In this document: piece after piece, positions 1-64,000 of the stretch | Numbering within the stretch: the first letter of the stretch is position 1 | How the letters are laid out: the number at the start of each line of letters is the position of its first letter | NCBI GenBank assembly: GCA_041661265.1 | Contig: JBAZUT010000001.1 | Span: forward strand, 129,854 to 193,853 | DNA: 64,000 nt | From: Minisyncoccota bacterium | GTDB lineage: Bacteria > Patescibacteriota > Minisyncoccia > JAHIHE01 > JAGLIN01 | Direction: 5' to 3' | Made by a program: the position numbers and the translations under genes | The notes under the pieces: generated by a model | What the model was told of the DNA's origin: nothing | What the model saw: the letters and a program-made list of their open reading frames with translations, nothing else | Databases searched by the model: none

Positions 1-129
1 ATCTCCTTGATCACAAAACCATCTTCCCGGACGCGAATCAAAGAATCAAGAAGTTCTTTTATATTGGCTTCTTCGTTATAGGCAGGCACACCTATTGTTA
101 CGGTAATGTCTTTATTATTTTCAGGCATA
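1..129 (-). CDS. glycosyltransferase family 2, N-terminal fragment (gene continues past window start)
   Basis: Reverse complement of 1-129 reads MPENNKDITVTIGVPAYNEEANIKELLDSLIRVREDGFVIKEI, a typical GT2 N-terminus. It is absent from the ORF track because the window edge truncates it. Confidence 0.5.
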
Positions 130-160
130 TAGTTTTTTATCTAAATATATTATCTGCATA

Positions 161-3100
161 TCACAATACGCGATTTTTGTAAAAGGCGAGTTCATCTTTT
201 ATACGCCGGATCTGCAAACTTGATATGATCGCAAAAAATAGCTTGCTGCTCTTCGCCCAGTCAAAATTTTCCGCCCATAACCGGCCCCGGATGCCCATTC
301 TCCTGCGAAGTTTATTGTCCTGTATTATCTTATGGATACAGTCCGCAAAAGATCCTATATCTCCATAGCACGCCAAATATCCCGTTTCGAAATTCTTTAC
401 CGAATCTCTCAGTCCCGGCACGTCGGACGCAACGACCGGAGTTCCGCAGGCTCCGGCTTCGATCGCCACGATCCCCCATCCTTCCATAAACGAAGGATTA
501 ACCAGCACCCATGCCTTCTGCAGCAGTGATATCTTTTCTCTCTCGGAAACTTTCCCCGCGAATCGAACCGTCTTTCCATCCAAACGCAATTTTTTTACCA
601 GTCTTTTTAATTTTCCCTCTTCTTCTCCGCTCCCGGCTATGACCAGCGAAACGTTCGAATCTTTCCTGGATATCACTTCAAATGCCCTGATGAGAATATC
701 GACTGATTTATATGCTTTCAGCCTTCCGAGATACAGAATGACCGGCCTCTCGCTTTTCTTGCCCGGCATAAGGCATTTGAGTTCGATCCCCGGATTTACA
801 ATGTTAATACCGGCTTTTCCAAGTCCCAGCGACTCGATCTCTTTTTTGCTTGATTCGGATATCGTTATGAAAGGAACTTTTTTATAAACGGCCGGCATCA
901 GAACCTTTTCCAAAAAACATGCTAGAGCCGAAAGATGTTTGCTTAAAGACAACCTGAACACTTCCTGGTGAACATGATGCATAAGACAAAACACCGGTTC
1001 TCTGGCATAAAGAGGAGCGAAAAACGGAATCCCGTTCTCGCAATCGATGATCACATCGAATTTTCCCCTGAAACGCAAAATATAATAGACAAAAGCCCAG
1101 AAATAAACAAAGTAGAATCCGCCTCGCCTGATTATCTCAACTCCGCCCACCTTTTCACTTCTCGGCGAGTGGCTGTCGTTCCCGCAAAATATAGTGACCC
1201 TATGGCCATCTTCAACCCAATTTTCAGCGATCTTCTGTATATAGACCTCGGCTCCGCCGGCATACTCATGGCGCGTATCCCTCCAATTATAGATCAGGAT
1301 CTTTTTTTGGTCTCCGCCGGTAGGACCGACGCTCGGATAGCCGCTCTTGAAAACATCGGCCAGATCGTTCAGGTTGTTCCTTATGAACTTAGCCCTGCCC
1401 TCAAGAACGCTCATCGCCTCCATCAGGACCCACCCGAAACAGCTTGACCAGAAGATCACCGCAACAACATCCCGGATAGAATTGTGGTAAAGCGACAGAC
1501 CCAGAACCATTCCCAGCGGGATCATAATCGACATGAAGGAATAAATGTATCTCTTTCTGGCCAGATGATAGGTCACTATAACATTCGTAATTACGAGAAG
1601 CAGAACCGAAATGGCGTAGATATTGAGATATGGCAATATTCCCGAAACTTTCGGTCCGAAGATCCCCGGTACAGTAACCCTTCCCATGACTCCCAGAAAA
1701 AATACCCCCAAGATCGATAATAAGAACGAAGAGATATATACCAGCGAGAAGATCTTTTTGGAATCTTTTTTCTGCCCCATATTCCTGCTGACAAGCGGGA
1801 TCAGGAATACAATGGGAAGCGTTCCCATGAAATAGATCATCTTTCCGACAAAAGACAGCATGACATATTCCCCGGCCATCCGCTCGGGCAGATAATGCTT
1901 AACAAGTATTATATCCATGCTGAAGAACAGCATCATGGAAATTCCGGCAGCAAGAGATGAGAGATAGAACTTTTTCGGAAAATTTAATTTTATCTTTTCC
2001 GGGACAAAATTATTCTTTCTTTTGATGAAATACGAAGACACAATCGCGGCCGCCATGATCGAGAAAGGGATCGCGGCATAGACCCAGCCCGATGCCCCGG
2101 AATAAACAAGGATCATAGCGAAAAGAAGTTTGGAGATCGGTTCAACGGCCATAACAACTGCGGCCGAAGAAAAATAAAGATTTCCCTGCAAGAATCCGCT
2201 GTTGGAAGCCGAAATTATCCCGAATATAAAAACGGGCGCAAAGAGCAATAGAACATAATGGTCTTTGATATTGAAAAATTCTGACAGGAATTGTCCCGCG
2301 ATCACCCACGCAAACGCGGCGATCAGAGACAGAAGCACCCCCCTACTTTTCACGAATTCCAGGAACATGACGCTCGATTCTTTTTTTCCCGAACTGGAAA
2401 GATATCCAGTTTCGGAGTTAACTGTTGACGACAAGGCACTGGTGAATATGGAAACCAGATACCAGAGCGAACTTACCAGAGTCACCAGTGCAAGATTTTC
2501 AAACGATAGCGCCCTCCCCAGAAATATATTAAAGATGAAATTGATCACATTGGAAAACATTATTGCCGCAATAAATATATTTTTGGGCTCAAACAGCATC
2601 TTCCAATATCCGCCAAGCGGCACTTTTCTCCAACTGAATCCCCGCTTTCTTTTTCTTCCGGCAGAAAGATCCGCCGCCGCCGGCTTTTCCGGCAAAAGCG
2701 ATCCATGATCCATCCCGGCATATTCCGGATGCGGAACTTTTTCCCAATTGAATGCAGGCGCTGTTTTCCTTGCGACAGGCAAAATCTCCCGAGGGGCTTC
2801 CGCCGTCTTTTTCAAAAGATGCAGTCCATGATTCGTTTTCTCCCAAAAGTGCGGCTTCATGATCAGCTGGTAGACCGCAATCACGGACGCGACGCTCATC
2901 AGAGCCCAATAGAACGGAACTAAAAAGACATATTTGATGAGCAACCACTGTCCGCGCTTGGCGCACCCGATCATGTAATAATACATGGCAAGGAAATTTC
3001 CGAAAACAAGGGAGGTTGCCGCCATAAAGAATATCACTGACGGATACAGTTTCTCGATCATCGGTCCGACCAGACCGTATAAAGCGAAATAGGAAAAGGT

Positions 3101-5032
3101 CGCCATCCACAAAATAGGATTAATAAAAATGAAAACAGTTTTTCCTCCGACAACAAGCTGGAAGATGAGAGCATGAACTCCGTTCTCGCGGAAAAAATCC
3201 ATAGGATGGCGCATATGCACCAGATAGGTCTGAATATAGCCTTTGATCCACCGCGACCGCTGTCTAAGCCAGTTCTTCAGATCGCTGTTCGCCTCTTCGA
3301 GAGTCACCGAATCTATAATGGTTGTTGTAAAACCATTTTTGAATATCCTCATTCCCAGATCGCAATCTTCCGTCACATTAAAAGGATCCCAGCCTTCAAG
3401 TTCAAGAAGGTCTTTCGTCCGGAAATGGTTGCTGGTTCCGCCAAGCGGGATGGAAGTGTTGATCGACTGCAGCCCCGGCAGGATCATATCGAACCAAAGA
3501 GAATATTCCACTGTGAAAAGCTTGGTCAGCAAATTCTGATTAGGATTGAAGTAATTGAGCTTGGCCTGCAGGCATCCGACCGACCGCGGAACTTTCTTGA
3601 AACCCAGATATGCTTTTTTGAGCTGCAAGGGATCGGGAATGTCTTCCGCATCGTATATTACCGTATATTCTCCTCTGGCAAAAGCCAGACCATAGTTGCA
3701 GGCTTTCGGCTTGGTCTTGGGAAGGGACTCGGGAACCACGATGATCCGCACCTGCGGCGGAAGGCCCATGTGTTCGGCCGTTTCGATGGTCGCCTTGTCG
3801 CTCTCCTCCAAGAGAAGCAAGATATCGAGCTTATCTTTCGGCCAATCGAGCTTTCCGATCGCATCCAGAAATCCCGGCAGCATATGCGCCTCCTTATAAA
3901 GCGGACAAAAAATTGTATAAACCGGAAGGGATTCTTTTTCCAACTCGTCCATCTCCCATTTTTCACTCTTTATTTCCGGAGGATCCTTCAGGCTTCTCAT
4001 GACAAGATAAAGATTGAATACTGTGTCAAGAAAGTAAATTGCGCTCAGCAGAGCAACGACCACCGAAAGGATCCCGATCGGATCGATATACAAGCCGGTC
4101 AAAAAGACAGCTATCGCCAATAAAGCGACGTTCCTCTGCCATGGAACAAAAGTTATAGCGGCTGAATATTTCTGATCCAGAGTTGTGTGAGTGATGAAGC
4201 GTTTTTTGCTGAAAGCCACCCCGGCGCCCATCATGGCAGATCCTTTTTTCGGAAAGATCGCGATCTGAGGTATTTTTTTGAATTTCAACTTTATGGCATT
4301 GGATCCGATCTCATATATGGCTTTTTGGAATTCTATCTTTGACTTTCCCTGCTTCCGGCTCGCAAAATCAATATCAACGCTTCCGATCATATATCCGTAA
4401 AATCTTGCCTTAAGTAAAAATTCAAGATCAAAGGTCCAGGGGGAAGGATCTATCTTGATCTCTTTGACAACCTCCTTTTTGAAAACTTTCATTCCGGCCT
4501 GCACGTCAAAATCAAATCCGTGCAACATTTTGGAGAAAAATAAATTGAAACCCCCGCTTATTATCCGCCGAACGGGGCTTATCGACCTCATGGTGCGATT
4601 TACCACGACGACATCACAGCCCGCTCTTATTTTTTCAACCATGTCGGGCAAAGCCTCGGGGGGATATTGGAGATCGGCGTCGAGGATCGCGATCAGGTCA
4701 AAATTAGCATAGGAAAAACCCTCGAGCAAAGAATGGGCCTTGCCCCTTTTGCCAAGCTTCGAATACAGGATGATCGGATAGCTGGCCGACAGCTGCCTGA
4801 TCATTTCACATGTGCCATCCGAAGAATGGTCATCGATGAATATGATCTCATAGACGATACCCGCCTTTTTCAAGGCACTATGAATGCGGCAGGCCAGTTC
4901 ATGAACATTGCCTTCTTCATTCAGAGTCGGAATTATTATTGATATGGAGTTGGAATTCATCGCTTCGGTATTATTGATAACTTTTTGCTTTCTGCAATAC
5001 ATCAAACACGACCATCTTGCATATTCCGTCAT
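161..5032 (-). CDS. multidomain polysaccharide synthase: GT2 (DPM1-like) + processive GT2 (QRxRW) + Wzx/MOP-like polytopic flippase domain + GT4
   Basis: 1623-aa ORF. The N-terminus has IIIPTLNEEGNV...DDHSSDGT...DADLQYPPE (GT2). A second GT2 has DAEDIPDP and a QRSRW motif. A central block of about 600 aa holds hydrophobic helices typical of polysaccharide-biosynthesis (Wzx) exporters. The C-terminus has a GT4 signature EGWGIVAIEAGACGTPVVASDVPG. Confidence 0.8.
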   Translation of the reverse strand: MTEYARWSCLMYCRKQKVINNTEAMNSNSISIIIPTLNEEGNVHELACRIHSALKKAGIVYEIIFIDDHSSDGTCEMIRQLSASYPIILYSKLGKRGKAHSLLEGFSYANFDLIAILDADLQYPPEALPDMVEKIRAGCDVVVVNRTMRSISPVRRIISGGFNLFFSKMLHGFDFDVQAGMKVFKKEVVKEIKIDPSPWTFDLEFLLKARFYGYMIGSVDIDFASRKQGKSKIEFQKAIYEIGSNAIKLKFKKIPQIAIFPKKGSAMMGAGVAFSKKRFITHTTLDQKYSAAITFVPWQRNVALLAIAVFLTGLYIDPIGILSVVVALLSAIYFLDTVFNLYLVMRSLKDPPEIKSEKWEMDELEKESLPVYTIFCPLYKEAHMLPGFLDAIGKLDWPKDKLDILLLLEESDKATIETAEHMGLPPQVRIIVVPESLPKTKPKACNYGLAFARGEYTVIYDAEDIPDPLQLKKAYLGFKKVPRSVGCLQAKLNYFNPNQNLLTKLFTVEYSLWFDMILPGLQSINTSIPLGGTSNHFRTKDLLELEGWDPFNVTEDCDLGMRIFKNGFTTTIIDSVTLEEANSDLKNWLRQRSRWIKGYIQTYLVHMRHPMDFFRENGVHALIFQLVVGGKTVFIFINPILWMATFSYFALYGLVGPMIEKLYPSVIFFMAATSLVFGNFLAMYYYMIGCAKRGQWLLIKYVFLVPFYWALMSVASVIAVYQLIMKPHFWEKTNHGLHLLKKTAEAPREILPVARKTAPAFNWEKVPHPEYAGMDHGSLLPEKPAAADLSAGRKRKRGFSWRKVPLGGYWKMLFEPKNIFIAAIMFSNVINFIFNIFLGRALSFENLALVTLVSSLWYLVSIFTSALSSTVNSETGYLSSSGKKESSVMFLEFVKSRGVLLSLIAAFAWVIAGQFLSEFFNIKDHYVLLLFAPVFIFGIISASNSGFLQGNLYFSSAAVVMAVEPISKLLFAMILVYSGASGWVYAAIPFSIMAAAIVSSYFIKRKNNFVPEKIKLNFPKKFYLSSLAAGISMMLFFSMDIILVKHYLPERMAGEYVMLSFVGKMIYFMGTLPIVFLIPLVSRNMGQKKDSKKIFSLVYISSFLLSILGVFFLGVMGRVTVPGIFGPKVSGILPYLNIYAISVLLLVITNVIVTYHLARKRYIYSFMSIMIPLGMVLGLSLYHNSIRDVVAVIFWSSCFGWVLMEAMSVLEGRAKFIRNNLNDLADVFKSGYPSVGPTGGDQKKILIYNWRDTRHEYAGGAEVYIQKIAENWVEDGHRVTIFCGNDSHSPRSEKVGGVEIIRRGGFYFVYFWAFVYYILRFRGKFDVIIDCENGIPFFAPLYAREPVFCLMHHVHQEVFRLSLSKHLSALACFLEKVLMPAVYKKVPFITISESSKKEIESLGLGKAGINIVNPGIELKCLMPGKKSERPVILYLGRLKAYKSVDILIRAFEVISRKDSNVSLVIAGSGEEEGKLKRLVKKLRLDGKTVRFAGKVSEREKISLLQKAWVLVNPSFMEGWGIVAIEAGACGTPVVASDVPGLRDSVKNFETGYLACYGDIGSFADCIHKIIQDNKLRRRMGIRGRLWAENFDWAKSSKLFFAIISSLQIRRIKDELAFYKNRVL

Positions 5033-5328
5033 GAGATAAACGTCCTATATCAAAAAAGGCTCGTAGCTACTAACCACCATTTAAGTGGCTAGAAATTACA
5101 AGCCCTCAGTTGGCTGTCATCCCGAATTTTCGGGATTCAGTTGGCTGCTAGGCAGTTTCGATATAACCGGAAATCGCCCGAAGTAGTTTTAAATATAACA
5201 GATTCAGTATATACGTGTCAATTCCAAACTGTTGACAAAAAACAGGGTAAAAATGACCGATGAACGATCACTTCCCCCTGCCTGATTCCAATAAATATGC
5301 CTGCCTCGCAAAGATTGGGATCCTTTAA

Positions 5329-6318
5329 TCAGACCCTGTCATATTGATCCAATATCCTGATGGTGTCATCAAGATGAGGAGTCGAATACTCATGCAGTAT
5401 CGTATTTTCAAGCGCAAATATGGCATGAGGCGTATTCGGTTTTATCCTGATCTTTTCATTCACCTTTAAATTGACTTCACTATCGTCGAATCTTACGACC
5501 GCTTCACCCTGCACTATATGCATCGTTTCGTCTTTCTTGAGATGCTTGTGATGCGATGTTCCTTCGCTTTTCATAAGATAGAGTTCCTTTGTCAGATAGT
5601 TTTCCGTATAGACCAATATCTTTTCATATCCCCAAGGCTTATCTTCTTTGTTCTCATATTCCTTTTTGACGATCTCAAGATCCTTGATAGAATCGACGGA
5701 TTGCCAAAAAACATCTTCTTTATAGAAATTCAAGAGTCCCGAAGAAGATATTTTGGGGAATGCGAGCTTCTCTATATCCCCTTCTTCATGTTGGAACAGA
5801 ATAGGCTTCAGCTCTTTGGATATTATATATATTCCCGCATTGATAAAATTGCTGAGCTTCGGTTTTTCTCTGAATCCTATGATCTTGCTCTCGGAAAGCT
5901 CCACTATCCCATAAGGGGAGATCAGCGGCGTTATGTACATCAGCATCTTATTCTTGTGATTATTCATCATCTCTTTAATATTCACATCGCAGACGATATC
6001 GCCGTTCCTTATGACATAATCATCGGAATCGAAATTTTTGAAGAGATTGTTGATGGCATAAAGGGTCCCGCGAGGCCTGTCTTCCACGAGATAGTCCACC
6101 TTCACTCCGTTCCAACAGCTCTGGAATCTTTCCTTTATTTTTTCATGCAGGTGACCGCAAAGAAGCACAGCCCTGTCGATGCCGGCATGCTTGAATTGCA
6201 GAAGCTGCCTGTCCAGGATCGTATAATTGTCTTTTATTTCGAGAAGCGGCTTGGGAATATGGTCCGTAAGCGGCTTCAGCCTTTTCCCGAAACCTCCGCA
6301 TAATATCGCCCCTATCAT
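5329..6318 (-). CDS. sugar-phosphate nucleotidyltransferase with C-terminal cupin domain (ManC-like mannose-1-phosphate guanylyltransferase / type II PMI-like)
   Basis: N-terminus MIGAILCGGFGKRLKPLT is a G-rich NTP-transferase loop. The C-terminal part (KPWGYEKIL...HKHLKKDETMHIVQGEAVV) resembles a cupin_2 barrel. Its start overlaps the GtrA stop by 4 bp. Confidence 0.75.
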   Translation of the reverse strand: MIGAILCGGFGKRLKPLTDHIPKPLLEIKDNYTILDRQLLQFKHAGIDRAVLLCGHLHEKIKERFQSCWNGVKVDYLVEDRPRGTLYAINNLFKNFDSDDYVIRNGDIVCDVNIKEMMNNHKNKMLMYITPLISPYGIVELSESKIIGFREKPKLSNFINAGIYIISKELKPILFQHEEGDIEKLAFPKISSSGLLNFYKEDVFWQSVDSIKDLEIVKKEYENKEDKPWGYEKILVYTENYLTKELYLMKSEGTSHHKHLKKDETMHIVQGEAVVRFDDSEVNLKVNEKIRIKPNTPHAIFALENTILHEYSTPHLDDTIRILDQYDRV

Positions 6319-6779
6319 ACTGTTTGTTCATTAACCTGTGGATTAGTAAAGACTTGATTCTTGTAGTTATAGTAATTTATGAATGCTGCCAGGACCGTTG
6401 CCGTCAGTTTTGAAACATTAAGCCAAACGATGCTTGAGAATTGGTCCTGATGGACAAACTCCGTAAAAAAATACACAAACGCCAGATTCGCGGCCACTCC
6501 CACAATACTGAGCTTCAGATATTTTCTGTATTTCGCGTCCTTGCTGTTCCACTTGAAAGTCCAGTTCTTGTTCATGTGATAGCTGTTGACATTCGCCACA
6601 AGGAACGATATGACGCTGAATACCGCCGCATATGCACCCTTGTTTATCCCGGTCGAAACGCTCAAAAGGTTCAATATCGCGAAATCTATGCAAGTGCTGG
6701 TCAGCCCGACCACAGAAAATTTGAATAGTCTTTTAAAATTTATGTGTTTTAGCTTCAGCAGATGTTTATTTATCTTCAT
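6315..6779 (-). CDS. GtrA-family membrane protein (polysaccharide-synthesis-associated small flippase-like)
   Basis: 154 aa with about 4 TM helices. The N-terminus (FKFSVVGLTSTCIDFAILNLL) is GtrA-like. Translationally coupled to both neighbours. Confidence 0.65.
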   Translation of the reverse strand: MKINKHLLKLKHINFKRLFKFSVVGLTSTCIDFAILNLLSVSTGINKGAYAAVFSVISFLVANVNSYHMNKNWTFKWNSKDAKYRKYLKLSIVGVAANLAFVYFFTEFVHQDQFSSIVWLNVSKLTATVLAAFINYYNYKNQVFTNPQVNEQTV

Positions 6780-7590
6780 TTTGTTTTTTTTCTGATCCTA
6801 TTAAATGTTCCCACTTTTTATTTAAATAGTATCCATAGATTTTGCCTTGTCTTGAAAGCGCAGGAAAAAGATCTCGCTCCAGGCTTCTGTATCCTTCTTT
6901 CGAAACGATCGAACACACTTTCGGTTCCATCAGATAGATCCCTGCATTTATGAGATAGGATTCCACTTTACCGGAATCCGGCTTTTCGATGAAATCAACA
7001 ATCCGGTTTCCGTTCAGCTTGATCGAACCGAAAGAACGCGGGTCTTTTTTGCTCGTCATACAGATAGTGCAGTCTCCTCCGTTCTTTCTGTGAAATTCAA
7101 AGATCTCATCGATCCTGGCCTCACAGAGAACGTCTCCGTTCACCAGAATAAATGTCTCGCCCATAGCGCCTCTCAGATATTTCAATGACCCTGCCGTACC
7201 CGAATCCGATGATTCGTAGGATATCTTGAGGCCGGGATCTTCCCGGCTTTCTATGTGTTTCTTTATCGCCTCGGAAAATTTTCCCGCAAATATTATCACC
7301 TCTTCAATTCCTTCTCTCTTCAGCCACTTGAGCATGCGGTCTATTATCGGCTGCCCCTCATATTCGGCCATGGCCTTGGATGTGATCGTTGTTTTTCCAT
7401 TTAAGCATATTCCTTTTCCCCCCGCAAGTATCACCGCGATCCTTATCTTTTTTTGCCTCAGATTCTTCAAAAGATAGTATTCAATAGCATGCGATCTGTT
7501 CTTTATCTTTACGCCGTCTATCAGCCTGTCCAGATTTGCGAGCAGCTTCTCGTCCAGCGTTATTGTTATTCTTGACTTATTTCGTGCCAT
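6766..7590 (-). CDS. ribbon-helix-helix (NikR/CopG-like) domain fused to a sugar-phosphate nucleotidyltransferase
   Basis: N-terminus RITITLDEKLLANLDRLIDGVKIKNRSHAIEYYL matches the RHH beta-strand plus helix pattern of NikR/CopG. This is followed by IRIAVILAGGKGICL...QPIIDRMLKWL (NTP_transferase). Confidence 0.65.
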   Translation of the reverse strand: MARNKSRITITLDEKLLANLDRLIDGVKIKNRSHAIEYYLLKNLRQKKIRIAVILAGGKGICLNGKTTITSKAMAEYEGQPIIDRMLKWLKREGIEEVIIFAGKFSEAIKKHIESREDPGLKISYESSDSGTAGSLKYLRGAMGETFILVNGDVLCEARIDEIFEFHRKNGGDCTICMTSKKDPRSFGSIKLNGNRIVDFIEKPDSGKVESYLINAGIYLMEPKVCSIVSKEGYRSLERDLFPALSRQGKIYGYYLNKKWEHLIGSEKKQNEDK

Positions 7591-7756
7591 AGATTAAATT
7601 TATCTTAATGTCATACTTTGTCATACTATTGTAACATAGTTCAATAAGTATGCAAACACGAAACTTATCCACACAGAACGAGATTGATTATTTATTATTT
7701 ACGATCTAAAAAAACAGGAAATACCTGTTTTTTATTGATATTATATATAACGATCT

Positions 7757-9121
7757 CTAACCCTCGATTATCCTTGAAACTTTCTCGATCCCCTCTTTCC
7801 TGAGCTTCTCGCTTTTTGCTTCAAGATTCAGCCTGATGACAGGTTCGGTGTTCGACCCTCTGACATTGAACCACCAATCCGGATATGTGACCGTTATTCC
7901 GTCAAGCTTTCCGATCTCGGCATCAGAGAACTTGCTCTCGATCTCCTTCAGCTTGTCGGGAACGCTTTTCACCTTGAAATTGACCTCTCCGGAATGGAAA
8001 TATATCTTGTAGGGTTTCATGATCTCGGAAAAAGGCGCGTCTTTTCCGGAAAGATATCTCAAAAATTTGGCAACCAGGATCACCGGCATTTCAAACGTGC
8101 CATAGGGCCTCCTGTAGGCATAGTGCCCGGAAGATTCCCCGCCGAATACCGCATTGTTCCTTATCATCATCGCCTTTATGAGCGAGTGTCCCACCGGAGT
8201 GACCACGGACTTTCCGCCCATTTCATCGATCATGTCTTTCGTGATCCTTCCCGGCCTTATATCATAGCAAACCAGGGCTTCCGGATCTTCTTTCAGCTCT
8301 TCCTGCGCCATGATCCCCCTCAAGATCTCCTGTCTCAGCGATTCCCCTTTTTCATCTACAAGGAAATATCTGTCTCCGTCACCGTCGGATGCAATGCCGA
8401 AATCAGCTTTGGTCTCAACCACTTTTTTCTTCAAGAGGACAAGGTTCTCTTCCTTCAGCGGATCGGCTTCATGCGAAGGAAAAGAACCATCAAGCTCGAA
8501 ATTTAGCTTGACGATATCCGCCGGAACTTTTTCAAAAAATGCTTCCATGTCCGGGGCTCCCATGGAATTTGCTGCGTCAATGACGATCTTATATTTTTTC
8601 AGCTTGGAGATATTCACAAGAGAGGTTTGATCTTTGACCAGATCTTCCATGATCCCGGTTTTTTTTGAAACGCTTCCTTTCTTATCGGACGAAACATACC
8701 TGTTTTTTTCAATGATATCCAGCATTTCCATGATCCCGGAATCTTTGCTTACAGGAAGCGCCTTTGCTTTCACCAACTTGAAGCCGTTATATTCCTTGGG
8801 ATTATGAGACGCCGATACCTGGATCCCTCCGTCATATCCGTAATATGCCACCGCAAAATAGAATGTCGGAGTGCTGACCAGCCCGACATCAATGACATTA
8901 AGCCCGCTATCAACAAGCCCGCTTATCAGCTTTTCCTTGAGCGCCGGACTCGACAATCTCATATCGCAACCAACCACTATGTTCTTTGTTTTCGGATTTT
9001 CTCCGAGAATGAAAGTCGCATACCCCTTTCCAATCCTATAGGCCACATCCTCATCAAGCTGCGACGGATAGATCCCTCTTATGTCATACGCCTTAAATAT
9101 TGATCGGTCCACTTGATTCAT
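7757..9121 (-). CDS. phosphomannomutase/phosphoglucomutase (alpha-D-phosphohexomutase)
   Basis: Active-site motif SASHNPKEYNGFKL. 454 aa, a typical PGM/PMM length. Confidence 0.9.
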   Translation of the reverse strand: MNQVDRSIFKAYDIRGIYPSQLDEDVAYRIGKGYATFILGENPKTKNIVVGCDMRLSSPALKEKLISGLVDSGLNVIDVGLVSTPTFYFAVAYYGYDGGIQVSASHNPKEYNGFKLVKAKALPVSKDSGIMEMLDIIEKNRYVSSDKKGSVSKKTGIMEDLVKDQTSLVNISKLKKYKIVIDAANSMGAPDMEAFFEKVPADIVKLNFELDGSFPSHEADPLKEENLVLLKKKVVETKADFGIASDGDGDRYFLVDEKGESLRQEILRGIMAQEELKEDPEALVCYDIRPGRITKDMIDEMGGKSVVTPVGHSLIKAMMIRNNAVFGGESSGHYAYRRPYGTFEMPVILVAKFLRYLSGKDAPFSEIMKPYKIYFHSGEVNFKVKSVPDKLKEIESKFSDAEIGKLDGITVTYPDWWFNVRGSNTEPVIRLNLEAKSEKLRKEGIEKVSRIIEG

Positions 9122-9752
9122 ATGCTTCGCTTATTTTTTTAATTATTTTCTTCACGTCGGAAAAATTCTTCGCCACATAATCGGTTTTTTCCGATTTGAT
9201 CTTTACATGCCCGCCCCTAGGCCTCTCCATTTTGATCGTGACCACATCCGGAAACTTTTCTTTGACCTTGTCGATCTCCACAGCTTTGTCGTCTATGAAA
9301 ACAATCAGATCTTCCGGATTGCCCCTGTAGATGTTCTCCAGATAGACCACCTTGTCCTTATCAGTTATATGGACCTTGTCGAAAAAATTGCCTATATTCG
9401 CGTTGTCGATCTTTCTCTTCTGGAAATCGGTCGAACCGAAAGAAAGAAGAATAAGCTCCTTCCGGAGACGTTCATTGGCGAACTTCTTGAAATCGGGATA
9501 AACAAACTCCTCCGACCTCTCGATCAGGGAATCGATCTCACTCACAACCTCCTCTTTGTCAAAAGGTTTCAGCTGAAAAAAAAGATCAACTACGACCTTC
9601 TGATCGAAATCTTTCATTTTTTCCTTCGATTTCCTGTATATTTCCCTGAATTCATCCGACGTAAATCCCACTCTCTTAAAATGTTCAATTATCTCTTGCA
9701 CGAACATATAGGTATCGAAGATAGTATCATCGAAATCTATTACGATTTTCAT
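9093..9752 (-). CDS. HAD-superfamily hydrolase (putative sugar-phosphate phosphatase)
   Basis: Motif I is KIVIDFDDTIF (DxDxT). Motif II is LLSFGS. Motif IV is FIDDK. Overlaps the PMM gene by 29 bp, so it is probably co-transcribed. Confidence 0.7.
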   Translation of the reverse strand: MKIVIDFDDTIFDTYMFVQEIIEHFKRVGFTSDEFREIYRKSKEKMKDFDQKVVVDLFFQLKPFDKEEVVSEIDSLIERSEEFVYPDFKKFANERLRKELILLSFGSTDFQKRKIDNANIGNFFDKVHITDKDKVVYLENIYRGNPEDLIVFIDDKAVEIDKVKEKFPDVVTIKMERPRGGHVKIKSEKTDYVAKNFSDVKKIIKKISEAYESSGPINI

Positions 9753-9920
9753 TCTTTTGGATTAATTTTATTAATATCGATAAGAAATTGGCCACCAAGC
9801 CATAACACCGGCCGGATATTACACCGTAATTGTAGCATAAACCCGCATATTTTAAAAGCAATCGGCTCTCAAAATAGCTTTATTTCCCGCAAAACATCTC
9901 GCATCAGCAAAAAAATAGGA

Positions 9921-9949
9921 TTGACGAAGGCGGCTTTTTCATGTAGAAT
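9921..9949 (+). promoter_or_regulatory. sigma70-type promoter TTGACG-17bp-TAGAAT
   Basis: ttgacg (9921-9926), an exact 17-nt spacer, then tagaat (9944-9949). It sits upstream of an RBS (ggaggtc) and a small ORF. Confidence 0.55.
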
Positions 9950-9978
9950 TGCATGAAGTGGGACCAGGAGGTCAAAAA

Positions 9979-10179
9979 ATGTTCAAAAAAATAAACATAC
10001 TAACCAACGTAGCTGCAGTTGGAATCATAATTTTATCGATCCTATACGGAAACAACATCAAGGACGGCGCTGCCTTCCCTCTAATGGGGGTAACCGCCAT
10101 AGCTTGGTTCGTCGCAGTATTCTGCAGTCACCGAAAAACGGTAAAAAAAAGAAGGTTAATATCGAGGAATAATATTTAA
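9979..10179 (+). CDS. small membrane protein (2 TM helices), hypothetical
   Basis: MFKKINILTNVAAVGIIILSILYG...AIAWFVAVFCSHRKTVKKRRL. A GGAGG RBS lies 7 nt upstream of this ATG. A longer ORF from 9949 is possible. Confidence 0.45.
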   Translation: MFKKINILTNVAAVGIIILSILYGNNIKDGAAFPLMGVTAIAWFVAVFCSHRKTVKKRRLISRNNI

Positions 10180-10429
10180 TTATTCCTTATTTTTATCGCA
10201 TTCGGTTGACCTTGCCGGACTTTTAAACTAAGCTATAAGAAGAAGCTTTTTGCTCAGTATTTTGCCGTGCAGCCTTCCCCTCCTTAGATAAGAAGGGGTG
10301 AGGGGTGGTTTGTATTTTTGAGTTTTATTCCAACCCCTCCTGACCTCCCCTTATCCAAGAGGAGGAAAAAAGCCATAAAATCAGCGAGATTCAGGCAATA
10401 CTAAATACTAAATACTTAATACCAAAGAT

Positions 10430-11500
10430 ATGGGATTTTCAGTCGGGATAGTCGGGCTTCCGAATGTCGGAAAATCGACCCTATTCAAAACATTGACCAA
10501 AAAAGAAGTGGATATTTCCAATTATCCTTTCTGCACCATCGATCCGAATATCGGGATCGTCAAAGTTCCGGACGCAAGGCTTGAGAAGCTGGCTGTTTTT
10601 TCAAAAAGCAAGAAAATTGTGCCGACTGCGATCGAGTTCGTGGACATAGCAGGATTGGTGAAAGACGCGCACAAAGGAGAAGGCCTCGGAAACAAGTTCC
10701 TCGCCAACATCCGGGAAGTGGACATGATCGCGCACATCGTCCGAGGCTTTGAAGACGGAAACATCATCCATGTCGGAAATAAGGTGGATCCGAAGAACGA
10801 TATCGAAGTGATAAACTTAGAGTTAATACTGGCCGATCTTGAAACGGTCAACAAGATGCTAAGCAAGTCCGAAAGGGACGTGAAATCCGGAGACAAGGTC
10901 GCATTGATCCAAAAAAATATTTTGGCAAGATATAAAGAAGCGCTGGAAAAGGGTGAAATGGCAAACACGGTGCAAATTGAAGAAACAGAAAAAGAAGCGG
11001 CAAAAAGCATCAGCCTTCTCACCAACAAGCCGGTACTTTTTGTTGTGAATGTAAATGAAAATCAGAAGATAGACAAAGACAAGTTTTTGCCGGAAATAGA
11101 GAACAAGATCTTCGTTCCGATCAAATTCGAGCTGGACCTTGCGGAACTTGCTGAACCGGAAGCGATTGAATTCAGAAAAGAAGCGAACATGGACAAGAAC
11201 ATTTCAAGCCTCGACGAACTTATCACCAGATGCTATGAGCTTTTGGGGCTTATCACCTTCCTCACGACAGGAGAGGACGAGACTAGAGCCTGGACGATCA
11301 AAAAAGATTCGACCGCGCCTCAGGCGGGCCGCGCCATCCACACCGATTTTGAACAAAAGTTCATCCGCGCCAGCGTCATTAATTGGCAGAAACTTCTCGA
11401 AGCAGGCTCGGAAGCAAGCGCTGTGGAAAAGGGACTCCTGCGCACCGAAGGGAAAGAATATATCGTGCAGGATGGAGATGTGATTGAATTTAAAATCTAA
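10430..11500 (+). CDS. ychF: ribosome-binding ATPase YchF (Obg-family GTPase, TGS C-terminal domain)
   Basis: N-terminus GIVGLPNVGKSTLFKTLT (G1 motif). Also DIAGLV, NKVD, and a C-terminal TGS domain ...EYIVQDGDVIEFKI. Confidence 0.95.
   Translation: MGFSVGIVGLPNVGKSTLFKTLTKKEVDISNYPFCTIDPNIGIVKVPDARLEKLAVFSKSKKIVPTAIEFVDIAGLVKDAHKGEGLGNKFLANIREVDMIAHIVRGFEDGNIIHVGNKVDPKNDIEVINLELILADLETVNKMLSKSERDVKSGDKVALIQKNILARYKEALEKGEMANTVQIEETEKEAAKSISLLTNKPVLFVVNVNENQKIDKDKFLPEIENKIFVPIKFELDLAELAEPEAIEFRKEANMDKNISSLDELITRCYELLGLITFLTTGEDETRAWTIKKDSTAPQAGRAIHTDFEQKFIRASVINWQKLLEAGSEASAVEKGLLRTEGKEYIVQDGDVIEFKI
11418..11500 (+). repeat. ychF 3'-end segment (copy 1 of an 83-bp direct repeat; att-like)
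   Basis: About 88% identical to 11988-12071. The differences are almost all synonymous third-position changes. Confidence 0.8.
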
Positions 11501-11698
11501 TTGCTACAGTGTTATATTGTTTGAATGTTGTTATTCTTCGAGCGATCCCGAATACTCGGGAGAGTCGAGAAGTTATTATCTTTTGGTTCTCGACGCAGAG
11601 TACCCTTGCTCGAACAACATTAAAATGATTTTTAACTCCATCAAATTTGACTTATTGAAACCAAAACGGTATTATTGAAATAGAAATTAAGCAAAACT

Positions 11699-11917
11699 AT
11701 GGGAAAAATTGATCTAAAAAATGTGGTCTGGAAAGAGGGCAAATACTATGTTGCTCAGTGTTTAAATGTGGATATTTCAAGTTTTGGAAAAACTAAAAAA
11801 GAAGCATTGATGAACTTAGATGAAGCTTTGGGACTATATTTTGAAGATAATAAAAAACCAAAAGTAACTAAGATAGAGAGACCGACGCTAGTAAAAATAT
11901 CCATCTGCCATGTCTAA
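11699..11917 (+). CDS. hicB: HicB-family antitoxin (UPF0150, RNase-H-like fold), short form
   Basis: WKEGKYYVAQCLNVDISSFGKTKKEALMNLDEALGLYFE matches the conserved HicB N-domain pattern. The stop overlaps the next ATG. Confidence 0.65.
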   Translation: MGKIDLKNVVWKEGKYYVAQCLNVDISSFGKTKKEALMNLDEALGLYFEDNKKPKVTKIERPTLVKISICHV

Positions 11918-12071
11918 ACTTTATTCTTCAAATTTGATCATCAAAGTCCTCCAAAAGCGAGGCTTTGTTTTTATCTCTCAGAAAGGAAGCGCCGTGGAAA
12001 AAGGACTCCTCCGCACCGAAGGAAAGGAATATATCGTGCAGGATGGAGATGTCGTAGAATTTAAAATATAG
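11911..12071 (+). pseudogene. hicA toxin remnant: N-terminal 27 codons of HicA fused in-frame to a duplicated ychF 3' end
   Basis: MSKLYSSNLIIKVLQKRGFVFISQKGS is HicA-like. It is followed directly by SAVEKGLLRTEGKEYIVQDGDVVEFKI*, a copy of the YchF C-terminus. At 53 aa it falls below the ORF-track cutoff. Confidence 0.6.
11988..12071 (+). repeat. ychF 3'-end segment, copy 2 (att-like junction)
   Basis: gccgtggaaaaaggactcctccgcaccgaaggaaaggaatatatcgtgcaggatggagatgtcgtagaatttaaaatatag, compared with 11418-11500. Confidence 0.8.
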
Positions 12072-12296
12072 AATTATTATTTTTAGATGTCATTCCCGCG
12101 AAAGCGGGAATCTATGCAACAGACGATTTGAATTTCTAATTTTTAATTTCAAATTTCTAATCAATTTTTAATGACTAAACGTCAAATGTCATTCTAAATA
12201 ATGTCATTCTGAGCCTGTCAAAGCATTGGTTCAAAATCTGTCGCATACCGCGCAACAAAAAAATTATCTTCAAATTATAAAAATAGTGTTAATAAT

Positions 12297-13220
12297 ATGC
12301 CAATACCACAAAATTTTCAGACAATTATGCTCCCCTTCCTTGAAGCTGTTTCTGATGGGGAAAGCCATAATATGAATGAAATCCTAGATGCTTTAGCTGA
12401 TTATTTTAAGCTTACCGAAGAAGAAAAAACTAGAAAATATCCAACTGGAAGCGCCTATATCTTCAACAATAAGGCGCGATTTGCTCGTTTATATTTACTA
12501 AAAGCGGGTTTATTGGAATCAACTCAAAAAAGTTTTATAAAAATTTCTGATGATGGCGCAGGAGTTTTAGCAAAAAAACCGAAGCAGGTTAATTTAAAAT
12601 TGCTTGAAACGTATCCAAAATATATTGAATTTAAGCAAAGTTTAAAAGAGAGGAATCGTGAAAGAAAGGAAACAATTGTCGAAAATACAGAGATGGAATC
12701 ACAGACTCCTCATGAACTGATTGAGTATGGCTATCAGAAAATCAAAAAAGAACTTTCACAGGAAATATTAATTCAAACGAAGCAAAGCTCGCCGCAGTTT
12801 TTTGAAAAATTGGTTGTTGAATTGCTACTCAAGATGGGCTATGGCGGATCATTGAAAGACGCCGGAAAGGCAATTGGGCAAAGTGGTGATGGTGGTATTG
12901 ATGGCATTATTAAAGAAGATAAACTTGGACTAGATATTATATATATTCAGGCTAAACGATGAGAAAATTCCATTGGTGAACCCGTAATTAGAGATTTCGT
13001 CGGAAGTCTTGCAGGAAAACATGCGAATAAAGGCGTATTTATAACTACATCTCATTTTACAAGTGGTGCTACTGATTATGTTAAGAATATTCCTCATAAG
13101 GTTATTTTAATTGACGGTGAGATGCTGACCGACCTTATGATCGAAAATAACATTGGGGTATCAAATGTAAGCGCTTATGAAATTAAAAGAATAGATTCTG
13201 ATTATTTTATTGAAGAATAA
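12297..13220 (+). pseudogene. Mrr-family type IV restriction endonuclease (Mrr_N winged helix + Mrr catalytic domain) interrupted by one in-frame TGA
   Basis: The N-terminal domain ends ...GIDGIIKEDKLGLDIIYIQAKR. A TGA at 12960-12962 is followed in the same frame by ENSIGEPVIRDFVGSLAGKHANKGVFITTSHFTSGA... through a TAA at 13218-13220. A Trp (TGG) is expected at the stop position (QAKRW). Confidence 0.7.
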
Positions 13221-13232
13221 ATCCCTCCCCTA

Positions 13233-13380
13233 TCAGTTCAAGTTTTTGCACCTGAACCATAAATTTCTTTTCGAATGTCATTCCGGACTTGCCTGCTCGC
13301 CTCTGGGAGGATCTGGAATCTACCCATAATCACGTTGCTATCTATTTAGTGGATTCCTGCTTTCGCAGGAATGACAGCAT
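13233..13380. repeat. MITE-like repeat block (left flank of zinc-ribbon gene) with terminal inverted motif atgtcattc / gaatgaca
   Basis: gaaccataaatttcttt also occurs at 13703-13720. atgtcattc at 13275-13283 is inverted at 13369-13377. A hairpin attcctgc-tttc-gcaggaat lies at 13353-13372. Confidence 0.5.
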
Positions 13381-13423
13381 GATAAGTTTAGAATAAATCA
13401 ACATAAGGCACTATAAAACTATT

Positions 13424-13612
13424 ATGAAGCTAAAATCCACAATCAAATGCCCGCAATGCGGGTTTGAAAAAGAAGAAACAATGCCCCAAGACGCCTGCCA
13501 GTATTTTTATATTTGTTCAAAATGCCAAAAACGCATCGAGCCAAAACCAGGCGATTGCTGCGTGTATTGCTCTTATGGTTCCGTCAAATGTCCAATGAAA
13601 CAGGTGAAATAA
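13424..13612 (+). CDS. Cys-rich zinc-ribbon small protein (10 Cys in 62 aa)
   Basis: CPQCG...C..Y.C.KC...GDCCVYCSYGSVKCP contains several CxxC pairs. The RBS is weak. Confidence 0.45.
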   Translation: MKLKSTIKCPQCGFEKEETMPQDACQYFYICSKCQKRIEPKPGDCCVYCSYGSVKCPMKQVK

Positions 13613-13620
13613 GCATAGAT

Positions 13621-13725
13621 TTTCTCTGCCGGTTCAGGTCTTCGCACCTGCCTTCCGGCCCGCTTCGCCGGAGGCTGACAGCGAGGCGAGCAGCCAGGCT
13701 TGAACCATAAATTTCTTTGCAAGTG
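13621..13725. repeat. repeat block related to 13233-13272 (right flank of zinc-ribbon gene)
   Basis: ggttcaggtcttcgcacctg...gcttgaaccataaatttcttt corresponds to cagttcaagtttttgcacctgaaccataaatttcttt with about 60 bp of extra internal sequence. It shares gaggcgagcag with 13290-13300 in inverted orientation. Confidence 0.5.
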
Positions 13726-13756
13726 TAATATTCATTAAATATCGTCATACGCCTTT

Positions 13757-14242
13757 ATGAATAACAGAACGATTAAGCTATTATTTGTTTGCACCGATAA
13801 CATAGGCCGAAGCCTGATGGCCGAATATCTTTTGAGAAACTGGCTGGAAAATAACAACCGGCATGACATCGAGGTTTCCTCTTGCGGGACAAATGCGACA
13901 AGCGACACCAGCTCATTTTGCATGGATCACATTGGCAAATTGGATGAAATGGGAATAGATGCATCGCGGCACAAAAGAACCCAAATATCAAAAGAAATAT
14001 TGGCACGAAGCGACATCATCATTGCCATGGATGAATCCCACCGAGACTGGGTACGGGAGAAATTCAACAAAGAAGTCATGTTGTATAATGAAATATGCAA
14101 GAATGAAAAAACTTCGATCAGGATCAATCCGCCCGGCTCAGCCGGTCCGCTATCCAATCGATTGTTGAAGGTGTTTGAGTATATAGATAAGTCCATTCCT
14201 GACTTAGTTACTTCAATTGATAAGATAAAAATAAACTTATGA
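13757..14242 (+). CDS. low-molecular-weight protein-tyrosine phosphatase / ArsC-type arsenate reductase family
   Basis: LLFVCTDNIGRSLMAE contains the CX5R(S/T) P-loop. At 161 aa it is a typical LMW-PTP length. Confidence 0.8.
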   Translation: MNNRTIKLLFVCTDNIGRSLMAEYLLRNWLENNNRHDIEVSSCGTNATSDTSSFCMDHIGKLDEMGIDASRHKRTQISKEILARSDIIIAMDESHRDWVREKFNKEVMLYNEICKNEKTSIRINPPGSAGPLSNRLLKVFEYIDKSIPDLVTSIDKIKINL

Positions 14243-15033
14243 CGAAATTCGCCATATTAACCGATATTCATCTGGGCCCGGAAGGCCGCTTCAGGGGCAT
14301 TCTTCGCAAAATAAACAAGGATGTGAAAATATTTTTGGACGATTTTGTCGAGGAAATGAATGGGAATGTAAAACCTGAATTCACGGTTGTCCTCGGAGAT
14401 CTGGTCGAGGACGACAATGAGGCCAATGACAGGAATAATGTCGGCTACATCGTAAAGTTGCTGAAAAAGTTGAAGTGTCCTGTCTATTATGCTGCCGGAA
14501 ACCATGATCTTAGGAACATTTCAGAAAAAGATCTGGCGGAATTGTTTCATTATGAAAAGCTATACTATTCATTTGATTCCGGCAATCTTCATTTCATCGT
14601 TCTATTTTCGAGGGCATCGAAAGATGAAACGATCAGGATCTCGGATGAACAAAAGGAATGGCTTCAGAAGGATCTGGATTCGACGGACAGAAAATGCGTT
14701 GTTTTCGTCCATCATGGATTAGCCGACCAGGACCTGACGGGAAACCCATGGTTTGAAAAAAAACCTGAATACTGCCTTATTGAAAACAGAAAAGAGATCA
14801 GGCACATAGTCTCCGAATCAAAAAAAGTTATTGCGGTTTTCAACAGCCACTTGCATTGGGACAAGAAAGACTCTCATGACGGTATCCCCTATTTCACGAT
14901 CCAGTCTTTGGTTGAAAATGAGGGCGACAATGGATTAGCAAGCGAAACGCACGCAGTGGTCAATATTGTTGACGATAAGGTTGACGTTGAGGTGAAGGGT
15001 AATTATGCAAAAAACTTTTCACATCAAAGCTGA
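14239..15033 (+). CDS. calcineurin-like metallophosphoesterase
   Basis: AILTDIHLGPEG, VLGDLVED and AAGNHD match the phosphoesterase motifs D-x-H, GD and GNH(D/E). Overlaps the upstream gene by 4 bp. Confidence 0.8.
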   Translation: MTKFAILTDIHLGPEGRFRGILRKINKDVKIFLDDFVEEMNGNVKPEFTVVLGDLVEDDNEANDRNNVGYIVKLLKKLKCPVYYAAGNHDLRNISEKDLAELFHYEKLYYSFDSGNLHFIVLFSRASKDETIRISDEQKEWLQKDLDSTDRKCVVFVHHGLADQDLTGNPWFEKKPEYCLIENRKEIRHIVSESKKVIAVFNSHLHWDKKDSHDGIPYFTIQSLVENEGDNGLASETHAVVNIVDDKVDVEVKGNYAKNFSHQS

Positions 15034-15090
15034 GGAGCAGCGAACCTGCTCTGGACATGAAAAACGCGTCCAAATCATTAATATCATACA

Positions 15091-15274
15091 TATGCTATAT
15101 CTCATCGGGGGTGCAGCGCGGAGTGGCAAAACAAATCTTTCAAAAAGACTGCTGACTGGAAAAAGTATCCCCTACTTTTGCATTGATTATCTTGTCAGCG
15201 CCATCGATCGAACACTGCACAACAAACCCTCTTTCCGTATTTCGATGTATCAAATGATTTCTCAGAAAAGATAG
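15091..15274 (+). pseudogene. 5' fragment of a P-loop kinase gene (paralogous copy of the 17857 gene, first ~48 codons)
   Basis: MLYLIGGAARSGKTNLSKRLLTGKSIPYFCIDYLVSAIDRTLHNKPSF is followed by an unrelated 12 codons and a stop. About 145 nt are near-identical to 17857-18001, including an 88-nt perfect run. Confidence 0.7.
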
Positions 15275-15385
15275 ATGAGATACTTACCAATATTTGATTC
15301 AAATAGTTTGAGCAGCATAGGATTATTTTCGTTCTATTAGATTACCACAGCTATGAGATGTCATTAATGAAATTATAAATATAAC

Positions 15386-15706
15386 ATGATAATAAAAAAC
15401 CAAAGAACGATTCAGAAAATAATAGGTCCAATGATCATAAATGAATATAAAATAAATTCTTATTTTAGCGCCGCTCTGGTTGAGATTAATGGAGCTCACG
15501 GAAAACTTAAGTGCATCGGGGAAGATAGAATTTATTTTATTCTAGACGGTGAAGGAATGTTCATTATAAACGATGAGGAAAGTAACATCAGTCAAAATGA
15601 TTTGATATTTGTACCAAAGAATACGCCCTATAATATTATTGGCAAACTGAGATATCTTTTGATTTGCTCTCCTAAGTTTAATCCCAAAAATGATGTGTTT
15701 CTATGA
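15386..15706 (+). CDS. cupin-domain protein
   Basis: 106 aa. The ...AHGKLKCIGEDRIYFILDGEGMFIINDEE...LIFVPKNTPYNI pattern fits a cupin_2 beta-barrel. Function unknown. Confidence 0.5.
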   Translation: MIIKNQRTIQKIIGPMIINEYKINSYFSAALVEINGAHGKLKCIGEDRIYFILDGEGMFIINDEESNISQNDLIFVPKNTPYNIIGKLRYLLICSPKFNPKNDVFL

Positions 15707-15786
15707 TGCAAGTCCTGCAAGTGTATTAAAAATGCCCTGCAGTTTACTGCAGGGTTATTTTGTTTTAGATTTTCTTTTTATCCAAT

Positions 15787-16818
15787 TTAAAGTTCCTTTA
15801 CATATTCTCTCGTATTTTCCAAAAGTTCAAATAGTTCAACGAGATACGCTTTGGGATCGGATTCGTTTAATCTATCAACACGATCCAGGCCTTTCAATTT
15901 ATATGAAGTGATCAAGTCCAGTGTTTCATCAATGCACCCGAGCCGGATCAATGTTTTAGTCAGATCCAGCAGCTCTTCCCCTGAAGCTTTTTTATTGCCC
16001 AGCAATTTTCTTATTTGAGCTTTATCACTCTCTTCTTTTTCCATTGCACAGATGATCGGGTATGTCCATATTCCCTTTCTTACGTCTTCGAAAGAAATCC
16101 TCGATAGTGCCTTAGAGTTTTTGCGCATGATTTCTTCCGGCAAAAAACACGTTAGATCGTTTCTCGCCATTACGCCAGTCCCGAATACCCTTCCTATCTC
16201 GCCAAACTGTTCGACCTCGCGATCACTGGAATCCGCTGCTATGGCAGACGTCTTAGCCATAGTTTCAAACATCACCCCGCAAATCTTATAACATCTTTCG
16301 ATATATTTTGCAGCTGTTGTGTCATCCTTCATATCCTCGTTTATTCCTTCGCCTACCCACAGAATTTCCCACATTTGGTTTGCCAGAGTTAATATTTTTA
16401 ATTTGGAACAATCCTTGATCTTTAAATCCGATAACAGCTTGATAGAGATAAATGCCTGCAAACTTCCGGCGATAATCCCGTAATTTAGGCCGAATTCTTC
16501 ATGTGTAGCAATTTTTCCTTCTCTCTCTGGTTGACTATCAATGATATCATCAAGCACATACGTAGAGATGGTTGATAATTCCATAAAACCAAGCAACGGA
16601 AGAATATCGTGCCAGTTTTTACCACCGCAATATTCATAGATCAGCCTGCCTAATGTAGCGCGCAACTTTGGCTTATTTCTCCTTAAACTAACCAGACGAG
16701 ACACTGACTCATGCAATAGCCTGTCTTCTTTTTCTAGTTCTTCAAGCTTTTCAATCAGATATTTATCGATATCCTCTGCGGTATTCTTCATTAAATTAAA
16801 CAGTTGTCTTTTCTTCAT
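15787..16818 (-). CDS. isoprenoid synthase-fold protein (polyprenyl synthetase / class I terpenoid synthase-like)
   Basis: First Asp-rich motif is YVLDDIIDSQPEREGK (DDxxD followed by R/E-GK, as in trans-IPPS). The second Asp-rich motif is replaced by GVMARNDLTCFLPEE. The start is placed at the ATG with an AAGGAGG RBS (16816-16818) rather than the upstream ATG. Confidence 0.55.
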   Translation of the reverse strand: MKKRQLFNLMKNTAEDIDKYLIEKLEELEKEDRLLHESVSRLVSLRRNKPKLRATLGRLIYEYCGGKNWHDILPLLGFMELSTISTYVLDDIIDSQPEREGKIATHEEFGLNYGIIAGSLQAFISIKLLSDLKIKDCSKLKILTLANQMWEILWVGEGINEDMKDDTTAAKYIERCYKICGVMFETMAKTSAIAADSSDREVEQFGEIGRVFGTGVMARNDLTCFLPEEIMRKNSKALSRISFEDVRKGIWTYPIICAMEKEESDKAQIRKLLGNKKASGEELLDLTKTLIRLGCIDETLDLITSYKLKGLDRVDRLNESDPKAYLVELFELLENTREYVKEL

Positions 16819-17035
16819 TTGTTTTCCTCCTTTGTTTGTGTAAGCCACGAATGACCTTTGTATCGTGACTGTTTAACATACCACTTCTATAATATTTGTC
16901 TTAATTTCAATAAAAATTAAATCCTCATGGGCTATTTTTTATAATAATGGCCAAAAATCCTTTGTTTGCTTGACATTTTTGCTCCATGCGCTATACTTTT
17001 ATGTTGTCTAAAATAGTAGACATTTTTAATCAACG

Positions 17036-17782
17036 ATGAGCATGAATATAGAAAATATTTTGCAAACTGTCGGCTTCTCGAGAAAAAAAACTAAGATATA
17101 TTTAGCCATTTTGGAGCTGGGAGAAGCCTCGGTAATAGAGATCGCGAAAAAAGCCGGCATCAAACGGACTACGGTTTATAATATCCTTCCGGAATTGATA
17201 ATCGACGGCCTGGTAAAGAAATCTGTTAAAAACAAAAAGGGATTCTTCTTCATAGAAGACCCCTCTCTAATCAAGACAAGTCTGGAAGAAAAAATGGGCA
17301 CAATCGAAAAATCCCTGCCTGAACTGAGAGCCATGCAAAACACTATCCCCTCCAAACCAAGGATAACTTTTTATGAAGGAGGGGGTGGAGCAAAAGCTCT
17401 ATATCGGGATACTTTGGACAGTCTTACGCCAGGCGATACGCTTTTGAGCTATACTGGACTTACCGATTTTTACAAACTTATTCCCAAAGATTTTTCAGAG
17501 TGGTATATTAAAGAGAGAATCAAAAGAAAAATAAGGATAGAAGTAATCGCACTGAGATCAAAAATAACCGATGAATGGCAAAAAAATGCGGCAAGAGAGC
17601 TTCGCGAGATCAAAATAGTTAATAACTCCGACTTTCGATTCGACGGAGACACTGAGATATACGGTAATAAAATAGCTCTCATATCTTATAAAGAGAACTT
17701 CATGGGAGTTATAATAGAAAGCAAAGAAATAAGCCAAATGTTGAGAATGGCTTTTCGTCTTATGTGGAATTCGCTCGAATAA
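17036..17782 (+). CDS. TrmB-family transcriptional regulator
   Basis: N-terminal wHTH TKIYLAILELGEASVIEIAKKAGIKRTTVYNILPELIIDGLV, with a C-terminal TrmB-like domain. Confidence 0.75.
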   Translation: MSMNIENILQTVGFSRKKTKIYLAILELGEASVIEIAKKAGIKRTTVYNILPELIIDGLVKKSVKNKKGFFFIEDPSLIKTSLEEKMGTIEKSLPELRAMQNTIPSKPRITFYEGGGGAKALYRDTLDSLTPGDTLLSYTGLTDFYKLIPKDFSEWYIKERIKRKIRIEVIALRSKITDEWQKNAARELREIKIVNNSDFRFDGDTEIYGNKIALISYKENFMGVIIESKEISQMLRMAFRLMWNSLE

Positions 17783-17856
17783 TGTTCCCTAACGATTAAC
17801 TACTACGGGGCTTACTCCTATGACTTTTATAAGGTATTGTTAAAATAATAATTCAT

Positions 17857-18405
17857 ATGATATATCTCATCGGAGGAGCTGCGCGGAGTGGCAAAACAAT
17901 TCTCTCAAAAAGACTGCTGACTGGAAAAAGTATCCCCTACTTTTGCATTGATTATCTTGTCAGCGCCATCGATCGAACACTGCACAACAAACCTTCTTTT
18001 GATGCTGCAATGAAGATTCAGCCTCAGCTGGAATCAATGATCAGAAATATCACAGAAATTGAACCGGACTATATCGTTGAGGGAGACAAAATATTGCCGG
18101 AACTTGCAAGCAGGCTTTCAAAAGAATATCCGAACCAAATTATTTCTTGTTTTCTCGGTTATGCGTCCGCCGACCCTTCAATCAAAATGGAAGAGATAAA
18201 ACAAAATCCTGGTCCCATAAATAATTGGACAAAGAACTCATCGAACGAGGAGCTTATGCAATTAATTGCAGAAATGACCGATTATAGCGCCTTTATAAAA
18301 AAAGAATGCAATAAATATGATATTCCGTACTTTGATGTATCGAATAATTTCTCAAAGAACATAGACTTGGCTTTTCAATATTTATCCATTAACAAATCCA
18401 CATGA
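17857..18405 (+). CDS. P-loop NTPase / small-molecule or polynucleotide kinase family protein
   Basis: Walker A IGGAARSGKT. 182 aa. The stop overlaps the Nudix start (ATGA). Confidence 0.65.
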   Translation: MIYLIGGAARSGKTILSKRLLTGKSIPYFCIDYLVSAIDRTLHNKPSFDAAMKIQPQLESMIRNITEIEPDYIVEGDKILPELASRLSKEYPNQIISCFLGYASADPSIKMEEIKQNPGPINNWTKNSSNEELMQLIAEMTDYSAFIKKECNKYDIPYFDVSNNFSKNIDLAFQYLSINKST

Positions 18406-18821
18406 GCGAACAAATATATCCCGAACCGACATGCGGCGCGCTGATCTTTAATCCAAAAGGACAGATATTTTTGATGAGATCCTATAAGTGGAAAGATAAA
18501 TATGTCATTCCCGGAGGCCACATCGAACTGGGAGAAAAAATGCCGGACACAGTGAAAAGAGAGGTCAAGGAGGAAACCGGAATGGATATACGCGACATAG
18601 AATTTATCTGCTTCCAGGAGTTTATTTTCGGTGATGAGTGCTGGAAAAAGAAACACTTTATTTTCTTTGATTTTGCCTGCGAAACAGATTCTGCAGAGGT
18701 CACGCTTAACTCCGAAGGGCAAGAGTTTATCTGGACCGGTTTGCAGGAGGCCCTGAAACTGCCAGTGGAACCATACACAATGCATGTTATCAAAGAATAC
18801 ATGAAACTTCGCGTGAAATGA
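18402..18821 (+). CDS. Nudix hydrolase
   Basis: Nudix box GGHIELGEKMPDTVKREVKEETG (GX5EX7REUXEEXGU). Confidence 0.85.
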   Translation: MSEQIYPEPTCGALIFNPKGQIFLMRSYKWKDKYVIPGGHIELGEKMPDTVKREVKEETGMDIRDIEFICFQEFIFGDECWKKKHFIFFDFACETDSAEVTLNSEGQEFIWTGLQEALKLPVEPYTMHVIKEYMKLRVK

Positions 18822-18886
18822 TCATTTTGCCAAAACAAAAACCTGCATAATCTGTTCGTTCAGAGTTCTGCAGGCAACTGATTCTT

Positions 18887-19084
18887 TTATGTTCTACTCC
18901 TTAGGGGCGGCATGTAGGTCACAACTATCAATGCGACCGCCGGAATGATCTCAGAGATCACTTTATATCGTTTTATGTGATCAAATTGGATCAAACCCGC
19001 AATCACAGGCAAAGCCACTGCCGCCACGATCATAAAGCCGACAAGTCTTAACATATTTTCTTTAGACGTTCCATACAACTTCAT
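18887..19084 (-). CDS. small membrane protein (2 TM), hypothetical
   Basis: A GGAGGA RBS lies 7 nt upstream of the ATG on the minus strand. The product is hydrophobic and 65 aa. Confidence 0.4.
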   Translation of the reverse strand: MKLYGTSKENMLRLVGFMIVAAVALPVIAGLIQFDHIKRYKVISEIIPAVALIVVTYMPPLRSRT

Positions 19085-19351
19085 ATTTCAATCCTCCGGA
19101 TTTCATTCGCTTTGTTCGTTTCACGCAAATAAAATCACGCAAAATGTATTTATATTATATCATAAATATAATCACGTGTCAATAAGGGCTTAATTCAACT
19201 TTTGCTCTTGCCAAAAAGAAAAGCCCGTGCTAACATAAAAACACTTAGATATATGGCGTATATGACATACTTTATACGTCCAAAGGTCCATGTATATCTG
19301 TTTTTATTGTGTTCGGTGAACTTTTAATCAATCAAATTTAATCAAAGAAAA

Positions 19352-20179
19352 ATGACAAATTACGAAGTCTTGTACATTCTGCCCTCAAGCCTCACAAGCA
19401 AGGAAATTGCCGATAATTTCAAGGATATAAGAGAGAATATCGAAAAATTGGGCGCTAAAATGCTTGTAACTCTCGTTGACCACCCATTCCTCGTAAAAGC
19501 GGAAGCTTCAAGAGAGGAAGAAACCGAGGAATTGAAAGGCCTCACTATAGTAAAAAAGAAACTTGCTTATCCCATCAAAAAGAATAAGATCGGTTTCTAT
19601 TGCCTTATTAATTTCAGTATCGAGGGAGCGGACGTTCATAAGATCGACAGATATCTCGCTCTCAACAACACCGTCCTTAGATACATCATCGTCCAAGCTG
19701 ATCCTATGACCGTGGATGAGCTCGCCCTGCTTCATAAACTGTTCGCAAGAAAAAGAGCCGAGCAGGAAAAAGAAGAAAAGGACAGAGAGAAAGAAGAAAG
19801 AGAAGCCAGAGAAGAAAAGAAGGAAGCAAGGATCGAAAAACCGGTGTTTAAAGAAATGAAGAAAGAAGAAGCAAAGGAAGAAGTCAAAGAAGAAGCTGCT
19901 CCGAAAGAAGAAAAGAAGGAAGAAAAAGAAGAAGTTGAGGCCAAAAAAGAGAAGGAAAAGAAAGAAGTGAAGAAAGAAAAAGAAGAAGAGAAAGCTCCCA
20001 AGAAGGAAAAGAAAGAAGTGAAGAAAGAAAAGACAGCTCCTAAGGAGGAAAAGTCCGAAGAGTCCGAAGAAGAACCTAAAGAAGAGAAAAAGAAAGACAG
20101 CGGAAAGAGGAAAAAGAAGATCAAGCTGGAAGACCTTGAAGACAAGCTTGATGAGATCCTCGAAGATACGATGATATAA
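19352..20179 (+). CDS. rpsF: 30S ribosomal protein S6 with ~150-aa Lys/Glu-rich C-terminal extension
   Basis: S6 core YEVLYILPSSL...KLAYPIKKNKIGFYCLINFSIEGADVHKIDRYLALNNTVLRYIIV, followed by KEEKKEEKEE repeats. Classic rpsF-ssb-rpsR order. Confidence 0.85.
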   Translation: MTNYEVLYILPSSLTSKEIADNFKDIRENIEKLGAKMLVTLVDHPFLVKAEASREEETEELKGLTIVKKKLAYPIKKNKIGFYCLINFSIEGADVHKIDRYLALNNTVLRYIIVQADPMTVDELALLHKLFARKRAEQEKEEKDREKEEREAREEKKEARIEKPVFKEMKKEEAKEEVKEEAAPKEEKKEEKEEVEAKKEKEKKEVKKEKEEEKAPKKEKKEVKKEKTAPKEEKSEESEEEPKEEKKKDSGKRKKKIKLEDLEDKLDEILEDTMI

Positions 20180-20354
20180 ACGGCAGATACGGTATTTATA
20201 TCATATATGATCTATAGCAACGCTTTCATCATTTTGTTATAGAATTGTATTATTCACATTACTGCATCGCTGCATTATCCTGTTGCCGAAAGGCGATGCG
20301 ATAATGATCGACAGCAACGGAGCAATACAACAGTTTAACAATTCATTCAAACAC

Positions 20355-20828
20355 ATGAACTTTAATAAAGCTATAATCATTGGAAGAGTGACCAAAGATC
20401 CGGAAGTGAGAACGACTCCCAGCGGCCAGAATGTCGCCTCGATCGGAGTCGCGACCAACAGGGTCTGGAATTCGAACAGCGGAGGAAAACAGGAAAAGAC
20501 TGAATTCCACAACATTGTAGCCTGGGGAAAATTAGCCGACATTTGCGGCCAATATCTCACCAAGGGACAGCTTGTCATGTTCGAAGGACGCCTCGAAACC
20601 AGGACATGGGACGGACAGGATGGTGTGAAAAGATCAAGGACGGAAATAATCGCCGAAAATATGCAGATGGGCCCTAGAGCGGGACAAAAAGGCGGATATT
20701 CCGCTCCGCAGGGCGATGACGCAAAGAGCCCGGCCAAGACAAGCGAAAAAGCGAAGCCCGAAGATGCTCCCAAGCCAAGCCAGAACGAGAGCGAAGAAGA
20801 GATAAAGATCGAAGACATCCCGTTCTAA
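20355..20828 (+). CDS. ssb: single-stranded DNA-binding protein
   Basis: MNFNKAIIIGRVTKDPEVRTTPSGQNVASIGVATNRVW...IVAWGKLA is an OB fold. The acidic C-terminal tail ends in DIPF. Upstream ATGs at 20283 and 20304 are alternative starts. Confidence 0.85.
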   Translation: MNFNKAIIIGRVTKDPEVRTTPSGQNVASIGVATNRVWNSNSGGKQEKTEFHNIVAWGKLADICGQYLTKGQLVMFEGRLETRTWDGQDGVKRSRTEIIAENMQMGPRAGQKGGYSAPQGDDAKSPAKTSEKAKPEDAPKPSQNESEEEIKIEDIPF

Positions 20829-20873
20829 GCTTGAACGAGACAGAAACATTTAAACACACTTTAAGCCAAATAA

Positions 20874-21113
20874 ATGAGAATGAACAACAACCAGAGAGAG
20901 ATAAATGTACCGAAAAAGCATTGCCTTTTCTGCATCGAAAGAGAAAGGAATGTGGACTACAAGGATCCTCAGACGCTCCGAAGATTCATCAATCAGAGAG
21001 CTAAGATCATGCAACCCAAGAAGACCGGAGCTTGCACAAAGCACCAGAGATTGGTTGCAAACGCGATTAAAAGAGCGAGATTCATAGGTCTGCTTCCTTA
21101 TATTTCAAAGTAA
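20874..21113 (+). CDS. rpsR: 30S ribosomal protein S18
   Basis: CLFCIERERNVDYKDPQTLRRFINQRAKIMQPKKTGACTKHQRLVANAIKRARFIGLLPY. Confidence 0.9.
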   Translation: MRMNNNQREINVPKKHCLFCIERERNVDYKDPQTLRRFINQRAKIMQPKKTGACTKHQRLVANAIKRARFIGLLPYISK

Positions 21114-21130
21114 GAAGCGCGATCTATAAA

Positions 21131-21166
21131 ATAAACAAAACAGCCCGATCAGGGGCTGTTTTGTTT
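21131..21166. terminator. bidirectional rho-independent terminator between rpsR (+) and recA (-)
   Basis: aaaacagcccgatcaggggctgttttg has a perfect 7-bp stem flanked by an A-run and a T-run. Confidence 0.7.
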
Positions 21167-21181
21167 ATGTGAAAACTTTTT

Positions 21182-22237
21182 TTACAATGCCGCATTCTTC
21201 ACTTCTTCTTTTACGGCTTTGTATATTCCGGCGACCAGCTCACTCGTCAGCTTTGGATTTTCTTTGAGGTATTTCCTGCTTGCTTCATATCCCTGTCCGA
21301 GTTTTTCGGATCCGTAGTTATACCAGGCGCCGCCCTTGGAAACTATATTGTATTTTACCGCTGTGTTCAGAACGTCTCCGAAATATGCTATCCCCTCGTT
21401 GTGCATCAGATCGAATTCGGCGATCTTGAATGGAGGAGCGATCTTGTTCTTGACCACTTTGGCCTTGACCCTGCTTCCGATCACATTGTCGCCCTGCTTT
21501 ATTTGGGCGGACCTTCTCACTTCTATCCTCACCGAAGAATAGAATTTGAGCGCGTTCCCTCCGGTCGTCGTTTCGGGATTTCCGAATACGACTCCGATCT
21601 TCATCCTGATCTGGTTTATGAAAATAACGGTGGCATTCGATTTGTGGACGATGCTGGTGAGTTTCCTGAGCGCCTGGCTCATGAGGCGGGCCTGAAGACC
21701 CATATGAGAGTCGCCCATCTCACCTTCGATCTCCGCTTTCGGAGTCAGCGCCGCCACCGAGTCGATCACGATCAGATCCACTGCGCCGGACCTGACCAGA
21801 GCTTCAACGATCTCGAGAGCCTGCTCTCCGCTGTCCGGCTGCGAGATGATAAGATCGTTTATCTTGACGCCTATCCTTTTGGCATATTCCGGATCAAGAG
21901 CATGCTCCGCATCCACAAACGCCGCTATGCCTTTCTTTTTCTGGAGCTCCGCGATGACATGCAGTGTCAGCGTTGTCTTTCCGCTGGCTTCCGGACCATA
22001 CACCTCGATTATCCTTCCTTTCGGGATCCCTCCGCCGAGAGCTATATCCAGCGAGATCGATCCTGTCGGAATAAAATCGATATCCATGGTCCTTGCTTCT
22101 CCAAGCTTCATGATGGACCCTTCTCCGAACCTGCCCTTTATTTCATCAAGCGTGTCATTGATGATCTTGTCTTTCTTGTCTTTTTCTTCTGTCGACTTCT
22201 TTTCTTCCGCCAGCTTCTTTTTTTCTTCTTTTGCCAT
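21182..22237 (-). CDS. recA: recombinase RecA (with ~25-aa KE-rich N-terminal extension)
   Basis: Walker [21 protein letters not shown], and L2 region [35 protein letters not shown]. Confidence 0.95.
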
Positions 22238-22280
22238 ATTTTTTTATTGGTTACAATTTAATATTCGAAATTATTTAATA

Positions 22281-23009
22281 TTATCCTTCGATATTATTTT
22301 TCAAATAGTCTTGTGGAACAGCATCGATCTTTTTCTGATACACAACATCAATATCCTCTTTGGTGGATTTTTCAAACCTGTTCTTTGCTTCGACGGTGAT
22401 CTGATTCCTCCCCGGCTGAAGCGATATGATCTCCTTGAACTTTCCGTCCGCGCTGACATAAACACTCTGGCCGTTTATCTCGATGGAGACCTCCTTCTCA
22501 GTCTCTCCTTCAACTGAAATCTCGGGATTTTCGACGATAGCATTCTCCGAAGGGCTTTTCACAAGAAGGTACGGCTTTGAACTGAACGAACTGATCTGAT
22601 GCCACAAATAGTATCCGACCACAACGACGATGATCGCGCTGAAAAAAACAGTGACCACCCTCGGAGTGACAATAGGATAGTTCGAGTCGTATTTTGCTTT
22701 TTTCGGGGTTTCTTTCGGCGCTTTTTCGATCTTATCGTTCACAGTCACTTCTCTCTTGAACATATTTACCATCTTCGAAGCATCAAAACCCACAAATTCA
22801 GCATAAGCCCTGATAAATCCCTTCACATAGACTTCCGGCGGAAGATTGCCATAATCGTCGTTCTCTATGCTTTCGATATATTCGGGTTTGATCTTCAACT
22901 TTGCTCCAAGATCATGCACTGTGATCCCCATCTCTTCTCTTTTGGACTTGAAACACTCCCCTACAGTTACGCTTTCTACGACTTTTTTTGTCTTGAATTT
23001 TCCTAGCAT
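22281..23009 (-). CDS. RodZ-like membrane protein (N-terminal XRE-type HTH, single TM, C-terminal beta domain)
   Basis: ECFKSKREEMGITVHDLGAKLKIKPEYIESIENDDYGNLPPEVYVKGFIRAYAEFVGFD matches the RodZ N-terminus. A TM lies at VFFSAIIVVVVGYYLW. Confidence 0.6.
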   Translation of the reverse strand: MLGKFKTKKVVESVTVGECFKSKREEMGITVHDLGAKLKIKPEYIESIENDDYGNLPPEVYVKGFIRAYAEFVGFDASKMVNMFKREVTVNDKIEKAPKETPKKAKYDSNYPIVTPRVVTVFFSAIIVVVVGYYLWHQISSFSSKPYLLVKSPSENAIVENPEISVEGETEKEVSIEINGQSVYVSADGKFKEIISLQPGRNQITVEAKNRFEKSTKEDIDVVYQKKIDAVPQDYLKNNIEG

Positions 23010-23012
23010 AAA

Positions 23013-25427
23013 TTAATATGATTCTTGTGAATTCTCTTCTTCAACTAAATTTCCATTCCCATCCGTTGAAGCATCCTCTTGCGAAATTGTATTATCGGCA
23101 TAGACCTCTCTGGGTTTTGCTCCCTCTCCCGGCCCGATTATGCCTTTGTCTTCCATGAGATCGAGCAGCCGCGCGGCTCTTGCATAACCCACGCTCATCC
23201 TCCGCTGAAGAAGCGATGCCGAAGCCTTTCCCGCGCTCCTTACGACTTCAACCGCTTCGTCAAAACGGTCGTCTTCGCTTTCCGAATCTTCGCTTTCCGA
23301 ATCGAATCCCAGCTTGCTTTTCTTGCTCGCGGTCACCTCTTCGTTATATTCGACCTCTCCTTCTTTCTGGCTCTTCAGGTATTCCGAAACCTTATTGACC
23401 TCTTCTTCAGAAACGAAAACTCCCTGGATCCTTCTGGGCTTATTCGATTCATTGGACAGATACAGCATGTCTCCGCTTCCGAGGAGCTTCTCGGCGCCGC
23501 CCATGTCGAGAATAGTCCTTGAATCGATCTGGCTTGCGACCTGGAACGCGATCCTGGTCGTTATGTTCGCCTTGATAAGTCCGGTTATGACCTCAACAGA
23601 AGGCCTCTGCGTCGAAAGAACAAGGTGTATGCCGACAGCTCTCGCCATCTGGGCAAGACGGACGACCGTGGCTTCCATTTCCCGTCCGTGCGTCGCCATA
23701 AGATCGGCGAGCTCGTCAATGACGATCACGATATATGGAAGGACATCCAGCTGAGTATATTTCGTAATAACCGCATTATTATAGGATTCGATGTTCCTGC
23801 ATCCGATGTGGCTGAGAAGTTCATATCTGTTGTCCATTTCTCCGATCGACCACTTGAGGGCATTTATGGCCTTATCCGGATCCGTTATGACCGGAGTCAG
23901 AAGATGCGGGATCTCATTATATGAAGTGAGTTCGACCCTCTTGGGATCGACCATGATAAACTTGATGGTCTCGGGAGAATTCTGGAACAACAGTCCGGTG
24001 ATCAGAGTGTTGACGCAGACCGTCTTTCCGCTCCCCGTCGCTCCGGCGATCATAAGATGCGGCATCTTGGCCAAATTTGCGATGATAGGAGTTCCTGAAA
24101 CATCGCGACCGAGAATAATGCTCAGATTTGATTTTCTGTTATGGAACTCTTTCGAATTCAGAATACTTTTTAGCCTCACCATTGCCACAGCCTGATTCGG
24201 GATCTCGATGCCGACCAGGGATTTTCCGGGGATCGGAGCCTCGATTCGGAGCGATCTTGCCGCAAGAGCCAGCGCAAGGTCATTTTGCAAACCGGTTATC
24301 CTGCTGAGTTTTATTCCCACCGCAGGCTTCAGTGTGTATTGAGTGACGGTCGGACCGACGTTCACATCCGCCATGTCCACCGCGATACCGAAATTCGCCA
24401 GAGTCCTTTTTATGATATTCGAATTCGCCTTTATGTCCCCGCTCGTAGGCTCGCTGTCCACTCCATCAAGAATATTCACGGATGGAAGTTTCCAGCTTCC
24501 GATCTTTTTCGGTCTTCTTGGTTTCTCCTCGATCTCTTCTATCGTTTCGTCATTGCCAGCCGAATCTCCTTCCTCGTCTTTAACTGAATTTTCCGCTTCC
24601 TGAGGAACATCTTCCGCTTCACCGGGAACTTCAACAGGCTTCACGGAGAATCCTGAATCTTCCTGAATCTCTTCCACTATCGGCTCTTCTTTCTTTTTCG
24701 ATCTGAATCTTTCAGCGATCGAAGCCAGAATACCGGATTTTTTCTCTTCATGTCCGGATACGTTGATCTTTATGTCTTTCACTTCCTCCACCTCGGATAC
24801 TTCTTCTTTCTCCTTCACCTGAACTTTTTCTTTCGGTTTTTTCGCCAGAAATTTTTTCAATATATCGGAAAGCGAAGCATTGAACGCTATGAGGATCGAG
24901 ACCAGAAAGAACATTGCGATCACGACTATAGCCCCGGAAGACCCTGCAAGACTGACAAAAAGCCATGCGAAAATTGCGCCTATATACCCTCCTCCCGTTC
25001 CGTCTCCCGCCTTCGCAACACTGAACATTTCTCCCGGATCATAGAACACATGAAAGAAAGAAACGATGGAAACCAGCATCATCGCGACTCCGAAGATCGA
25101 AGCTTCGCTCGCGCGTTCATTCTCGTCTTCCTCTGACCGTATTATTTTCCAGCCCCAAGCTATAAGCGCAAAAGGAAACAGTACATAGCCATATCCGAAC
25201 AGCAATTTCGTTATCCTATTGATCCCTTCTCCCAGACTTCCGGACAGATCGAAAAAACTGAGAATTATTATCACTGAAAATGAAAATATAAAAATTCCGA
25301 GTATATCTCTTTTTATTTTATCGCTTATGCTGATCCTGGGAAGTTCCAGCTTCGGTTCCAGAAAACTGTTATTTTTCCTTTTTCTTCTTGACATATATGG
25401 GGTATTTTTTATGATGTTTACCTTCAT
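23013..25427 (-). CDS. ftsK: DNA translocase FtsK/SpoIIIE
   Basis: N-terminal TM helices. Motor domain with Walker A GATGSGKTVCVN and Walker B VIVIDELADLM. C-terminal gamma wHTH LLQRRMSVGYARAARLLDLMEDKGIIG. Confidence 0.9.
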   Translation of the reverse strand: MKVNIIKNTPYMSRRKRKNNSFLEPKLELPRISISDKIKRDILGIFIFSFSVIIILSFFDLSGSLGEGINRITKLLFGYGYVLFPFALIAWGWKIIRSEEDENERASEASIFGVAMMLVSIVSFFHVFYDPGEMFSVAKAGDGTGGGYIGAIFAWLFVSLAGSSGAIVVIAMFFLVSILIAFNASLSDILKKFLAKKPKEKVQVKEKEEVSEVEEVKDIKINVSGHEEKKSGILASIAERFRSKKKEEPIVEEIQEDSGFSVKPVEVPGEAEDVPQEAENSVKDEEGDSAGNDETIEEIEEKPRRPKKIGSWKLPSVNILDGVDSEPTSGDIKANSNIIKRTLANFGIAVDMADVNVGPTVTQYTLKPAVGIKLSRITGLQNDLALALAARSLRIEAPIPGKSLVGIEIPNQAVAMVRLKSILNSKEFHNRKSNLSIILGRDVSGTPIIANLAKMPHLMIAGATGSGKTVCVNTLITGLLFQNSPETIKFIMVDPKRVELTSYNEIPHLLTPVITDPDKAINALKWSIGEMDNRYELLSHIGCRNIESYNNAVITKYTQLDVLPYIVIVIDELADLMATHGREMEATVVRLAQMARAVGIHLVLSTQRPSVEVITGLIKANITTRIAFQVASQIDSRTILDMGGAEKLLGSGDMLYLSNESNKPRRIQGVFVSEEEVNKVSEYLKSQKEGEVEYNEEVTASKKSKLGFDSESEDSESEDDRFDEAVEVVRSAGKASASLLQRRMSVGYARAARLLDLMEDKGIIGPGEGAKPREVYADNTISQEDASTDGNGNLVEEENSQESY

Positions 25428-25547
25428 ATTATAGCTTAAAAATAATACTAAAGCAAAAACAGCGCACTTGACATTTTCCGGATTTCTGATAGGATATAGT
25501 GTTAATTATGGCTCCCGATTTGGAGTTATGATTAAGGAGGAACAAGT

Positions 25548-26039
25548 ATGTCTATGAGTCAATTCGATTTGTATTTCTATGTGTCCGGAATCGTTGGGAT
25601 AGTATCGATGATGGCCTTGCTTCTGAATATCGGGAAAAATAGGATCAAACCGCATACGACATTGGTCGGACTTCTTATATGCACCACTCTATCAGGAGTC
25701 GCTATCATAACGACAATGGGAGTATTTTCCTACGGCTCGAACTTTGATCCGATGATGATAGTGGTCTCAGTTTCGATCATATCCATGCTGGCCATAGCCA
25801 ATATTCAGCAGATAGCCGAAATAGCCGGCAGAAACAGTCTTGGCGTTCCGGCACCTCTCAAAGACGGGATATTTATTGCAGAAAGCAACAGCGAGAGATT
25901 CAACGGAATAAGCCGCGTCTGGCTCAGAAAACCGCCAAACGACAAGGGAACGGAAAGAGTATATGAGATACCAAAAAACACGCTAGTCCTGTCCGGACAA
26001 ACCGTCGAAGTGAAAAACGGAGAAATATTAATAATCTGA
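25548..26039 (+). CDS. hypothetical membrane protein (3 TM + soluble C-terminal domain)
   Basis: Strong RBS taaggaggaacaagtATG. Followed by a terminator. Confidence 0.6.
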   Translation: MSMSQFDLYFYVSGIVGIVSMMALLLNIGKNRIKPHTTLVGLLICTTLSGVAIITTMGVFSYGSNFDPMMIVVSVSIISMLAIANIQQIAEIAGRNSLGVPAPLKDGIFIAESNSERFNGISRVWLRKPPNDKGTERVYEIPKNTLVLSGQTVEVKNGEILII

Positions 26040-26041
26040 TC

Positions 26042-26068
26042 CTCTGCTGGAAAAAGCAGAGTTTTTTT
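26042..26068 (+). terminator. rho-independent terminator
   Basis: ctctgctggaaaaagcagag followed by ttttttt. Confidence 0.7.
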
Positions 26069-26142
26069 AAAGTTCGGATAAAGCAAGAAGGAGCTTAGCT
26101 CCTTAAATATTTTCCAATCACGTCGGTTCTGAATATAAATAT

Positions 26143-26178
26143 AAAAACAATCCCCGCTTTTATTGCGGGGTTGTTTTT
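26143..26178. terminator. bidirectional terminator downstream of the 3031-aa gene
   Basis: aaaaacaatccccgcttttattgcggggttgttttt. Confidence 0.6.
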
Positions 26179-26199
26179 ATCTGAACTGAACCTATGGAT

Positions 26200-29100
26200 C
26201 TATTGTTTCTTCGCGTAATCCTTTGAAACCCATCCTTCAATTCCCTTTGCGGTTTTGATCTTGAACCAATTTCCACTTTCGCCCAGAATGTCATACGTCT
26301 CGCCTTCTTTGGTAAATGCTAGGGTTTTTCCAAGGGTGGAATTTACAGACCTCACCCTTAACCACTTCGTGGTTATGATCAAGGTTCCTGTTGCAGAAGG
26401 CGCCGGTTCAACAGTTGCAGATGCGCCGGCAACAGAAGTGTATGAACCCAGGATCCAGCCTGTCTTTCCGGAAGGAGTGGTGATCTTATACCAGCCGTTA
26501 TTCTCTTCAAGAACGGAATAGTTTTCGTTCTTTTTTACAAAGCCCAATACTTTTCCGGTGGTACTATTCACAGAGCGGATGCGGAGAGTGGTGGCGGTGA
26601 TTGTAGCAACCCTTGTCGATTCTTCGACCGGAGTTCCTTCCGCATAAGTGCCAAGCTCGGCAACGCTTACTACTTTCACATCGGACCATTTGTAGCCGGC
26701 GGCATTGAATTCGGCCGCGGACTTCACATGCTTTCTAGTGTTGTTGTGGATGACATAAACTTTGTTATCCCCTTCAGCCCTGAGAAGCGTTACGGATCCG
26801 ACAGTCTTCACTACAGTTGCAGAAACAACCTTCACGTCAGACCATTTATATCCTCCTGCATTGAACTCTTCAAGCGTCTGGATCCAGACCTGGTTCCCGT
26901 TCTTCACAACATATACCTTCGGGGAATCGGAATATTTGAACAATGTCCCTTCAGGCTCAGTGGTCGGAGTCGAGACTGCGGGAGTTTCGGTTGTCGGAGT
27001 CTCGGTGATTGGAGTTGCAGCTTCACCTAAAGTTATCGAATCAGAAATTACAGATGACTGAACACCGGCCGAGTCTTTAAATTTGGCATATACGGTTTTC
27101 GTTCCGTTTCCGGAAGTCAATGTCCATCCCTTTGATGTCGCAAATGTTTCCCAGCTTACTCCATCGAAATTGGAAGTGTTGGAAATCGCCATATGCGTCG
27201 CGTTCGTGGCCGTGAGTGTCAATGTGACAGCCGCACCAGCCGTGCTTGCCGCACCTCCTGCAACTGAGATCGAAGCGCCAGTCACCGCCGTTATAGCCGG
27301 AGCTGACACTCCACCACCACCGGCAGGAGCAGCAGCTGCTGAAGTCGTAGCTGTAACTTCGCTTGAAGGCAAGGATTCACCTGAGGAATTCAGGGCTGTT
27401 ATCTTGTAATAATACGGGGTCGATGCGGAAAGTCCGGTATCAGTGTAGGAAGTGGTGGACCCGGATGAAACCGTGGGCTCGCTTCCAATCCTTGCGAATG
27501 TTCCGCCGGAAGAAGCGCTACGATAGATGTCATAGCTCGTCGCGCCGCTTGTCACGGTCCAGGAGAGATTGATCGAGCTTGAGCTTGCTGCAGTCGCTGA
27601 CAGTCCCGACGGAGTTGAAGGCGCTCCGGTTGTGGATGAAGTGGGCGCATAAAGCGAGAAGTGGCTTGTAGGAGCGGAGATAAGGACCGTGGACACATTG
27701 GACAACGTGTCGGAAGGAGTCAGGCCTGCAGTACTGGAATCCATTACTGTTCCGCTGGCATCTTTGTATGTGATGGTGCTTGGCAAAGTTACCCAGTTTG
27801 AATTGGTCTCATCCCAATAGGACATTTTGAGCATGTCCGCTTCCGCTTTGGTATTGATAGAGGCATCACTGCCTGACGGAGTCGCGGCCATTTCCGCTTT
27901 GCTGTAGGTCATTTCCACAGTTACGGAATCATTCAAATTTGTGATGGGATTGCCATCGGAGTCGGATGCCTTTATTTCTTTGGCCGCATTGATATAGGTT
28001 CCAGTGGCGGAATCATACTTCTTTACCGGTTTAGATGAACTTGTCTGGCGGACATTGTTCGTTTCTTTCGACTGTATATTTCCGGCGGATGTCGAGCTGC
28101 CGAGCGCGTTCGCGGGAACCGTAATCTTCACGCCCGCAGTGGTGTCTTCAAGAGTTCCTCCGCTGGCCGGTGTTATCGGTTTGGATTTAGGCGCTGAAAG
28201 AGTCACCTGAGTCGTCAAAGTGATGTCCTTTCCTGTTACGGATGCAGTCGTAATCGCGATCGGGTTTGAGGTATAAGCTGCTTCCGCATAGCCCTCTGCT
28301 ACGCCATACACTTTCCAGCTTCCGGCAGTAACATATAAAGTATAGTTACCGCTAGTATCGGCTTGCGTTCCGGCAAATCCGCCTCCTTGTTTTTCAGCTC
28401 GGACAAAAGCGTTAGCAGCCCCGGTTGCACCGATCTTAATTTGTCCCTGAATGGTTAAGGAAGTTGCGGCAAGCGTGTAAGTTCCGCTGGCCAGGTTTCC
28501 GTCGGTCACACCGGTATTTACCGTAATATTGGCCAGATCACTGACATAACCCGGTTTCATGGCCTGCACAAAATAGTCCGAAGAGGAGTTTACGACTTGC
28601 AAGGAGAAGGCTCCGCTGGCATTGGTCGAGGTCCCGAAGTGCACGCCCGTTGTCGGATCGCCGATCTCAACCCAGGCATTCTGGAGATTGTTGGTGCCAT
28701 CTGTCACGGTGCCGGACACTGTTCGCAGCGTAGGCAAGGTCACCGTGAGACCTTCATCACTATTTACAGTCAACAATTCAGATGAACTATTATAAGTCGT
28801 ATTACCATCCGTCGCGGCAATGGTCAAGGCGGATTTGGGCATGCCGGGAACATCAACTCTAACCGTATACGATCCGTCGGGAAGAGACATCGTAGCCGTC
28901 GTTTTATTCGTGATCCTCATCTTATTCCCGACTCCGGTGTTATTGAAAACCTCAATGAACGCTTCCGAAACGCTTGAGGAGAATGTGAATGTGATTGTTC
29001 TCGTGGCGCCAACCGTTATATCTTTATTGCTGATATTTCCCGCAACATTGAACGAAGCGAGCGGCAGCAATTCGCCGATATTCGGAGCAAATGCCTTGAT

Positions 29101-32100
29101 CACATATCCGTTTCCTTCCGGCGCCTTAAAGCTGTATGTTCCGTCCACTCCGCTTATTGTTTCATTAAAGGTTCCGTTTCCCATCAGTTTCACAAACACG
29201 TTAGACAGCTCTTCTCCGTTGTTATAACTTGAGCTTCCATTCGCGTCTTTGTACACCCGGCCTTGGATCGTATAGAAATTTCCGGTTCCGGTCAGGGAAG
29301 GCGAGAAATTAATATTTGAAGCGCTTGAAGTGGTGATGGTCACCGTTTGTTCTGCCAGCTGTCCGTATTGCGGCAGGAATGATCCCGCTCTCCAGGTGCC
29401 GGCGGAAACATACAATGTATAATTTCCGGAATTATCGGTCATGGCATTGGCATTTCCCGGACCATCGGTGCGATAAGCATACACTGAGGCACCCTGCACG
29501 ACGTTGGTTCCGTCGATTACCTTGCCGGAAATCGTATAATCCGGTTTAGCGAGCTTCAGAACGAAAGTCGTTAACGCCGTAGCGGGAGCGATTCCAACAG
29601 ACGCTCCATCGATGTAGAGATAATTGGTTGCATGTCCGCCTTTGGTCGTATCGCTGTTTACAACTACCGACACTTCTTTCGAAGAAGGCATGCCCGGCAC
29701 AAACGCGCCAACCACATAACTGCCATCAACTACGTTCAAAGTGAAATTACCGCTCGAATCGGCCTGAGCATGGGTTCCGAATCCGCCGGTTGGCGAATAG
29801 CCGTATACTTCGGCATTCGCGATGACTTTGTCGGATCCGTCTTTCACCACGCCTTTGATCGTCTTATCGGAAGAGGTTAAGGTAAACGCTATCGTTCCAT
29901 CATTCGCCGTTCCATTATTTTCCGTAACCGTCGCTCCGCTCACATTCACATTCACGGGCTGAGGAGGAAGATAATTCGGCGTTGGAGGCGGACCGGACAT
30001 CGGGCCTTTGGGCATTTGAGGGCCGGTTCCCACGAACCACTGTCCGTCGGAAAGATACAAAGTGGCGGATCCGGATCCTCCTCCGTTCAACGTTATTTGT
30101 TTGACCCTGAATCCGGTAGACGAACCGGCAAAAACATCCAATGGCGTATTGGCCGGACCCGTGATATTCACTGTAACCGCCGTTCCGCTTGAAGCGCTCG
30201 TGAGAGTAAAGTCATAGGTCGTAGGAGTTGATGTAACGCGCACCATTTCCGGCATAGATTTGCCAAGATAATCCGCTCCGTCCAAAGTAATGGTTTGATC
30301 GGTGAATAGCATGTAATCTCCGCTGGGCAAATTGGGGAAACTATAAGCTGCCGAACCGCCGCTGAAAGTAGCAGACGCGGCTTCCATGGGACCTGTCATT
30401 GGCGACATCAGGAAAACATTCATCGTGCCGGCGTTGGCGCTGCCCGCGGTGATCGTGCCCTGCAAAGTGTTGCTTCCGCCGGACTGAATAAAGAATGGCT
30501 GCGACGTTAATGATTCAATAACGGTTGAACCGTCGGCTGACTTAGTCTTGATGTCGACGGTGTAGCCCGAAGTGTCAAATCCTTTCGGCACGGTCGAGTT
30601 CTTTATGCTGGCTACATCGATTCTTAAGAAATCAAAGCCCGTGACATTTGTAGCCGCCGAAAGATAGATGGTTACCGTTCTGGCCGAAGTGTTAACCACT
30701 ACGCCGTCACCTGCAAGTCCTCCCTGGGCCGTTCCGGTGTCGTCGGCATTGAGAGTTCCCGAACAGGAAGCGCCTGTCGGAGCTCCGGCAGTTGCGCATT
30801 TGAATGTCGGTGCGCCTGTGCCGGGACCGTTCAGATCCGTTCTCATCGGACTGTTAACATCTTGCTTGGCATTCGTTACGTCAAAACCGCTCGGGAAAGT
30901 GAGAACGATCGATCCGCCCGCCGGAATTTGGCTGGAGATCGGAAGATCGACTCCGAAAATCGTGGTCTGCCCGGCCATCATGTTGAATGGCTTCACCATG
31001 ATCGGCGGCGCAAACCCGAATGTGCTTGAAGAGAAATTGGTCGGCACGAATCCTCCGCCATTATCAAACGCGCTTCCTCCCATGGCCATTGGCCCTAGAG
31101 CGCCTTTGGTGGTCATGCTGTTTTGGATCGTAGCGCGGGCGGAATTTCCGGTTCCTCCCATGGCCGTACCAGACAAATCTTTAGCGCCAGTGCCGAGGGC
31201 TACATATAATTCCTGCCCCGCTGCAACGCTAAGATTCAATCCTTCGATCATTACGGTGTTGGTAACAGAATCATACTTGAAGGTGGCGCTGGTCAGAGGC
31301 ACTGCGGTTCCCGCAATTGCCGGATCGAATACAGCCGTCCCGTATTTCACCGTGGCGTAATTAGACGGATTTATAACACTGGCCGCCCAATTAAGCGAAT
31401 CCGTGGCTTTTGCAGAATTCATGGGCTCGGAGAATGAAATTGCAGCGGCATAATCATCAGCGTTCATAAAAGTGACTGTCGGCACAGAGGAATCCGCCGC
31501 ACCGGTGGTGAAATTTCGCGCCACCGCAGTGGCTATGGCAAATCCGTTAATTCCGGTTACGCCCGTAGTAACATTTATCGTGTAAGTCGTATTCGGATTT
31601 AGCACTGATTTCGGTATGAAATAAGCTTGCCGGTCCAGCCCTCTGTAATCCATCGTGCCATTGATCGCCGTCGAGCCGATAGAAACATAAACCGTGGAAG
31701 TGGTGATGGTCGAAACATCCATATCCTTGCTGAAGCTCATGCTTATCGCCCCAATATTGACCGGCACGGCAGTGGCGCCATTGTCAGGATATGTTCCCAA
31801 TACCGTAGGTGCGATAATATCAGACGTGGTGCCGGTTTTGAAATCCGACATGAACATTGGGAAGGATGCCTGATCGGGAGGAGCGATGGTCATGCCATTC
31901 GCAGCCTTTGCCCCGCCCAGGACCTTCAAACGATAAGATGTGCTGGCGGCAAAAGTTCCGGAGTTATAGCCCGCCGCCAAAGTGACCGTGGAAACCATCT
32001 TGGCGTTATCAAGAGAGACGGTGCTAATCGCGCTTGAAGAAACATCCGTTTCCGTGGTGCCGCTTACAGTATATAATTTCACATTGTTCTTTAAGAGATA

Positions 32101-35100
32101 TCCTCCCCCGTCATCCGCCATCGGATCAGAGAAATTGATGACGATTTTCATGTTAAGCGGCACGTCAAACGAACCGGGAGCGGGCATTACTCCGTTCACA
32201 TGCGGAGGCACAAACGCGCCTGATCCGAAAGTTCCACCGCCTTGCAGAACTCCTCCGGAAAATGTCGCAGTCGAACCTGTCGTAAAGAAAAATACATAGC
32301 TTCCATCGGACTGATTGCCCTGGATCGCGTTGCCTGCCGTATCTGTCACATTGGGAGTGATCTTTACCGCAATATTCTTATTGTCGCCAAAAGTGTTTCC
32401 GCCCGTAAATGACCAGACGGCCAGATTTGAATCCGGAGGCAACGGCGCGGATGGCGGAGTAGTATAATATGCCCAAGCGCCTTTGGTGCTCGTGATATTG
32501 GTCAACTCACCGGTGGACATATTGACTTCATTGACCGTCATATTTCCGGCGGCCGTAATGGAAGTCTGACTCATTTCTTTGTTAAATGCTGCAAAAATCT
32601 TGAAATTAGTATCTCCGCCAGGAATTCCAGTTGATCCATCCATTGGTCCGTTCCATTTTATGCGCGGATTGGTGAGATCGCCTCCAAAGCCTCCTCCCCC
32701 GCCCTGTCCGAGCTGAAAGTTAATGCCGGAAGCGCCCGCGGGAATTCCATTCATCATACGATCAGCAAAACCTTCTTTAAAAGCAACCAGATCATAGGTG
32801 CCGGCAAATAATTTACCAGCGCCAATGGTGAAATTGCCGTCAGCGCCTGTTGCCGCCGAGAGGAATCCGGTGCCTTCGGCAAAAATATAAGCGCCTGCAA
32901 GATTGTTCGGCGTAGGAGTGGCTGAATCTTTTATGTTTCCCATGATATTGGTGCTGTTTCCTGCAGTAACAGAGGTCAATTGGAACGGATTACCGCTCAT
33001 ATCTTTCATCTGCTGGGTATTTGTTTCGTCAGTAGCTTCGAGGTAATACCTCACTATAGTATTTGCCGCTCCAACTGTTGCGGATGGAATCACATGTCTA
33101 TAAAATCCTCCTCCCAAGTGTGAGCCATTATGATTGGAATCGCTCACGTATGTCGGAGTACATCCGGATCCGGCGCAGTAATAAAGCTTGCTGGATAGAG
33201 CCGGCGTTGAAGAAGCGTTGGCAAAATTATCCATTACGCGGACAATGACATCAAGATTGGTGCTGGCCGCCGCCTGGAAAATAGGGCGGTGCATGATGTT
33301 TGGCGGCATCGTATCGGAAGCGGCTGTGACGGTCGTAAAACCGCTGGTGCCGGTTGTTTCCAATGCAGTTAAACTCCCCACGTTCGCAGAAGTTATAGTA
33401 GACATTAGTTCCGCATAGGTCTTTACGCGCCAATAATAAGCAGTATTCGGATTAAGAGGAGCTGGTTGTGTCAAGATCAGGTATTGTCCCGCCCCATAGT
33501 TTACGTTGCAGCTTGAAGCATTGCAATGACTCGCGGTTTTGGGAAAAGTGTAATCCCAAACCGTGGTACCAGTAAAATCAGAAGCGGTATTTACAGTCAG
33601 TCTATAACTATTAAATGTGGCATTGTTTGAAGGGCCGAAATTGAAGTTTGGCGGAATAGGAATATTAGTGGCATTGTTCGACGGAACAAACAAGCTCAGA
33701 CCGCTTCCAGAACTTGAATATACACCGAAGCCATTCGGCATTGTCACGACTTCGCCGCCTGTCGTGACTCTGACATCGCGACTTCCATCTGTGGCATCAG
33801 CCGTGATTGTGACTGGGAAACTTAAATTAGTAGCACCAGTGGAGCTGACCGTACCAGCTGTCGCATTTGTGTCGTTAGTACTAGTACCGCTAAGCAAGAA
33901 TTGCACTGTGCTTGAAGCTGTAAAATGAGTATTTGAACCGGTTATCGTAACAGTAAAAGGAGAAGAGCCTTTTGCTCCGCCTCCTGGAGTCACCATGTTA
34001 ATCCCGGGAATTCCTCCGCCGCCGGAAGGCGCGACGTTGATCTGGAACATTTTCTCTCCATCTACCGCGCTATCCGTAACCTTGATTCTTATTGTGTAGC
34101 TTCCCGGCGCATTGGCAACGGTACCCGTTATTTTGCCGCCATCAGCTCCGCTTGCCACGAGCGTCAAACTAAGACTTGCCAAAACGTCGATGGCGTATTG
34201 ATCAGCCGCAGCCCATGTGTATGTGCCTGTGGCACCGCCAGTCGCCTCCAAAGCTACCAAAGGAGTAGTGGTATTATAAACCGTTCCAACTGTAGTTGAA
34301 GGAATATTGGTAGTGGTAATCGTAGGCGCATTGGTTAAATTGACGGCTAAAGTGCCTACCACATTTCCACCCATATCGACAATGGCATTATTTGCCGCGG
34401 CGATCGTACTTATACCATTTCCGCCATCCGCAAAATCGCCAGAATCCAAATTTCCATTTAAAGTAACGGTCGCAAATTCCATTCCGGGATTATGAGTAAC
34501 GCTTGAAATCGTGTGTCCGCCTGTTGTTCCATTGTCGATAAAAGTAAACGAAGCCGCAACCAAACTTCCACCGCCTGATTTTTGCACCGACTTACTGAAC
34601 CTTACATTCACAGCAGCAGAGCCTGAAGCTCCGGTGGCTTTTACGATCGTCGCAGGAGCGGTGTCCGCCTTCAAATCATTGGTAGTGAAAGTGGAAGCGC
34701 CATTATTTCCGTCAGAAGTAACCACGCCAGTAGTCGCCGGAATAGCGGCAATAATACGATCATCATCGGCAATAGTGCCTGATGTTTTAATTACCACATA
34801 GAAAAATGTTTCGGTCCCATTAGCTAACGCCACCGGAGTAGCCGGCGTTAAAGTGATGCTGCTGGAAGACCAGGCCGGAGATCCTCCCAAAGTTACAACC
34901 GCATCTCCCGCACCAAACATGCCGGTATTTCCGCCTCCGGCATCATCGTATAAAGCAACGCCTGAAGTATTATTAGTGGCAATCGCCGCCAAGTCAGAAG
35001 TGCCAAACCCCGTACCGCTGAAATTCACAGTAACTGAAGTTAAAGTTTGACCGGCTTGCGACGCGGTTACGCCGACTCTTAACATAGCAGTCGCTACTGA

Positions 35101-35295
35101 ACTTGCCGGTATCGGAGAACCGGGCATCTGGGTTGGCATTCCCTGGGTTGAAAAAGTAAAAGTCGAAGCCGCCCTCGCCGCCGGCACGAGAACCAAGAAC
35201 TGCAAACCCAATGACCACACCAATGTGGCCACGAGGAGAAAAGACGCAAAAAATTTCTTCGCGCCCTTTTTTATTTCTTTCCTTGTTTTTTTCAT
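26200..35295 (-). CDS. giant secreted surface protein (3031 aa): signal peptide, many Ig-like / carboxypeptidase-regulatory-like beta-sandwich repeats, FN3 domain, duplicated GYKWSDVKVVS module, two C-terminal SH3b domains
   Basis: Signal peptide FFASFLLVATLVWSLGLQFLVLVPAARAAS. Recurrent SGNYTLYVSAGTW / DSSGNFTLNVVDGSY (CarboxypepD_reg-like). FN3 at LSATAASSSSINLSWTVTSGATSYDIYRSA...YYYKITALNSSGES. Two SH3b domains at GWILGSYTSV and GWVSKDY. AAGGAGA RBS. Confidence 0.85.
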   Translation of the reverse strand: MKKTRKEIKKGAKKFFASFLLVATLVWSLGLQFLVLVPAARAASTFTFSTQGMPTQMPGSPIPASSVATAMLRVGVTASQAGQTLTSVTVNFSGTGFGTSDLAAIATNNTSGVALYDDAGGGNTGMFGAGDAVVTLGGSPAWSSSSITLTPATPVALANGTETFFYVVIKTSGTIADDDRIIAAIPATTGVVTSDGNNGASTFTTNDLKADTAPATIVKATGASGSAAVNVRFSKSVQKSGGGSLVAASFTFIDNGTTGGHTISSVTHNPGMEFATVTLNGNLDSGDFADGGNGISTIAAANNAIVDMGGNVVGTLAVNLTNAPTITTTNIPSTTVGTVYNTTTPLVALEATGGATGTYTWAAADQYAIDVLASLSLTLVASGADGGKITGTVANAPGSYTIRIKVTDSAVDGEKMFQINVAPSGGGGIPGINMVTPGGGAKGSSPFTVTITGSNTHFTASSTVQFLLSGTSTNDTNATAGTVSSTGATNLSFPVTITADATDGSRDVRVTTGGEVVTMPNGFGVYSSSGSGLSLFVPSNNATNIPIPPNFNFGPSNNATFNSYRLTVNTASDFTGTTVWDYTFPKTASHCNASSCNVNYGAGQYLILTQPAPLNPNTAYYWRVKTYAELMSTITSANVGSLTALETTGTSGFTTVTAASDTMPPNIMHRPIFQAAASTNLDVIVRVMDNFANASSTPALSSKLYYCAGSGCTPTYVSDSNHNGSHLGGGFYRHVIPSATVGAANTIVRYYLEATDETNTQQMKDMSGNPFQLTSVTAGNSTNIMGNIKDSATPTPNNLAGAYIFAEGTGFLSAATGADGNFTIGAGKLFAGTYDLVAFKEGFADRMMNGIPAGASGINFQLGQGGGGGFGGDLTNPRIKWNGPMDGSTGIPGGDTNFKIFAAFNKEMSQTSITAAGNMTVNEVNMSTGELTNITSTKGAWAYYTTPPSAPLPPDSNLAVWSFTGGNTFGDNKNIAVKITPNVTDTAGNAIQGNQSDGSYVFFFTTGSTATFSGGVLQGGGTFGSGAFVPPHVNGVMPAPGSFDVPLNMKIVINFSDPMADDGGGYLLKNNVKLYTVSGTTETDVSSSAISTVSLDNAKMVSTVTLAAGYNSGTFAASTSYRLKVLGGAKAANGMTIAPPDQASFPMFMSDFKTGTTSDIIAPTVLGTYPDNGATAVPVNIGAISMSFSKDMDVSTITTSTVYVSIGSTAINGTMDYRGLDRQAYFIPKSVLNPNTTYTINVTTGVTGINGFAIATAVARNFTTGAADSSVPTVTFMNADDYAAAISFSEPMNSAKATDSLNWAASVINPSNYATVKYGTAVFDPAIAGTAVPLTSATFKYDSVTNTVMIEGLNLSVAAGQELYVALGTGAKDLSGTAMGGTGNSARATIQNSMTTKGALGPMAMGGSAFDNGGGFVPTNFSSSTFGFAPPIMVKPFNMMAGQTTIFGVDLPISSQIPAGGSIVLTFPSGFDVTNAKQDVNSPMRTDLNGPGTGAPTFKCATAGAPTGASCSGTLNADDTGTAQGGLAGDGVVVNTSARTVTIYLSAATNVTGFDFLRIDVASIKNSTVPKGFDTSGYTVDIKTKSADGSTVIESLTSQPFFIQSGGSNTLQGTITAGSANAGTMNVFLMSPMTGPMEAASATFSGGSAAYSFPNLPSGDYMLFTDQTITLDGADYLGKSMPEMVRVTSTPTTYDFTLTSASSGTAVTVNITGPANTPLDVFAGSSTGFRVKQITLNGGGSGSATLYLSDGQWFVGTGPQMPKGPMSGPPPTPNYLPPQPVNVNVSGATVTENNGTANDGTIAFTLTSSDKTIKGVVKDGSDKVIANAEVYGYSPTGGFGTHAQADSSGNFTLNVVDGSYVVGAFVPGMPSSKEVSVVVNSDTTKGGHATNYLYIDGASVGIAPATALTTFVLKLAKPDYTISGKVIDGTNVVQGASVYAYRTDGPGNANAMTDNSGNYTLYVSAGTWRAGSFLPQYGQLAEQTVTITTSSASNINFSPSLTGTGNFYTIQGRVYKDANGSSSYNNGEELSNVFVKLMGNGTFNETISGVDGTYSFKAPEGNGYVIKAFAPNIGELLPLASFNVAGNISNKDITVGATRTITFTFSSSVSEAFIEVFNNTGVGNKMRITNKTTATMSLPDGSYTVRVDVPGMPKSALTIAATDGNTTYNSSSELLTVNSDEGLTVTLPTLRTVSGTVTDGTNNLQNAWVEIGDPTTGVHFGTSTNASGAFSLQVVNSSSDYFVQAMKPGYVSDLANITVNTGVTDGNLASGTYTLAATSLTIQGQIKIGATGAANAFVRAEKQGGGFAGTQADTSGNYTLYVTAGSWKVYGVAEGYAEAAYTSNPIAITTASVTGKDITLTTQVTLSAPKSKPITPASGGTLEDTTAGVKITVPANALGSSTSAGNIQSKETNNVRQTSSSKPVKKYDSATGTYINAAKEIKASDSDGNPITNLNDSVTVEMTYSKAEMAATPSGSDASINTKAEADMLKMSYWDETNSNWVTLPSTITYKDASGTVMDSSTAGLTPSDTLSNVSTVLISAPTSHFSLYAPTSSTTGAPSTPSGLSATAASSSSINLSWTVTSGATSYDIYRSASSGGTFARIGSEPTVSSGSTTSYTDTGLSASTPYYYKITALNSSGESLPSSEVTATTSAAAAPAGGGGVSAPAITAVTGASISVAGGAASTAGAAVTLTLTATNATHMAISNTSNFDGVSWETFATSKGWTLTSGNGTKTVYAKFKDSAGVQSSVISDSITLGEAATPITETPTTETPAVSTPTTEPEGTLFKYSDSPKVYVVKNGNQVWIQTLEEFNAGGYKWSDVKVVSATVVKTVGSVTLLRAEGDNKVYVIHNNTRKHVKSAAEFNAAGYKWSDVKVVSVAELGTYAEGTPVEESTRVATITATTLRIRSVNSTTGKVLGFVKKNENYSVLEENNGWYKITTPSGKTGWILGSYTSVAGASATVEPAPSATGTLIITTKWLRVRSVNSTLGKTLAFTKEGETYDILGESGNWFKIKTAKGIEGWVSKDYAKKQ

Positions 35296-35788
35296 TTTTG
35301 TATTCTCCTTACAAATTAAAAAACAGCCCCTGAAAACCTCGAAGGACTGTTCGCTTGCTGATTAAATTATATGAAAAAGTTGTTGAATTCCGGTCTTTTG
35401 AAAACAAAAAATACGAGAGAACAAAAAACCTCGCATTAACATCCGATGCATTATTTATTTTTTTTATATTTTTTCTTTTAGACCCCCCTTGAAACATTTT
35501 TTGTTTTGCTTAAATAAAAAAGTATTACGGGAATTTGCCTCATAAATAACTTTCTGCTTTTCAAGCTATTCTTATTATATAAACATTTGCCATACGTGTC
35601 AAATGGATCGTAAACTGGAAATTGGATATTAGATATTGGAAATTATAATACCTCTTGCAGGAACAGACTTGCCTGCCGGAAGAAATAATCCTAAAGCTCG
35701 GCCTTAGGAAAATGCAATGTTAAATATCAGATATAAAATCTTTACATTTTCCCCTATCTATATTATATTACTTTTCAGAGGTGGAGAT

Positions 35789-35938
35789 ATGGAAACTAAC
35801 GATACGCCCTTCGACAAACCGGAAAAAATAACCGATGTATCTCAGATAAAAAATCCGCAAACATATTTTGAAACGGTATACAGCGTCTTTATGTGTCCGG
35901 GCAAAAGTTGCGCCAAAATAAAAAAATCTCAACTCTAA
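35789..35938 (+). CDS. small conserved peptide (49 aa), paralogue A
   Basis: RBS gaggtggaga then ATG. METNDTPFDKPEKITDVSQIKNPQTYFETVYSVFMCPGKSCAKIKKSQL. Terminator 35970-35999. Confidence 0.5.
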   Translation: METNDTPFDKPEKITDVSQIKNPQTYFETVYSVFMCPGKSCAKIKKSQL

Positions 35939-35969
35939 AGATGGCAAATCCAGGTTCAAACAATATATA

Positions 35970-35999
35970 AAAGCTCAAACAACGAGCTTTATTTTTTTG
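35970..35999 (+). terminator. rho-independent terminator
   Basis: aaagctcaaacaacgagcttt followed by atttttttg. Confidence 0.65.
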
Positions 36000-36165
36000 C
36001 TGGTTCAATATCTCTGACTTGAATCAATTATTCCTATGCTTTATAAGTCAGAAACTCATGGTTCAAGTTATAAACTCGTTCCCGTCGGAGAAATAAATTG
36101 CTAAGACTTAAACGCCTTTGGAATTGATGCCCTGTATCATAATATCTCTTTCCAAGGGTGGAGAT

Positions 36166-36318
36166 ATGGAAGCTGGTAATAAGCCCCAAGATACACGAAT
36201 AAAAATAGAGGTTCTATCCGAAATAAAAAATCCAAGAACGTATTTTGAAACCGTCAGAAAACTGATGATGTGTCCGGGATCAAGCTTCGCTTCCATAAAA
36301 AAATCTAAAATTTGCTAA
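36166..36318 (+). CDS. small conserved peptide (50 aa), paralogue B
   Basis: RBS aagggtggaga then ATG. MEAGNKPQDTRIKIEVLSEIKNPRTYFETVRKLMMCPGSSFASIKKSKIC shares the core IKNP.TYFETV...MCPG.S.A.IKKS with paralogue A. Confidence 0.5.
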   Translation: MEAGNKPQDTRIKIEVLSEIKNPRTYFETVRKLMMCPGSSFASIKKSKIC

Positions 36319-36372
36319 CAAGCTCAAAATGGGCTTATTTTTTTATATTATTATATCCTTTTATACCGATTT

Positions 36373-36407
36373 AAAAACCCGGCCATTTCCATGGCCGGAT
36401 CTTTTTA
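36373..36407. terminator. bidirectional terminator (serves peptide B on + and rpoC on -)
   Basis: aaaaacccggccatttccatggccggatcttttt has a perfect 8-bp stem ccggccat/atggccgg. Confidence 0.7.
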
Positions 36408-36419
36408 TCCTGAAAGATA

Positions 36420-39400
36420 TTATTCGCCTTGCGCGATCCTTCCTTTATATCCTGTCCCGGATGGGATCAGTCTTCCAATGATCACGTTTTCCTTGAGTCC
36501 CCTCAGCTTGTCTTCTTTTCCGGTTATCGCAGCGTTTATGAGAACGCGCGCTGTTTCCTGGAACGATGCCGAAGACAGGAAGCTCTCGGTGGTCAGCGAC
36601 GCTTTCGTGATCCCGAGCAGGATCTGATCATGAGTCGCTTTCTTTTTGATCTTATCGGTAATAGCTTTGTTCTTCTTGTTATCCGCTAAAACTCTGTCAT
36701 TCGCATCAAGAAGCTGGGCTTTCTCTACAACGTCTCCGATCAGAAGGTTCGTATCTCCCGGATCCTTGATGCGGACCCTTGATAGCATCTGGCGTATGAT
36801 TATCTCGATGTGCTTATCATCGATCCCCTCTCCCTGCGCCGTATATACCTGCTGAACTTCCTTGATGATATATTTTTTCACAGCTTCGATGCCCTTGAGA
36901 AGGAACAGCTCCTGAAGATCCACATGTCCCTCAACCAACTGCTGTCCAATGGTCACAAGATCTCCCTTGTTGACCAGAAGCGCAGTGTCTTTAGTGACTG
37001 TGTAGCTCCTTATATCATCGACTTTCTCCTTTGCCGACAGCGCTTCGACTCCCGGATTGAATTTTATCTTTATGGTTTTCTTTTCAAGACCTTCTTCGAT
37101 CTCATCAACTTTGCCATCAACTTCCGCGATGACTGCCTTGCCTTTCGGAAGCCTTGCTTCGAATATTTCCTCAACCCTCGGAAGTCCCTGAGTGATATCT
37201 TTTCCGGCAACACCTCCGCTGTGGAATGTCCTCATGGTAAGCTGGGTTCCGGGTTCTCCGATCGCCTGCGCGGTAACGATGCCGACGGCCTGTCCGATCT
37301 CCACCATCTTATTCCTTCCAAGATCGAATCCATAGCACATCTGACAAAGCCCTCTTCTTGTCTTGCAATCCACAACGCTTCGGACAAACACGCTCTTCAC
37401 TCCAAGCTTCTCGATCAGCTTTGCATCATCCTTGCTGATCTGCCCGCCCGCTTTGACTATGGCTTTCCCTGATTTGGGATTCTTTATATCCGCAAACGCC
37501 GTCCTTCCTGCGATCCTCATGGAAAGCCTCCTTCCAATATCTTCATGTTCTTCGGCAATGATCTCCATTGACGTCGGGTCTCCGCAATCATGTTCATGGA
37601 CGATAACATCCTGCGCAACATCGACAAGCCTTCTCGTAAGATATCCTGCGGTCGAGGTCCTGAGAGCCGTGTCGGCCATTCCTTTTCTTGTGCCGTGGGT
37701 GGAAATGAAATATTCCAGCACGTTGAATCCTTCCTTGTAACTGCTCTTTATCGGAAGTTCGATCGTCTCTCCGGACGGGTTCACAACGAGCCCCTTCATG
37801 CCGGTCATCTGGGTTATAACAGCCCAGTTGCTTCGTGCGCCGGAATTGATCATGTACGCGACAGGACTGGCTTCTCCGATAGTTCCGGGCGTCATTTTCG
37901 ATATCGTATTCTTTACGGCGGTCCAGACTTCGATCGCTTTTATCCTTCTTTCATTATTCGTGAGAAGTCCTTCTTCATATTGATTCCTGATCTCTTCGAT
38001 CTTGCCGTCAGCTTCCTTGAAAATGGCTTTCTTTTCTCCCGGAATCTTCAGGTCATCCATTCCCCAGCTGATTCCCGACCTTGTCGCATAATAGAATCCA
38101 AGTTCTTTTATCTTATCGACGAGCAACACGGTTTTTTCCGCGCCTAACAGTTCGAGAGAATCGGCAACAACCGCCTTCAGGGATGAGGAATCCATGACCT
38201 TATTGATGAACCTCAGTTCATCCGGCAAAGAGTTGTTGAATATTATCCTTCCGACGGAAGTTTCAATATATTTTCCGCTCTTTTCTTCCGCAGTCAGATA
38301 TTTCGAAGGATAGTCCTTTATCACCGAAGTCTTCAGTTTTACCTTTGAAACCAGATCGATCATACCAAGCTCATAAGACATTATGGCTTCGTCAAAATTA
38401 TTGAAAGCCTTGCCCTCTCCCTTTTTGCCGTCGATCATCTTGGTTATATAGTAGCATCCGAGAACTATGTCCTGGCTCGGCGTCACGATCGGATCTCCGG
38501 TCGCAGGCTTTAGAAGATTCCTTGCCGAAAGCATGATCTCCCTGGACTCTTTCTGCGCTTCTTCGGTGAGAGGAAGATGGACAGCCATCTGGTCTCCATC
38601 GAAGTCGGCATTGAACGCCTTGCAGACCATCGGATGGATCTGGATCGCTTTTCCCTCGATCAGCACCGGATAGAATGCCTGGATACCGAGCCTGTGCAAA
38701 GTCGGAGCGCGGTTCAAAAGTACCGCTTTATTCTGGATCACTTCTTCGAGGATATCCCACACTTCGTTTATACCCTGTTCTATCAATTTATTTGCGCTCC
38801 TCACATTATATGCAAAACCTCTTTCAATAAGTTCTTTCATTACGAACGGCTTGAAAAGTTCAAGGGCCATTTTCTTCGGAAGTCCGCACTGGTCCAGCCT
38901 CAAAGTCGGACCGATGACGATAACGGAACGCGCAGAATAGTCAACGCGTTTTCCAAGAAGGTTCTGTCTGAATCTTCCCTGTTTTCCTTTCAACATGTCC
39001 GCAAGAGACCTCAGCTGCCTCTTTTTGCCGGTTGCGGCCATAGTTGCCTGGCCTTTTCTCGCGCTGTTATCTATAAGAGCGTCAACAGCTTCCTGAAGCA
39101 TCCTTTTTTCGTTCCTGGAAATGACTTCGGGAGCCCCGAGCTCGATCAATTTCTTCAGACGATTATTTCTGTTTATCACTCTTCTATATAGGTCATTGAG
39201 ATCGGATGTCGCAAATCTTCCTCCGTCAAGCTGAACCATCGGGCGAAGGTCGGGAGGTATCACGGGAAGGACATCAAGACACATCCATTGCGGCTTGATC
39301 CCCGCTTTTATGAATCCCTGCACGACTCTCAATCTCTTCATGGTCTTTTTCCTCTGAGCTGAGGCATTTGGGATCTCATCGAGGTCTTTCTCAAGTTTTC

Positions 39401-40106
39401 TGGAAAGTTTGGGAAGATCAACCTCTTCCAATACTTTTCTGATCGCGCCGGTTCCGATATCGGCTCTGAAAACCGAAGCATATTTCAAAGACAGAGTTCT
39501 GTATTCCATTTCAGAGATCACCTTCAATTTCTTGATGCTCTTCAGATCTTCTTTCGCTTTGTCCCTCGCTTCTTTGAGTTCGTTCAATTCCGGAACGGTC
39601 AATTTTGATTTTCCCGCCTTTGCCCTGGATTTATATTCCGCTTCTATCTGATCAGATACCACCTTTCTTTCCTCTTCGTTCACATTGGTAATGAGGTAGC
39701 TTGCAAAATAGACGACTTTCTCGAGATTCTGGACAGACATATCAAGCGTAAGACCGATGCTCGAAGGAACACCCCTGAGAAACCAGATATGCGCCACCGG
39801 AACGGCAAGCTTGATGTGCCCCATTCTTTCCCTTCTTACGATCGACTTGGTCACTTCGACCCCGCATTTATCGCAGACGATCCCCTTGTATCTTATCCTT
39901 TTGTATTTTCCGCAATAGCATTCCCAGTCTTTCGTCGGACCAAAAATTTTCTCGCAGAACAGCCCGTCCTTTTCAGGCCTCTGAGTCCTGTAATTGATCG
40001 TCTCGGGTTTCGTCACTTCCCCGGTTGACCACTCCAGGATCTCCTCCGGACTTGCGAGTTTAAGCCTTACGGCATTAAAATCTTCAACCTTAGTGTTTAT
40101 TGACAT
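36420..40106 (-). CDS. rpoC: DNA-directed RNA polymerase subunit beta'
   Basis: 1228 aa. Zn-binding CGVEVT near the N-terminus. Catalytic NADFDGD. Confidence 0.97.
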   Translation of the reverse strand: MSINTKVEDFNAVRLKLASPEEILEWSTGEVTKPETINYRTQRPEKDGLFCEKIFGPTKDWECYCGKYKRIRYKGIVCDKCGVEVTKSIVRRERMGHIKLAVPVAHIWFLRGVPSSIGLTLDMSVQNLEKVVYFASYLITNVNEEERKVVSDQIEAEYKSRAKAGKSKLTVPELNELKEARDKAKEDLKSIKKLKVISEMEYRTLSLKYASVFRADIGTGAIRKVLEEVDLPKLSRKLEKDLDEIPNASAQRKKTMKRLRVVQGFIKAGIKPQWMCLDVLPVIPPDLRPMVQLDGGRFATSDLNDLYRRVINRNNRLKKLIELGAPEVISRNEKRMLQEAVDALIDNSARKGQATMAATGKKRQLRSLADMLKGKQGRFRQNLLGKRVDYSARSVIVIGPTLRLDQCGLPKKMALELFKPFVMKELIERGFAYNVRSANKLIEQGINEVWDILEEVIQNKAVLLNRAPTLHRLGIQAFYPVLIEGKAIQIHPMVCKAFNADFDGDQMAVHLPLTEEAQKESREIMLSARNLLKPATGDPIVTPSQDIVLGCYYITKMIDGKKGEGKAFNNFDEAIMSYELGMIDLVSKVKLKTSVIKDYPSKYLTAEEKSGKYIETSVGRIIFNNSLPDELRFINKVMDSSSLKAVVADSLELLGAEKTVLLVDKIKELGFYYATRSGISWGMDDLKIPGEKKAIFKEADGKIEEIRNQYEEGLLTNNERRIKAIEVWTAVKNTISKMTPGTIGEASPVAYMINSGARSNWAVITQMTGMKGLVVNPSGETIELPIKSSYKEGFNVLEYFISTHGTRKGMADTALRTSTAGYLTRRLVDVAQDVIVHEHDCGDPTSMEIIAEEHEDIGRRLSMRIAGRTAFADIKNPKSGKAIVKAGGQISKDDAKLIEKLGVKSVFVRSVVDCKTRRGLCQMCYGFDLGRNKMVEIGQAVGIVTAQAIGEPGTQLTMRTFHSGGVAGKDITQGLPRVEEIFEARLPKGKAVIAEVDGKVDEIEEGLEKKTIKIKFNPGVEALSAKEKVDDIRSYTVTKDTALLVNKGDLVTIGQQLVEGHVDLQELFLLKGIEAVKKYIIKEVQQVYTAQGEGIDDKHIEIIIRQMLSRVRIKDPGDTNLLIGDVVEKAQLLDANDRVLADNKKNKAITDKIKKKATHDQILLGITKASLTTESFLSSASFQETARVLINAAITGKEDKLRGLKENVIIGRLIPSGTGYKGRIAQGE

Positions 40107-40155
40107 GATTTATGAAATTATAAATAAATTTATTGAAAATTTTTGTGTCCGAAAA

Positions 40156-43100
40156 CTACTTTGCTTCCTTGGGTTCGGCTTCCGCGATCCCCTCTTCCGG
40201 AATTTCAACTTTCTTCGCACCCATCAGCTCGACGTCGAGAGCAAGCGCCTTGAGCTCGTTCACAAGAACATGGAACGAAGCCGGAACATGCGGACTTTTG
40301 ATCTTCTCTCCCTTGATTATCGATTCATAGGCCTTGGACCTGCCGAGAACATCGTCCGACTTTATGGTCAGGACTTCCTGCAAAGTGTGAGCCGCTCCAT
40401 ATCCTTCCAGCGCCCAGACTTCCATTTCTCCGAATCTCTGTCCGCCAAATTGCGCTTTTCCTCCGAGAGGCTGCTGTGTTATCAAAGAGTACGGACCGAT
40501 AGACCTCATATGGATCTTGTCCTCGACCAAGTGGTTCAGTTTCATTATATATACGATCCCGACCGTCACTTTGTTGTCGAATTTTCTCCCGGTCTTGCCG
40601 TCATAAAGATCAACTTTTCCGTCGGTCGGAAGTCCCGCTTTTTCAAGCTCGCGTTTTATTTCCCCTTCGGTTATTCCGTCCAGCGCCGGGCACGCAACCT
40701 TATAACCGAGCTTCTGAGCGGCCCAGCCAAGATGCGTTTCAAGGATCTGGCCGATGTTCATACGGCTGGCGACTCCCAACGGATTCAGGATGACATCAAC
40801 CGGGGTTCCGTCCTCGAGGTATGGCATATCTTCAACCGGAAGGATCTTCGAGATGACACCTTTGTTCCCGTGACGCCCCGCAAGCTTGTCTCCGACCTGT
40901 ACTTTCCTGAGCTGCGCCACGCTGACCTGGATCGTTTTTATGATCCCCGAGGAAAGCTTGTCTCCCTGCTCTCTTGAAAATATCTTGATATCGACGACTT
41001 TTCCCTGTTCGCCGTGCTGCAGATACAATGAAGTGTCTTTCACGTCTCTCGCTTTTTCTCCGAAGATGGATCGGAGTAATCTTTCTTCCGCAGTCAGATC
41101 GCTTTCGCCTTTAGGCGTTATCTTTCCGACCAAAATATCTCCAGACCTGACTTCCGCTCCGACTCGGATGATCCCGTCTTCATCAAGATCTTTCAATTTT
41201 TCTTCTCCGACGTTCGGGATGTCCCTGGTGATGACCTCCGGACCCAGCTTGGTATCCCTGACATCGATTGAGAAATCTTCGATATGGATCGAACTGAATC
41301 GGTCATCTTCCACAACTTTTTCGGATATTATGATGGCGTCCTCAAAATTCGCGCCTTCCCACGGAACGAAGGAAACAAGAAGATTCTGGCCCAATGCAAG
41401 TTCTCCGTTCTGCGTTGCGGCTCCATCGGCGAGGATATCTCCCTTTTTCACCATCTCCCCTTTTCCGACCCTTGGGTGCTGGGTCATAGAGGTTGCGGAA
41501 TTGGACCTTACAAAATTATATAGATTATATTCATCGAATCCTGATTTATGCTTTATCTTTATATGAGAACCGTCCACCTCGACGACTTCTCCCGGCTCCT
41601 TGGCAAGGATCACATGCCCCGAATCGACTGCTGCTTTCATCTCAAGCCCGGTTCCGACAACCGGAGAATCCGGCAAAATGCATGACACGGCTTGTCGTTG
41701 CATGTTCGAACCCATGAGCGCCCTGTGCGCATCATCGTGTTCAAGGAACGGTATGAGAGATGTTGCGACGCTGATCGCCTGATTGGGAGACACATCGGCA
41801 TAATCGACTTCCTTCGCATTGATAATTCCCGGCCTGCCCTTGATCCTGGCTTGTACTTCCGTTTCAGTGAACTTTCCGCTCTCGTCAGTGGGAACGCTGG
41901 CATGCGCGATCGAAGCTTCTTCTTCAACCGCCGCATCGAGATATACAACCTCGTCTGTAACTCTTCCGTTGACAACTTTCCTGTACGGTGTTTCCAAAAA
42001 ACCAAAATCATTCACCTTGCTGTAAATCGAAAGATGTCCGACTAATCCGATGTTCGGACCTTCAGGGGTCTGAATCGGGCAGATCCTTCCATAATGGCTT
42101 CTGTGCACATCACGCACCTCGAACCCGGCTCTTTCCCTTGTGAGTCCTCCCGGACCCATGGCAGAAAGCCGTCTTTTGTGTTCAAGCTCGGCAAGAGGAT
42201 TGACCTGATCCATGAACTGGCACAATTGGCTGGACATGAAAAACTCCCTGATCACAGCAATGAGAGGCCTGGTGTTTATGAATTGAGCAGGGGTCGCCGT
42301 ATTTGAATCTATGGTGCTCATCCTGTCCTTTATATTCCTTTCAACCCTCATCAGCCCCAAGCGGAACCTTTCCTGGATAAGCTCTCCGACCGATCTCGTT
42401 CTTCTGTTTCCGAGATGATCGATATCGTCTGCCGAAGCATTTATGGAATTATTCAATTTGATGATCTCCTTGACCGCCAGAATAAGATCGTTCGGCTGGA
42501 AAACCCTATGCTCCACTTTATCAGCAAGGTCGATCTTCAATCTCTGGTTGATCTTGTGGCGTCCGACTTTTCCCAAATCATACCTGTCGAATTTGAAGAA
42601 CATGCCTTCGATCAACTGCTTGGCATTGTCAGATGTCGCAAGGTCTCCCGGCCTTATTCTTTTGTAAACCTCAATAAATCCTTCGGCCTGTGATTTGGCG
42701 ACGTCCTTCTTGATGGTTTCGGTTATAAACTTGATCTCTCCCGTATCAACATCCGAGAACAGCTTCAAGAGCTGTTCGTCAGTACCGTTCCCAAACGCTC
42801 TCATGAGGGATGTTATTGCAACTTTCCTTTTCTTGTCGATCCTTACAAAGATCGCTCCACTGGATTCCGTATCGATCTCAAGCCATGCGCCGCGCGTCGG
42901 GATCAATTTCGCCCCGAAGAATTTTTTCTCTTCCTTCTCGCTCGAGTAATGGAAAAACACGCCGGGCGATTTGATCAGCTGGCTCACCACGACTCGCTCC
43001 ACTCCGTTTATCACAAAAGTGCCCCGATCCGTCATGATCGGAAATTCTCCAAAATATATTTCCTGTTCCTTGGATGCTTTGGTTTTCTTGTTTATCAGGT

Positions 43101-43386
43101 TCACTTTGCATCGGAGCGGAGCTTCATATGAAATGTTTTTCTTCTTTGATGTTTCTTCGTCGTATTTTACTTTGTCGAGATAGTAATCGACAAATTCCAA
43201 TTCCAGTTCTTTATTAAAGCTGACCACCGGAGAAACTTCTTCCAGAAGTTCCCTGAGTCCTTTTTCGATAAACCACTTATATGATTGTATCTGCGACTCG
43301 ATCAGAAATGGCGGCTCCACCACTTCTCTTCTTTTTCTAAAAAATCTTCGCGTTGATCTTAATGGTAGCAGGTCTTTTTTGGGCAT
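40156..43386 (-). CDS. rpoB: DNA-directed RNA polymerase subunit beta
   Basis: 1076 aa. Conserved [19 protein letters not shown]. Confidence 0.97.
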
Positions 43387-43702
43387 GTTCTTTTAGATTA
43401 TGCTTGAAATAAATATATAATAAATTATTTTACAAAGTGAATTTTGATCTATTTTTGATCTACTATCGATATCCTGTTATTATCTATGCAAAAATATTTT
43501 TTAAGATACAAAAACAAGCCAAAACAGCGCGCGCTGTCGGCACAACTCCATAACTCCTTCTAAATTGTTTTATAAATCATAAAGTTTAAGTTTTTAACTT
43601 CAAACTTAGATATATGTATATTATATACGAATAAATAATCCTGTCAAGCCGGTCTGCCAGCCAAAAAACACCCCTCCCTGGCCTGATTCCCCCATGCTCC
43701 AT

Positions 43703-43900
43703 TTATGTCCCCGCACTCATTTCTAAAAAATTGCCTTGCAGGGATAATTTGATATCCACAATACCTCCACAATGAGGACATCTCGTTAAGAAAGACACCT
43801 CTCCTGACATATCCTTTTTTTCGACATTTTTTAACAATACTCCGTTACATTTCGCGCAATGCACCAATTGATCGTGCTTTCTGTATTCGGTCGTTTTCAT
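43703..43900 (-). CDS. small zinc-ribbon protein, hypothetical
   Basis: CAKCNG...CPHCGG gives two CxxC pairs. 65 aa. It lies in the 880-bp AT-rich region upstream of rpoB. Weak support. Confidence 0.3.
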   Translation of the reverse strand: MKTTEYRKHDQLVHCAKCNGVLLKNVEKKDMSGEVSFLTRCPHCGGIVDIKLSLQGNFLEMSAGT

Positions 43901-44266
43901 CTGTATTTGGTTATTATCTTAGTATGTGAAGTTTCTGATGTATTTATTGTATCATCGGGGATTGTATTATTCAATACACGGTCAATATCATATCCTATAA
44001 TACACAGATGTTTCTTTTTGTGATCGCTTAAATGTATTTTACACGATCTTTATGTTTATTACTGGCCAATAATGAGTCCTATAATCTACACAATGCATAT
44101 AGATATTTACATCTGTTAAATCGTATGATAAAATATATAAAAGTTATCCACAGGCGATTCTAGCTATTGTTTCAACAATTCTTAACATGCTATTACTCGT
44201 ATTATTTCAATTTTATCTGAATCACTTTAATCGAACTCCCTTGACCAGCAATAATCAATAATATCC

Positions 44267-46585
44267 ATGATTTTCGGCAATTTCAAAAAATCAATTGAAA
44301 CAATAATCAAAAAACGCCCCTCGTCCAAGATCGTCGGGGCTATAAATGACAATATCCTTGAAAGCGAGAGAAGGTACAGGGAACTCGCGGATTCCCTGCC
44401 ACAGATCATATTCGAAACCGATCCCGGTTTCAATCTGACCTTTCTTAACAATAATGCCATTTCGGTTTTTGGCTATAACAGCAATGATTATGCGAACGGA
44501 ATGAGCTTTGACAAGTTGTTTGTGGAAGAAAATGCCATCAAGATCAAAGATTGCACCATAGACTTCATCAGAAAAAAAAAGTTCCATTCTTGCGAAAAGA
44601 TCGCAAAGAAAAAAGATGGCGGCACATTCCCCGCCCTTATACATATCTCTTCTATTTTAAATGAAAGAAAAGAATTTGACGGGCTCAGGGGAATAATAAT
44701 CGATATTTCCGACAGAAAAGAAATGGAAGAATTGCTGAAAGAAAGCGAGGAAAAGTACCGGAACATCATCGAAGATTCAAATGATCCCATTTGGGTCGGA
44801 GACCTCAGAGGAAATATAACATTTTTCAACAAAGAAGCTGAAAAATTATTCGGCTATCAATTGGGTGAGCTCGAAAACAGAAGCTACGAGCCGTTAATCC
44901 CGAGGGAGGATCTGCCACGCTTAAAAAAAATAATAGTATCCGCTTTTTCCGGAAATCCAGAACAGTTTGAGGTTAAAATAAAACAGAAGAGCGGCCAATT
45001 GATCGACGTCTGGATTAAGCTTAACGCTCTCTATAAGAATGGAAAGATCGAGGGCCTGATAGCTATCGGCAGGAACATCACGGAAAAAAAGAAGTCTGAA
45101 AATCTTCTGATCGAAAGCGAAGAGCGATACCGCACAATGGTTGAAAACTCGAATGACATGATCTATATTCTTGATACGCAAGGCAAGATCACCTACATAA
45201 ACCCTGCGGCCGAAATATGCAGTGGCATGAAAAAAGAAGAAATAATAGGACAAAGCTACACATTAATGCTATCCCCCGCGGATATTCCCAGAATAAAGGA
45301 TATTTTCACCAGGACATTGCGGGGAGAAAAAAACAATTATGAAGCAAAGGTCAATAAGGCTGACGGAAGTTCGCTGATCTTATCAGTGAATACGGCACCA
45401 ATATACAAGGACGAAAAAATTATCGGCACTGTAAGTTTTGCAAAAGACATTACTGAGGAAAAAATTTCTAAAAACCTGCTATTGGAAAGCGAGGAAAGAT
45501 ATCGTACGCTAGTCGAAAATTCAAATGATGTCATTTGGTCGTTGGACACGAACGGCAAGTTTGTTTATATAAACAAAGCAGCTGAATCAATAAGTGGGTA
45601 TAGGCCCGAGGAGGTGGTAGGTGCAAGCTTTGAACTTCTGCTTTTTACAGAAGATATTGACCGGATCAGAGCTATTTTTCAAAGCGTTATGTCCGGAAAT
45701 GTCAATAAATACGAAATCAGGGTAAAAAAGAAAAATGGAGACATCTTTATATTATCCGTAAATACCGCGCCGATATTCAAAAAAGACCAGATAATCGGAA
45801 CGGTAAGCTGCGGAAGGGATATTACCGAACAAAAAGCGCAAGAAAAAGAACTGCAGAAGGAATACTCTTTCAGAAAATCCATTGAACACTCGCTTCTTGT
45901 AGGAATTGCGATTGTCGATCTTGAGAGAGTTATGACATATGTCAACCCCGCTTTTTGCACGATGACCGGATACAACGAGGAAGAGCTGCTCGGCAAGAAA
46001 CCGCCATTTGTTTTTTGGCATCCGGACGATGCGCAAGCGATCTCGGAGGGATTAAAAAAGAAGGTTAGAGGAGAGGTCCCAATGCGCAGTTTCGAATTGA
46101 AATTCCGTAAAAAAAACGGAGAAACGCTTTTCGTACTGGGACTGCACTCCCCCATTAAGAACAGCAAGGGAGAACCGACCGCCTGGATGGCTGTATTTTT
46201 CGACATAACAGAAAGAAAAGAGCGGGAAAAGGAACTGACCAAAATGAAAAAGGCGGTTGAATACTCGAATGAGGTCATCTTCATGACGGATAAAGACGGG
46301 GTAATTACTTTTATAAATCCGGAATTCACGAAAATCTATGGATATGATAAAAACGAAATCATTGGAAAAGCAAGTTATAAGCTTCTAAGGGGTCATGAAA
46401 TAAGCGATAAAGAACACGAAGACCTGAAACAAAAGATCTTTGCGAGACAGGTTATAAAAAGCAAGATACTGAACAAGACGAAAGATGGCAGATTGATCAG
46501 AATAGAAGATTACACCAACCCGATCGTTGATGATAAAAATAATCTGATCGGATTCCTTGCGATCCAGCATGAAGCTGAAGGATAA
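44267..46585 (+). CDS. six-PAS-domain sensor protein without recognisable output domain
   Basis: Six repeats of the pattern ESEERYR.LVENSND.I...D..GK..YIN.AAE...GY..EE..G. No HATPase, GGDEF, EAL or HTH motif was seen. Confidence 0.8.
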   Translation: MIFGNFKKSIETIIKKRPSSKIVGAINDNILESERRYRELADSLPQIIFETDPGFNLTFLNNNAISVFGYNSNDYANGMSFDKLFVEENAIKIKDCTIDFIRKKKFHSCEKIAKKKDGGTFPALIHISSILNERKEFDGLRGIIIDISDRKEMEELLKESEEKYRNIIEDSNDPIWVGDLRGNITFFNKEAEKLFGYQLGELENRSYEPLIPREDLPRLKKIIVSAFSGNPEQFEVKIKQKSGQLIDVWIKLNALYKNGKIEGLIAIGRNITEKKKSENLLIESEERYRTMVENSNDMIYILDTQGKITYINPAAEICSGMKKEEIIGQSYTLMLSPADIPRIKDIFTRTLRGEKNNYEAKVNKADGSSLILSVNTAPIYKDEKIIGTVSFAKDITEEKISKNLLLESEERYRTLVENSNDVIWSLDTNGKFVYINKAAESISGYRPEEVVGASFELLLFTEDIDRIRAIFQSVMSGNVNKYEIRVKKKNGDIFILSVNTAPIFKKDQIIGTVSCGRDITEQKAQEKELQKEYSFRKSIEHSLLVGIAIVDLERVMTYVNPAFCTMTGYNEEELLGKKPPFVFWHPDDAQAISEGLKKKVRGEVPMRSFELKFRKKNGETLFVLGLHSPIKNSKGEPTAWMAVFFDITERKEREKELTKMKKAVEYSNEVIFMTDKDGVITFINPEFTKIYGYDKNEIIGKASYKLLRGHEISDKEHEDLKQKIFARQVIKSKILNKTKDGRLIRIEDYTNPIVDDKNNLIGFLAIQHEAEG

Positions 46586-46603
46586 CAACTAATTTTCATA
46601 ATA

Positions 46604-47005
46604 ATGCCTTTTGTAAAAAACATCACAACCCAAGACAATGGCAGAAACAACAATCCAAGATGCATCGACAATCTGGGTAAATATCTGAAAAAGATAAGAA
46701 TAGACAATGGATACAGCATACGCTACGTCGCAAAGAAGAACAACATCTCTCCCAGTTATCTTTCGAAGATCGAGAATGGCAGCTTTTTCAATACGATCGG
46801 GATCAGTACGCTCGTTAGCCTCTCCGAATTCTATGGCATATCGATCTCATCGATGCTTGAAGAAGCGGGTTTCACGAAAAAACAATCGGATTTCCTTCCG
46901 GACTTTACTCAATATCTTCGAACCAGATATAAAATGTCCCCGCAGGCGATTCGGGATCTGGAACTGGCAAAAGAAATAATAGATAAAAAATATATGCATA
47001 ATTAG
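46604..47005 (+). CDS. XRE-family helix-turn-helix transcriptional regulator
   Basis: LGKYLKKIRIDNGYSIRYVAKKNNISPSYLSKIENG is HTH_3-like. Confidence 0.7.
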   Translation: MPFVKNITTQDNGRNNNPRCIDNLGKYLKKIRIDNGYSIRYVAKKNNISPSYLSKIENGSFFNTIGISTLVSLSEFYGISISSMLEEAGFTKKQSDFLPDFTQYLRTRYKMSPQAIRDLELAKEIIDKKYMHN

Positions 47006-47025
47006 TATCGATCTTCTCAAATATG

Positions 47026-47058
47026 GATACCCTAAACAAAAAACCTTCCCGAACAGAA
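47026..47058 (+). terminator. rho-independent terminator
   Basis: aaccttcccgaacagaaaggtt followed by ttttt. Confidence 0.6.
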
Positions 47059-47395
47059 AGGTTTTTTTGTTACATCTCGCATTTCCACTTTACAGACCTT
47101 TGACTTTAGAGACTTTCGACTATCAACCCTACATCCCTATGTTCTTCACCCACCCGAAGGTGTTCTCGAAGTTGGTGATGATGATCTGGACGACAGATTT
47201 ATTTTTCTCGCAAAGAGTGTTTTTCGTTTTGTCATAGTGTTCTTAATATTATTATTGGACGGTCCGAAAGCGGGATCTTATCAAAGAAATACCGCGAAGA
47301 GCTATCTTTCCGGTATTCTTATATTTAACATGAAGATCTTTGATTTCAAGCATATCGGCTCATTAAAGTGGAGTGAAATCTGCCACGAACCTGCT

Positions 47396-48090
47396 CTAAA
47401 AAAACCCATTACAGCCTATGAAAAGAGTGTCATTCTCACTGTTGTCCCGGATAGCCTGATTATCAGTTATGACGCAGTCTTCTTCGTTCTTGCTGTCGCT
47501 CAGGACGCTTCCTTCTCTTCCGATACTTGCGGCATTCTTCAATCTTGATCCGGCATCCCCGAGATTAATGACCGAAGATAGAAAGATCACACCCAGACTG
47601 AAACCGAACAGCATGCAAAGCAAAGTGTACGATATTCTTTTTTTTAAATTATCGGTATGGGTCATAAGCATATGCTTATTTGTTATGGATACATTGTACC
47701 ACAACCTAATAATATTCTCAACAAATTTGGCAACTGAGATCAGAACCACTCCGCCTTGTTCCTGAGACAGTAATTCAATGTTTTTGCAGTCATCTCCCCT
47801 ATCTGCCATGAAGTGAATCCGCATTTTCCTTTTGAATTTTCATTCTCGAGCCCGAATGAGGCGCTCTTCTTTTTCTTATAATACGGCGAATCGCAATCAA
47901 AGACAACCTCGGATATGTTTTTGATCGATATATGATTTTTCACGAACAAGGCTTCGATATTCTCAAGAATTTTTTCCGCAAGATCCCTGCTGTCGATCCA
48001 GCTCAACTCATCGACTGCATTTCCCTTTTTGGCCAGCAAAAAAAGGCTCGCTTTTACGCCAATAACTTCGATTTTTAATTTATATTTCAT
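47396..48090 (-). pseudogene. TsaB/YeaZ-like (inactive Kae1/TsaD paralogue) gene split by a frameshift
   Basis: ORF 47740-48090 (LKIEVIGVKASLFLL...CGFTSWQIGEMTAKTL) resembles the TsaB N-domain. The overlapping ORF 47396-47824 (HFMADRGDDCKNIELLSQEQGGVV) resembles the TsaB DAR.GEVYW region. The two frames overlap by about 85 nt. This could instead be a sequencing error. Confidence 0.35.
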
Positions 48091-48128
48091 TGATTTTAAT
48101 TATTATTTCAGCTCTTCCGGATTACTTT

Positions 48129-50555
48129 CTATTTCGGCGTTTCAACCAAAAGCTCTGCACCATTTCCACTCTGTTCCCCTATGCCATTACTCTGAATATT
48201 CTCAAGAACTCCGCCTGGAACCTCTTCTTTCATTGGCAGGAGCTGTTTTTCTTCGGCGATCGGTTTTCCTTGTTTCAAGTTCGATAAAATTTTCTTGATG
48301 TCTTCATTGTCCGGATTCAGTTCGGATATCTTCTTGAATTGTTCGATCGCCAGATCCTTTTTGCCCTGTTCGTCGAATATCAATCCGAGTAAATATCGAG
48401 CATTGGAATATTTATCATTCAGAGCAACAGCTCTTTCAAGTTCAAATTGAGCCCTTGCTATCTCTTTTTTATCATAATAGATCGCTCCAAGCTGGTATGC
48501 CAGACCGCTGTCATAAGGTGCAATATTTTTTGTTTCTTCAAGTTTTTGAATCGCTTTATCAACCTCATTCTCGCGCATAAAGATCATGGCGATCTGGAAA
48601 TGCGCCGGCGCATAATTGCCATTAAGGGCAATGGATCTTTCAAGAGCTGACATCGCCTGGTCGAGTTTATCGCTCCAAACGCTATTAATGACCAATTTTT
48701 CCCCCTCCTTATTTTCTTTTTGAGAATCCAGAAGTTTAATTTTGTCGGCAGAAGTTAATAACGTCCTGGCTAAAGCAAACTCGAGCTCGAAATTCTTAGG
48801 GTCTCTTTTCAAAGCTTGTTTATAATTATTTTCCGCGAACAAGTCAGACCCATCAACAATAGGAATTATCTGCTCATAAACGTTGGCAAGATTCGCCCAG
48901 TTCAAAGAATCAGCAGGATTGATCACGGTCGCTTTCTGTGCAACTTGCACTGCAAGGGCTATATCATTTTGGATCCTCGCATTTAATATATCCGGCGCTG
49001 TCTTATCTTCCTTTGATGCTTCATTTTTTGCACCTAAAATTAGAGACTGGCTCGCGGTTCTAAGATATAGATCGGAGTCCGGATCAAGTTTGATCGCAAG
49101 GTCGAGATTTTTGAGCGCATCATCGATGCTGCTTGCTTCCAGTCCTTTTTGATAATAGACAGCTGCAGCATATTTCTGGCTCGAAACAAGAAGAATAGCC
49201 AAATTTCCGGTTATGCAAACAACTATTATGATAAAAATTATAAATGAAAAACTCTTTGATGTTCTTTCAAGAGAAATATAGCTATGTGTCCGGCTAAGCG
49301 TCGAAATCAACCCCAACCCGATAAATATGGCTAGCATCTGCACGAAAAATGAATTAAAGACAAACCATCCGGCTGCAAGAAATAAGATCCCGAGGGAAAT
49401 GGGAAACAGCTTGCCTTTTGTTCCGTTTCTTATAAGGAACACGGCCAGATATATTACCAAAAAAGCCAGCAGCGCAGCTCCAAGAATGCCAAAAGTTGAG
49501 ATAGCTGTGGAAAGAAAGCTGTATCCCTCAATAAACCTGACCGACCAGAAATCAGTGTTGTTGAGCTCTATTGGCCTGCTTGATGAAAAGGCATAGCCGA
49601 AAGTCGAAGGTCCGGAGCCTATCATTATGTTTTTTGCCGAAAAATTATATTTTACAACATCAAGAGTTGAGGAGAGATTCGGCTTGACCTGAACCGGAAG
49701 ATCGGCAAAAGGCGGAAGCGACACGCTAATCACGAAAAGAAGGAATGAGATGATCATCACGAGAAGGGGTATTTCCATTCTTCCGATTTTTTGACTGCTT
49801 GCCGTATGGGGTTCATGCGGATCTATTGATTCGGAAAATTTTCGGGCGACAACAAAAAGCATCGCGACTGAAATTGCTGCCCATAAAAATCTCTGATTTA
49901 AAATGATAAGATTCGAAAGGATCAAAAGACCTGTCATTGCCAAAACAATTTTTGGCACCATCGTTAATTTAAATTCGGACAATATGGCAATGATCAGAAC
50001 AAGCGCAAACGATATGAAAAAGCCAAAATCGAAAGTCATGCCCATTATGTTGAATCCGGCATTTTTTGCAAATTCAAACGGCAGATAAAAATATCCCCTC
50101 ATCTGAAGAAGGCTCAGGATCAAAACTGGAACAATGCCTGCAATGAATGCTATCCCTATGAAAACAAAATCTTTTTTCCTGAACAATGTCGATGAAATTA
50201 TAAAAGCGATAAAATAGACCAAAAAGCTCATCAGACTGTCCGATTGGTACAGGTTTCCGAAAAAACTTACGGTTTTCGCATCGGAAAAAGCGGCGCTTAT
50301 GCCGACCGAAACAAAAACAGCAAGAACTAAAATCGCAAAAATTGACCTTGGAAAGATGATCGTTTTCGTGGAAATTGCATTTAAAAGATAGAACGTAAAA
50401 GAAAAGATCACGAGAAAAAGCGCCATATATTGTTTGTTGATCTCAACCGGCAGAATAGTCAGTGGAAGAAAGAACAGGGGCGTAAGAAAAATTACAAACA
50501 GGAAAATAGTCCTGCTTATATTTGCTAATTTTCCATCTTGGAATTTTGAAACCAT
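48129..50555 (-). CDS. polytopic membrane protein (O-antigen ligase / Wzy-like, >12 TM) with C-terminal TPR repeats
   Basis: The 808-aa N-terminal two thirds are hydrophobic helices. The C-terminus has several TPR-like units, for example AIQKLEETKNIAPYDSGLAYQLGAIYYDKKEIARAQFELERAVALNDKYSNARYLLGLIF. Confidence 0.6.
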   Translation of the reverse strand: MVSKFQDGKLANISRTIFLFVIFLTPLFFLPLTILPVEINKQYMALFLVIFSFTFYLLNAISTKTIIFPRSIFAILVLAVFVSVGISAAFSDAKTVSFFGNLYQSDSLMSFLVYFIAFIISSTLFRKKDFVFIGIAFIAGIVPVLILSLLQMRGYFYLPFEFAKNAGFNIMGMTFDFGFFISFALVLIIAILSEFKLTMVPKIVLAMTGLLILSNLIILNQRFLWAAISVAMLFVVARKFSESIDPHEPHTASSQKIGRMEIPLLVMIISFLLFVISVSLPPFADLPVQVKPNLSSTLDVVKYNFSAKNIMIGSGPSTFGYAFSSSRPIELNNTDFWSVRFIEGYSFLSTAISTFGILGAALLAFLVIYLAVFLIRNGTKGKLFPISLGILFLAAGWFVFNSFFVQMLAIFIGLGLISTLSRTHSYISLERTSKSFSFIIFIIIVVCITGNLAILLVSSQKYAAAVYYQKGLEASSIDDALKNLDLAIKLDPDSDLYLRTASQSLILGAKNEASKEDKTAPDILNARIQNDIALAVQVAQKATVINPADSLNWANLANVYEQIIPIVDGSDLFAENNYKQALKRDPKNFELEFALARTLLTSADKIKLLDSQKENKEGEKLVINSVWSDKLDQAMSALERSIALNGNYAPAHFQIAMIFMRENEVDKAIQKLEETKNIAPYDSGLAYQLGAIYYDKKEIARAQFELERAVALNDKYSNARYLLGLIFDEQGKKDLAIEQFKKISELNPDNEDIKKILSNLKQGKPIAEEKQLLPMKEEVPGGVLENIQSNGIGEQSGNGAELLVETPK

Positions 50556-50599
50556 TTCTTTCTGTTTATGTTGATTATGAATAATTAGTTATCGAATAA

Positions 50600-50757
50600 T
50601 AATTATTATTCAAGTGAGCGGTCGTTCGGTTGTTGTTTTTAGAACAAGCGATAACGCATTATTATGGTTCGAGCAAGGGTACTCCCGCGTCGAGAATCTT
50701 TGCGGTATTTGTTTTGAAGCTTCTCGACTCATGAGTACATTCGCTCGAAGAATAAAC
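50600..50757. repeat. imperfect repeat, left flank of GIY-YIG gene
   Basis: gttcgagcaagggtactcccgcgtcgagaatctttgcgg ... ttcgctcgaagaataaacttact matches 51049-51128 (gttcgagtgagcgataatccgcaagtcgagaactcttgc ... gatcgcttgaagaataaacgttact). Confidence 0.5.
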
Positions 50758-51027
50758 TTACTCCCACTTTCCCCAGCGTCCTTCGATAAGTTTTAGCTTC
50801 TTCTTTCGGCTCCAATCTTTTACTTGTATTTCTTTTTTTCTTGCCATCTCGAGATTTTCATATTCTTCCAGATAAACTATTTTCTTTGGCTTATGTTTTG
50901 ACGTAAATTTAGATCCTGATCCTGAAATGTGCTGAGTCCATCTTTGATCTGGCTTCCACGTCATTCCAGTATAATACAAACCATCTTCACATTCTATAAT
51001 ATATACGTACCATTTCCATTTTTGCAT
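50758..51027 (-). CDS. GIY-YIG nuclease-domain protein (YhbQ/Slx1-like small stand-alone)
   Basis: WYVYIIECEDGLYYTGMTWKPDQRWTQH contains the GIY...YTG motif. 89 aa. Confidence 0.7.
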   Translation of the reverse strand: MQKWKWYVYIIECEDGLYYTGMTWKPDQRWTQHISGSGSKFTSKHKPKKIVYLEEYENLEMARKKEIQVKDWSRKKKLKLIEGRWGKWE

Positions 51028-51034
51028 AACATTT

Positions 51035-51140
51035 ACAAAACTTTTTATTGTTCGAGTGAGCGATAATCCGCAAGTCGAGAACTCTTGCTATCGTCGAGAC
51101 GGAAACCGGCAGATCGCTTGAAGAATAAACGTTACTTATA
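51035..51140. repeat. imperfect repeat, right flank of GIY-YIG gene
   Basis: See 50600-50757. Confidence 0.5.
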
Positions 51141-51166
51141 ATTTTAACTTTTATTGGAAAAACTGT

Positions 51167-54100
51167 CTAATTATTTTCAAAATATGAAGACGCGTCCGAA
51201 TTGGTATTGTCAACGTCGATTATTTGATCGTTTGGATCCGCAATATTTGATTGGCTCTCAGTCTCATTTTTATTCAGCAATTCCTGCAACTGCGACTTAT
51301 CGACACAGACATCATCGACACATAACTTTTTCGTGGTAATCTTTCCGAATGTCCATTCCCCTGCCGTTGCAATAGTGCCGCTCAAAGACGTCAATGCATC
51401 TTTCACGGCACTTGCCACCAAATCTTTGAAACTCTGGTTCTGCCCGAGCGAGACGATAATTGCTTCGCCGCTAGAATCGATAATATTTCCACTTGGATTA
51501 ACTGCGAGCTTTAATTCTTCGATTTGTTTTTTCTGTTCCTTAATGGCATTTATCATAATAAAGGTCAAAGCATGAGAATTAAAATTAAACAATTCTGTTT
51601 CTTGTGCATCGTCCGAATGCAGTTTAGTCATATAACTACTGACCGTATATGGCGCAACATCTTTTATTTCCTGCGCCAAAACTCCGATATTTTCTTTTCC
51701 ATCTGCCGTAAAACCCGCTAATCCATTGTATTTATACCAAATAGGATTTATTTTTTCAATCACAGAAAGACCATCGCTAAAAGGCGTTATGTCTTTTTTT
51801 ATCCGCTCATCCGAAGCAATTGTCCATGTGTTCGTCGAAGGTTTGGCTGCCGAATCGGTAGAAAGCTGAAATTGATATGTCGGCGTCAAGCCGATACCAA
51901 CATATCCTGCATCAGTAATTCTCATTCTTTCTGATCGTGTCGTCCCCCCAGCCGCAGTTGTGGCAAACAGCATATAAGTTCCTTGTGCGGAATCAGTCCA
52001 GTTCTCCGCCGCTTTCATCATAATTACCGCTTTACTCCAGGCAGAAAATCCGGTAGCGCCATAACCTTTTGCCCCAAATACGCCTAAAAGATCATCAAGC
52101 TGACTCGCTGTCGGAGAAGCTTGTGTGCCGCGTGCCGAAGCACCATAAAATGACCCGGCAAAAGTTGCACCATAAGTAGTAGTATTTACAATCGCATTAT
52201 CTCCATCTTTTTGTATATCAAGACTATAAGCTGGCGTCGTAGTTCCGATGCCGACATTGCCTGCATTATCAATTCGCATTCTTTCGTTAGTTGCAGCAAG
52301 CCCGCCAGTAAAAAACTTAACAACGCCAGCAGTATTCCTCGATCCTAAGACAAGTCCTCCCGAATCTAAACTATCAATATAACTAGTATTCGCTGTCAAA
52401 ATGCCATTAGTTGTAAAAGAAGTATTTAAATGAAAAATATCTAACGCTTTATTACTATCATCTTCCGTCAAACGAAAAGTTTCATAAGCAGCAGTTCCTG
52501 CTGTCGCGTTTCTAACAGTCAAATAAGTGCCGGAGTTTTGATCCTTTTGCATATATAGAAGTGATGCTGGGTTTATGACCCCAATCCCCACATTCCCCCC
52601 TGCAAAGATTGCGGCATAATTATTTGTTCCACCGGTCGGAGTATCAACATACAATCCATAATTATTGGCGCTGGCGCCATTCCATGTTCCAGTGGAGGAA
52701 ATATAGGCGCCATATTTATTGATGGAGGCAGTGGAGGAAGTGGCTGTGTTGGCAAGATAAGCGCCATAATAGGCGGCGGTTTGAGCGCCAGAAGCGGAAA
52801 TGGATAATTTTTTATTCGTTGGGGCAGTATCGCCGATGCCGACATTGCCTGAATTATCAATTCGCATTTTTTCCGCATTGCCGCCAGTTGAAATTTTTAT
52901 AATACCGCTTGCATTATTAGCCATCAAATTCAAACCGGCTGCAGTTGAATATAAATAAGCATCGCTGGCCGCGATCGCTCCGAATGCTGTGGTTGATGCG
53001 GAATAAATGCCGATTTGATTTTGCAAACCCGTATCGTTTGATACTCTTATATTTGCAGAAGCCGCCGCGCCAGCCGTAGTATTTTCAACAAGAATTTTTG
53101 TAGAGGCGTTTTGATTTTTAATAATATGCAATATTTCAGTTGGCGCTGTTATTCCAATTCCAACCTTATCGCTAAAATACGCCGCAGCATTAACGCTGCT
53201 TCCGCCTGTTGGCGCGTCAACATATAAACCATACGCATTTGTACTTGTAGACGCGCTGGTTGCTATCTTTAATCCGTAAAGATTTGTCAGTGTTCCGCTA
53301 TTACCCTTTCCCGGAGGAGTAACAAGAATAGTAGCGGCGTCCGCAATATTTTCCGTACTGCTTCCGGCAGTCGGCGCAAGATTTAAGCCATACACGCTGC
53401 TGCCCGAACCTGGAGTAAGAACAGAAACTAAGCGCATGCCTACAGCATTTCCTGCAGAAGAGAAATTTGTAGATACGTTAAACAATGTAGTACTATAAAC
53501 TGACCCAAACGAAATTTGCCCCGATGCCACGTTTAATGCCGCATCCGGAGTCGCCGTTCCGATTCCAACATTTCCTCCGGCAAAAACTGCAGCGTAATTA
53601 TTTGTTCCGCCGGTCGGGGTATCAACATACAATCCATAATTATTGGCGCTGGCGCCATTCCATGTACCGGTGGAGGAAATATAGGCGCCATATTTGTTGA
53701 TGGAAGCGGTGGAAGAAGTGGCTGTGTTATTAAGATTGATTCCATAACTGGCTACTGTTGTCGCACCAGTCGGCTCAACATCTAACCAACCATCAGGCGT
53801 AATATCATTTATACCAACATATCCTGATCCGCGAATAGTCAGTAAATTTACTCCACCGACACGAAAATTAAAATGACGCGATGCGCCTTCTGCTGCGCCA
53901 AAACCAAAATTCATCACAGGATCAGTTCCATTTATAGATAGCGTAGAAACATTAACTATACCGGCACTAGAACTATTTGTAATGTCTATCAAACTAACCT
54001 GTGGATTAACTGATGATAACTGCAAAAGAGATGTCGGCGTCGCCGTCCCGATTCCGACGTTGCCATTCTCCACAATCAATCCATAATTATTCGTGGCTCC

Positions 54101-55768
54101 GGATGCCGAGAAATATCCACCGACGTTGGTTGTGCCAGCTCCGGTATTGACGGCGTATAATCCGTAATCGATTCCGACGGTAGCCCCTGACTGAGAAATA
54201 TTAAGAGCCTTATTTAAATCGGTAGTAGAAGATGAAGCGACCGAGAAAGCATTGCCAGTGCCTGTATAGGTTTGGGTAAAAGTTCCAGTTCCGGAAGCAA
54301 GAGAAAAATTAGAATTATTTTGCACAGTCACCGCACCATTGGAAGTCAGGCCGGAAGTGGCAGTAATGAGTCCGGAAATAGTTGGGACAGCAGTCCAAGC
54401 CGTGCCAGTAACAGTTAAGTTGCCGCCAAGAGTGGTAAGTCCGGTGCCGACGGTAAAAGTATTCGTACCCGTAACGGAAGTGGCGCCGTTCAAAGATACA
54501 GCGCCGGTACCGGTGCCGAAAGTACCGGTACCAGATATAGAAAAATTTCCTGTCGCTTGAGTATAACCGGCAATCGCTGCAATTTGACCGGAAGAATTAA
54601 CTTGAAATTGAGAAGTGGTCCCAACTGTAAATTGAGAATCCGGCACAGCATCGCCGATACCAACATTGCCATTAGCTAAAATCGTAAATGGATATTCAAA
54701 TGATCCTATAGCACCCGTTCCGACGTTTTTATGCATCACCTGCCAGCTACCGCTATTGTCTGCAGTTGTGGTCATAGAGTTTGTCCAGGAATCATTCAAA
54801 TCATTTCGTCTATACCATGTTAAATCACTGGCTTTAAAATAAGCATTTGCGGAAACATCAACATAGCCGTTTCCTCCCAGATTTAAAGACAGCATATCTA
54901 AAGATCCCTGAGACGTTCCAATGATAGCGTTCGTTTGCGCTGCTGTTCCGTAAACATGCAATTTTTCGCTTGGCGAAGCCGTGCCAATCCCCGCCCGACC
55001 ATTCAAAGCATCAATAGTTAAAGTATCCGAATCAACATTCAATGCATTGGCAACATTGGCAAGCGTCCAAGTTGAAGCGGAAGCAGCCGATAAATTTAGC
55101 GCGCCACTAGATGCAATGCTGGGAATTCCAGTCATTGCGCCGGCAGTAGAAATATCCCAACTTGAAGAATCAATCGCCACCGTGGCAGAATTATTTCCAA
55201 CAGTAGTGAGTCCGGTTGAAGAAAAGGTCGTGAACGCACCGCCGGCCGGAGTTCCGGACCCGATTGCGTCCGGCGCCGCCCATGTTTTTCCACCAAGCTG
55301 TTTCGCTTCAAAAGCCGCCGGCACCGCGCCAAGCGCTTTGCGAGGAGTCAACGTCTCCCATGAAGGCGTCGCTGCCGAACCCCCGACTTGCACTTCCAGA
55401 TATAAAGTCTGGTTGAAATTAACACTCGCTAAACTGGAAACGCCGCCTGCCAAAACACTGAATAACCCATTTGATACTGAAACTCTCTGATCAGTTCCCG
55501 TTCCATCACAAGTTGTTCCGGAATCCGGACTATAGCAAAGCGTTTCAATCCAAATCGGATCAGTGCCTCCGGCGCAATTCGATGCCGTGCAAAGTCGGAA
55601 TCTGATGTTGTATGATCCATTCGGAACACTGACGCCGCTTGTATTCGTCAGCTTTCCCTGATAATTGATTTTCTCGTTAAATGCTGCACGGACAACGTCA
55701 AAACAACCGAAAATCAAAACGGCTGCTAGCAAAACTAGAATAAATTTTCTATCGATACAGCTCTCCAT
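51167..55768 (-). CDS. 1533-aa secreted beta-rich repeat protein with C-terminal intramolecular-chaperone auto-processing domain (peptidase S74; phage tail-fibre / endosialidase-type)
   Basis: Signal peptide ILVLLAAVLIFGCFDVVRA. Internal near-identical 40-aa repeats (ASINKYGAYISSTGTWNGASANNYGLYVDTPTGGTNNYAA, twice). The C-terminal segment NTWTIASDERIKKDITPF...IGVLAQEIKDVAPYTV...ALTFIMINAIKEQ matches the S74 chaperone domain, including the SDxR(I/L)K auto-cleavage motif. Confidence 0.8.
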   Translation of the reverse strand: MESCIDRKFILVLLAAVLIFGCFDVVRAAFNEKINYQGKLTNTSGVSVPNGSYNIRFRLCTASNCAGGTDPIWIETLCYSPDSGTTCDGTGTDQRVSVSNGLFSVLAGGVSSLASVNFNQTLYLEVQVGGSAATPSWETLTPRKALGAVPAAFEAKQLGGKTWAAPDAIGSGTPAGGAFTTFSSTGLTTVGNNSATVAIDSSSWDISTAGAMTGIPSIASSGALNLSAASASTWTLANVANALNVDSDTLTIDALNGRAGIGTASPSEKLHVYGTAAQTNAIIGTSQGSLDMLSLNLGGNGYVDVSANAYFKASDLTWYRRNDLNDSWTNSMTTTADNSGSWQVMHKNVGTGAIGSFEYPFTILANGNVGIGDAVPDSQFTVGTTSQFQVNSSGQIAAIAGYTQATGNFSISGTGTFGTGTGAVSLNGATSVTGTNTFTVGTGLTTLGGNLTVTGTAWTAVPTISGLITATSGLTSNGAVTVQNNSNFSLASGTGTFTQTYTGTGNAFSVASSSTTDLNKALNISQSGATVGIDYGLYAVNTGAGTTNVGGYFSASGATNNYGLIVENGNVGIGTATPTSLLQLSSVNPQVSLIDITNSSSAGIVNVSTLSINGTDPVMNFGFGAAEGASRHFNFRVGGVNLLTIRGSGYVGINDITPDGWLDVEPTGATTVASYGINLNNTATSSTASINKYGAYISSTGTWNGASANNYGLYVDTPTGGTNNYAAVFAGGNVGIGTATPDAALNVASGQISFGSVYSTTLFNVSTNFSSAGNAVGMRLVSVLTPGSGSSVYGLNLAPTAGSSTENIADAATILVTPPGKGNSGTLTNLYGLKIATSASTSTNAYGLYVDAPTGGSSVNAAAYFSDKVGIGITAPTEILHIIKNQNASTKILVENTTAGAAASANIRVSNDTGLQNQIGIYSASTTAFGAIAASDAYLYSTAAGLNLMANNASGIIKISTGGNAEKMRIDNSGNVGIGDTAPTNKKLSISASGAQTAAYYGAYLANTATSSTASINKYGAYISSTGTWNGASANNYGLYVDTPTGGTNNYAAIFAGGNVGIGVINPASLLYMQKDQNSGTYLTVRNATAGTAAYETFRLTEDDSNKALDIFHLNTSFTTNGILTANTSYIDSLDSGGLVLGSRNTAGVVKFFTGGLAATNERMRIDNAGNVGIGTTTPAYSLDIQKDGDNAIVNTTTYGATFAGSFYGASARGTQASPTASQLDDLLGVFGAKGYGATGFSAWSKAVIMMKAAENWTDSAQGTYMLFATTAAGGTTRSERMRITDAGYVGIGLTPTYQFQLSTDSAAKPSTNTWTIASDERIKKDITPFSDGLSVIEKINPIWYKYNGLAGFTADGKENIGVLAQEIKDVAPYTVSSYMTKLHSDDAQETELFNFNSHALTFIMINAIKEQKKQIEELKLAVNPSGNIIDSSGEAIIVSLGQNQSFKDLVASAVKDALTSLSGTIATAGEWTFGKITTKKLCVDDVCVDKSQLQELLNKNETESQSNIADPNDQIIDVDNTNSDASSYFENN

Positions 55769-55983
55769 TTTTTTCTTTTAAGAGCTCTACCAATTCTGGA
55801 CTATATTCTCTTATTTGCCTTAATTATACAACAAAAACAACAGTTTGTGAAACTGTTTTAGCATTCTGACCAAGTTTATTGATAAAGCTGGAAAATTCTT
55901 ATTGAAGCCAAAACTAGCCTTGTTGCCTTGAACAACTTGAAAGAATTATAACAATGCCGTCATTGCATGACCATTTTTTAATC

Positions 55984-57336
55984 TCATACTACCCCACCGT
56001 CCATTTTATTTTTTTGTTTCTTTCGATCGCGCGGCAGTCGCTTTATGATCTTGTATAATATAATTATCAATATAAAAATGATAAGCGGGAAAATGTAGTT
56101 TGTTGGAGAAAAGCGGCTTTCCGGAGGTTTTGTTGTGATCGTTGGCGACAGGCTGCCATTTAGCGCCTTTATTATCCTATTCTCTTTGTCCAATAGAACT
56201 ATGGTTATGTCAAACGAACCTTCTTCTGAAAGCTTGATCGATGCAGAATACCCCCCTCCTTGTTCGTCTTTTTTCATCAAATATGAATATTCCTCATTCT
56301 CTCGAGTCAGGATTATCATGATCGAGCCAATCTCTTTTGGGATATTTGTCGAGTCAACAACAACAACGATCTCTTTCCCCTGATCGATCTCTATCCTTCC
56401 TCCTTCAAGCTTTATCGTTGAGCCGTCTTGAATAAAATTAAAATCATCGATCGTTATTTTTTCGATGTCCGGAAGTGTTTCTGGAGGCAAAAGAGGTTCT
56501 CCCGGAGGGAACTCAGGCCGTATTTCAGGCGGTATTTCAGGAGGACCTTCTGGTTTTTCGGGAAGAAGCTCCGGCTTTTCCGCAGCGGGTTTGTCGGGAA
56601 TCGCAGATGCAACCGCCCCTGAAGATATATCGTTGAATTCATCAAAAGAAAAAACAGTATAATAATATCTTGTTCCATTGATGAGATCCTCATCGACAAA
56701 AGATCTTTCTTTTCCTGAATATATTTCAAGACCCTCGCTTGTGTTTTTTGGATAAAATATTTCGCTTCTCTGGATAACGAGCTTGTCAAAATCCTGTCCG
56801 AAAGGATTATTCCAGGAAAGCGCTATTTTGGAATCCCCCGCAATTGCTTTAAGACCGCTTACATTTTCGGGAGATATTTTTTCAGAAAGCGTCTTGAAGC
56901 TATATCCGTCCTTTATTCCCTGGTTTCCGGCACTATCGGTTGATCTGATCTGGAAGTAATAAACGGTATTTCCCCCAAGATCTCGGATCTCGATCCTGTG
57001 CGATGAAACCAGGCTCTCCGCGTGATCCTCAAGAACGCCGATTTCATATGACAATGTTTTTCCATAATACAAATATGCCGAAGAGTTCTCGTTTGTTCTC
57101 CATCTTATATCCGCCCCGGTGAACGATATATCATCAATTTCAACTGCAAATATTTGAGGAGGATCTGAATCAATAATGGGGGCACCGCCTCCGGGATTTG
57201 CAACCTCTCCGGAAGGAACACTTGCCGAAATATTAACCCGATCCTCTTGGGCATCTGATATTTTTACTGCGAATGAACCGGGCAATAAGACTATTATAAA
57301 TATTTTTACCAGTAATTTGATCGATTTATTCCGCAT
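55984..57336 (-). CDS. membrane-anchored surface protein: signal peptide, FN3-like domains, Pro/Glu-rich linker, C-terminal TM anchor
   Basis: FN3-like PPQIFAVEIDDISFTGADIRWRTNENSSAYLYYG...TVYYFQIRSTDSAGNQG. Linker PEKPEGPPEIPPEIRPEFPPGEPLLPPETLP. C-terminal FPLIIFILIIILYKIIKRLPRDRKKQ. Confidence 0.7.
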   Translation of the reverse strand: MRNKSIKLLVKIFIIVLLPGSFAVKISDAQEDRVNISASVPSGEVANPGGGAPIIDSDPPQIFAVEIDDISFTGADIRWRTNENSSAYLYYGKTLSYEIGVLEDHAESLVSSHRIEIRDLGGNTVYYFQIRSTDSAGNQGIKDGYSFKTLSEKISPENVSGLKAIAGDSKIALSWNNPFGQDFDKLVIQRSEIFYPKNTSEGLEIYSGKERSFVDEDLINGTRYYYTVFSFDEFNDISSGAVASAIPDKPAAEKPELLPEKPEGPPEIPPEIRPEFPPGEPLLPPETLPDIEKITIDDFNFIQDGSTIKLEGGRIEIDQGKEIVVVVDSTNIPKEIGSIMIILTRENEEYSYLMKKDEQGGGYSASIKLSEEGSFDITIVLLDKENRIIKALNGSLSPTITTKPPESRFSPTNYIFPLIIFILIIILYKIIKRLPRDRKKQKNKMDGGVV

Positions 57337-57483
57337 TGAGATTTATTAATGTTTTGTTTGGAAATACTGCTCGGCGCCTTCATTAAAAAAGAAATCCCGA
57401 ATTAAGCTTCCTGGAAACAAATTATGGTATTTTTATTGAGATTTGCGTTCATCAATTTGCCGGGGGCAAATATTTTAACGTCA

Positions 57484-58500
57484 TCATTGCGCAAGCTGAA
57501 CGTGTTTCTTGATGATCCATCTATTGTATTTTTTGATCAAAGTTGCTGAAGAGATCAGGATAATTATTATAAAAAGCGCCGAAAACAAGATCGCCTTCCA
57601 TGGAAAAACCCAAAAAACAAGCTCTTTTGAAAGAAACTTTCCGTTTCCGTTTCCATAGACTACATCCAATCGAGCCGTATATTTTCCAAAAGCAAAATTT
57701 CCAAAGTCATATTTAACTTCTTCAATGAATTTATTTACGGGATCTGACGAATATTTCAGATCATCCCCCCATTGTGACTCAATTTTTCTTATGTTCTGAG
57801 GAAGTATCCTGTTGTTCTTTGAATTGGCATCAAGAAGCACTGTCCTTTTTCCGAAAATGTTTTTTATTTCTATGTTCCCTTTCGGCCTGATGTGCACATT
57901 TCCTTGATTGTTCATCCTATAGACAAATTTAACAGGAAGACTGCTTAGCAACATGCTGCCATACTCCAAGTTGAAATTGTCAATCGAGGCGCTTTCTTTC
58001 ACATCGCCCGATACTTGAAGGAGAATGAGAGAGTTTATTTGCGATTGAATGCCGACGCCTGATTCTTTGTTTTCGTCAGCCTCCGTTACTCCCGTACTGA
58101 AATAGATCGAAGCATAATGACCTCCGGGATCCGCATCCGAAGGAATGTTAATCGTAAATATGAATTTTTTCGCGCTCTTGGGGCGAACTGCGATCTTGTC
58201 TTCGTTATATCTAATCCATCCCGCAAGATCGATATTCTTATCAGCTTCCACCGGAATAAATTTTTGATATCCCTCTTCTCCGGTCATTTCAAAATTCATC
58301 ACCCCGACAGAATATGTCCTTTCTTTGTCTGTTTCATTGTCAATGATAATCGATCTCTCTATGGCGACCCCGGGATCCACTGCAACGTCAATAACCGGAG
58401 GGGAAATCGAAACTGCGCTCGCTTCATGCTCCGCATTCAAAAGAATCGCGAAAAACAACGAGCTGCCTAAAATTATTTTCTTTATTTTGTTGAATATCAT
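57484..58500 (-). CDS. DUF916/DUF3324-like cell-surface protein (PapD-like fold family associated with WxL surface clusters), C-terminal TM anchor
   Basis: Signal peptide. SISPPVIDVAVDPGVAIERSIIIDNETDKERTYSVGV...PGGHYASIYFS. C-terminal TM WKAILFSALFIIIILISSATLIKKYNRW. Confidence 0.55.
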   Translation of the reverse strand: MIFNKIKKIILGSSLFFAILLNAEHEASAVSISPPVIDVAVDPGVAIERSIIIDNETDKERTYSVGVMNFEMTGEEGYQKFIPVEADKNIDLAGWIRYNEDKIAVRPKSAKKFIFTINIPSDADPGGHYASIYFSTGVTEADENKESGVGIQSQINSLILLQVSGDVKESASIDNFNLEYGSMLLSSLPVKFVYRMNNQGNVHIRPKGNIEIKNIFGKRTVLLDANSKNNRILPQNIRKIESQWGDDLKYSSDPVNKFIEEVKYDFGNFAFGKYTARLDVVYGNGNGKFLSKELVFWVFPWKAILFSALFIIIILISSATLIKKYNRWIIKKHVQLAQ

Positions 58501-59028
58501 AATATGCTTGAAACCACATAAGTTATGATCTGATCATAGCTTCCCGCCTGGGTCGCCGTAGAAATCGCAGTTTCGTGAGTGATCAAGGTCGTGCCATCGG
58601 TATCTCCCGTTCCCAGCATGTCGACATCCTGAGTTCCGTTGGAAGAGAAGATGACATCCATATTGGGTTCTCCAACGGGAATGGGAGTGTCGTCGTCGTC
58701 GAACGGCGATTGCTCAGTCCAGGTCGTAGCCGTTCCAGCTGCTCCGGCATTGGTTGGAGAAGCGACAGTAATTCCGTGGCCCTCGGTTCCGGCAGAAACC
58801 GTCCCATTTTCCGCGATATCGTCTATGTCGATGGAAGCAGAAGCTTGATTAAGCTGATCATCCGCCCAAAGTCCCACCTGAAATCCCGCAGATGTGCTTG
58901 CGCCGATCTTCAGTCTATACGAGCAGGAAGAAACAGAAGACGTGCTCAAGGTTCCCAGGGCGCAGGCATTGGTGTCGGCAGTTTCAGCTGAGTTTCGGAT
59001 GGCAAAGGTCAATGTTCCGGGAACTTCA
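58492..59028. repeat. 537-bp perfect direct repeat, copy 1 (3' ends of two paralogous genes plus downstream 5 bp)
   Basis: 100% identical to 59640-60176. The ORF-track nested ORFs at 58575/59723 and 58583/59731 are identical. Confidence 0.9.
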
Positions 59029-59615
59029 GCGCTAACAGTAACTTGATCATCATCGACTGTCGTTGTGATTGGAACATACAAGGTGCCCGTTCCGCCAAAA
59101 GTCCCGCTTGTTACTATACTATAAGTTCCCCCAGCTGTCGGAGTGATCGGCTGCTTATCAGCTGCTGCGGCTACATTCGTTCCAATTTTTATTGTTATCA
59201 CCGATCCGGAAGCAATAGAAACCGGGGTCGCGGCAGGCTGAGTAAAAGTTATTGCCGAAGCTGTAACTCCAACCCCGAGAGTGGAAGCCGCCGGACTGGC
59301 AGCAAGAGCGACGTCCGCAACGTCATCTATGAAATCAATGTCGGAAAAGTCCAGATCATTTCCGCTGCCATTTATATCGAAATCGCTTTGGTAGGTTATG
59401 ATCATTGTCTGATCGGCAGAACTGAATGCGTCATTTATGGTAAAGGTAAGAATTTGGCTGTGATTCTCGCTTGGACCGATCCTTGAAAGCTGGATCTGCG
59501 CCGAAGAGATCACCGCTCCTTTTGCCGTCTGAATCGGAGATGAAATAATGTTCATCGCAAAAATCAGCACGAAAATCATGGCCGAAGCAATGATTTTTTT
59601 TGTTTTATGATGCAT
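58497..59615 (-). CDS. secreted Thr/Ala/Gly-rich protein with conserved 177-aa C-terminal domain (paralogue 1)
   Basis: Signal peptide IIASAMIFVLIFAMNIISSPIQTAKG. The C-terminal 177 aa are identical to those of 59645-60394. Confidence 0.7.
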   Translation of the reverse strand: MHHKTKKIIASAMIFVLIFAMNIISSPIQTAKGAVISSAQIQLSRIGPSENHSQILTFTINDAFSSADQTMIITYQSDFDINGSGNDLDFSDIDFIDDVADVALAASPAASTLGVGVTASAITFTQPAATPVSIASGSVITIKIGTNVAAAADKQPITPTAGGTYSIVTSGTFGGTGTLYVPITTTVDDDQVTVSAEVPGTLTFAIRNSAETADTNACALGTLSTSSVSSCSYRLKIGASTSAGFQVGLWADDQLNQASASIDIDDIAENGTVSAGTEGHGITVASPTNAGAAGTATTWTEQSPFDDDDTPIPVGEPNMDVIFSSNGTQDVDMLGTGDTDGTTLITHETAISTATQAGSYDQIITYVVSSIL

Positions 59616-59639
59616 GTTGATTGATCAATGATTTATTAT

Positions 59640-60176
59640 ATCTTTTATAATATGCTTGAAACCACATAAGTTATGATCTGATCATAGCTTCCCGCCTGGG
59701 TCGCCGTAGAAATCGCAGTTTCGTGAGTGATCAAGGTCGTGCCATCGGTATCTCCCGTTCCCAGCATGTCGACATCCTGAGTTCCGTTGGAAGAGAAGAT
59801 GACATCCATATTGGGTTCTCCAACGGGAATGGGAGTGTCGTCGTCGTCGAACGGCGATTGCTCAGTCCAGGTCGTAGCCGTTCCAGCTGCTCCGGCATTG
59901 GTTGGAGAAGCGACAGTAATTCCGTGGCCCTCGGTTCCGGCAGAAACCGTCCCATTTTCCGCGATATCGTCTATGTCGATGGAAGCAGAAGCTTGATTAA
60001 GCTGATCATCCGCCCAAAGTCCCACCTGAAATCCCGCAGATGTGCTTGCGCCGATCTTCAGTCTATACGAGCAGGAAGAAACAGAAGACGTGCTCAAGGT
60101 TCCCAGGGCGCAGGCATTGGTGTCGGCAGTTTCAGCTGAGTTTCGGATGGCAAAGGTCAAAACCGCATCCTCTTCC
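59640..60176. repeat. 537-bp perfect direct repeat, copy 2
   Basis: See 58492-59028. Confidence 0.9.
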
Positions 60177-60394
60177 ATCTGCCTATATCCGGCTTTTATT
60201 GTATAATTGGCGCTATCTGATGATCCTGTTCCAACTTCACCCGCCGTATCCTTCAAGTTATAATTGGCACTTTGTCCGGAATCCACTCCGCCGATGTTGA
60301 CCGAATCCTTCTCTATTTTATAATTAGCGCTTTCCATGCTTAGTGCCTGGAAAGGTAAAATCAGGCTAAAAATTATTAAAATATATTTATTCAC
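59645..60394 (-). CDS. secreted protein with three N-terminal SANY.(I/L)K repeats and the shared 177-aa C-terminal domain (paralogue 2)
   Basis: Signal peptide ILIIFSLILPFQALS. Repeats ESANYKIEKDSV, QSANYNLKDTAG and DSANYTIKAGY. C-terminus TFAIRNSAETADTNACALGTLS...YDQIITYVVSSIL. Confidence 0.7.
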   Translation of the reverse strand: MNKYILIIFSLILPFQALSMESANYKIEKDSVNIGGVDSGQSANYNLKDTAGEVGTGSSDSANYTIKAGYRQMEEDAVLTFAIRNSAETADTNACALGTLSTSSVSSCSYRLKIGASTSAGFQVGLWADDQLNQASASIDIDDIAENGTVSAGTEGHGITVASPTNAGAAGTATTWTEQSPFDDDDTPIPVGEPNMDVIFSSNGTQDVDMLGTGDTDGTTLITHETAISTATQAGSYDQIITYVVSSIL

Positions 60395-60658
60395 TTTGAT
60401 CCAAATTAACTGATTTATCGATAATATCGCGTTAACTTAATTTGCGAAAATCTGACTATATTTATTCAATCTTTTGTTATATTTTAATACCGTTTAACTT
60501 TTTTGCAAAACACTTTTGTAGAACAAGTCGCGAAAAATGCAAATTTGTCAAAATATATTATCAGAATTTTATCGATCAAAATGAGACAATTAAACAAAAT
60601 AGGCCAAAACCGTGCCTATATATCCGCTTTCATATCGAATCCCCGACGCAAACTCACT

Positions 60659-61030
60659 TTATGTCAGAACTCGAAGCAAAAGCATTTCCTGGAAATATAC
60701 GAAAGCCGCAAGCATAATCCCAAAAAAGATCGTGAAAACGGTCACCTCGCTGAATGATAAATAATGAGGCTTGTAGACAATAAATCCAGGCTTCTGTGGA
60801 GCGGGTTCTTTCTTTTTATTTTCAATCCTCACCGGAACCACAAACTCGCTTTTTCCGTTCGTTCTGTCGATATATTCCCTGACCCAGTCTACTGTCGTGA
60901 CCCAATTCCTTCCGAGCTTAACGCCCTTCATTTTTTTCGTTCTGCAAAGCAAGCTGATATATTCCTGAGAATATTCGGTCATCTTTGCCGCCTTGGAAAG
61001 AGATATATATTTTATTTCTTTATCCTCCAT
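60659..61030 (-). CDS. membrane-tethered excisionase/MerR-type HTH protein
   Basis: YISLSKAAKMTEYSQEYISLLCRTKKMKGVKLGRNWVTTVDWVREYI is HTH_17-like. C-terminal TM VTVFTIFFGIMLAAFVYF. Confidence 0.5.
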   Translation of the reverse strand: MEDKEIKYISLSKAAKMTEYSQEYISLLCRTKKMKGVKLGRNWVTTVDWVREYIDRTNGKSEFVVPVRIENKKKEPAPQKPGFIVYKPHYLSFSEVTVFTIFFGIMLAAFVYFQEMLLLRVLT

Positions 61031-61428
61031 AAAGATTTGGTATAAAAATAACTATAGTGGTATTTTAGCATATTTTATATATTATGACAATTGCCGATAA
61101 TTATCCGCTATGATCAGCCATATCCGGCATGCAAATCTCCTCTTATATTGATTTTAATCTGATTTTATATAGCCTCATCTCAAAAAAGTGCTGTTTGCAT
61201 TACCTGGAAATATTGACAAAAGCCTTATTTTATAATATAATCCTCCGTCAGGCTGAAATACCTTCAACCTGCATTCAATGTAGATAAAGAGAAAAACAGT
61301 TCATTAAAAACACAAAAGGTGATCGAAATGGGCAAAAGAACAGAAATATTAAAAAGTGCAGATGCTACCGAATCGGAAATAAAAAAGAAAAAACATTGGT
61401 TAAAATTCTGGTAACGGAGGAATCGTAA

Positions 61429-61827
61429 ATGTATAAAATGATGCTTTCACAGCTTACGGAAAAGAGACTGATGGAAATTTTCCTGCTCTACGACAGGATA
61501 ATCGGAGGAAGAATAAGAGACTACGCGCTCATGCAGTCCTCCCCGCCCTTTGCAACGCATTTGGCATACATTAACAAACAATTCAGCTCAGGCAACGCGG
61601 CGGAATTCTGCTACGGCTCTAATCTCAATGGCGGAGAACAGAATACCAAACTTATAGTGTGGTATGAAAGCGGTCTCTATCAGGATAAAAAACTCACTGA
61701 TAAGCTGATCCGCTTCTCCTTTGATACGCATTCGATCGATACAGAAGAGTCGAGAAATATGCGGTCAGATTTTGAAGAAGCGGCCGATAAGCTTCTCGTG
61801 AAATGGGGCGTAAACATTGATCTATAG
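61429..61827 (+). CDS. hypothetical protein, paralogue 1 of tandem pair
   Basis: RBS acggaggaatcgtaaATG. Shares L.EKRL.EI.LLY..I.GG..R.YAL..SS.P.A..L.YI...S.G......GS.LNGGE.N.KL..W....LY with 61854-62255. Confidence 0.55.
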   Translation: MYKMMLSQLTEKRLMEIFLLYDRIIGGRIRDYALMQSSPPFATHLAYINKQFSSGNAAEFCYGSNLNGGEQNTKLIVWYESGLYQDKKLTDKLIRFSFDTHSIDTEESRNMRSDFEEAADKLLVKWGVNIDL

Positions 61828-61853
61828 CGCAAAATATACGCCAGGAGGAAAAA

Positions 61854-62255
61854 ATGTACGGTATGAGACTTTCAGAGTTGAACGAAGAAAGACTAAGGGA
61901 CATCCTGCTTCTTTATGAAAAGATCGTCGGAGGGAATGTAAGACAATATGCCCTTCAAAGATCATCAGAGCCAATGGCATTGAGATTGGAATATATCCGC
62001 AACAATCTTTCCTGCGGATTACGCTTCGGTTCCAGTCTTAACGGAGGAGAAGATAATGCCAAACTTTTCTTCTGGCGGGAAAAACCGCTCTATGACGAGA
62101 CAACGAGAAAAAGGATCGACGAAGTCGTAAGAATCTCATTCGACCCGAATGTCGTGTCAGGCCCTGAAGCGGAAAAAATGAAAATAGACTTCGAAAAAGC
62201 GGTTGATGAACTGCTTTTGAAATGGAAAGTGAATATAGAGCTGAAAACGCGATAA
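61854..62255 (+). CDS. hypothetical protein, paralogue 2 of tandem pair
   Basis: RBS caggaggaaaaaATG. About 35-40% identity to the upstream gene over the full length. Confidence 0.55.
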   Translation: MYGMRLSELNEERLRDILLLYEKIVGGNVRQYALQRSSEPMALRLEYIRNNLSCGLRFGSSLNGGEDNAKLFFWREKPLYDETTRKRIDEVVRISFDPNVVSGPEAEKMKIDFEKAVDELLLKWKVNIELKTR

Positions 62256-62274
62256 AAAGCGTGAATGGAGGAAA

Positions 62275-62637
62275 ATGTCCAAAACTACAACACTTTTGTT
62301 GGCGCTTGCAATAATCGTATCGCTGAGCGGATGTACGGAATATTATTCGAAATCTTCGTATTTCAATGGCACAGTTGCCGTTGAATACCGGCAGACAAAA
62401 ACAGGGAATAGCGACGATTACCTGACGTTCAGGTTCTATGATCCGGGGACTTATGAGATCTCATTCTCTATTCCTTCCGGTAAGGCTAAGGCCAGAACGG
62501 GTCTGCTACCCGAAGATTTCAAGCAGGAAATTGAAACTGCGCCAAGAGAGATCACCATAAAACAGCATGTCTTGCCGGACCATATTCGGATAACGATAAA
62601 AAAGGATGGCCAGACAGAATCTCATGATTTCTCATAG
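62275..62637 (+). CDS. lipoprotein, hypothetical
   Basis: Signal peptide with lipobox LLLALAIIVSLSGC. RBS aatggaggaaaATG. Confidence 0.6.
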   Translation: MSKTTTLLLALAIIVSLSGCTEYYSKSSYFNGTVAVEYRQTKTGNSDDYLTFRFYDPGTYEISFSIPSGKAKARTGLLPEDFKQEIETAPREITIKQHVLPDHIRITIKKDGQTESHDFS

Positions 62638-62648
62638 CAATAAACAAT

Positions 62649-62680
62649 AGCGGTACAAAACATGTACCGCTCTTTTATTT
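62649..62680 (+). terminator. rho-independent terminator
   Basis: agcggtacaaaacatgtaccgct followed by cttttattt. Confidence 0.7.
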
Positions 62681-62829
62681 GATCTGAGTTTTTAATTGAA
62701 GAATTCGGCAAGCTTAGTGTTGACAAAAGATGTTTTTAGCATATAATATGCGGTCAGGCTTAACAGTTAACCGGCCTGCTTCCTGTATCAACCATAGGAA
62801 AAAGTTCATTGACAAGAGGTGACCAGAAA

Positions 62830-63186
62830 ATGATAAGAATAGTAATCTACGGAATGTATAAATTCAAGATGGGTGCGCAAGATTTTGCCGATCTCATAAT
62901 GGCAATAAGGGACGGAACAGTCAATCGGATCATATATACTCCCGAATTAAAGCTCAGAAGCTGGGACGTCAAATTCGCATTGCCGAAAGACGGGGAAACT
63001 CCGGCTCCTGGTGAAAGCATAGAGAGAGATATAACAGTTGATATCAGCGGCATTGCAGCACACGCTGCCGAGTTTGAAAAAGCAAAAGAAGATTCCATTA
63101 ATATGGTGATGGAAACTCTGAAGAAAGAGCTTTTAAAAACTGCCCCTGAAAAAACAATAAAGAGAAAATGGTGGCAATTCCGGTAG
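62830..63186 (+). CDS. hypothetical protein
   Basis: ORF with an AGAGG RBS 9 nt upstream of the ATG at 62830. No recognisable motifs. Confidence 0.4.
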   Translation: MIRIVIYGMYKFKMGAQDFADLIMAIRDGTVNRIIYTPELKLRSWDVKFALPKDGETPAPGESIERDITVDISGIAAHAAEFEKAKEDSINMVMETLKKELLKTAPEKTIKRKWWQFR

Positions 63187-63200
63187 GGAGGCGAGCGAAT

Positions 63201-64000
63201 ATGCATGAAACGAAAAGGTCGAATCCGGACGAAATCTTTCCCGAGATCATAACAACGAGAACCGCTCACTGTGTACATTTAATATTGGAATCCGGGGAAA
63301 CGAAACGGTTGAATTTCATCGAATGTCCTCACGGGAGCAAGGAAGACCTGGATTTCATATTTGAAGCGATGGGAAACTGTATCGGCAAGCATACGCTTTT
63401 TGTGGAACAAGGATCGCCAAAGCAGAAGGACTATTATACTGAAAGGCTCAAGAAAATAGCAGATGACCATGCGGACATCAGGAGAGACTTCCGGGAAGAA
63501 CCTTCAATATGGGAAAAGCTAATGGCCGCAAAAGACCCCTTTGCACAAGCCAGTGATTATATCATCACAAGAACGGAAGGAAGGGTCGTCAACATGGACC
63601 TTGAGGCCAACCTGTCCCAAGAAGCGATCAATTTCCTGTTCAAAGAAAGCTCCCCGGAATTCGCTTTGGAAATAATATACGACATTGTAAGACTGGCTTG
63701 TTTTGACCACCAGGAAACTATCCCGAAAATAATGAAAATTATCCTGCCACAAATTCCGGCCGAGGATGTTGATCGTGCTTGCTGGATAATATACTGGACC
63801 TATCACAGGATCGACAGACTTATGGACAGAAGCAAACTAATAAGGAAAAGGCTGAATTTTCTCAGAGAAAGATATATGAGGTCAACCTTGGAAAAATATG
63901 CATCTGACAGAGACTATGTCTTGTGCCATCCCAACCATGCCCGAGAAATAAAAAGATCAAGGGATCAAATAGCCATTCCCGAAGAGCCGAAACCTCTCTT
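63201..64000 (+). CDS. hypothetical protein, 3'-truncated by window end (>266 aa)
   Basis: Open frame from the ATG at 63201 through the end of the window with no stop (MHETKRSNPDEIFPEIITTRTAHC...). A GGGAGG RBS lies upstream. It is absent from the ORF track because no stop falls within the window. Opposite-strand ORFs 63279-63470 and 63519-63806 are judged spurious. Confidence 0.5.
   Translation, partial: MHETKRSNPDEIFPEIITTRTAHCVHLILESGETKRLNFIECPHGSKEDLDFIFEAMGNCIGKHTLFVEQGSPKQKDYYTERLKKIADDHADIRRDFREEPSIWEKLMAAKDPFAQASDYIITRTEGRVVNMDLEANLSQEAINFLFKESSPEFALEIIYDIVRLACFDHQETIPKIMKIILPQIPAEDVDRACWIIYWTYHRIDRLMDRSKLIRKRLNFLRERYMRSTLEKYASDRDYVLCHPNHAREIKRSRDQIAIPEEPKPL

Follow-up and report, generated by a model that had tools for sequence, protein, structure and literature searches.

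A protein fusing three glycosyltransferases with a flippase-like fold lies at the centre of a putative envelope-glycan gene cluster conserved among Patescibacteria

Introduction

Can a single polypeptide that joins three glycosyltransferases (GTs) to a block of membrane helices make the surface glycan of a bacterium with a reduced genome, and which pathway would it serve? This question is raised by a long open reading frame (ORF) near one end of the window, i.e., the whole 64,000-nucleotide stretch of a Minisyncoccota bacterium genome analysed here. From the DNA sequence alone, the ORF had been read as an all-in-one polysaccharide synthase of unusual architecture that combines initiating, polymerising and exporting functions with a further GT4 transferase. 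The host is a CPR bacterium and its genome is reduced, as had been assumed. Patescibacteria make up a large, mostly uncultured share of bacterial diversity and live attached to other cells. To our knowledge, the chemistry of their envelope is essentially unknown.

Results

Extent and integrity of the reading frame

The ORF listing of the window contains the ORF as a single unbroken frame, with exactly the length and position originally given (Table 1). Given a GC content of about 45%, chance alone would produce an uninterrupted frame of 1623 codons with a probability of about 2e-40. In alignments, the homologues start at the position of M25 (nt 4960); for P0001, a copy in the database, the start is M11 (nt 5002), and the mature protein may hence comprise 1599–1623 aa. 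Split versions of the same gene set are known in other genomes, and a frameshift or assembly error could have joined separate genes. However, an independent Logan assembly holds an identical copy of the gene. Moreover, the same full-length four-module architecture was found in more than 120 protein clusters with 50–78% identity and 97–99% query coverage, non-redundant homologues drawn from NCBI, JGI, ENA and Logan with complete 1.0–1.2 Mb genomes among them. We therefore dismissed an artefact, the probability of which is practically nil. The ORF is a genuine four-module inner-membrane enzyme, and the four domain calls and their order proved correct in Pfam searches and structure matching. Homologue alignments show invariant catalytic motifs in all three GT domains and invariant polar residues in the membrane block. 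Together with the number of full-length clusters, they indicate that the fused form is conserved and constrained.

Table 1. Features of the four-module gene and of the same-strand genes upstream, in window positions
Feature	Position (nt)	Strand	Basis or remark
Whole ORF, four modules	161..5032	(-)	1623 aa, ATG start, stop codon 161-163
Module 4, predicted GT4 retaining GT-B glycosyltransferase, aa 1240-1610	203..1315	(-)	Pfam, PDB relatives
Module 3, predicted 12-TM MOP-superfamily (Wzx/PST-like) flippase fold, aa 815-1215	1388..2590	(-)	AlphaFold (AF2), Foldseek
Variable basic linker without TM helix, aa 746-814	2591..2797	(-)	Comparison of 95 homologues
Module 2, membrane part, aa 607-745	2798..3214	(-)	Three long hydrophobic helices and invariant motif
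Module 2, catalytic domain, BcsA/HAS/PgaC-like GT2, aa 355-606	3215..3970	(-)	PDB profile, Foldseek, conservation
TM hairpin between both GT2 domains, aa 293-349	3986..4156	(-)	Hydropathy; AF2 helices 297-316, 318-349
Module 1, GT-A fold GT2 of DPMS/GtrB/ArnC type, aa 28-280	4193..4951	(-)	phmmer against PDB, Foldseek, NCBIfam
Sigma-70-like near-consensus promoter, TTGACA-18-TATATT, TG extended	5192..5221	(-)	11/12 matches, in 297-nt gap upstream of ORF
Sugar-1-phosphate nucleotidyltransferase with C-terminal cupin/mannose-6-P-isomerase-like domain	5329..6318	(-)	Upstream gene
GtrA/DPMS_TM-family small membrane protein, candidate polyprenyl-P-sugar flippase	6315..6779	(-)	PF04138, E=1e-14
RHH domain and sugar-1-phosphate nucleotidyltransferase	6766..7590	(-)	Upstream gene
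Phosphomannomutase/phosphoglucomutase (PMM/PGM)	7757..9121	(-)	Upstream gene
HAD-family hydrolase, first gene of same-strand run	9093..9752	(-)	Upstream gene

The two GT2 modules

In module 1, Pfam detected Glycos_transf_2 at aa 31–191 (129 bits), and the motifs DDHSSD (aa 67–72) and DAD (aa 118–120) are present. A phmmer search against the PDB matched the P. furiosus Dol-P-Man synthase (5mlz, E=3.8e-31, about 30% identity), ArnC (1e-20) and GtrB (9e-17), and Foldseek superpositions had an rmsd of 2.3–3.0 Å across about 230 residues. NCBIfam scores for ArnC (77.8 with a cut-off of 529), PgfS (77.7/500) and AglJ (58.4/325) all stayed below cut-off, i.e., module 1 is none of these three at the equivalog level. 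A GT2 homologous to DPMS, GtrB and ArnC, with a DxD motif and followed by membrane helices, is typical for polyprenyl-phosphate GTs, and this arrangement is found here. We hence predict module 1 to be a polyprenyl-phosphate hexose synthase of the DPMS/GtrB/ArnC type. Such enzymes normally produce the lipid-linked sugar donor for extracytoplasmic GT-C enzymes. The initiating role originally given to the first GT2 was thus not borne out, as its PDB, Foldseek and NCBIfam relatives point to a polyprenyl-monophosphate hexose synthase and not to an initiating phosphoglycosyltransferase.

The catalytic domain of module 2 is the best-conserved section of the whole protein. Pfam Glyco_tranf_2_3 and Glyco_trans_2_3 match at aa 372–650 with 115 and 77 bits. 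Its motifs YDAED (aa 460–464, nt 3641–3655), IPLGGTSNHFR (aa 528–538), TEDCD (aa 554–558, nt 3359–3373) and QRSRW (aa 591–595, nt 3248–3262) include the complete D, DxD, TED, QxxRW signature of processive membrane GT2 synthases, and YDAED, TED (aa 554–556) and QRSRW are unchanged in 58–80 homologues. A module 2 profile matched BcsA in the PDB (E=4.6e-16) with an alignment spanning all motifs, which corroborates the synthase signature first noticed at QRSRW. With Foldseek, BcsA (2.9e-16) and HAS (2.6e-14) aligned over about 450–495 columns, membrane helices included, and the NCBIfam PgaC_IcaA profile aligned end to end, again with the membrane part. None of the NCBIfam cut-offs was reached (CelA 58.0/699.1, PgaC_IcaA 53.8/422.3, NodC 18.9/550), and by sequence module 2 is a separate, unnamed family relative to these three. 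Overall, sequence and model describe module 2 as a putative membrane-embedded BcsA/HAS/PgaC-like GT2 synthase with all catalytic signatures. A GT2 with QxxRW is not necessarily processive, for similar signatures occur in cyanobacterial glucosyl-diacylglycerol synthase and PcManGT. The entry 6yv7, which we take to be PcManGT, was also among the matches found here.

Hydropathy and the AlphaFold model place three long hydrophobic helices of module 2 at aa 619–650, 665–692 and 696–725, and an invariant motif, KPHFWEKTNHGL (aa 726–737, nt 2822–2857), directly follows the third one. In total, module 2 has only 2+3 hydrophobic helices, about 4–5, fewer than BcsA or HAS use for their channel, which speaks against a polymerase. 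Three helices after QRSRW are in conflict with the even number that a cytoplasmic linker demands; therefore one of them probably is interfacial, like IF3 of BcsA. A cytoplasmic C-terminus of module 2 is also required by an independent fusion of this module to a GT-C protein. The linker itself varies between 15 and 193 aa among 95 homologues, has a median net charge of +5 and no consistent TM helix, and marks the breakpoint of the split genes seen in other genomes.

The membrane block and the GT4 module

Module 3 contains 12 hydrophobic segments (aa 819–1207). Family searches on this block yielded nothing usable, i.e., the window copy had no Pfam or NCBIfam match (MatE at E=3.6 only) and no phmmer match in the PDB, and its fold was therefore established from structure prediction. 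The AlphaFold model (pLDDT 91.4, pTM 0.88) has a complete MOP fold with 12 TM helices in two pseudo-symmetric 6-TM lobes. Its top PDB match in Foldseek was the lipid III flippase WzxE (9g95, E=7e-7, TM 0.71/0.74), followed by MATE and MurJ proteins; there were 52 PDB matches with E<=1e-3, and the 50 listed were all WzxE, MATE or MurJ. Among about 120 homologues, precomputed Pfam assignments comprised about 14 PF01943 (Polysacc_synt), 4 PF01554 and 2 PF13440. A GT-C or Wzy-like enzyme was dismissed in view of the short loops and the clear MOP fold match. Polar intramembrane residues, E964, K968, D1040, H1046, K1064 and H1183 among them, are invariant across 58 sequences that share only 33–75% identity. 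According to the model, module 3 adopts the 12-TM MOP fold of Wzx-like flippases.

The original prediction of an exporter-like membrane block thus survived as far as the fold is concerned, with WzxE as the best match. It is unlikely, however, that the block exports the polymer of the synthase, because a BcsA-type synthase needs no Wzx-type exporter. More plausibly, it flips a lipid-linked sugar. By analogy, from the fold and from its fusion and neighbourhood with lipid-sugar enzymes, module 3 might flip a polyprenyl-linked glycan, and a monophosphate-linked sugar or a glycolipid is a more likely substrate than a PP-linked repeat unit.

In module 4, Glyco_transf_4 (46.9 bits) and Glycos_transf_1 (145.6 bits) exceed the Pfam gathering score at aa 1259–1585. 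GGAE lies at aa 1259–1262, and the EX7E motif EGWGIVAIE (aa 1517–1525, nt 458–484) is conserved. Both Pfam domains of a GT4 enzyme and EX7E are thus present, and module 4 is assigned as a GT4 retaining transferase. PDB relatives include PimA, aligned over the full length (E=8e-17), MshA and BshA. These matches are generic, as sucrose-phosphate synthase, MshA, BshA and GlgA score equal to PimA.

Genes around the synthase

Upstream genes encode putative sugar-nucleotide functions and a GtrA-family protein (Table 1). GtrA and the MOP block thus are both found in this organism, and one of them may be redundant or have a different substrate. The promoter call is based on consensus matching only, and sites of this kind are no more numerous overall than expected from shuffling; the 5' leader of the ORF gave no meaningful Rfam match. 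No phosphoglycosyltransferase or Wzy family matched in the window operon or in the locus L001.

Two divergent GT-C (PMT_2-like) membrane proteins, m526 and m542, and a GH5-like hydrolase constantly accompany the synthase module. In our organism all three lie downstream, just beyond the window edge, often joined in the family by a PIG-L deacetylase and further GT2/GT4 fusions. In L001, m526 and m542 are 2.9 and 4.5 kb downstream. Of 84 loci, 48 have an m542 homologue within 10 kb and 51 an m526 homologue, nearly always downstream and in the same order. Lone GT2_2 (module 2) or GT2_1-GT2_2 (modules 1 and 2) genes are followed directly by an m542 homologue at L065, L071, L073, L076, L079 and L083. 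The self-sufficiency implied by "all-in-one" therefore has to be given up, since the best-conserved partners of the protein are the two GT-C-like proteins and the hydrolase, often with PIG-L.

We assigned the GT-C proteins from one-by-one scans of family members, hhalign and Ktedonobacteria homologues. PMT_2 matched 13 of 31 members of the m542 family (best E=2.2e-9), and a Dictyobacter member reaches the Pfam gathering score. By hhalign, m526 is a distant paralogue of m542 (92.6%, E=4.5e-7), and it matches the NCBIfam family LA_3751/2 putative GT. This organism's own m526 and m542 copies had no Pfam match, nor was there a PDB match by single sequence or profile. We accordingly call both proteins GT-C-like, for the copies of this organism by family-level evidence. 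The locus thus encodes together a polyprenyl-P-sugar synthase, candidate flippases and, at the family level, GT-C proteins, i.e., the components of a three-component glycosylation system. The hydrolase, s425, has a GEFG motif and a weak GH2 TIM-barrel match and looks like a clan GH-A enzyme; in Ktedonobacteria, a GH5 gene adjoins the synthase. The PIG-L family deacetylase is found downstream in 21 of the 84 loci, and next to the window gene it is fused to GT2-GT4.

Distribution and architectures

We found GT2_2 in at least 600 species genomes, almost exclusively from Patescibacteria. The four-module architecture, predicted to be unusual, turned out to be widespread in public data, where it is annotated only as 'glycosyltransferase'. 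In the part of the literature that we covered, we found no description of the fusion or the cluster; an earlier one may exist. As anticipated, the modules also occur as separate proteins, either as adjacent genes, GT2_1-GT2_2 next to MOP-GT4, or as stand-alone GT2_2 plus MOP genes, and elsewhere some modules are missing. MOP as a separate adjacent gene encodes 412–497 aa. MOP-GT4 proteins of about 825 aa were found in 9 loci, i.e., upon splitting, MOP stays with GT4 and not with GT2_1.

GT2_2-MOP-GT4 combinations lacking GT2_1 occur, as do GT2_1-GT2_2-GT4 combinations lacking MOP. Strict co-occurrence of MOP with GT2_1 was not found among the 80 most similar of the at least 600 loci, where absence means not within about 10 kb and depends on neighbour ORFs called from ATG starts only. 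GT2_2 is fused directly to GT-C in L080, P0172, P0190 and P0210, as is the synthase of Ktedonobacteria; in Dictyobacter, a GtrA gene directly follows GT-C. The most conserved core of the family is GT2_2, GT-C and the GH5-like hydrolase, without GT4, MOP or PIG-L (L079, L080, L053, L068). In other lineages, 3–6 MshEN domains, which are c-di-GMP receptors, share one chain with this synthase module.

Discussion

The ORF forms the centre of an envelope-glycan gene cluster that is conserved among Patescibacteria. In the reading that we favour, and to which we give an even chance, a β-glycan made by the synthase is decorated or extended outside by GT-C enzymes. Module 2 would polymerise the β-linked glycan from nucleotide sugar at the cytoplasmic face and pass it outward. 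Module 1 would load a hexose onto polyprenyl phosphate, and the adjacent PMM/PGM and two nucleotidyltransferases would provide this sugar, probably Man or Glc; module 3 and/or the neighbouring GtrA would flip the lipid-linked sugar. Outside the membrane, the two paralogous GT-C proteins, 3–6 kb downstream, could branch, extend or anchor the polymer, and the secreted GH5/clan-GH-A-like hydrolase could trim it. At the cytoplasmic face, module 4 and the downstream GT2-GT4-PIG-L fusion might have a primer or a lipid anchor as substrate. A synthase-dependent pathway would thus be merged with three-component (lipid-sugar synthase, flippase, GT-C) extracytoplasmic glycosylation, and one polypeptide would carry most of the cytoplasmic and flipping steps. 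MOP/Wzx-family GacK (bioRxiv 10.1101/180810) and MATE-family ORF14 (PMC11127046) are proposed polyprenyl-P-sugar flippases of three-component systems. The MshEN fusions follow the same regulatory scheme as exopolysaccharide synthases like E. coli NfrB, which carries c-di-GMP-binding MshEN domains (PMC8669469). Against our reading, MOP and GT2_1 do not strictly co-occur, the MOP N-lobe (TM1–6) is lost in three clusters, and the MOP-GT4 linkage in split genes fits a flippase for the GT4 product at least as well. That this is a so far undescribed hybrid pathway, in which GT-C enzymes fed by the fused polyprenyl-P-sugar synthase and MOP flippase build or branch a BcsA-like product outside, we put forward tentatively, at somewhat less than an even chance.

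Alternatively, the cluster may make a lipoglycan by a route like that of PIM/LM or GPI anchors. A PimA/PIG-A-like GT4 would glycosylate a membrane lipid at the cytoplasmic face, PIG-L would modify it and MOP flip the glycolipid, which the two GT-C proteins would then elongate outside with polyprenyl-P-mannose from module 1; module 2 would add a β-glycan or be a lipid β-glycosyltransferase. GT4, PIG-L, DPMS and GT-C are the exact enzyme set of GPI and PIM/LAM biosynthesis. The full-length alignment of module 4 with PimA, the persistence of MOP-GT4 upon splitting, the PIG-L genes with the fusion beside the window gene, and the presence of a DPMS-like GT2, a GDP-Man-pyrophosphorylase-like gene and PMT_2-like GT-Cs all agree with this pathway. 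However, the best-conserved core dispenses with GT4, MOP and PIG-L, MshEN fusions and a hydrolase partner characterise secreted exopolysaccharide synthases, and the PimA match is generic. We hence consider a lipoglycan pathway rather unlikely.

A Wzx/Wzy-type repeat-unit assembly line, as implied by the original prediction, appears distinctly unlikely. Here module 1 would begin a glycan on the lipid carrier, and modules 2 and 4 would attach further sugars to it. MOP would then flip the completed lipid-linked oligosaccharide for polymerisation or ligation by the membrane proteins encoded downstream. Three GTs and a flippase in one chain do resemble a compact repeat-unit factory, the MOP block best matches the repeat-unit flippase WzxE, and module 1 has weak matches to archaeal enzymes of the AglJ type, GT2 proteins that use dolichyl monophosphate to begin a glycan. 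Yet the window operon and L001 lack a match to a phosphoglycosyltransferase or Wzy-like protein, and the membrane proteins encoded downstream belong to the PMT_2-like GT-C type. Module 2 comes with a membrane domain of its own and the complete BcsA-type signatures, and it occurs alone with GT-C; the nearest relatives of module 1 produce donor lipids and not primers, and MOP is dispensable in many lineages. Such dispensability, the truncated N-lobe, the shortage of TM helices in module 2 and the missing family match of the window copy could also mean that the MOP helices complete or gate the translocation path of the synthase, as PgaD does for PgaC, or are a degenerating remnant. This is highly unlikely given a complete 12-TM fold predicted with high confidence, polar intramembrane residues invariant in spite of low overall identity, and separate adjacent MOP genes of normal size. 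Furthermore, a long, variable and disordered linker connects the block to module 2, which makes a fixed helix-packing interface between the two improbable.

The family spans at least 600 species-level genomes and provides some of the largest enzymes that these bacteria retain in spite of genome reduction; it is therefore a strong candidate for the main surface-glycan machinery of Patescibacteria. If the hybrid pathway is true, its product would be the principal surface glycopolymer of these bacteria and therefore a candidate mediator of host-cell attachment, and a simpler ancestral form (synthase, GT-C, GtrA and GH5) would exist in cultivable Ktedonobacteria. The natural fusions GT2_1-GT2_2-MOP-GT4, GT2_2-GT-C, m526-m542 and MshEN-GT2_2 serve as Rosetta stones; they bring together, in one pathway, enzyme classes that had so far not been linked, in particular a cellulose-synthase-like polymerase, GT-C transferases and a lipid-sugar supply. 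The minimal cluster in the cultured Dictyobacter alpinus Uno16 opens the hypothesis to experiment.

With the PIM/LM/LAM and GPI-anchor pathways, the cluster shares a cytoplasmic-face GT4, a PIG-L de-N-acetylase, a DPMS-type polyprenyl-P-Man synthase and external GT-C enzymes. It differs by the extra BcsA-like synthase and the fusion architecture, and an inositol lipid is not indicated by the genes here. Patescibacteria are reportedly unable to make their own lipids. Module 3 resembles WzxE in its 12 TM helices, two 6-TM lobes and the basic cytoplasmic loop between them; in contrast, sequence identity is only 12–15%, MATE and MurJ score nearly equal, and the block is embedded between two enzyme domains.

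Like BcsA, HAS, PgaC/IcaA and NfrB, module 2 has a GT-A domain flanked by TM helices and invariant DxD (DAED), TED and QxxRW (QRSRW) motifs, and the locus has a partner glycoside hydrolase. NfrB is a distant relative that shares the motif forms DAED, TEDxDxG and RQxSRWIxG, and, as in NfrB, relatives of module 2 bear c-di-GMP-binding MshEN domains. Unlike these processive synthases, module 2 has few membrane helices, scores far under the NCBIfam cut-offs, lacks the PilZ domain and the FxVTxK gating loop, in place of which stands the invariant PHFWEKTxHGL, and is fused to three other modules; its partners are GT-C enzymes and not BcsB, PgaD or an outer-membrane porin. The three-component systems GtrB/GtrA/GtrX, CsbB/GtcA/YfhO, GacI-J/GacK/GacL, ArnC/ArnEF/ArnT and the GT136 pentofuranose system likewise combine a GT2 polyprenyl-P-sugar synthase, as in module 1, with a flippase, here the candidates GtrA and MOP, and a GT-C enzyme in the cluster. 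In contrast to them, synthase and flippase share one chain with a polymerase-like GT2 and a GT4, the two paralogous GT-Cs are highly divergent and without Pfam match in this organism, and the acceptor presumably is a synthase-dependent product rather than a Wzy- or ABC-dependent one.

The reading frame and its homologs

The large gene at the beginning of the window is a single unbroken ORF in the ORF listing, and its coordinates and length agree exactly with those of the original prediction. At a local GC content of about 0.45, the chance of 1623 codons without a stop is roughly 2e-40. Pfam recognized three glycosyltransferase regions, and a hydropathy scan showed a pair of TM segments separating the GT2 domains, hydrophobic sequence past the second GT2 and 12 segments at aa 819–1207; together with the position of the QRSRW motif, this confirms the domain set read from the sequence. 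The start codon is ambiguous, as homologs begin at the residue aligned with M25 and the database copy at M11; residues 1–24 are unconserved and have a pLDDT of about 35 in the structure model.

Features of the fusion ORF and of the remaining window
Feature	Window position (strand)	Residues (aa)	Description
Fusion ORF	161..5032 (-)	1623 in total	four modules
Module 1 (GT2_1)		28-280	polyprenyl-monophosphate hexose synthase type
Glycos_transf_2		31-191	Pfam
Module 2 (GT2_2)		355-745	BcsA/HAS/PgaC-like GT2 and membrane part
Glyco_tranf_2_3 / Glyco_trans_2_3		372-650	Pfam
QRSRW		591-595	motif
Module 3 (MOP)		815-1215	MOP-superfamily fold, 12 TM
Module 4 (GT4)		1240-1610	standard GT4; GGAE and EX7E motifs
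Glyco_transf_4 + Glycos_transf_1		1259-1585	Pfam
Upstream gap	5033-5328 (-)		297 nt
TTGACA-18-TATATT	5221..5192		near-consensus, promoter-like
Mrr-like ORF	12297-12962 (+)	221 in total	restriction endonuclease-like
S6-like ORF	19352-20179 (+)	275 in total	ribosomal protein S6 match, aa 68-114
Giant ORF	26200-35295 (-)	3031 in total	Big_5, CarboxypepD_reg, fn3, SH3_3 domains
rpoC + rpoB	36420-43386 (-)	1228 + 1076	usable for phylogenetic placement
Giant ORF	51167-55768 (-)	1533 in total	C-terminal Peptidase_S74 (endosialidase-chaperone) domain

A frameshift or assembly error that artificially joins separate genes, which the original prediction had named as its possible undoing, is refuted by the identical gene in an independent Logan assembly (contig L001) and by full-length homologs, some of them in complete genomes about 1 Mb in size. 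When 5.8 billion proteins were searched, 1174 matched. The best 120 of these all measure 1349–1730 aa, mostly carry the same Pfam set and in most cases align over 97–99% of the query at 50–78% identity; their named sources are Patescibacteria (Moranbacteria, Niyogibacteria, Parcubacteria group).

Elsewhere in the window, the 3031-aa giant is likely a surface protein, and the Peptidase_S74 domain of the 1533-aa giant is known from phage tail fibers and spikes. The Mrr-like gene is short and may be truncated, since its Mrr_cat match is limited to profile positions 3–56 of 115. The 275-aa ORF has a single Pfam match, to the C-terminal half of ribosomal protein S6; this may be an unusually long S6-like protein, or its start may have been miscalled.

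The four modules

Module 2 is the best conserved stretch of the protein, with column identities of up to about 0.9. Its family profile matched the cellulose synthase BcsA (E=4.6e-16) in an alignment spanning DAED, IPLGGTSNHFR, TED and QRSRW, in which IPLGGTSNHFR is the counterpart of FFCGS. The PgaC_IcaA profile covers the module end to end, membrane parts included, at 54 bits against a cut-off of 422 bits, and Foldseek aligned about 450–495 columns with BcsA and hyaluronan synthases. Both the AF2 model and hydropathy place three hydrophobic helices after QRSRW, whereas an even number is needed. In the BcsA alignment, aa 619–650 correspond to TM5 and aa 665–692 to TM6; by analogy, the helix at 696–725 and the invariant PHFWEKTxHGL may represent IF3 and the gating loop of BcsA.

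For module 3, family searches with the window copy gave no match, and precomputed Polysacc_synt, MatE or Polysacc_synt_3 matches exist for about 20 of the best 120 of the 1174 homologs. The AF2 model is confident (pLDDT 91.4, pTM 0.88). It yielded 52 PDB matches at E<=1e-3, and all 50 listed are MOP-superfamily transporters, headed by the lipid III flippase WzxE (TM 0.71/0.74) and followed by MATE and MurJ; the exporter-like character proposed for the central TM block thus stands. Because the polar intramembrane residues E964, K968, D1040, H1046, K1064 and H1183 are invariant, sequence conservation indicates that module 3 probably works as a transporter and is not a spacer. Three independent protein clusters of about 1350–1374 aa (P0070, P0083 and P0120; also L004 1999–6120) are without query residues of approximately 766–1012, i.e., the linker and MOP TM1–6 (N-lobe), and keep the C-lobe between GT2_2 and GT4.

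The nearest solved relatives of module 1 are Pyrococcus Dol-P-Man synthase (E=3.8e-31), ArnC and GtrB, on which its AF2 model superposes at 2.3–3.0 A over about 230 residues. Matches to the NCBIfam families ArnC, PgfS, AglJ and Dol-P-hexose transferase all fall well under the equivalog cut-offs. From this kinship, the superposition and the sub-equivalog scores, module 1 is predicted to be a polyprenyl-monophosphate hexose synthase. The initiating role originally ascribed to the first GT2 must hence be dropped, as with such relatives module 1 is not a phosphoglycosyltransferase initiator. Module 4 has generic PDB relatives: sucrose-phosphate synthase, MshA, PimA (full length), BshA and GlgA.

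Gene neighborhood

Five genes precede the fusion ORF on its strand. They encode a HAD hydrolase, a PMM/PGM, an RHH-nucleotidyltransferase, a protein of the GtrA family and a nucleotidyltransferase-cupin, and are predicted to form a sugar-activation and lipid-sugar-flipping set. Besides the promoter-like element, the upstream gap holds a leader of about 160 nt with short hairpins, e.g. aatcccgaaaattcgggat; the leader matched no Rfam family.

The window ends 160 nt past the stop codon, and the cluster goes on at 11919–19316 of contig L001 with a 946-aa GT2-GT4-PIG-L fusion, the polytopic membrane proteins m526 and m542 (526 and 542 aa; neither with a Pfam match) and s425, a secreted 425-aa protein with a CarboxypepD_reg domain. 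The m526/m542/s425 trio also trails the homolog in a complete Moranbacteria genome and in another MAG. Among 84 loci examined, m526 (51 loci) and m542 (48 loci) were the commonest neighbors, nearly always downstream and in the same order, and a PIG-L deacetylase occurred in 21; in a Levyibacteriota MAG (L050 14793–18011), the m526 and m542 homologs are one 1073-aa protein.

Within the m542 family, 13 of 31 members matched Pfam PMT_2 (best E=2.2e-9) and two matched PMT, and the Dictyobacter and Ktedonobacterales members exceed the PMT_2 gathering score. Protein m526 is a distant paralog of m542 (hhalign 92.6%, E=4.5e-7), with weak matches to PMT_2, TMEM260 and LA_3751/2. Given these matches and the paralogy, both are predicted to be divergent GT-C-fold transferases, an enzyme class for which polyprenyl-phosphate sugars serve as substrates outside the membrane. 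In m542, an invariant Asp (D60) directly follows TM1, which is the usual place of the GT-C catalytic acid. s425 carries GEFG as an invariant motif, matches a GH2 TIM barrel weakly and may be GH-A-like. In cultured Dictyobacter alpinus Uno16 the cluster reads GH5, GT2_2, PMT_2 and GtrA-like, with a GT2_2 protein of 562 aa (L079 9788–11476); in a Ktedonobacterales MAG it consists of GH5 and a GT2_2-PMT_2 fusion.

Split and fused architectures

Scanning the module 2 alignment against one genome per GTDB species gave at least 600 matches. The best 80 loci are nearly all patescibacterial, from many Microgenomates and Parcubacteria lineages and from Doudna-, Dojka- and Saccharibacteria; three belong to Chloroflexi/Ktedonobacteria. 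Many TPA_asm MAGs (among L005–L084) that harbor this gene, although it is typical of Patescibacteria, bear the title 'uncultured Gammaproteobacteria', 'uncultured Bdellovibrionales' or 'uncultured Pseudomonadales'; these are probably taxonomic mislabels.

BLAST searches of every ORF in 84 loci, with the four modules and the neighbor proteins as queries, found the full fusion in 26 loci. Adjacent [GT2_1-GT2_2] and [MOP-GT4] genes, both complete, were present in eight (L013, L017, L038, L062, L069, L072, L074, L082), and in L084 this arrangement is broken by the contig end. GT2_1-GT2_2-GT4 without MOP occurred in about eight loci, GT2_2-MOP-GT4 without GT2_1 in about six, GT2_2-GT4 in three, [GT2_1-GT2_2-GT4] with a separate MOP in two and stand-alone GT2_2 adjoining stand-alone MOP in four; in nine, a lone GT2_2 or GT2_1-GT2_2 is directly followed by an m542 homolog. 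The premise that such modules are normally separate proteins, and should be sought in split form, was therefore right. The fusion point is a variable linker of 15–193 aa, basic and TM-free.

An exhaustive HMMER search with module 2 gave 2443 clusters (50% identity, E<=1e-30), in which the module lies N-terminally, centrally or C-terminally in proteins of 354–1611 aa. Further architectures join GT2_2 to PMT_2 or to three to six MshEN domains, a c-di-GMP receptor domain (PMC5013675). The presence of the latter at the N-terminus of P0170, P0166, P0185 and P0176 implies that this synthase type would be under c-di-GMP control outside CPR. Direct fusions to a PMT_2-type GT-C (1118–1314 aa; L080 9686–13393, P0172, P0190, P0210) occur in Ktedonobacterales and other genomes, with a GH5 gene upstream in L080.

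Discussion

Our comparison establishes what the four modules are and how they fold, that their catalytic motifs are conserved, and that fusion or adjacency with GT-C and GH5-like proteins recurs. A composite mechanism built on these findings, combining a beta-glycan synthase with lipid-sugar supply, GT-C transfer and cytoplasmic primer or anchor steps, has in our view an even chance of being correct. That module 2 would make and export a beta-linked glycan is suggested by the inverting chemistry of GT2 enzymes, by the partner hydrolase and by relatives under MshEN regulation. Module 1 would produce a polyprenyl-P-hexose, which could be flipped by module 3 and/or GtrA; flippase precedents are the Wzx-type GacK (bioRxiv 10.1101/180810) and the MATE-family flippase of the GT136 system (PMC11127046). 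Transfer of the sugar to the polymer or its anchor might then fall to the two GT-Cs, and GT4 and the GT2-GT4-PIG-L neighbor would work in the cytoplasm on a primer or anchor.

As the main rival we see a lipoglycan route resembling PIM/LM or GPI synthesis, with the MOP block flipping a glycolipid made by GT4/PIG-L. Preservation of the MOP-GT4 linkage in split genes speaks for it, but core clusters also occur without GT4, MOP and PIG-L, and we consider this route rather unlikely. A Wzx/Wzy-type repeat-unit line would call for a PGT and a Wzy, neither of which was found in the window operon or in L001, and is improbable. That the MOP block is purely structural is also improbable, as it is conserved and exists in stand-alone copies.

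Every module of the fusion is of a known kind, and in public databases the proteins are labeled unspecifically as 'glycosyltransferase', 'XagB' or 'cellulose synthase/PNAG synthase-like'. Module 2, the MOP block, m526 and m542 fall outside every curated family, and a full-text literature search turned up no account of this fusion or of any cluster that combines a synthase with GT-C and GH5. The comparative evidence lifts the fusion from a one-genome curiosity to a phylum-wide, testable pathway hypothesis. Genetic tools for Patescibacteria have been published (PMC10633639). Among known systems, E. coli NfrB is an exopolysaccharide synthase activated by c-di-GMP (PMC8669469); it is a distant relative of module 2, and the motif forms DAED, TEDxDxG and RQxSRWIxG are common to both.

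Follow-up and report, generated by a model that had tools for sequence, protein, structure and literature searches.

A second, diverged ychF 3′ end beside a truncated hicBA cassette: a likely gene-displacement scar in a CPR bacterium

In the stretch of DNA analysed here (the window; 64 kb), which comes from an uncultured member of the Paceibacterota (CPR), the 3′ end of the housekeeping gene ychF is followed by a toxin–antitoxin remnant and then by a second, diverged copy of that same 3′ end. With slightly better than even confidence, we read this locus as a gene-displacement scar, left when homologous and illegitimate recombination acted together in a variable islet of toxin-antitoxin and defence genes, and later eroded by deletion. 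The original prediction had likewise seen a scar of DNA acquisition adjoining ychF, which our analysis supports, and had ascribed it to an integrative element bringing its own attP, which our analysis does not. We see no new type of element in this locus.

Results

The intact ychF gene (10430..11500; genes and features of the locus lie on the forward strand, hairpin arms being given without strand) encodes a 356-aa protein covered in full by the Pfam domains MMR_HSR1 (PF01926, 83 bits) and YchF-GTPase_C (PF06071, 116 bits). A protein search returned a 100% identical protein that is named YchF in a Candidatus Paceibacterota MAG. The final 84 nt of the gene (tail copy 1, 11417..11500; codons about 329-356 plus TAA) are present again at 11988..12071 as 27 sense codons plus stop, in agreement with the diverged tail repeat described earlier. 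This second copy, the ychF′ stump or piece B, corresponds to ychF nt ~988-1071 and ends in TAG. A repeat search delimited the pair as 11412-11499 versus 11983-12070, i.e. 88 nt of direct repeat with 89% identity and a spacing of 571 nt, and returned it as the sole long repeat of the region. The ychF tail can be written as the degenerate k-mer GARTAYATHGTNCARGAYGGNGAYGT.

The two tails differ at 10 positions, nine of them third codon positions (TAA to TAG included) and one a first position. The synonymous pattern and the single I-to-V exchange had been recognized correctly in the original prediction; the count of nine differences, all at third positions, had not, as ATT to GTA takes two nucleotide changes and is not a third-position change alone. 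The chance of at least nine of 10 differences falling on third positions is 3.6e-4, and the second copy has thus diverged synonymously rather than at random. Nei-Gojobori counting gave eight synonymous and one non-synonymous difference (pS 0.45, pN 0.016, dN/dS 0.023, dS ~0.7; Fisher's test on synonymous versus non-synonymous differences, p=1e-5). The copies agree at 74/84 positions, and the window's ychF tail agrees with those of the relatives L086-L088 at 68-74/84. From the low dN/dS and the dS of ~0.7, the tails are alleles of different lineages, as distant from one another as related species, which upholds the earlier view that both evolved as functional ychF. The stump has no coding function.

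Downstream of ychF lies a native-type 3′ flank (11501..11628), the first 27 nt of which are conserved, being kept 3′ of ychF in L088 and L171 and 3′ of a stump in L169; the remainder aligns with the L086 flank. At 11629, 91-93% nucleotide identity to cassettes of L169 and L171 sets in, and the segment 11629..11990 is the remnant of a hicBA cassette, comprising a promoter, hicB and hicA codons 1-27. The promoter-like site, TTGACT-17-TATTAT at 11647-11675, is conserved. The hicB-like antitoxin gene (11699..11917) is an intact ORF of 72 aa whose product scores just below the Pfam cutoff for DUF7387 (26.8 bits, cutoff 27.9) and has no NCBIfam match; its HicB match in the PDB, 9svk_B, has E=0.62, and its single-sequence AlphaFold2 model is of low confidence (pLDDT 55). 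hicB and hicA overlap by 8 nt (11910-17), giving two small overlapping genes behind one promoter. As had been reported from the sequence, hicB stands beside an in-frame hicA/ychF fusion: the chimeric ORF (11910..12071; 53 aa) joins HicA residues 1-27 to YchF residues 330-356. It reaches just 16.9 bits against PF07927 (cutoff 27; residues 10-29), the catalytic His being deleted.

How this fusion came about can be read from a near-identical strain, L001, which differs by 1 SNP in 13 kb but carries 197 bp extra at this locus. There, two copies of the 13-nt direct repeat TCAGAAAGGAAGC lie 197 bp apart and flank the rest of hicA together with a further ychF-derived segment, piece A; the window retains a single copy of the repeat at the deletion junction (11978..11990). 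The hicB of the sister strain is identical to that of the window, and its HicA is intact (P0121; 71 aa, residues 26-28 being GSH), with PF07927 present and matches to PDB 1whz, 4c26 and 6g26 in which His28 is aligned. The RNase activity of HicA needs a conserved His (PMC6159526). Since the otherwise near-identical L001 is still undeleted, with hicA intact, the 197-bp deletion between the 13-nt repeats is very recent and gave rise to the fusion; indeed, it is still polymorphic in nature. The hicA stub next to hicB is therefore a product of repeat-mediated deletion and not, as first proposed, the reduced body of an element.

Piece A is a stretch of 28-29 nt, situated just upstream of the tail block in L001, that matches nt 727-755 of the L087 ychF exactly, L087 being a relative (alignment score 56, shuffle maximum 28). 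In L001, nt 727-755 are thus fused, in the wrong frame, to nt ~990-1071 of ychF, and the resulting ~232-nt out-of-frame gap inside the ychF fragment is found in every assembly covering that spot. The position of piece A argues that the stump is the decayed remainder of a longer ychF fragment. A candidate extension, in which the 33 nt that follow the stop codon of hicA in L001 would be ychF codons ~226-236 ('FVSVKI'), was rejected after a shuffle-controlled alignment proved not significant; nt 727-755 alone constitute piece A, and the 33 nt between it and the hicA stop have no detectable homology.

The arrangement is not an assembly artefact. Five independent assemblies of the population, from five samples, are concordant: two Logan contigs show zero mismatches to the window and both end exactly at 12046, inside the second copy; an ENA contig contains both ychF copies and a JGI contig the second; and the deletion junction is the same in three of the five (window, L002 and L003). 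The samples and runs of these haplotypes are SRR6484324, SRR18595301, ERZ27249449 and JGI 3300037810. We consider it very improbable that the ychF 3′ end was duplicated within the genome and then diverged, or that two strains were assembled into a chimera. The repeats are direct and close, and several strains co-occur in the samples, as either would have it, but the five assemblies agree with one another, and in the undeleted haplotype the stump lies in the wrong frame to be translated as YchF, although nearly all of its differences from ychF are synonymous (dS ~0.7). Such divergence is unexpected for a decaying paralogous fragment.

The original prediction regarded the downstream copy as the attP of an integrative element. 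Pfam scanning of about 44 of the 46 ORFs with at least 70 aa in the 64-kb window matched no integrase, transposase or resolvase, and none of these appeared among the genes called in the related loci examined, so that the expected intact elements, with an integrase and a ychF 3′ fragment, did not come to light; RecA is encoded in the window (21182-22237). A scan of IMG/VR with the YchF C-terminus detected no ychF tail, and a plasmid search gave no match. A tblastn search of a phage database returned 22 matches of 51-65% identity to records lacking annotation ('Bacteriophage sp.', Listeria and Staphylococcus), of which none came from this lineage. An attP would be expected to be a single contiguous gene-derived block, and L001 also carries ychF nt 727-755; as to an att core, the longest identical run within the 88-nt, 89%-identical repeats is 26 nt, a length that would be compatible with one. 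Nor does the same element with the same ends recur at the same site, for the hicBA unit, which spans ~496 bp with its promoter and both genes, sits 3′ of a truncated Metallophos gene in L169 and 3′ of a GDCCVxC gene in L171, and no ychF tail follows it in L169, the sole relative with sequence past hicA.

These results weigh on a broader reading, in which the ychF 3′ end from about codon 330 serves as an attachment site for small site-specific cassettes or a degraded integrative element, the ychF-tail mimic of the cassette restoring the gene and displacing the resident tail, with the recombinase lost or acting in trans. We hold it to be unlikely, though it accounts for several observations at related loci, which were located by protein search and exact-protein look-ups. 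A cassette followed by a ychF tail stump occurs in three lineages, namely hicBA here and a toxin–antitoxin cassette of an HTH_17 protein and Doc in L169 and L174, and the HTH protein matches the excisionase-family DNA-binding domain TIGR01764 (37.9 bits, cutoff 28.8). In two of the three lineages the stump has the same 5′ boundary: that of L169 begins at ychF nt ~990, like piece B, the DNA to its left is unrelated (no ychF homology in the 63 nt upstream), and it retains the native 27-nt flank in an attR-like manner. Against this, the L174 stump begins elsewhere (nt ~1021), and the undeleted haplotype holds an extra, non-contiguous ychF piece. Moreover, L169 and L172 share the Doc cassette at 89% identity, but their adjoining ychF tails are only ~81% alike, no closer than their genes overall, which argues that the tail does not travel with this cassette.

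Some relatives have empty sites, as an attachment site would also predict. In L086 and L088 (93% and 90% YchF amino acid identity to the window), ychF tail, flank and the 'aatttctaat' motif follow one another with neither hicBA nor a stump between. These empty-site-like states are at the level of related species; a block-free sister genome at >95% identity was not found, nor was a donor, so that the anticipated empty site exists in relatives but was not encountered within the species. YchF scans of GTDB species genomes and JGI metagenome contigs returned relatives of at most 61% identity, none with a tail duplication. The stump with the hairpin and motif behind it is collinear with L088, where the genuine ychF tail stands in the place of the stump, and tail copy 1 with its flank is collinear with L086 (for whose flank BLAST blocks were used, as global alignment could not place the large gap). 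It is the stump, and not the tail of the intact gene, that corresponds to the native L088 tail, and for the downstream copy, descent from the displaced resident tail is thus no less likely than import as an attP. Sliding-window identity between the window and L086-L088 gave no clear breakpoint to tell which ychF copy is foreign.

Comparison with L169 shows that ychF 3′ ends are mosaic between lineages: third-position identity to the window's ychF is 0.46-0.57 over nt 1-900 and rises to 0.74 over nt 900-1071. Window and L169 also share the order downstream, i.e. stump, hairpin, motif, LMWPc and Metallophos. Together with the common 5′ boundary, this order would fit a single old stump inherited from a common ancestor and repeatedly overwritten by incoming functional ychF tails while the flanking cassettes were swapped around it. 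Of the 14 nt at which the two stumps differ, 11 are third positions, as such overwriting would have it, and in L170 (see below) the stump has been overwritten in part in just this way, over its last 25 nt. We nevertheless regard this history as improbable, given that it needs many recombination events and leaves piece A directly upstream of the L001 stump unexplained, and that five members of the same clade (L086, L087, L088, L171 and L173) have no stump.

The region beyond the stump is itself variable. A hairpin repeat (GTCATTCCCGCGAAAGCGGGAATC...; 12088..12123), homologous to one 3′ of the L088 ychF, forms the left arm of an inverted pair around a restriction cassette; its partner (13341..13376) is 81% complementary. 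Next to the left arm lies a conserved intergenic motif, 'aatttctaattttt...aatgac' (12131..12194), which is found 3′ of ychF in relatives and is 86-93% identical to L169 2642-2705, L086 6187-6241 and L088 5406-5446. Between the arms, an Mrr restriction endonuclease gene (12297..13220; Pfam Mrr_N and Mrr_cat) contains one in-frame TGA (12960-12962). Mrr is a swappable cassette, another one taking its place in L170. This contig is identical to the window up to 12046, shows five substitutions typical of functional ychF tails from 12047 on, and continues beyond the stump into a different 1.3-kb cassette that reaches the hairpin at 13347, making the right arm the boundary of the swap. As judged from these alignments, L170 is the product of a homologous crossover within the stump that exchanged the downstream Mrr cassette. 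To serve as a homology patch where later cassette exchanges cross over is the sole demonstrated activity of the stump.

Discussion

Taken as a gene-displacement scar, the locus would have arisen when ychF, its 3′ flank and the hicBA cassette of a related Paceibacterota lineage recombined into the resident site, with the conserved ychF region providing homology at one end and an illegitimate join forming inside the second ychF copy at the other. By such homology-facilitated illegitimate recombination (HFIR), or by a single crossover to the same effect, the site would have ended up with a complete ychF, then the cassette, then a 3′ fragment derived from the displaced gene. Deletions would next have reduced the fragment, through the ~232-nt out-of-frame internal loss and, in this strain, through the 197-nt deletion between the 13-nt repeats, which took the catalytic His and the C-terminal two-thirds from HicA, fused hicA codons 1-27 in frame to the stump and orphaned hicB.

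What speaks for this scenario is, first, the stump itself: behind the newly arrived module, and pointing the same way, lies the 3′ end of a second allele that diverged as a functional one. The L001 haplotype with piece A, the divergence of the tails, the missing integrase, the occurrence of hicBA elsewhere without a tail, and the collinearity with L088 and L086 all count in its favour. Homologous exchange in the anchor region is indicated by the L170 crossover in the stump, the mosaic ychF 3′ end of L169 versus the window, and the presence of RecA. As regards DNA uptake, com genes are conserved across CPR bacteria, and Saccharibacteria have been shown to be naturally transformable (PMC10633639). 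The same type of scar has been described in T6SS effector-immunity and rhs arrays, although HFIR is rare in experimental systems (PMC5361080). Also against the scar stand the stumps that follow Doc cassettes in L169 and L174, and the stump start common to L169 and the window, a coincidence that random illegitimate joins would predict in about 1-5% of cases. With donor and block-free sister missing from the relatives recovered, we infer rather than observe the direction of the event, HFIR as its mechanism, the identity of the resident copy and DNA entry by natural transformation.

A more far-reaching proposal, which we think doubtful, is that the last ~80 nt of ychF (codon ~330 on) are a dedicated, reusable docking site for integrase-less toxin-antitoxin/defence cassettes in this clade. 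If so, insertion would be carried out by a trans-acting site-specific recombinase, or by RecA with a portable ychF-tail homology arm; the tail stump left by each insertion would be the docking point for the next exchange, amounting to an integron-like cassette system on the 3′ end of a housekeeping gene in a CPR bacterium.

Read as a displacement scar, the locus offers a natural example of how small cassettes with toxin-antitoxin and defence functions come and go in streamlined CPR genomes, at a hot spot tied to a conserved housekeeping gene. Successive steps would be visible as co-existing haplotypes: acquisition with a displaced stump, erosion by microhomology deletion, toxin inactivation leaving an orphan antitoxin, and cassette swap. 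It would also point, indirectly and from genome sequence, to homologous recombination between relatives at the species level in the Paceibacterota, for which no genetics exist.

The closest parallel is with the displaced-3′-end or orphan-module arrays of rhs, CDI and T6SS effector-immunity loci, which show C-terminal displacement and for which HFIR has been proposed (Kirchberger et al. 2017, PMC5361080): on our reading, the incoming module here too has a conserved part of the upstream gene for its anchor and displaces the resident copy, the older gene leaving its 3′ end behind downstream with orientation unchanged, and exchanges recur at a single hot spot without an integrase. Those arrays are anchored in a polymorphic toxin, whereas here the anchor is a fully restored gene for a housekeeping GTPase, a toxin-antitoxin cassette forms the cargo, and the host is a CPR bacterium. 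Some genomic islands and prophages integrate into the 3′ ends of tRNA, tmRNA or protein genes, their attP bringing a replacement 3′ end. Common to these and our locus are the direct repeat of the gene's 3′ end on either side of the insert, the intact gene, repeat copies from different lineages and empty sites in relatives. What sets our locus apart is the absent integrase, an insert of ~0.5-0.7 kb, copies that are 89% identical with no identical run beyond 26 nt, the extra non-contiguous gene piece of the undeleted haplotype, and cargo that is found elsewhere without the repeat. ychF is likewise the neighbour of a mobile element in pneumococci, but not at its 3′ end: the prophage there, equipped with an integrase and a 14-bp attB, lies between dnaN and the ychF promoter (PMC6375853). 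Integron cassette arrays resemble the locus in their small promoter-proximal cassettes, several of them toxin-antitoxin, followed by a short repeat at one hot spot; IntI, attI and attC-like structures are absent here, and the repeat is a gene fragment that follows only some of the cassettes. Finally, with the catalytic His and C-terminal two-thirds of HicA deleted and hicB and its promoter intact, the cassette resembles decaying type II toxin-antitoxin loci, from which it differs in that the inactivation has been caught as a polymorphism between strains 1 SNP apart in 13 kb, and in its chance in-frame chimera with a ychF fragment.

Duplication of the ychF tail

In the window, ychF (10430-11500, + strand) encodes a 356-aa protein with MMR_HSR1 and YchF-GTPase_C domains, 100% identical to a database protein from a Candidatus Paceibacterota MAG. 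Downstream follow a 128-nt 3′ flank, a hicB-like ORF (11699-11917; 72 aa), a chimeric 53-aa ORF (11910-12071; HicA residues 1-27, then YchF residues 330-356), a hairpin, an AT-rich motif, the Mrr gene (12297-13220), and genes for a GDCCVxC zinc-ribbon protein, an LMW phosphatase and a metallophosphoesterase. G+C content is 30-36% across 11500-13300, as compared to 42-50% in core genes.

The original prediction was partly supported: its underlying observation, a repeated ychF tail, is real (11412-11499 versus 11983-12070; 88 nt, 89% identity), and the differences are indeed nearly all synonymous third-position changes. In codon register (11417-11500 versus 11988-12071), however, there are ten differences rather than nine, of which nine fall at third positions (including TAA to TAG) and one at a first position, the I-to-V replacement being ATT to GTA. 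Eight synonymous and one non-synonymous differences correspond to pS 0.45, pN 0.016 and dN/dS 0.023 (Nei-Gojobori), and the chance of at least nine of ten differences lying at third positions is 3.6 × 10⁻⁴. An assembly artefact is ruled out, as this population was assembled independently from five samples with concordant results.

A recent deletion created the hicA-ychF fusion

A 113-kb ENA contig from a near-identical strain (L001) shows a single SNP relative to the window over 13 kb, plus 197 additional bases exactly at the fusion spot, which make hicA whole again (71 aa). The restored HicA aligns with experimentally determined HicA structures; its His28 falls on the conserved histidine, without which HicA has no RNase activity (PMC6159526). 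The extra DNA is flanked by two copies of TCAGAAAGGAAGC, one in hicA (S-Q-K-G-S) and the other in ychF-derived DNA, whereas the window retains a single copy (11978-11990). Truncation and in-frame fusion therefore result from a microhomology or slippage deletion, which killed the toxin and orphaned hicB. The deleted form recurs in two Logan assemblies and the intact form in a JGI contig (L170). The deletion behind the fusion is thus recent and still polymorphic; the fusion is not, as first proposed, part of the body of a reduced element.

L001 also alters the view of the ychF-like DNA as an attP-like block. Upstream of the tail block it carries an additional, non-contiguous piece, a stretch of 28-29 nt identical to ychF nt 727-755 in a relative (L087; alignment score 56 versus a shuffle maximum of 28). 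It is joined out of frame to ychF nt ~990-1071, which implies that ~232 nt were lost internally. No homology was seen for the 33 nt separating the L001 hicA stop from this piece. The ychF-like DNA is what remains of a decayed stretch of the gene rather than a neat att block.

Related loci and homologous exchange

YchF proteins at 72-93% identity to that of the window are abundant. Three homologues (P0117-P0119) reach 401 aa through ~45 additional residues (…LNPSLKGEERQ…) in the variable central part of the protein; these residues may be translated palindromic repeat DNA similar to the element just upstream of the window's ychF (10262-10365).

Upstream synteny (PGM, HAD hydrolase) is kept, but the genes that follow ychF change from lineage to lineage: Trypsin_2, HNH and NUDIX in L087; a cation-efflux gene in L088; NUDIX, GDCCVxC and then hicB in L171; small ORFs and a HicB-like gene in L173; an excisionase-family HTH and Doc toxin-antitoxin pair in L169 and L172. 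The anticipated empty site has a counterpart in L086 and L088, where ychF, flank, hairpins and an 'aatttctaat' motif occur in succession; relative to L086, ~11625-12142 of the window is extra DNA. L169 and L171 have the hicBA unit (~496 bp at 91-93% nucleotide identity, comprising the promoter TTGACT-17-TATTAT and both genes) in different surroundings; in L169, where the sequence extends past hicA, no ychF tail comes after it. L169 has only 73 codons (3249-3470) of the metallophosphoesterase gene that is complete in the window (14239-15033); the cut lies just upstream of the hicBA cassette start, a further illegitimate junction made by this cassette.

The stump (11988-12071) and its flank line up in order with the genuine ychF tail, hairpin and motif in L088, as the intact gene's tail and flank do with L086, so that both units have a native appearance. 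For the stump, displacement of a resident tail is at least as probable an origin as import.

L170 equals L001 up to window position 12046, then shows five substitutions typical of functional ychF tails and a different 1.3-kb cassette, rejoining at the hairpin at 13347. Both Logan contigs end exactly at 12046, as expected if the samples contain both variants. Third-position identity between L169 and window ychF is 0.46-0.57 over nt 1-900 versus 0.74 over nt 900-1071. The L170 pattern and this raised 3′ identity are direct evidence of homologous exchange. RecA is encoded in the window; the scanned ORFs of the 64 kb and the related loci's gene calls yielded no domain of an integrase, transposase or resolvase. 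A search of IMG/VR turned up no ychF tail, and a plasmid search gave no match.

The swap replaces window 12072-13346 (Mrr) with L170 405-1745, bounded by the ychF stump on the left and the hairpin GTGGATTCCTGCTTTCGCAGGAATGAC on the right. The L170 cassette is unrelated to the Mrr cassette and encodes 199-, 67- and 82-aa proteins without an NCBIfam match. The Mrr restriction endonuclease gene, a single 307-codon frame, has an in-frame TGA (12960-12962) where Trp is expected (IYIQAKR*EN), also present in L001, and is probably a TGG-to-TGA pseudogene. The adjacent zinc-ribbon protein (13424-13612; 62 aa) belongs, at 97.5 bits, to the GDCCVxC domain (seleno)protein family, with Cys in place of Sec; the same gene precedes hicB in L171. 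REP-element-like, G+C-rich hairpin repeats (GTCATTCC...GGAATGAC type; 12088-12123, 13274-13320, 13341-13376, 13620-13700; L088 5265-5400, L169 2585-2620) lie between almost all islet cassettes and at the swap boundaries, and could be terminators or recombination patches. Elsewhere in the window, a small GIY-YIG protein adjoins a 1533-aa protein (50758-55768) whose Peptidase_S74 (endosialidase chaperone) domain is characteristic of the tail fibres of phages, and a 3031-aa Ig/SH3/fn3 surface protein is encoded at 26200-35295.

Stumps in other lineages

Among 170+ YchF loci examined, only three lineages carry ychF stumps: the window's, L169 and L174. The L169 stump (AVEKGLLRTEGREYIVQDGDVSEFKI*), 63 nt past the Doc cassette, shares its ychF start coordinate with that of the window and is followed by the native 27-nt flank. 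The decayed 52-nt tail in L174, immediately 3′ of the Doc stop codon, starts elsewhere (nt ~1021). Coincidence, with an estimated chance of about 1-5%, could account for the shared boundary, as could a hot spot or a site-specific step, or one ancient stump that recombination has overwritten again and again. The Doc cassette (88-aa excisionase-family HTH protein plus Doc, death-on-curing, toxin; L169 1687-2398, L172 3886-4552, L174 114-825) lies directly 3′ of ychF in L169 and L172, while the L174 contig begins just upstream of it, leaving ychF outside; in L169 and L174 a stump follows.

A proposed gene-displacement scar

The best-supported reading of the ychF stump is a gene-displacement scar. 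A related-lineage segment bearing ychF, its flank and hicBA would have recombined into the locus in the manner of homology-facilitated illegitimate recombination (PMC3240628), with one end homologous, in the conserved ychF region, and the other illegitimate, leaving behind a 3′ stump that deletions later wore down. Natural transformation is a plausible entry route, since com genes show conservation throughout CPR and Saccharibacteria have proved to be transformable (PMC10633639). The displacement logic is the one put forward for arrays of T6SS effector-immunity and rhs genes (PMC5361080). As recombination scars go, this one, in a variable islet of toxin-antitoxin and defence genes, is well resolved but of an ordinary type.

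Follow-up and report, generated by a model that had tools for sequence, protein, structure and literature searches.

A duplicated kinase 5' end flanks a probable three-gene insertion in the ychF-rpsF region of a Minisyncoccota bacterium

Three genes encoding a small cupin, a polyprenyl-synthase-like protein and a TrmB regulator, on about 2.6 kb of DNA, lie between two copies of the 5' end of a P-loop kinase gene in the genome of a Minisyncoccota bacterium. The right copy opens an intact gene, and the left copy, judged by its sequence, is an internally deleted kinase pseudogene composed of 5' and 3' ends, not a bare 5' fragment. We tentatively attribute the arrangement, with a probability of about 45%, to incoming DNA with a decayed kinase allele, inserted by a single crossover of the RecA type. 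The locus is a case of ordinary recombination-driven gene gain, unusually well documented, rather than a new kind of mobile element or a new class of system, and its three inserted genes are not a mobile element. All coordinates refer to the analysed stretch of 64,000 nucleotides of contig JBAZUT010000001.1 (the window).

The intact kinase gene and its dead left copy

A repeat search showed that positions 15083-15234 and 17848-17999 form a direct repeat of 152 nt with 94% identity and a spacing of 2765 nt. The first-pass annotation, made from the letters of the window, had described 15091-15236 as a repeat of the first ~48 codons of the kinase gene, and the codon table agrees: the left copy starts with an ATG at 15092 and covers codons 1-48 of the gene at 17857. 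The perfect stretch reported there as 88 nt is present and measures 89 nt (15140-15228 = 17905-17993). The 5' differences were said to be mostly synonymous, and five of the seven substitutions within 15092-15234 are, the two nonsynonymous ones being L2I and N15I. The fragment was also thought to diverge abruptly and stop; instead, about 65 nt from 15233 align with the kinase 3' end (18323-18384), with a local alignment score of 44 against a shuffled mean of 17.9 (sd 2.4) and none of 2000 shuffles scoring that high. This 3' remnant (15233-15297) is ~77% identical to 18323-18384, lies in a shifted frame and is ended by its own TGA. Read in its own frame, it gives PYFDVSNDFSEKIDEILTNI before the stop, the counterpart in the intact kinase gene being PYFDVSNNFSKNIDLAFQYLSINKST before the stop. 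The left copy is without about 325 internal nt, and the deletion junction (15234/15235) shows a 2-nt microhomology (TT). The 60-codon ORF at 15092 is best annotated as a pseudogene remnant. The features of the locus are as follows; L008 and L009 are contigs of relatives described in the next section.

14239-15033, + strand: metallophosphoesterase gene, left flank (PF00149, E = 2e-12); recurrent anchor of the variable region
15071-15091, + strand: native kinase upstream sequence, kept before the dead left copy (blastn match to L008, alignment)
15083-15234, + strand: left repeat copy, kinase -9 to codon 48; 5' piece of the pseudogene (repeat search, codon table)
15140-15228, + strand: tract of 89 nt identical in both copies; candidate crossover or gene-conversion tract
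15233-15297, + strand: kinase 3'-end remnant (local alignment with shuffles, three-way alignment with L008, translation)
15386-15706, + strand: small cupin gene (Cupin_2, E = 2e-5, under the Pfam cut-off); lowest GC3, 0.31
15724-17786, no strand: exchanged unit of terminator, synthase, divergent promoter region and TrmB (match to L009)
15734-15755, no strand: bidirectional terminator hairpin in the cupin/synthase gap (terminator scan); left edge of the segment shared with L009
15787-16818, - strand: polyprenyl-synthase-like gene (PF00348)
17036-17782, + strand: TrmB regulator gene (PF01978)
17787-17847, + strand: 61-nt stretch separating the TrmB stop from the right repeat; now lies upstream of the intact kinase
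17848-17999, + strand: right repeat copy (repeat search)
17857-18405, + strand: intact P-loop kinase gene, 182 aa, Walker A GGAARSGKT
18402-18821, + strand: Nudix hydrolase gene, right flank (PF00293), overlapping the kinase stop (ATGA); recurrent anchor
19205-19298, + strand: conserved rpsF upstream region, right boundary of the variable interval (L008 987-1081, 87% identical)

Differences between the two kinase copies are distributed unevenly. They amount to 8 of 57 positions from -9 to 48 (14%), none over the 89-nt core, then 1 of 6, and 10 of 44 in the 3' remnant (about 22%). The two diverged parts, namely the 5'-most stretch and the 3' remnant, do not differ from each other (p = 0.32), and the 5' and 3' pieces of the left copy as a whole are unequally diverged (7/146 versus 10/44, p = 0.001). 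Substitutions are clustered, with six in the first 48 nt and none in the next 89 (p = 0.007); the probability of 89 identical bases by chance is 8e-5 at 10% divergence and 6e-8 at 17%. Both window copies differ from L008 at 13 of the 89 tract positions, and in the first 48 nt the left copy has nine differences from L008 and the right copy eight. Over the 143 nt of the left 5' piece there are 7 differences from the window's own kinase and 26 from L008. Simple target duplication fails because the fragment holds both kinase ends and these are unequally diverged (p = 0.001). The succession of 14%, 0% and about 22% is consistent with a junction of two kinase alleles through a homologous crossover or a gene-conversion tract.

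The intact gene belongs to a sporadically distributed family with 35 homologues in 5.8 billion proteins, and no match was found in Pfam, NCBIfam or the PDB sequence families. Its fold is predicted confidently (AF2 pLDDT 92.9), the top PDB matches of the model in Foldseek are shikimate, gluconate and adenylate kinases (TM 0.5-0.65, probability 1.0), and Walker A residues G7, G12 and K13 are invariant in 30 homologues. On this structural model, we confidently predict a P-loop small-molecule or NMP kinase of an uncharacterised family. The GC3 of the gene is low (0.39). A second full copy was found in no genome, every locus examined having one. The 61-nt stretch in front of the gene (17787-17847) has no match in any fetched locus, and the promoter scan gave only a weak promoter-like site there (17820-17849). 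A promoter-like site is present in the synthase/TrmB divergent region (16970-16997), the terminator scan found no terminator 3' of TrmB, and the intact kinase is probably now read through from the TrmB promoter.

Inserted genes and the ychF-rpsF variable region

Pfam searches agreed with the gene labels of the first-pass annotation (Metallophos, Cupin_2, polyprenyl_synt, TrmB and NUDIX), with a weak match for the cupin. The synthase scores 80 bits against PF00348 (cut-off 27) and has the first Asp-rich motif (VLDDIID); at the position of the second, its family has an invariant R-N-D-x-T, not DDxxD. Against NCBIfam equivalogs, all its scores were far under the cut-offs (60 against 500 bits). 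The isoprenoid synthase and TrmB pair is archaeal-like. A comparison of composition, proposed earlier as a check on the insertion, gave GC3 values of 0.31-0.41 for the inserted genes, below the 0.49-0.61 of flanking and core genes. Composition is also uneven within the insert (cupin 0.31, synthase and TrmB 0.41), which suggests that more than one event may have contributed.

The insertion proposed for the genes between the kinase copies gains support from this composition and from three relatives. In L008, a phosphoesterase 5' stub, the kinase, a Nudix start or stub and the rpsF upstream region are contiguous; the stub is joined directly to the kinase with nothing between, and the trio is absent. 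This is the empty site that had been looked for. Positions 108-259 of L008 match 15071-15222 by blastn, the match beginning 21 nt 5' of the left-copy ATG, and among the aligned upstream positions the left copy agrees with L008 at 17 of 19 and the intact copy at about 11-12 of 19. The close syntenic relative L030 (RecA 96% identical in amino acids) is without kinase, cupin, synthase and TrmB. The third, L009, is distant (RecA 69%) and has synthase and TrmB directly between ychF and rpsF, with no kinase. Both L008 and L009 are short single-run contigs. The ancestral order phosphoesterase-kinase-Nudix suggested earlier is seen in L008 and only there; a hairpin repeat and other genes come after the phosphoesterase in L028 and L030. 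The L008 arrangement could equally be a secondary loss through recombination between the repeats, and the event may therefore have run in either direction.

Positions 3712-5775 of L009 match window positions 17786-15724 with 79.8% DNA identity over 2071 nt (blastn). TrmB and the synthase are 84% and 78% identical to their L009 counterparts in amino acids, compared with 69% for RecA, 50% for S18 and 48% for SSB; the intergenic DNA of the pair is 84% identical over 101 nt, the figure for RecA DNA is 72%, and blastn detects no match for most core genes. Because the pair is 80% DNA-identical in so distant a relative, well above core genes, we conclude that synthase and TrmB moved horizontally, in this case between distant Paceibacterota lineages. 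The hairpin flanking the synthase is also present in L009, where it adjoins ychF. The cupin is absent there, so what is shared is terminator, synthase and TrmB (15724-17786) and not the mobile trio of the first-pass annotation. Searches of JGI metagenomes, IMG/VR, plasmids and phages found the trio at no other locus, and the cupin has no relative in IMG/VR. The insert contains no integrase, transposase, tRNA, Rfam family or terminal inverted repeats, and no recombinase was found among ten other window ORFs tested.

The whole ychF-rpsF interval is hypervariable, its accessory gene set differing in every relative examined, and it includes restriction enzyme genes, toxin-antitoxin genes and pseudogene remnants. 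On the left, the metallophosphoesterase is 82% (L030) and 93% (L028) identical in amino acids, and with both relatives the homology stops at 15028. On the right, Nudix identity is 76% to L030 and 90% to L008 over the 42 aa retained there, and the window becomes collinear with L030 again at the rpsF upstream region (L030 from position 13027). A recA gene (RecA_N + RecA_C) lies 3 kb away, at 21182-22237, so the host machinery for homologous recombination is present. A copy of the ychF 3' end bounds a HicAB module 3 kb upstream of the kinase case; this gene-end duplication covers 88 nt at 87.5%. Hairpin repeats of the ATTCCC-N-GGGAAT type occur at 11.5-13.4 kb, and none flank the kinase copies or the trio. 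Over 16.4 kb that include both kinase copies, the window agrees at 100% identity with contig L001 of an ENA assembly named independently; 3 kb upstream, the window has lost 197 nt between 13-nt repeats relative to L001, a strain-level difference.

A proposed crossover within the kinase gene and its alternatives

Under the favoured reading, an ancestor would have carried the kinase, as L008 does, between the phosphoesterase on its 5' side and an immediately following Nudix gene. Composite foreign DNA would have entered by RecA-type homologous recombination within the first ~150 nt of the resident kinase, in the simplest form through a Campbell-type single crossover of a circular or circularised molecule. 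Its cargo would have been the cupin, the mobile synthase and TrmB pair, and its own internally deleted kinase allele, ~15-20% diverged. The left copy would then join the resident upstream and 5' end to the dead 3' remnant of the incoming allele; the right copy would join the incoming 61-nt upstream stretch and first ~48 nt to the resident remainder, leaving the gene intact. The 89-nt identical tract would be the scar of the crossover or heteroduplex, and the insert could loop out again via the same repeats.

Several observations argue for this course of events. A 152-nt repeat, exact over an 89-nt core and of sufficient length for RecA-type recombination, flanks the insert; the left copy, after the phosphoesterase, keeps the L008-type upstream sequence, and the right copy adjoins Nudix and rpsF, as in L008. 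The 14%/0%/~22% mosaic contains an identity tract far beyond chance. The synthase and TrmB pair recurs at 80% DNA identity in L009, and L030 is without insert and kinase. The insert has low GC3 and no recombinase, tRNA, Rfam family or terminal inverted repeat, and recA is 3 kb away. There is precedent for single-crossover insertion of circles (PMC3240628), and competence and recombination genes and islands occur in Patescibacteria (PMC12455944). Which half of each copy is resident is read mainly from ~20 nt of upstream sequence, since the first 48 nt give nine differences against eight. Counting against the crossover, searches of JGI metagenomes, IMG/VR, plasmids and phages yielded neither a circular version of the insert nor a donor, and the donor order (TrmB then kinase, or kinase then cupin) was not observed. 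The uneven composition of the insert, the possible secondary loss in L008 and the shortness of the single-run contigs L008 and L009 weigh on the same side.

A rather unlikely history starts from two old, complete and diverged kinase genes, one resident behind the phosphoesterase, the other brought in together with TrmB or beside it; the redundant left copy would have lost ~325 nt through microhomology, and a conversion tract of ~90-140 nt would have homogenised its 5' piece. Such a history accommodates the unequal divergence of the left copy's two pieces (p = 0.001), the end of the identity tract where homology itself stops, at the deletion junction, and the low, insert-like GC3 of the kinase; microhomology-mediated deletion is also seen elsewhere in the region, in the 197 nt between 13-nt repeats that distinguish the window from L001. 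However, at least three events (acquisition, deletion, conversion) are needed against one crossover, the L008-like place of the second copy before Nudix is not explained by the history itself, and no genome has two full kinases, the 35 members of the family being single-copy at the examined loci. Duplicative illegitimate insertion, which we consider unlikely, would involve a linear foreign fragment with a donor kinase 3' end next to the cupin at its left end. If its two ends were joined, illegitimately or through microhomology, to positions +146 and -9 of the resident gene, perhaps at a replication fork or across sister chromosomes, the 155 nt in between would be duplicated. The microhomology of merely 2 nt at 15234/15235 and the foreign appearance of the 3' remnant are consistent with this, and the 5' piece is nearer its own kinase than L008 (7 versus 26 of 143 nt), as a young duplicate should be. 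Yet in a young duplicate the seven differences would not be expected to cluster (six in 48 nt, none in 89; p = 0.007), and the foreign fragment would have to end, by coincidence, in a kinase 3' end.

It is highly improbable that a site-specific integrative element inserted at the kinase 5' end, supplied a surrogate gene end and later lost its integrase, leaving three cargo genes. The direct repeats of a gene end that bound the insert, the intact target gene and the empty site in L008 resemble such an element, as do the second gene-end duplication in the window (ychF, 88 nt, 87.5%) and the precedents of 163-bp icd' and of ttcA 5'-end duplications (PMC6379469). Against it, no integrase, excisionase or transposase is encoded in the insert or the other window ORFs tested; the unit occurs nowhere else in JGI metagenomes, IMG/VR, plasmids or phages; only synthase and TrmB recur, in L009, with different junctions (ychF and rpsF) and no kinase; and a kinase 3' remnant is not expected of an attL. 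The earlier idea of an element that duplicates a protein-gene end on integration therefore finds no support in its site-specific sense, there being no recombinase, tRNA or terminal inverted repeats. An assembly artefact, in which the gene orders of two strains were merged via their common kinase 5' sequence, has the smallest chance of all. The source is a short-read metagenome assembly, and the 197-nt strain-level difference between two assemblies lies 3 kb upstream; but the two assemblies are 100% identical over 16.4 kb with both copies within, the 89-nt exact repeat is shorter than the k-mer of 141 (from the ENA contig name) and than typical reads, and the left copy's private substitutions and 3' remnant occur nowhere else in the contig.

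Comparison with known systems

The proposed crossover has its closest parallel in E. coli conjugation experiments with lacZ, where a circle with a gene fragment on it integrates by single crossover and leaves duplications of 109-950 bp on either side of the insert (PMC3240628). In both cases repeats of the target gene flank the insert (152 bp here), no dedicated recombinase is needed, one gene copy is complete and the event is reversible between the repeats. Unlike in those experiments, the case described here arose naturally in an uncultured member of the CPR, the incoming allele would have been diverged and internally deleted, which would give the left copy its 5'+3' mosaic, and the circular intermediate is one that we infer and not one that was seen. 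Prophage e14 and phage 21 at icd (163-bp icd' pseudogene) and Rac at the ttcA 5' end (PMC6379469) similarly have a gene-end fragment on one side and an intact gene on the other, a repeat of similar size, and a new 5' end that slightly alters the N-terminus (L2I here). Those elements, however, bring their own integrase and are found repeatedly as units at one att site; the insert described here has no recombinase and is non-recurrent, and its left copy also has a 3' remnant.

Patescibacteria commonly have genes for competence and homologous recombination, and genomic islands or flexible regions between conserved core genes, acquired through natural transformation and homologous recombination, are reported to be frequent among them (PMC12455944). 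The locus resembles these islands in having variable genes between anchors (ychF ... rpsF-ssb-rpsR-recA), atypical composition and exchange between related lineages; it differs from those described at the scale of prediction software in that its junctions are resolved to the nucleotide and point to an intragenic crossover. Like homology-facilitated illegitimate recombination (HFIR) in transformation, it involves a short homologous anchor in a resident gene and a 2-nt microhomology at the internal junction; in classical HFIR, however, the recipient loses the DNA that separates anchor and illegitimate joint (PMC3240628), and here DNA is duplicated instead. A transposon or insertion sequence was rejected (no transposase, no inverted repeats at the insert ends, and a duplication of 152 nt rather than a short one), as was an integron gene cassette (hairpins not bordering the kinase copies or the trio, and no integrase among the ORFs tested).

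At nucleotide resolution, the locus illustrates how an ultra-small, uncultured cell of the CPR/Patescibacteria may gain genes through an intragenic homologous crossover that leaves a dead mosaic copy. That gene-end homology without a recombinase is a recurrent vehicle of cassette gain and loss in CPR bacteria is a quite doubtful generalisation. If it held, small DNAs carrying decayed fragments of resident genes (the kinase 5' end; the ychF 3' end with HicAB) would insert and loop out by RecA and, with ATTCCC-N-GGGAAT hairpins at other cassette borders, would build the ychF-rpsF array, a distinct recombinase-free way of assembling islands in genomes that live on scavenged DNA. The practical value of the locus lies mostly in annotation, and it may also be a site of ongoing excision.

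Kinase locus and its internally deleted copy

The window derives from a metagenome-assembled genome of Candidatus Paceibacterota (CPR/Patescibacteria). Its kinase protein is identical to an NCBI entry filed under Candidatus Paceibacterota, and an ENA contig from the same organism (L001) is 100% identical to it across 16.4 kb spanning the kinase locus.

Gene order around the kinase locus (window coordinates)
10430-11500, ychF
After ychF, HicAB-like pair and an 88-nt duplicate of the ychF 3' end
Between the HicAB-like pair and the LMW phosphatase, disrupted Mrr gene, then a Zn-ribbon ORF
13757-14242, LMW phosphatase
14239-15033, metallophosphoesterase
15092-15297, kinase pseudogene (left copy), between metallophosphoesterase and cupin
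15386-15706, cupin
15787-16818, minus strand, polyprenyl-synthase-like gene
17036-17782, TrmB
17857-18405, intact kinase (its start is the right copy)
18402-18821, Nudix
3' of Nudix, minus strand, 65-aa ORF
After the 65-aa ORF, rpsF-ssb-rpsR, then recA

The first-pass annotation described a 5' fragment of the kinase gene bounding an inserted cupin, synthase and TrmB trio, an observation that is real but was read incompletely. The direct repeat joins 15083-15234 and 17848-17999 (152 nt, 94% identity), starting 9 nt 5' of the kinase ATG and including codons 1-48. Its perfect stretch measures 89 nt rather than the 88 first reported (15140-15228 = 17905-17993), and the seven coding substitutions are mostly synonymous, as had been stated (five synonymous and two nonsynonymous, L2I and N15I). 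The fragment had been said to diverge abruptly and stop. Instead, the left copy runs on from 15233 for ~65 nt that align to the final 60-odd nt of the kinase (18323-18384), with a score reached in 0 of 2000 shuffles. This 3' remnant is ~77% identical to the kinase 3' end, is frame shifted, and translates in its own frame as PYFDVSNDFSEKIDEILTNI (stop). Because the left copy continues into kinase 3'-end sequence, 15092-15297 is a kinase gene with ~325 nt missing from its interior and a microhomology of 2 nt where the ends meet, and not a bare 5' fragment. The idea that the left remnant continues further, into Nudix-derived sequence, was dropped as not significant (181/1000 shuffles).

Compared with the intact kinase, the dead copy has 7 differences over the 146 positions of its 5' piece and 10 over the 44 of its 3' remnant (Fisher p = 0.001); the two pieces do not share one history. 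Differences in the 5' piece are clustered, six falling in the first 48 nt, zero across the following 89 and one in the last 6 (p = 0.007). Counted copy against copy, with the 9 upstream nt included, they number 8/57, then 0/89, then 11/50, the two diverged parts being statistically alike (p = 0.32). Both copies differ from the orthologue in a relative, L008, at 13 of the 89 positions of the identical tract, which is therefore not intrinsically invariant; even at 10% divergence, 89 identical bases would arise by chance with a probability of 8e-5. Such a pattern is expected for two alleles ~15-20% apart that meet in a crossover, heteroduplex or conversion tract of ~90 nt.

Relatives and the probable direction of insertion

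L008 is a 1081-nt Logan contig from run SRR22387900 whose kinase is 76% (amino acid) and 81% (nucleotide) identical to that of the window.

Features of L008, in order
Phosphoesterase 5' stub of 72 nt, 86% identical to window 14247-14318
About 35 nt between the phosphoesterase stub and the kinase
Kinase; its upstream 21 nt match those upstream of the left copy, 15071-15091 (17/19 in alignment)
Nudix start overlapping the kinase, truncated after ~44 codons
rpsF upstream region, 87% to window 19205-19298

With no genes between phosphoesterase stub and kinase, L008 shows the empty site that had been predicted; its state could also be a secondary loss through recombination between the repeats. The intact L008 kinase is flanked by 5' stubs of the phosphoesterase (72 nt) and Nudix (~44 codons) genes, at 1-72 and 674-809. 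Decay of genes through deletion is rampant here, with the kinase as the one retained.

L030, a 19.6-kb JGI contig, is a close syntenic relative (amino acid identity RecA 96%, S18 95%, ychF 90%, FtsK 89%, PGM 87%). Its ychF-rpsF interval contains orf155, a cation-efflux gene, the phosphoesterase (82%), SDH-alpha, a radical-SAM gene, a nitroreductase, Nudix (76%) and orf109; kinase, cupin, synthase and TrmB are all absent from it. A candidate kinase remnant 5' of the L030 Nudix gene was rejected, since just the last 20 nt match (66/1000 shuffles, not significant). The phosphoesterase of another relative, L028 from run SRR21802939, is 93% identical, and its homology to the window stops at 15028. 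In both L028 and L030 a hairpin repeat, and no kinase, lies 3' of the phosphoesterase stop.

A distant relative, L009 (5.9-kb Logan contig from run SRR22388273; RecA 69%, S18 50% and SSB 48% amino acid identity, with no S6 match detected in the same comparison), carries synthase and TrmB directly between the ychF stop and rpsF, and this junction contains no cupin, phosphoesterase, kinase or Nudix gene. The L009 proteins are 78% (synthase) and 84% (TrmB) identical to those of the window, and L009 3712-5775 matches window 17786-15724 with 79.8% DNA identity across 2071 nt, intergenic promoter region included. The pair is thus better conserved than RecA yet missing from the close relative L030. 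The comparison shows 15724-17786, which begins at a bidirectional terminator (15734-15755) and leaves the cupin and the kinase 3' remnant outside, to be a unit horizontally exchanged between Paceibacterota lineages. It also shows the ychF-rpsF interval to be hypervariable and accessory, with changing cargo between a recurrent phosphoesterase and Nudix.

GC3 is 0.31 in the cupin and 0.41 in synthase and TrmB, compared with 0.49 and 0.51 in the flanking phosphoesterase and Nudix genes, which agrees with insertion; ychF, PGM, RecA, SSB and FtsK range from 0.52 to 0.61. The kinase is low too (0.39 in the window, 0.38 in L008), and its family is rare and patchy (35 hits; unrelated contexts in the distant homologues L002-L007 and L031), on which grounds the kinase is itself an older acquisition. 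These seven loci, with no Metallophos or Nudix gene, were set aside as guides to the ancestral order. Insertion into the kinase region is the parsimonious direction because the window unit sits within an L008-like phosphoesterase-kinase-Nudix arrangement, and because the reverse would need two separate insertions flanking synthase and TrmB. The original idea of an insertion is supported both by the empty site and by the horizontal transfer evidence from L009.

Proposed mechanism of insertion

The further proposal, that the trio is a mobile element duplicating a gene end on integration, is not supported: no recombinase domain was found in the insert ORFs or in ten other window ORFs, and the trio did not recur in the collections scanned. 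Neither a tRNA or Rfam family as an integration target in the window nor terminal inverted repeats at the insert were detected. A GTDB genome scan with TrmB returned just 45-54% homologues (L013-L017), with synthase, kinase and cupin absent nearby; a JGI metagenome scan with the synthase alignment returned ten loci, mostly archaeal or short, with no TrmB, cupin or kinase. IMG/VR scans with the cupin and with the kinase alignment gave no matches, nor did blastn of 15083-18001 against PLSDB plasmids and GenBank phages. The combination suggested as a mobile unit was not found in JGI metagenomes, IMG/VR, PLSDB plasmids or GenBank phages. An integrase-type element since degraded, like e14 at icd or Rac at ttcA (PMC6379469), lacks support on both recombinase and recurrence and is very improbable.

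The model that accounts for every feature in a single event is a Campbell-type homologous single crossover. The incoming DNA would be circular, or circularised after uptake, and would carry the spacer of 61 nt that follows TrmB, a decayed kinase allele whose 5' and 3' ends are joined, cupin, terminator, synthase and TrmB. Crossover with the resident kinase inside the 89-nt tract would leave two hybrids. The left copy would be resident in its upstream sequence and first ~48 nt and then pass into the remainder of the incoming allele (the 3' remnant). The right copy would be the converse, incoming in its upstream sequence and first ~48 nt and resident beyond, where it is intact and overlaps Nudix as in L008. 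The host encodes RecA 3 kb from the locus. Experiments have shown that single crossover of a circle bearing part of a gene yields 109-950-bp duplications on either side of the insert (PMC3240628), and Patescibacteria are reported to commonly have genomic islands as well as genes for competence and recombination (PMC12455944). As a probable functional consequence, the intact kinase would have lost its native upstream sequence; it now lies downstream of TrmB. Promoter-like sites are strong for TrmB (16970-16997) and weak at 17820-17849, with no terminator between TrmB and the kinase. Three points weaken the model: no donor or circular form of the insert was seen in the collections searched; the first 48 nt of the copies do not tell resident from incoming; and the insert, being mixed in composition, probably came together through more than a single event.

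Two old kinase copies, one of which suffered an internal deletion and later gene conversion of its 5' piece, would be a tentative alternative to the single crossover; microhomology deletions do occur here, as the window lacks 197 nt that L001 has between 13-nt repeats (11978-11990). A duplicative double illegitimate insertion seems unlikely. That the repeat is an assembly artefact is scarcely credible, given that two assemblies agree and that the left copy has private changes. What the kinase locus carries is a scar of recombination in a flexible part of the genome, an event of known kind seen here in unusual detail in a CPR genome.

Neighbouring repeats and encoded proteins

A family of short hairpin repeats of the form (AT)GTCATTCC(C/G)-loop-(C/G)GGAATC, for example GATGTCATTCCCGCGAAAGCGGGAATC, is found where gene cassettes border one another in the variable ychF-rpsF interval, both in the window and in its relatives. 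Their core, ATTCCC-N8-GGGAAT, may resemble the Neisseria dRS3 repeat.

Positions of hairpin repeats
Window, 5115-5136, 11545-11562, 12087-12112, 12186-12215, 13275-13320 and 13345-13376 (inverted)
L030, 5273-5300, 5321-5352, 7810-7840 and about 12982-13006
L028, 930-957
L009, 5826-5846

They lie directly 3' of ychF and, in L028 and L030, immediately past the stop codon of the phosphoesterase; neither the kinase copies nor the trio are flanked by one. They were rejected as insert borders, with none at 15237-15385, 17783-17856 or 18822-19204, where the sole trace is the 8-mer ATGTCATT at 15358. An apparent hairpin at the L008 Nudix break was dropped because most of it is Nudix coding sequence native to the gene.

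The ychF 3' end is duplicated (11983-12070 and 11413-11500; 88 nt, 87.5% identical), the copies being 85% and 89% identical to the L030 ychF end, and the duplicate borders a HicB(DUF7387)/HicA module; in both L030 and L009 the hairpin repeat comes directly after the ychF stop. Unlike the kinase repeat, this duplication has no identical tract, and it is older or more diverged. The 197 extra nt of L001 (3925-4134) lie between 13-nt direct repeats (TCAGAAAGGAAGC), complete the HicA toxin gene and lengthen the ychF-3' duplicate. Lacking them, the window carries a microhomology deletion variant, with the HicA N-terminus fused to a ychF C-terminal peptide (ORF 11910-12071).

Mrr (type IV restriction) and a generic Nudix candidate were the only PADLOC hits; kinase and cupin matched no known defence gene there. 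The Mrr gene (12297-13221; mREase_IV, E = 6e-44) has one in-frame TGA (12960-12962), past which the frame runs to 13221 and encodes the remainder of the catalytic domain, pointing to a recent pseudogene or a recoding site. The match of Nudix 18402-18821 to the candidate defence family PDC-S07 (E = 1e-11) may reflect just generic Nudix similarity.

The kinase has no match in Pfam, NCBIfam or PDB sequences. Its Walker A motif is conserved across 30 homologues, and its AlphaFold model (pLDDT 92.9) matches shikimate, gluconate and adenylate kinases (TM 0.5-0.65). The synthase, a PF00348 match, has the first DDxxD motif, with an invariant R-N-D-x-T in place of the second throughout the family. Its closest relatives outside L009 (65-68% amino acid identity) are on archaeal contigs (L010-L012, L018-L020), adjoining S6e, L24e, L7Ae and intein-containing IF2. 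These relatives and the family-wide R-N-D-x-T suggest that a non-canonical isoprenoid enzyme passed from archaea to CPR; in the window an archaeal-type TrmB regulator accompanies it. For the metallophosphoesterase (14239-15033), identities of 60-93% extend over many CPR lineages and to DPANN or other archaea (Nanoarchaeota 71%, Diapherotrites 61%, Bathyarchaeia 59%), an unusually high cross-domain conservation that suggests frequent exchange. Ribosomal protein S6 (19352-20179) has a long Lys/Glu-rich C-terminal extension with imperfect repeats at 19764-19991, and its length is 275 aa in the window, 256 aa in L030 and 201 aa in L009.
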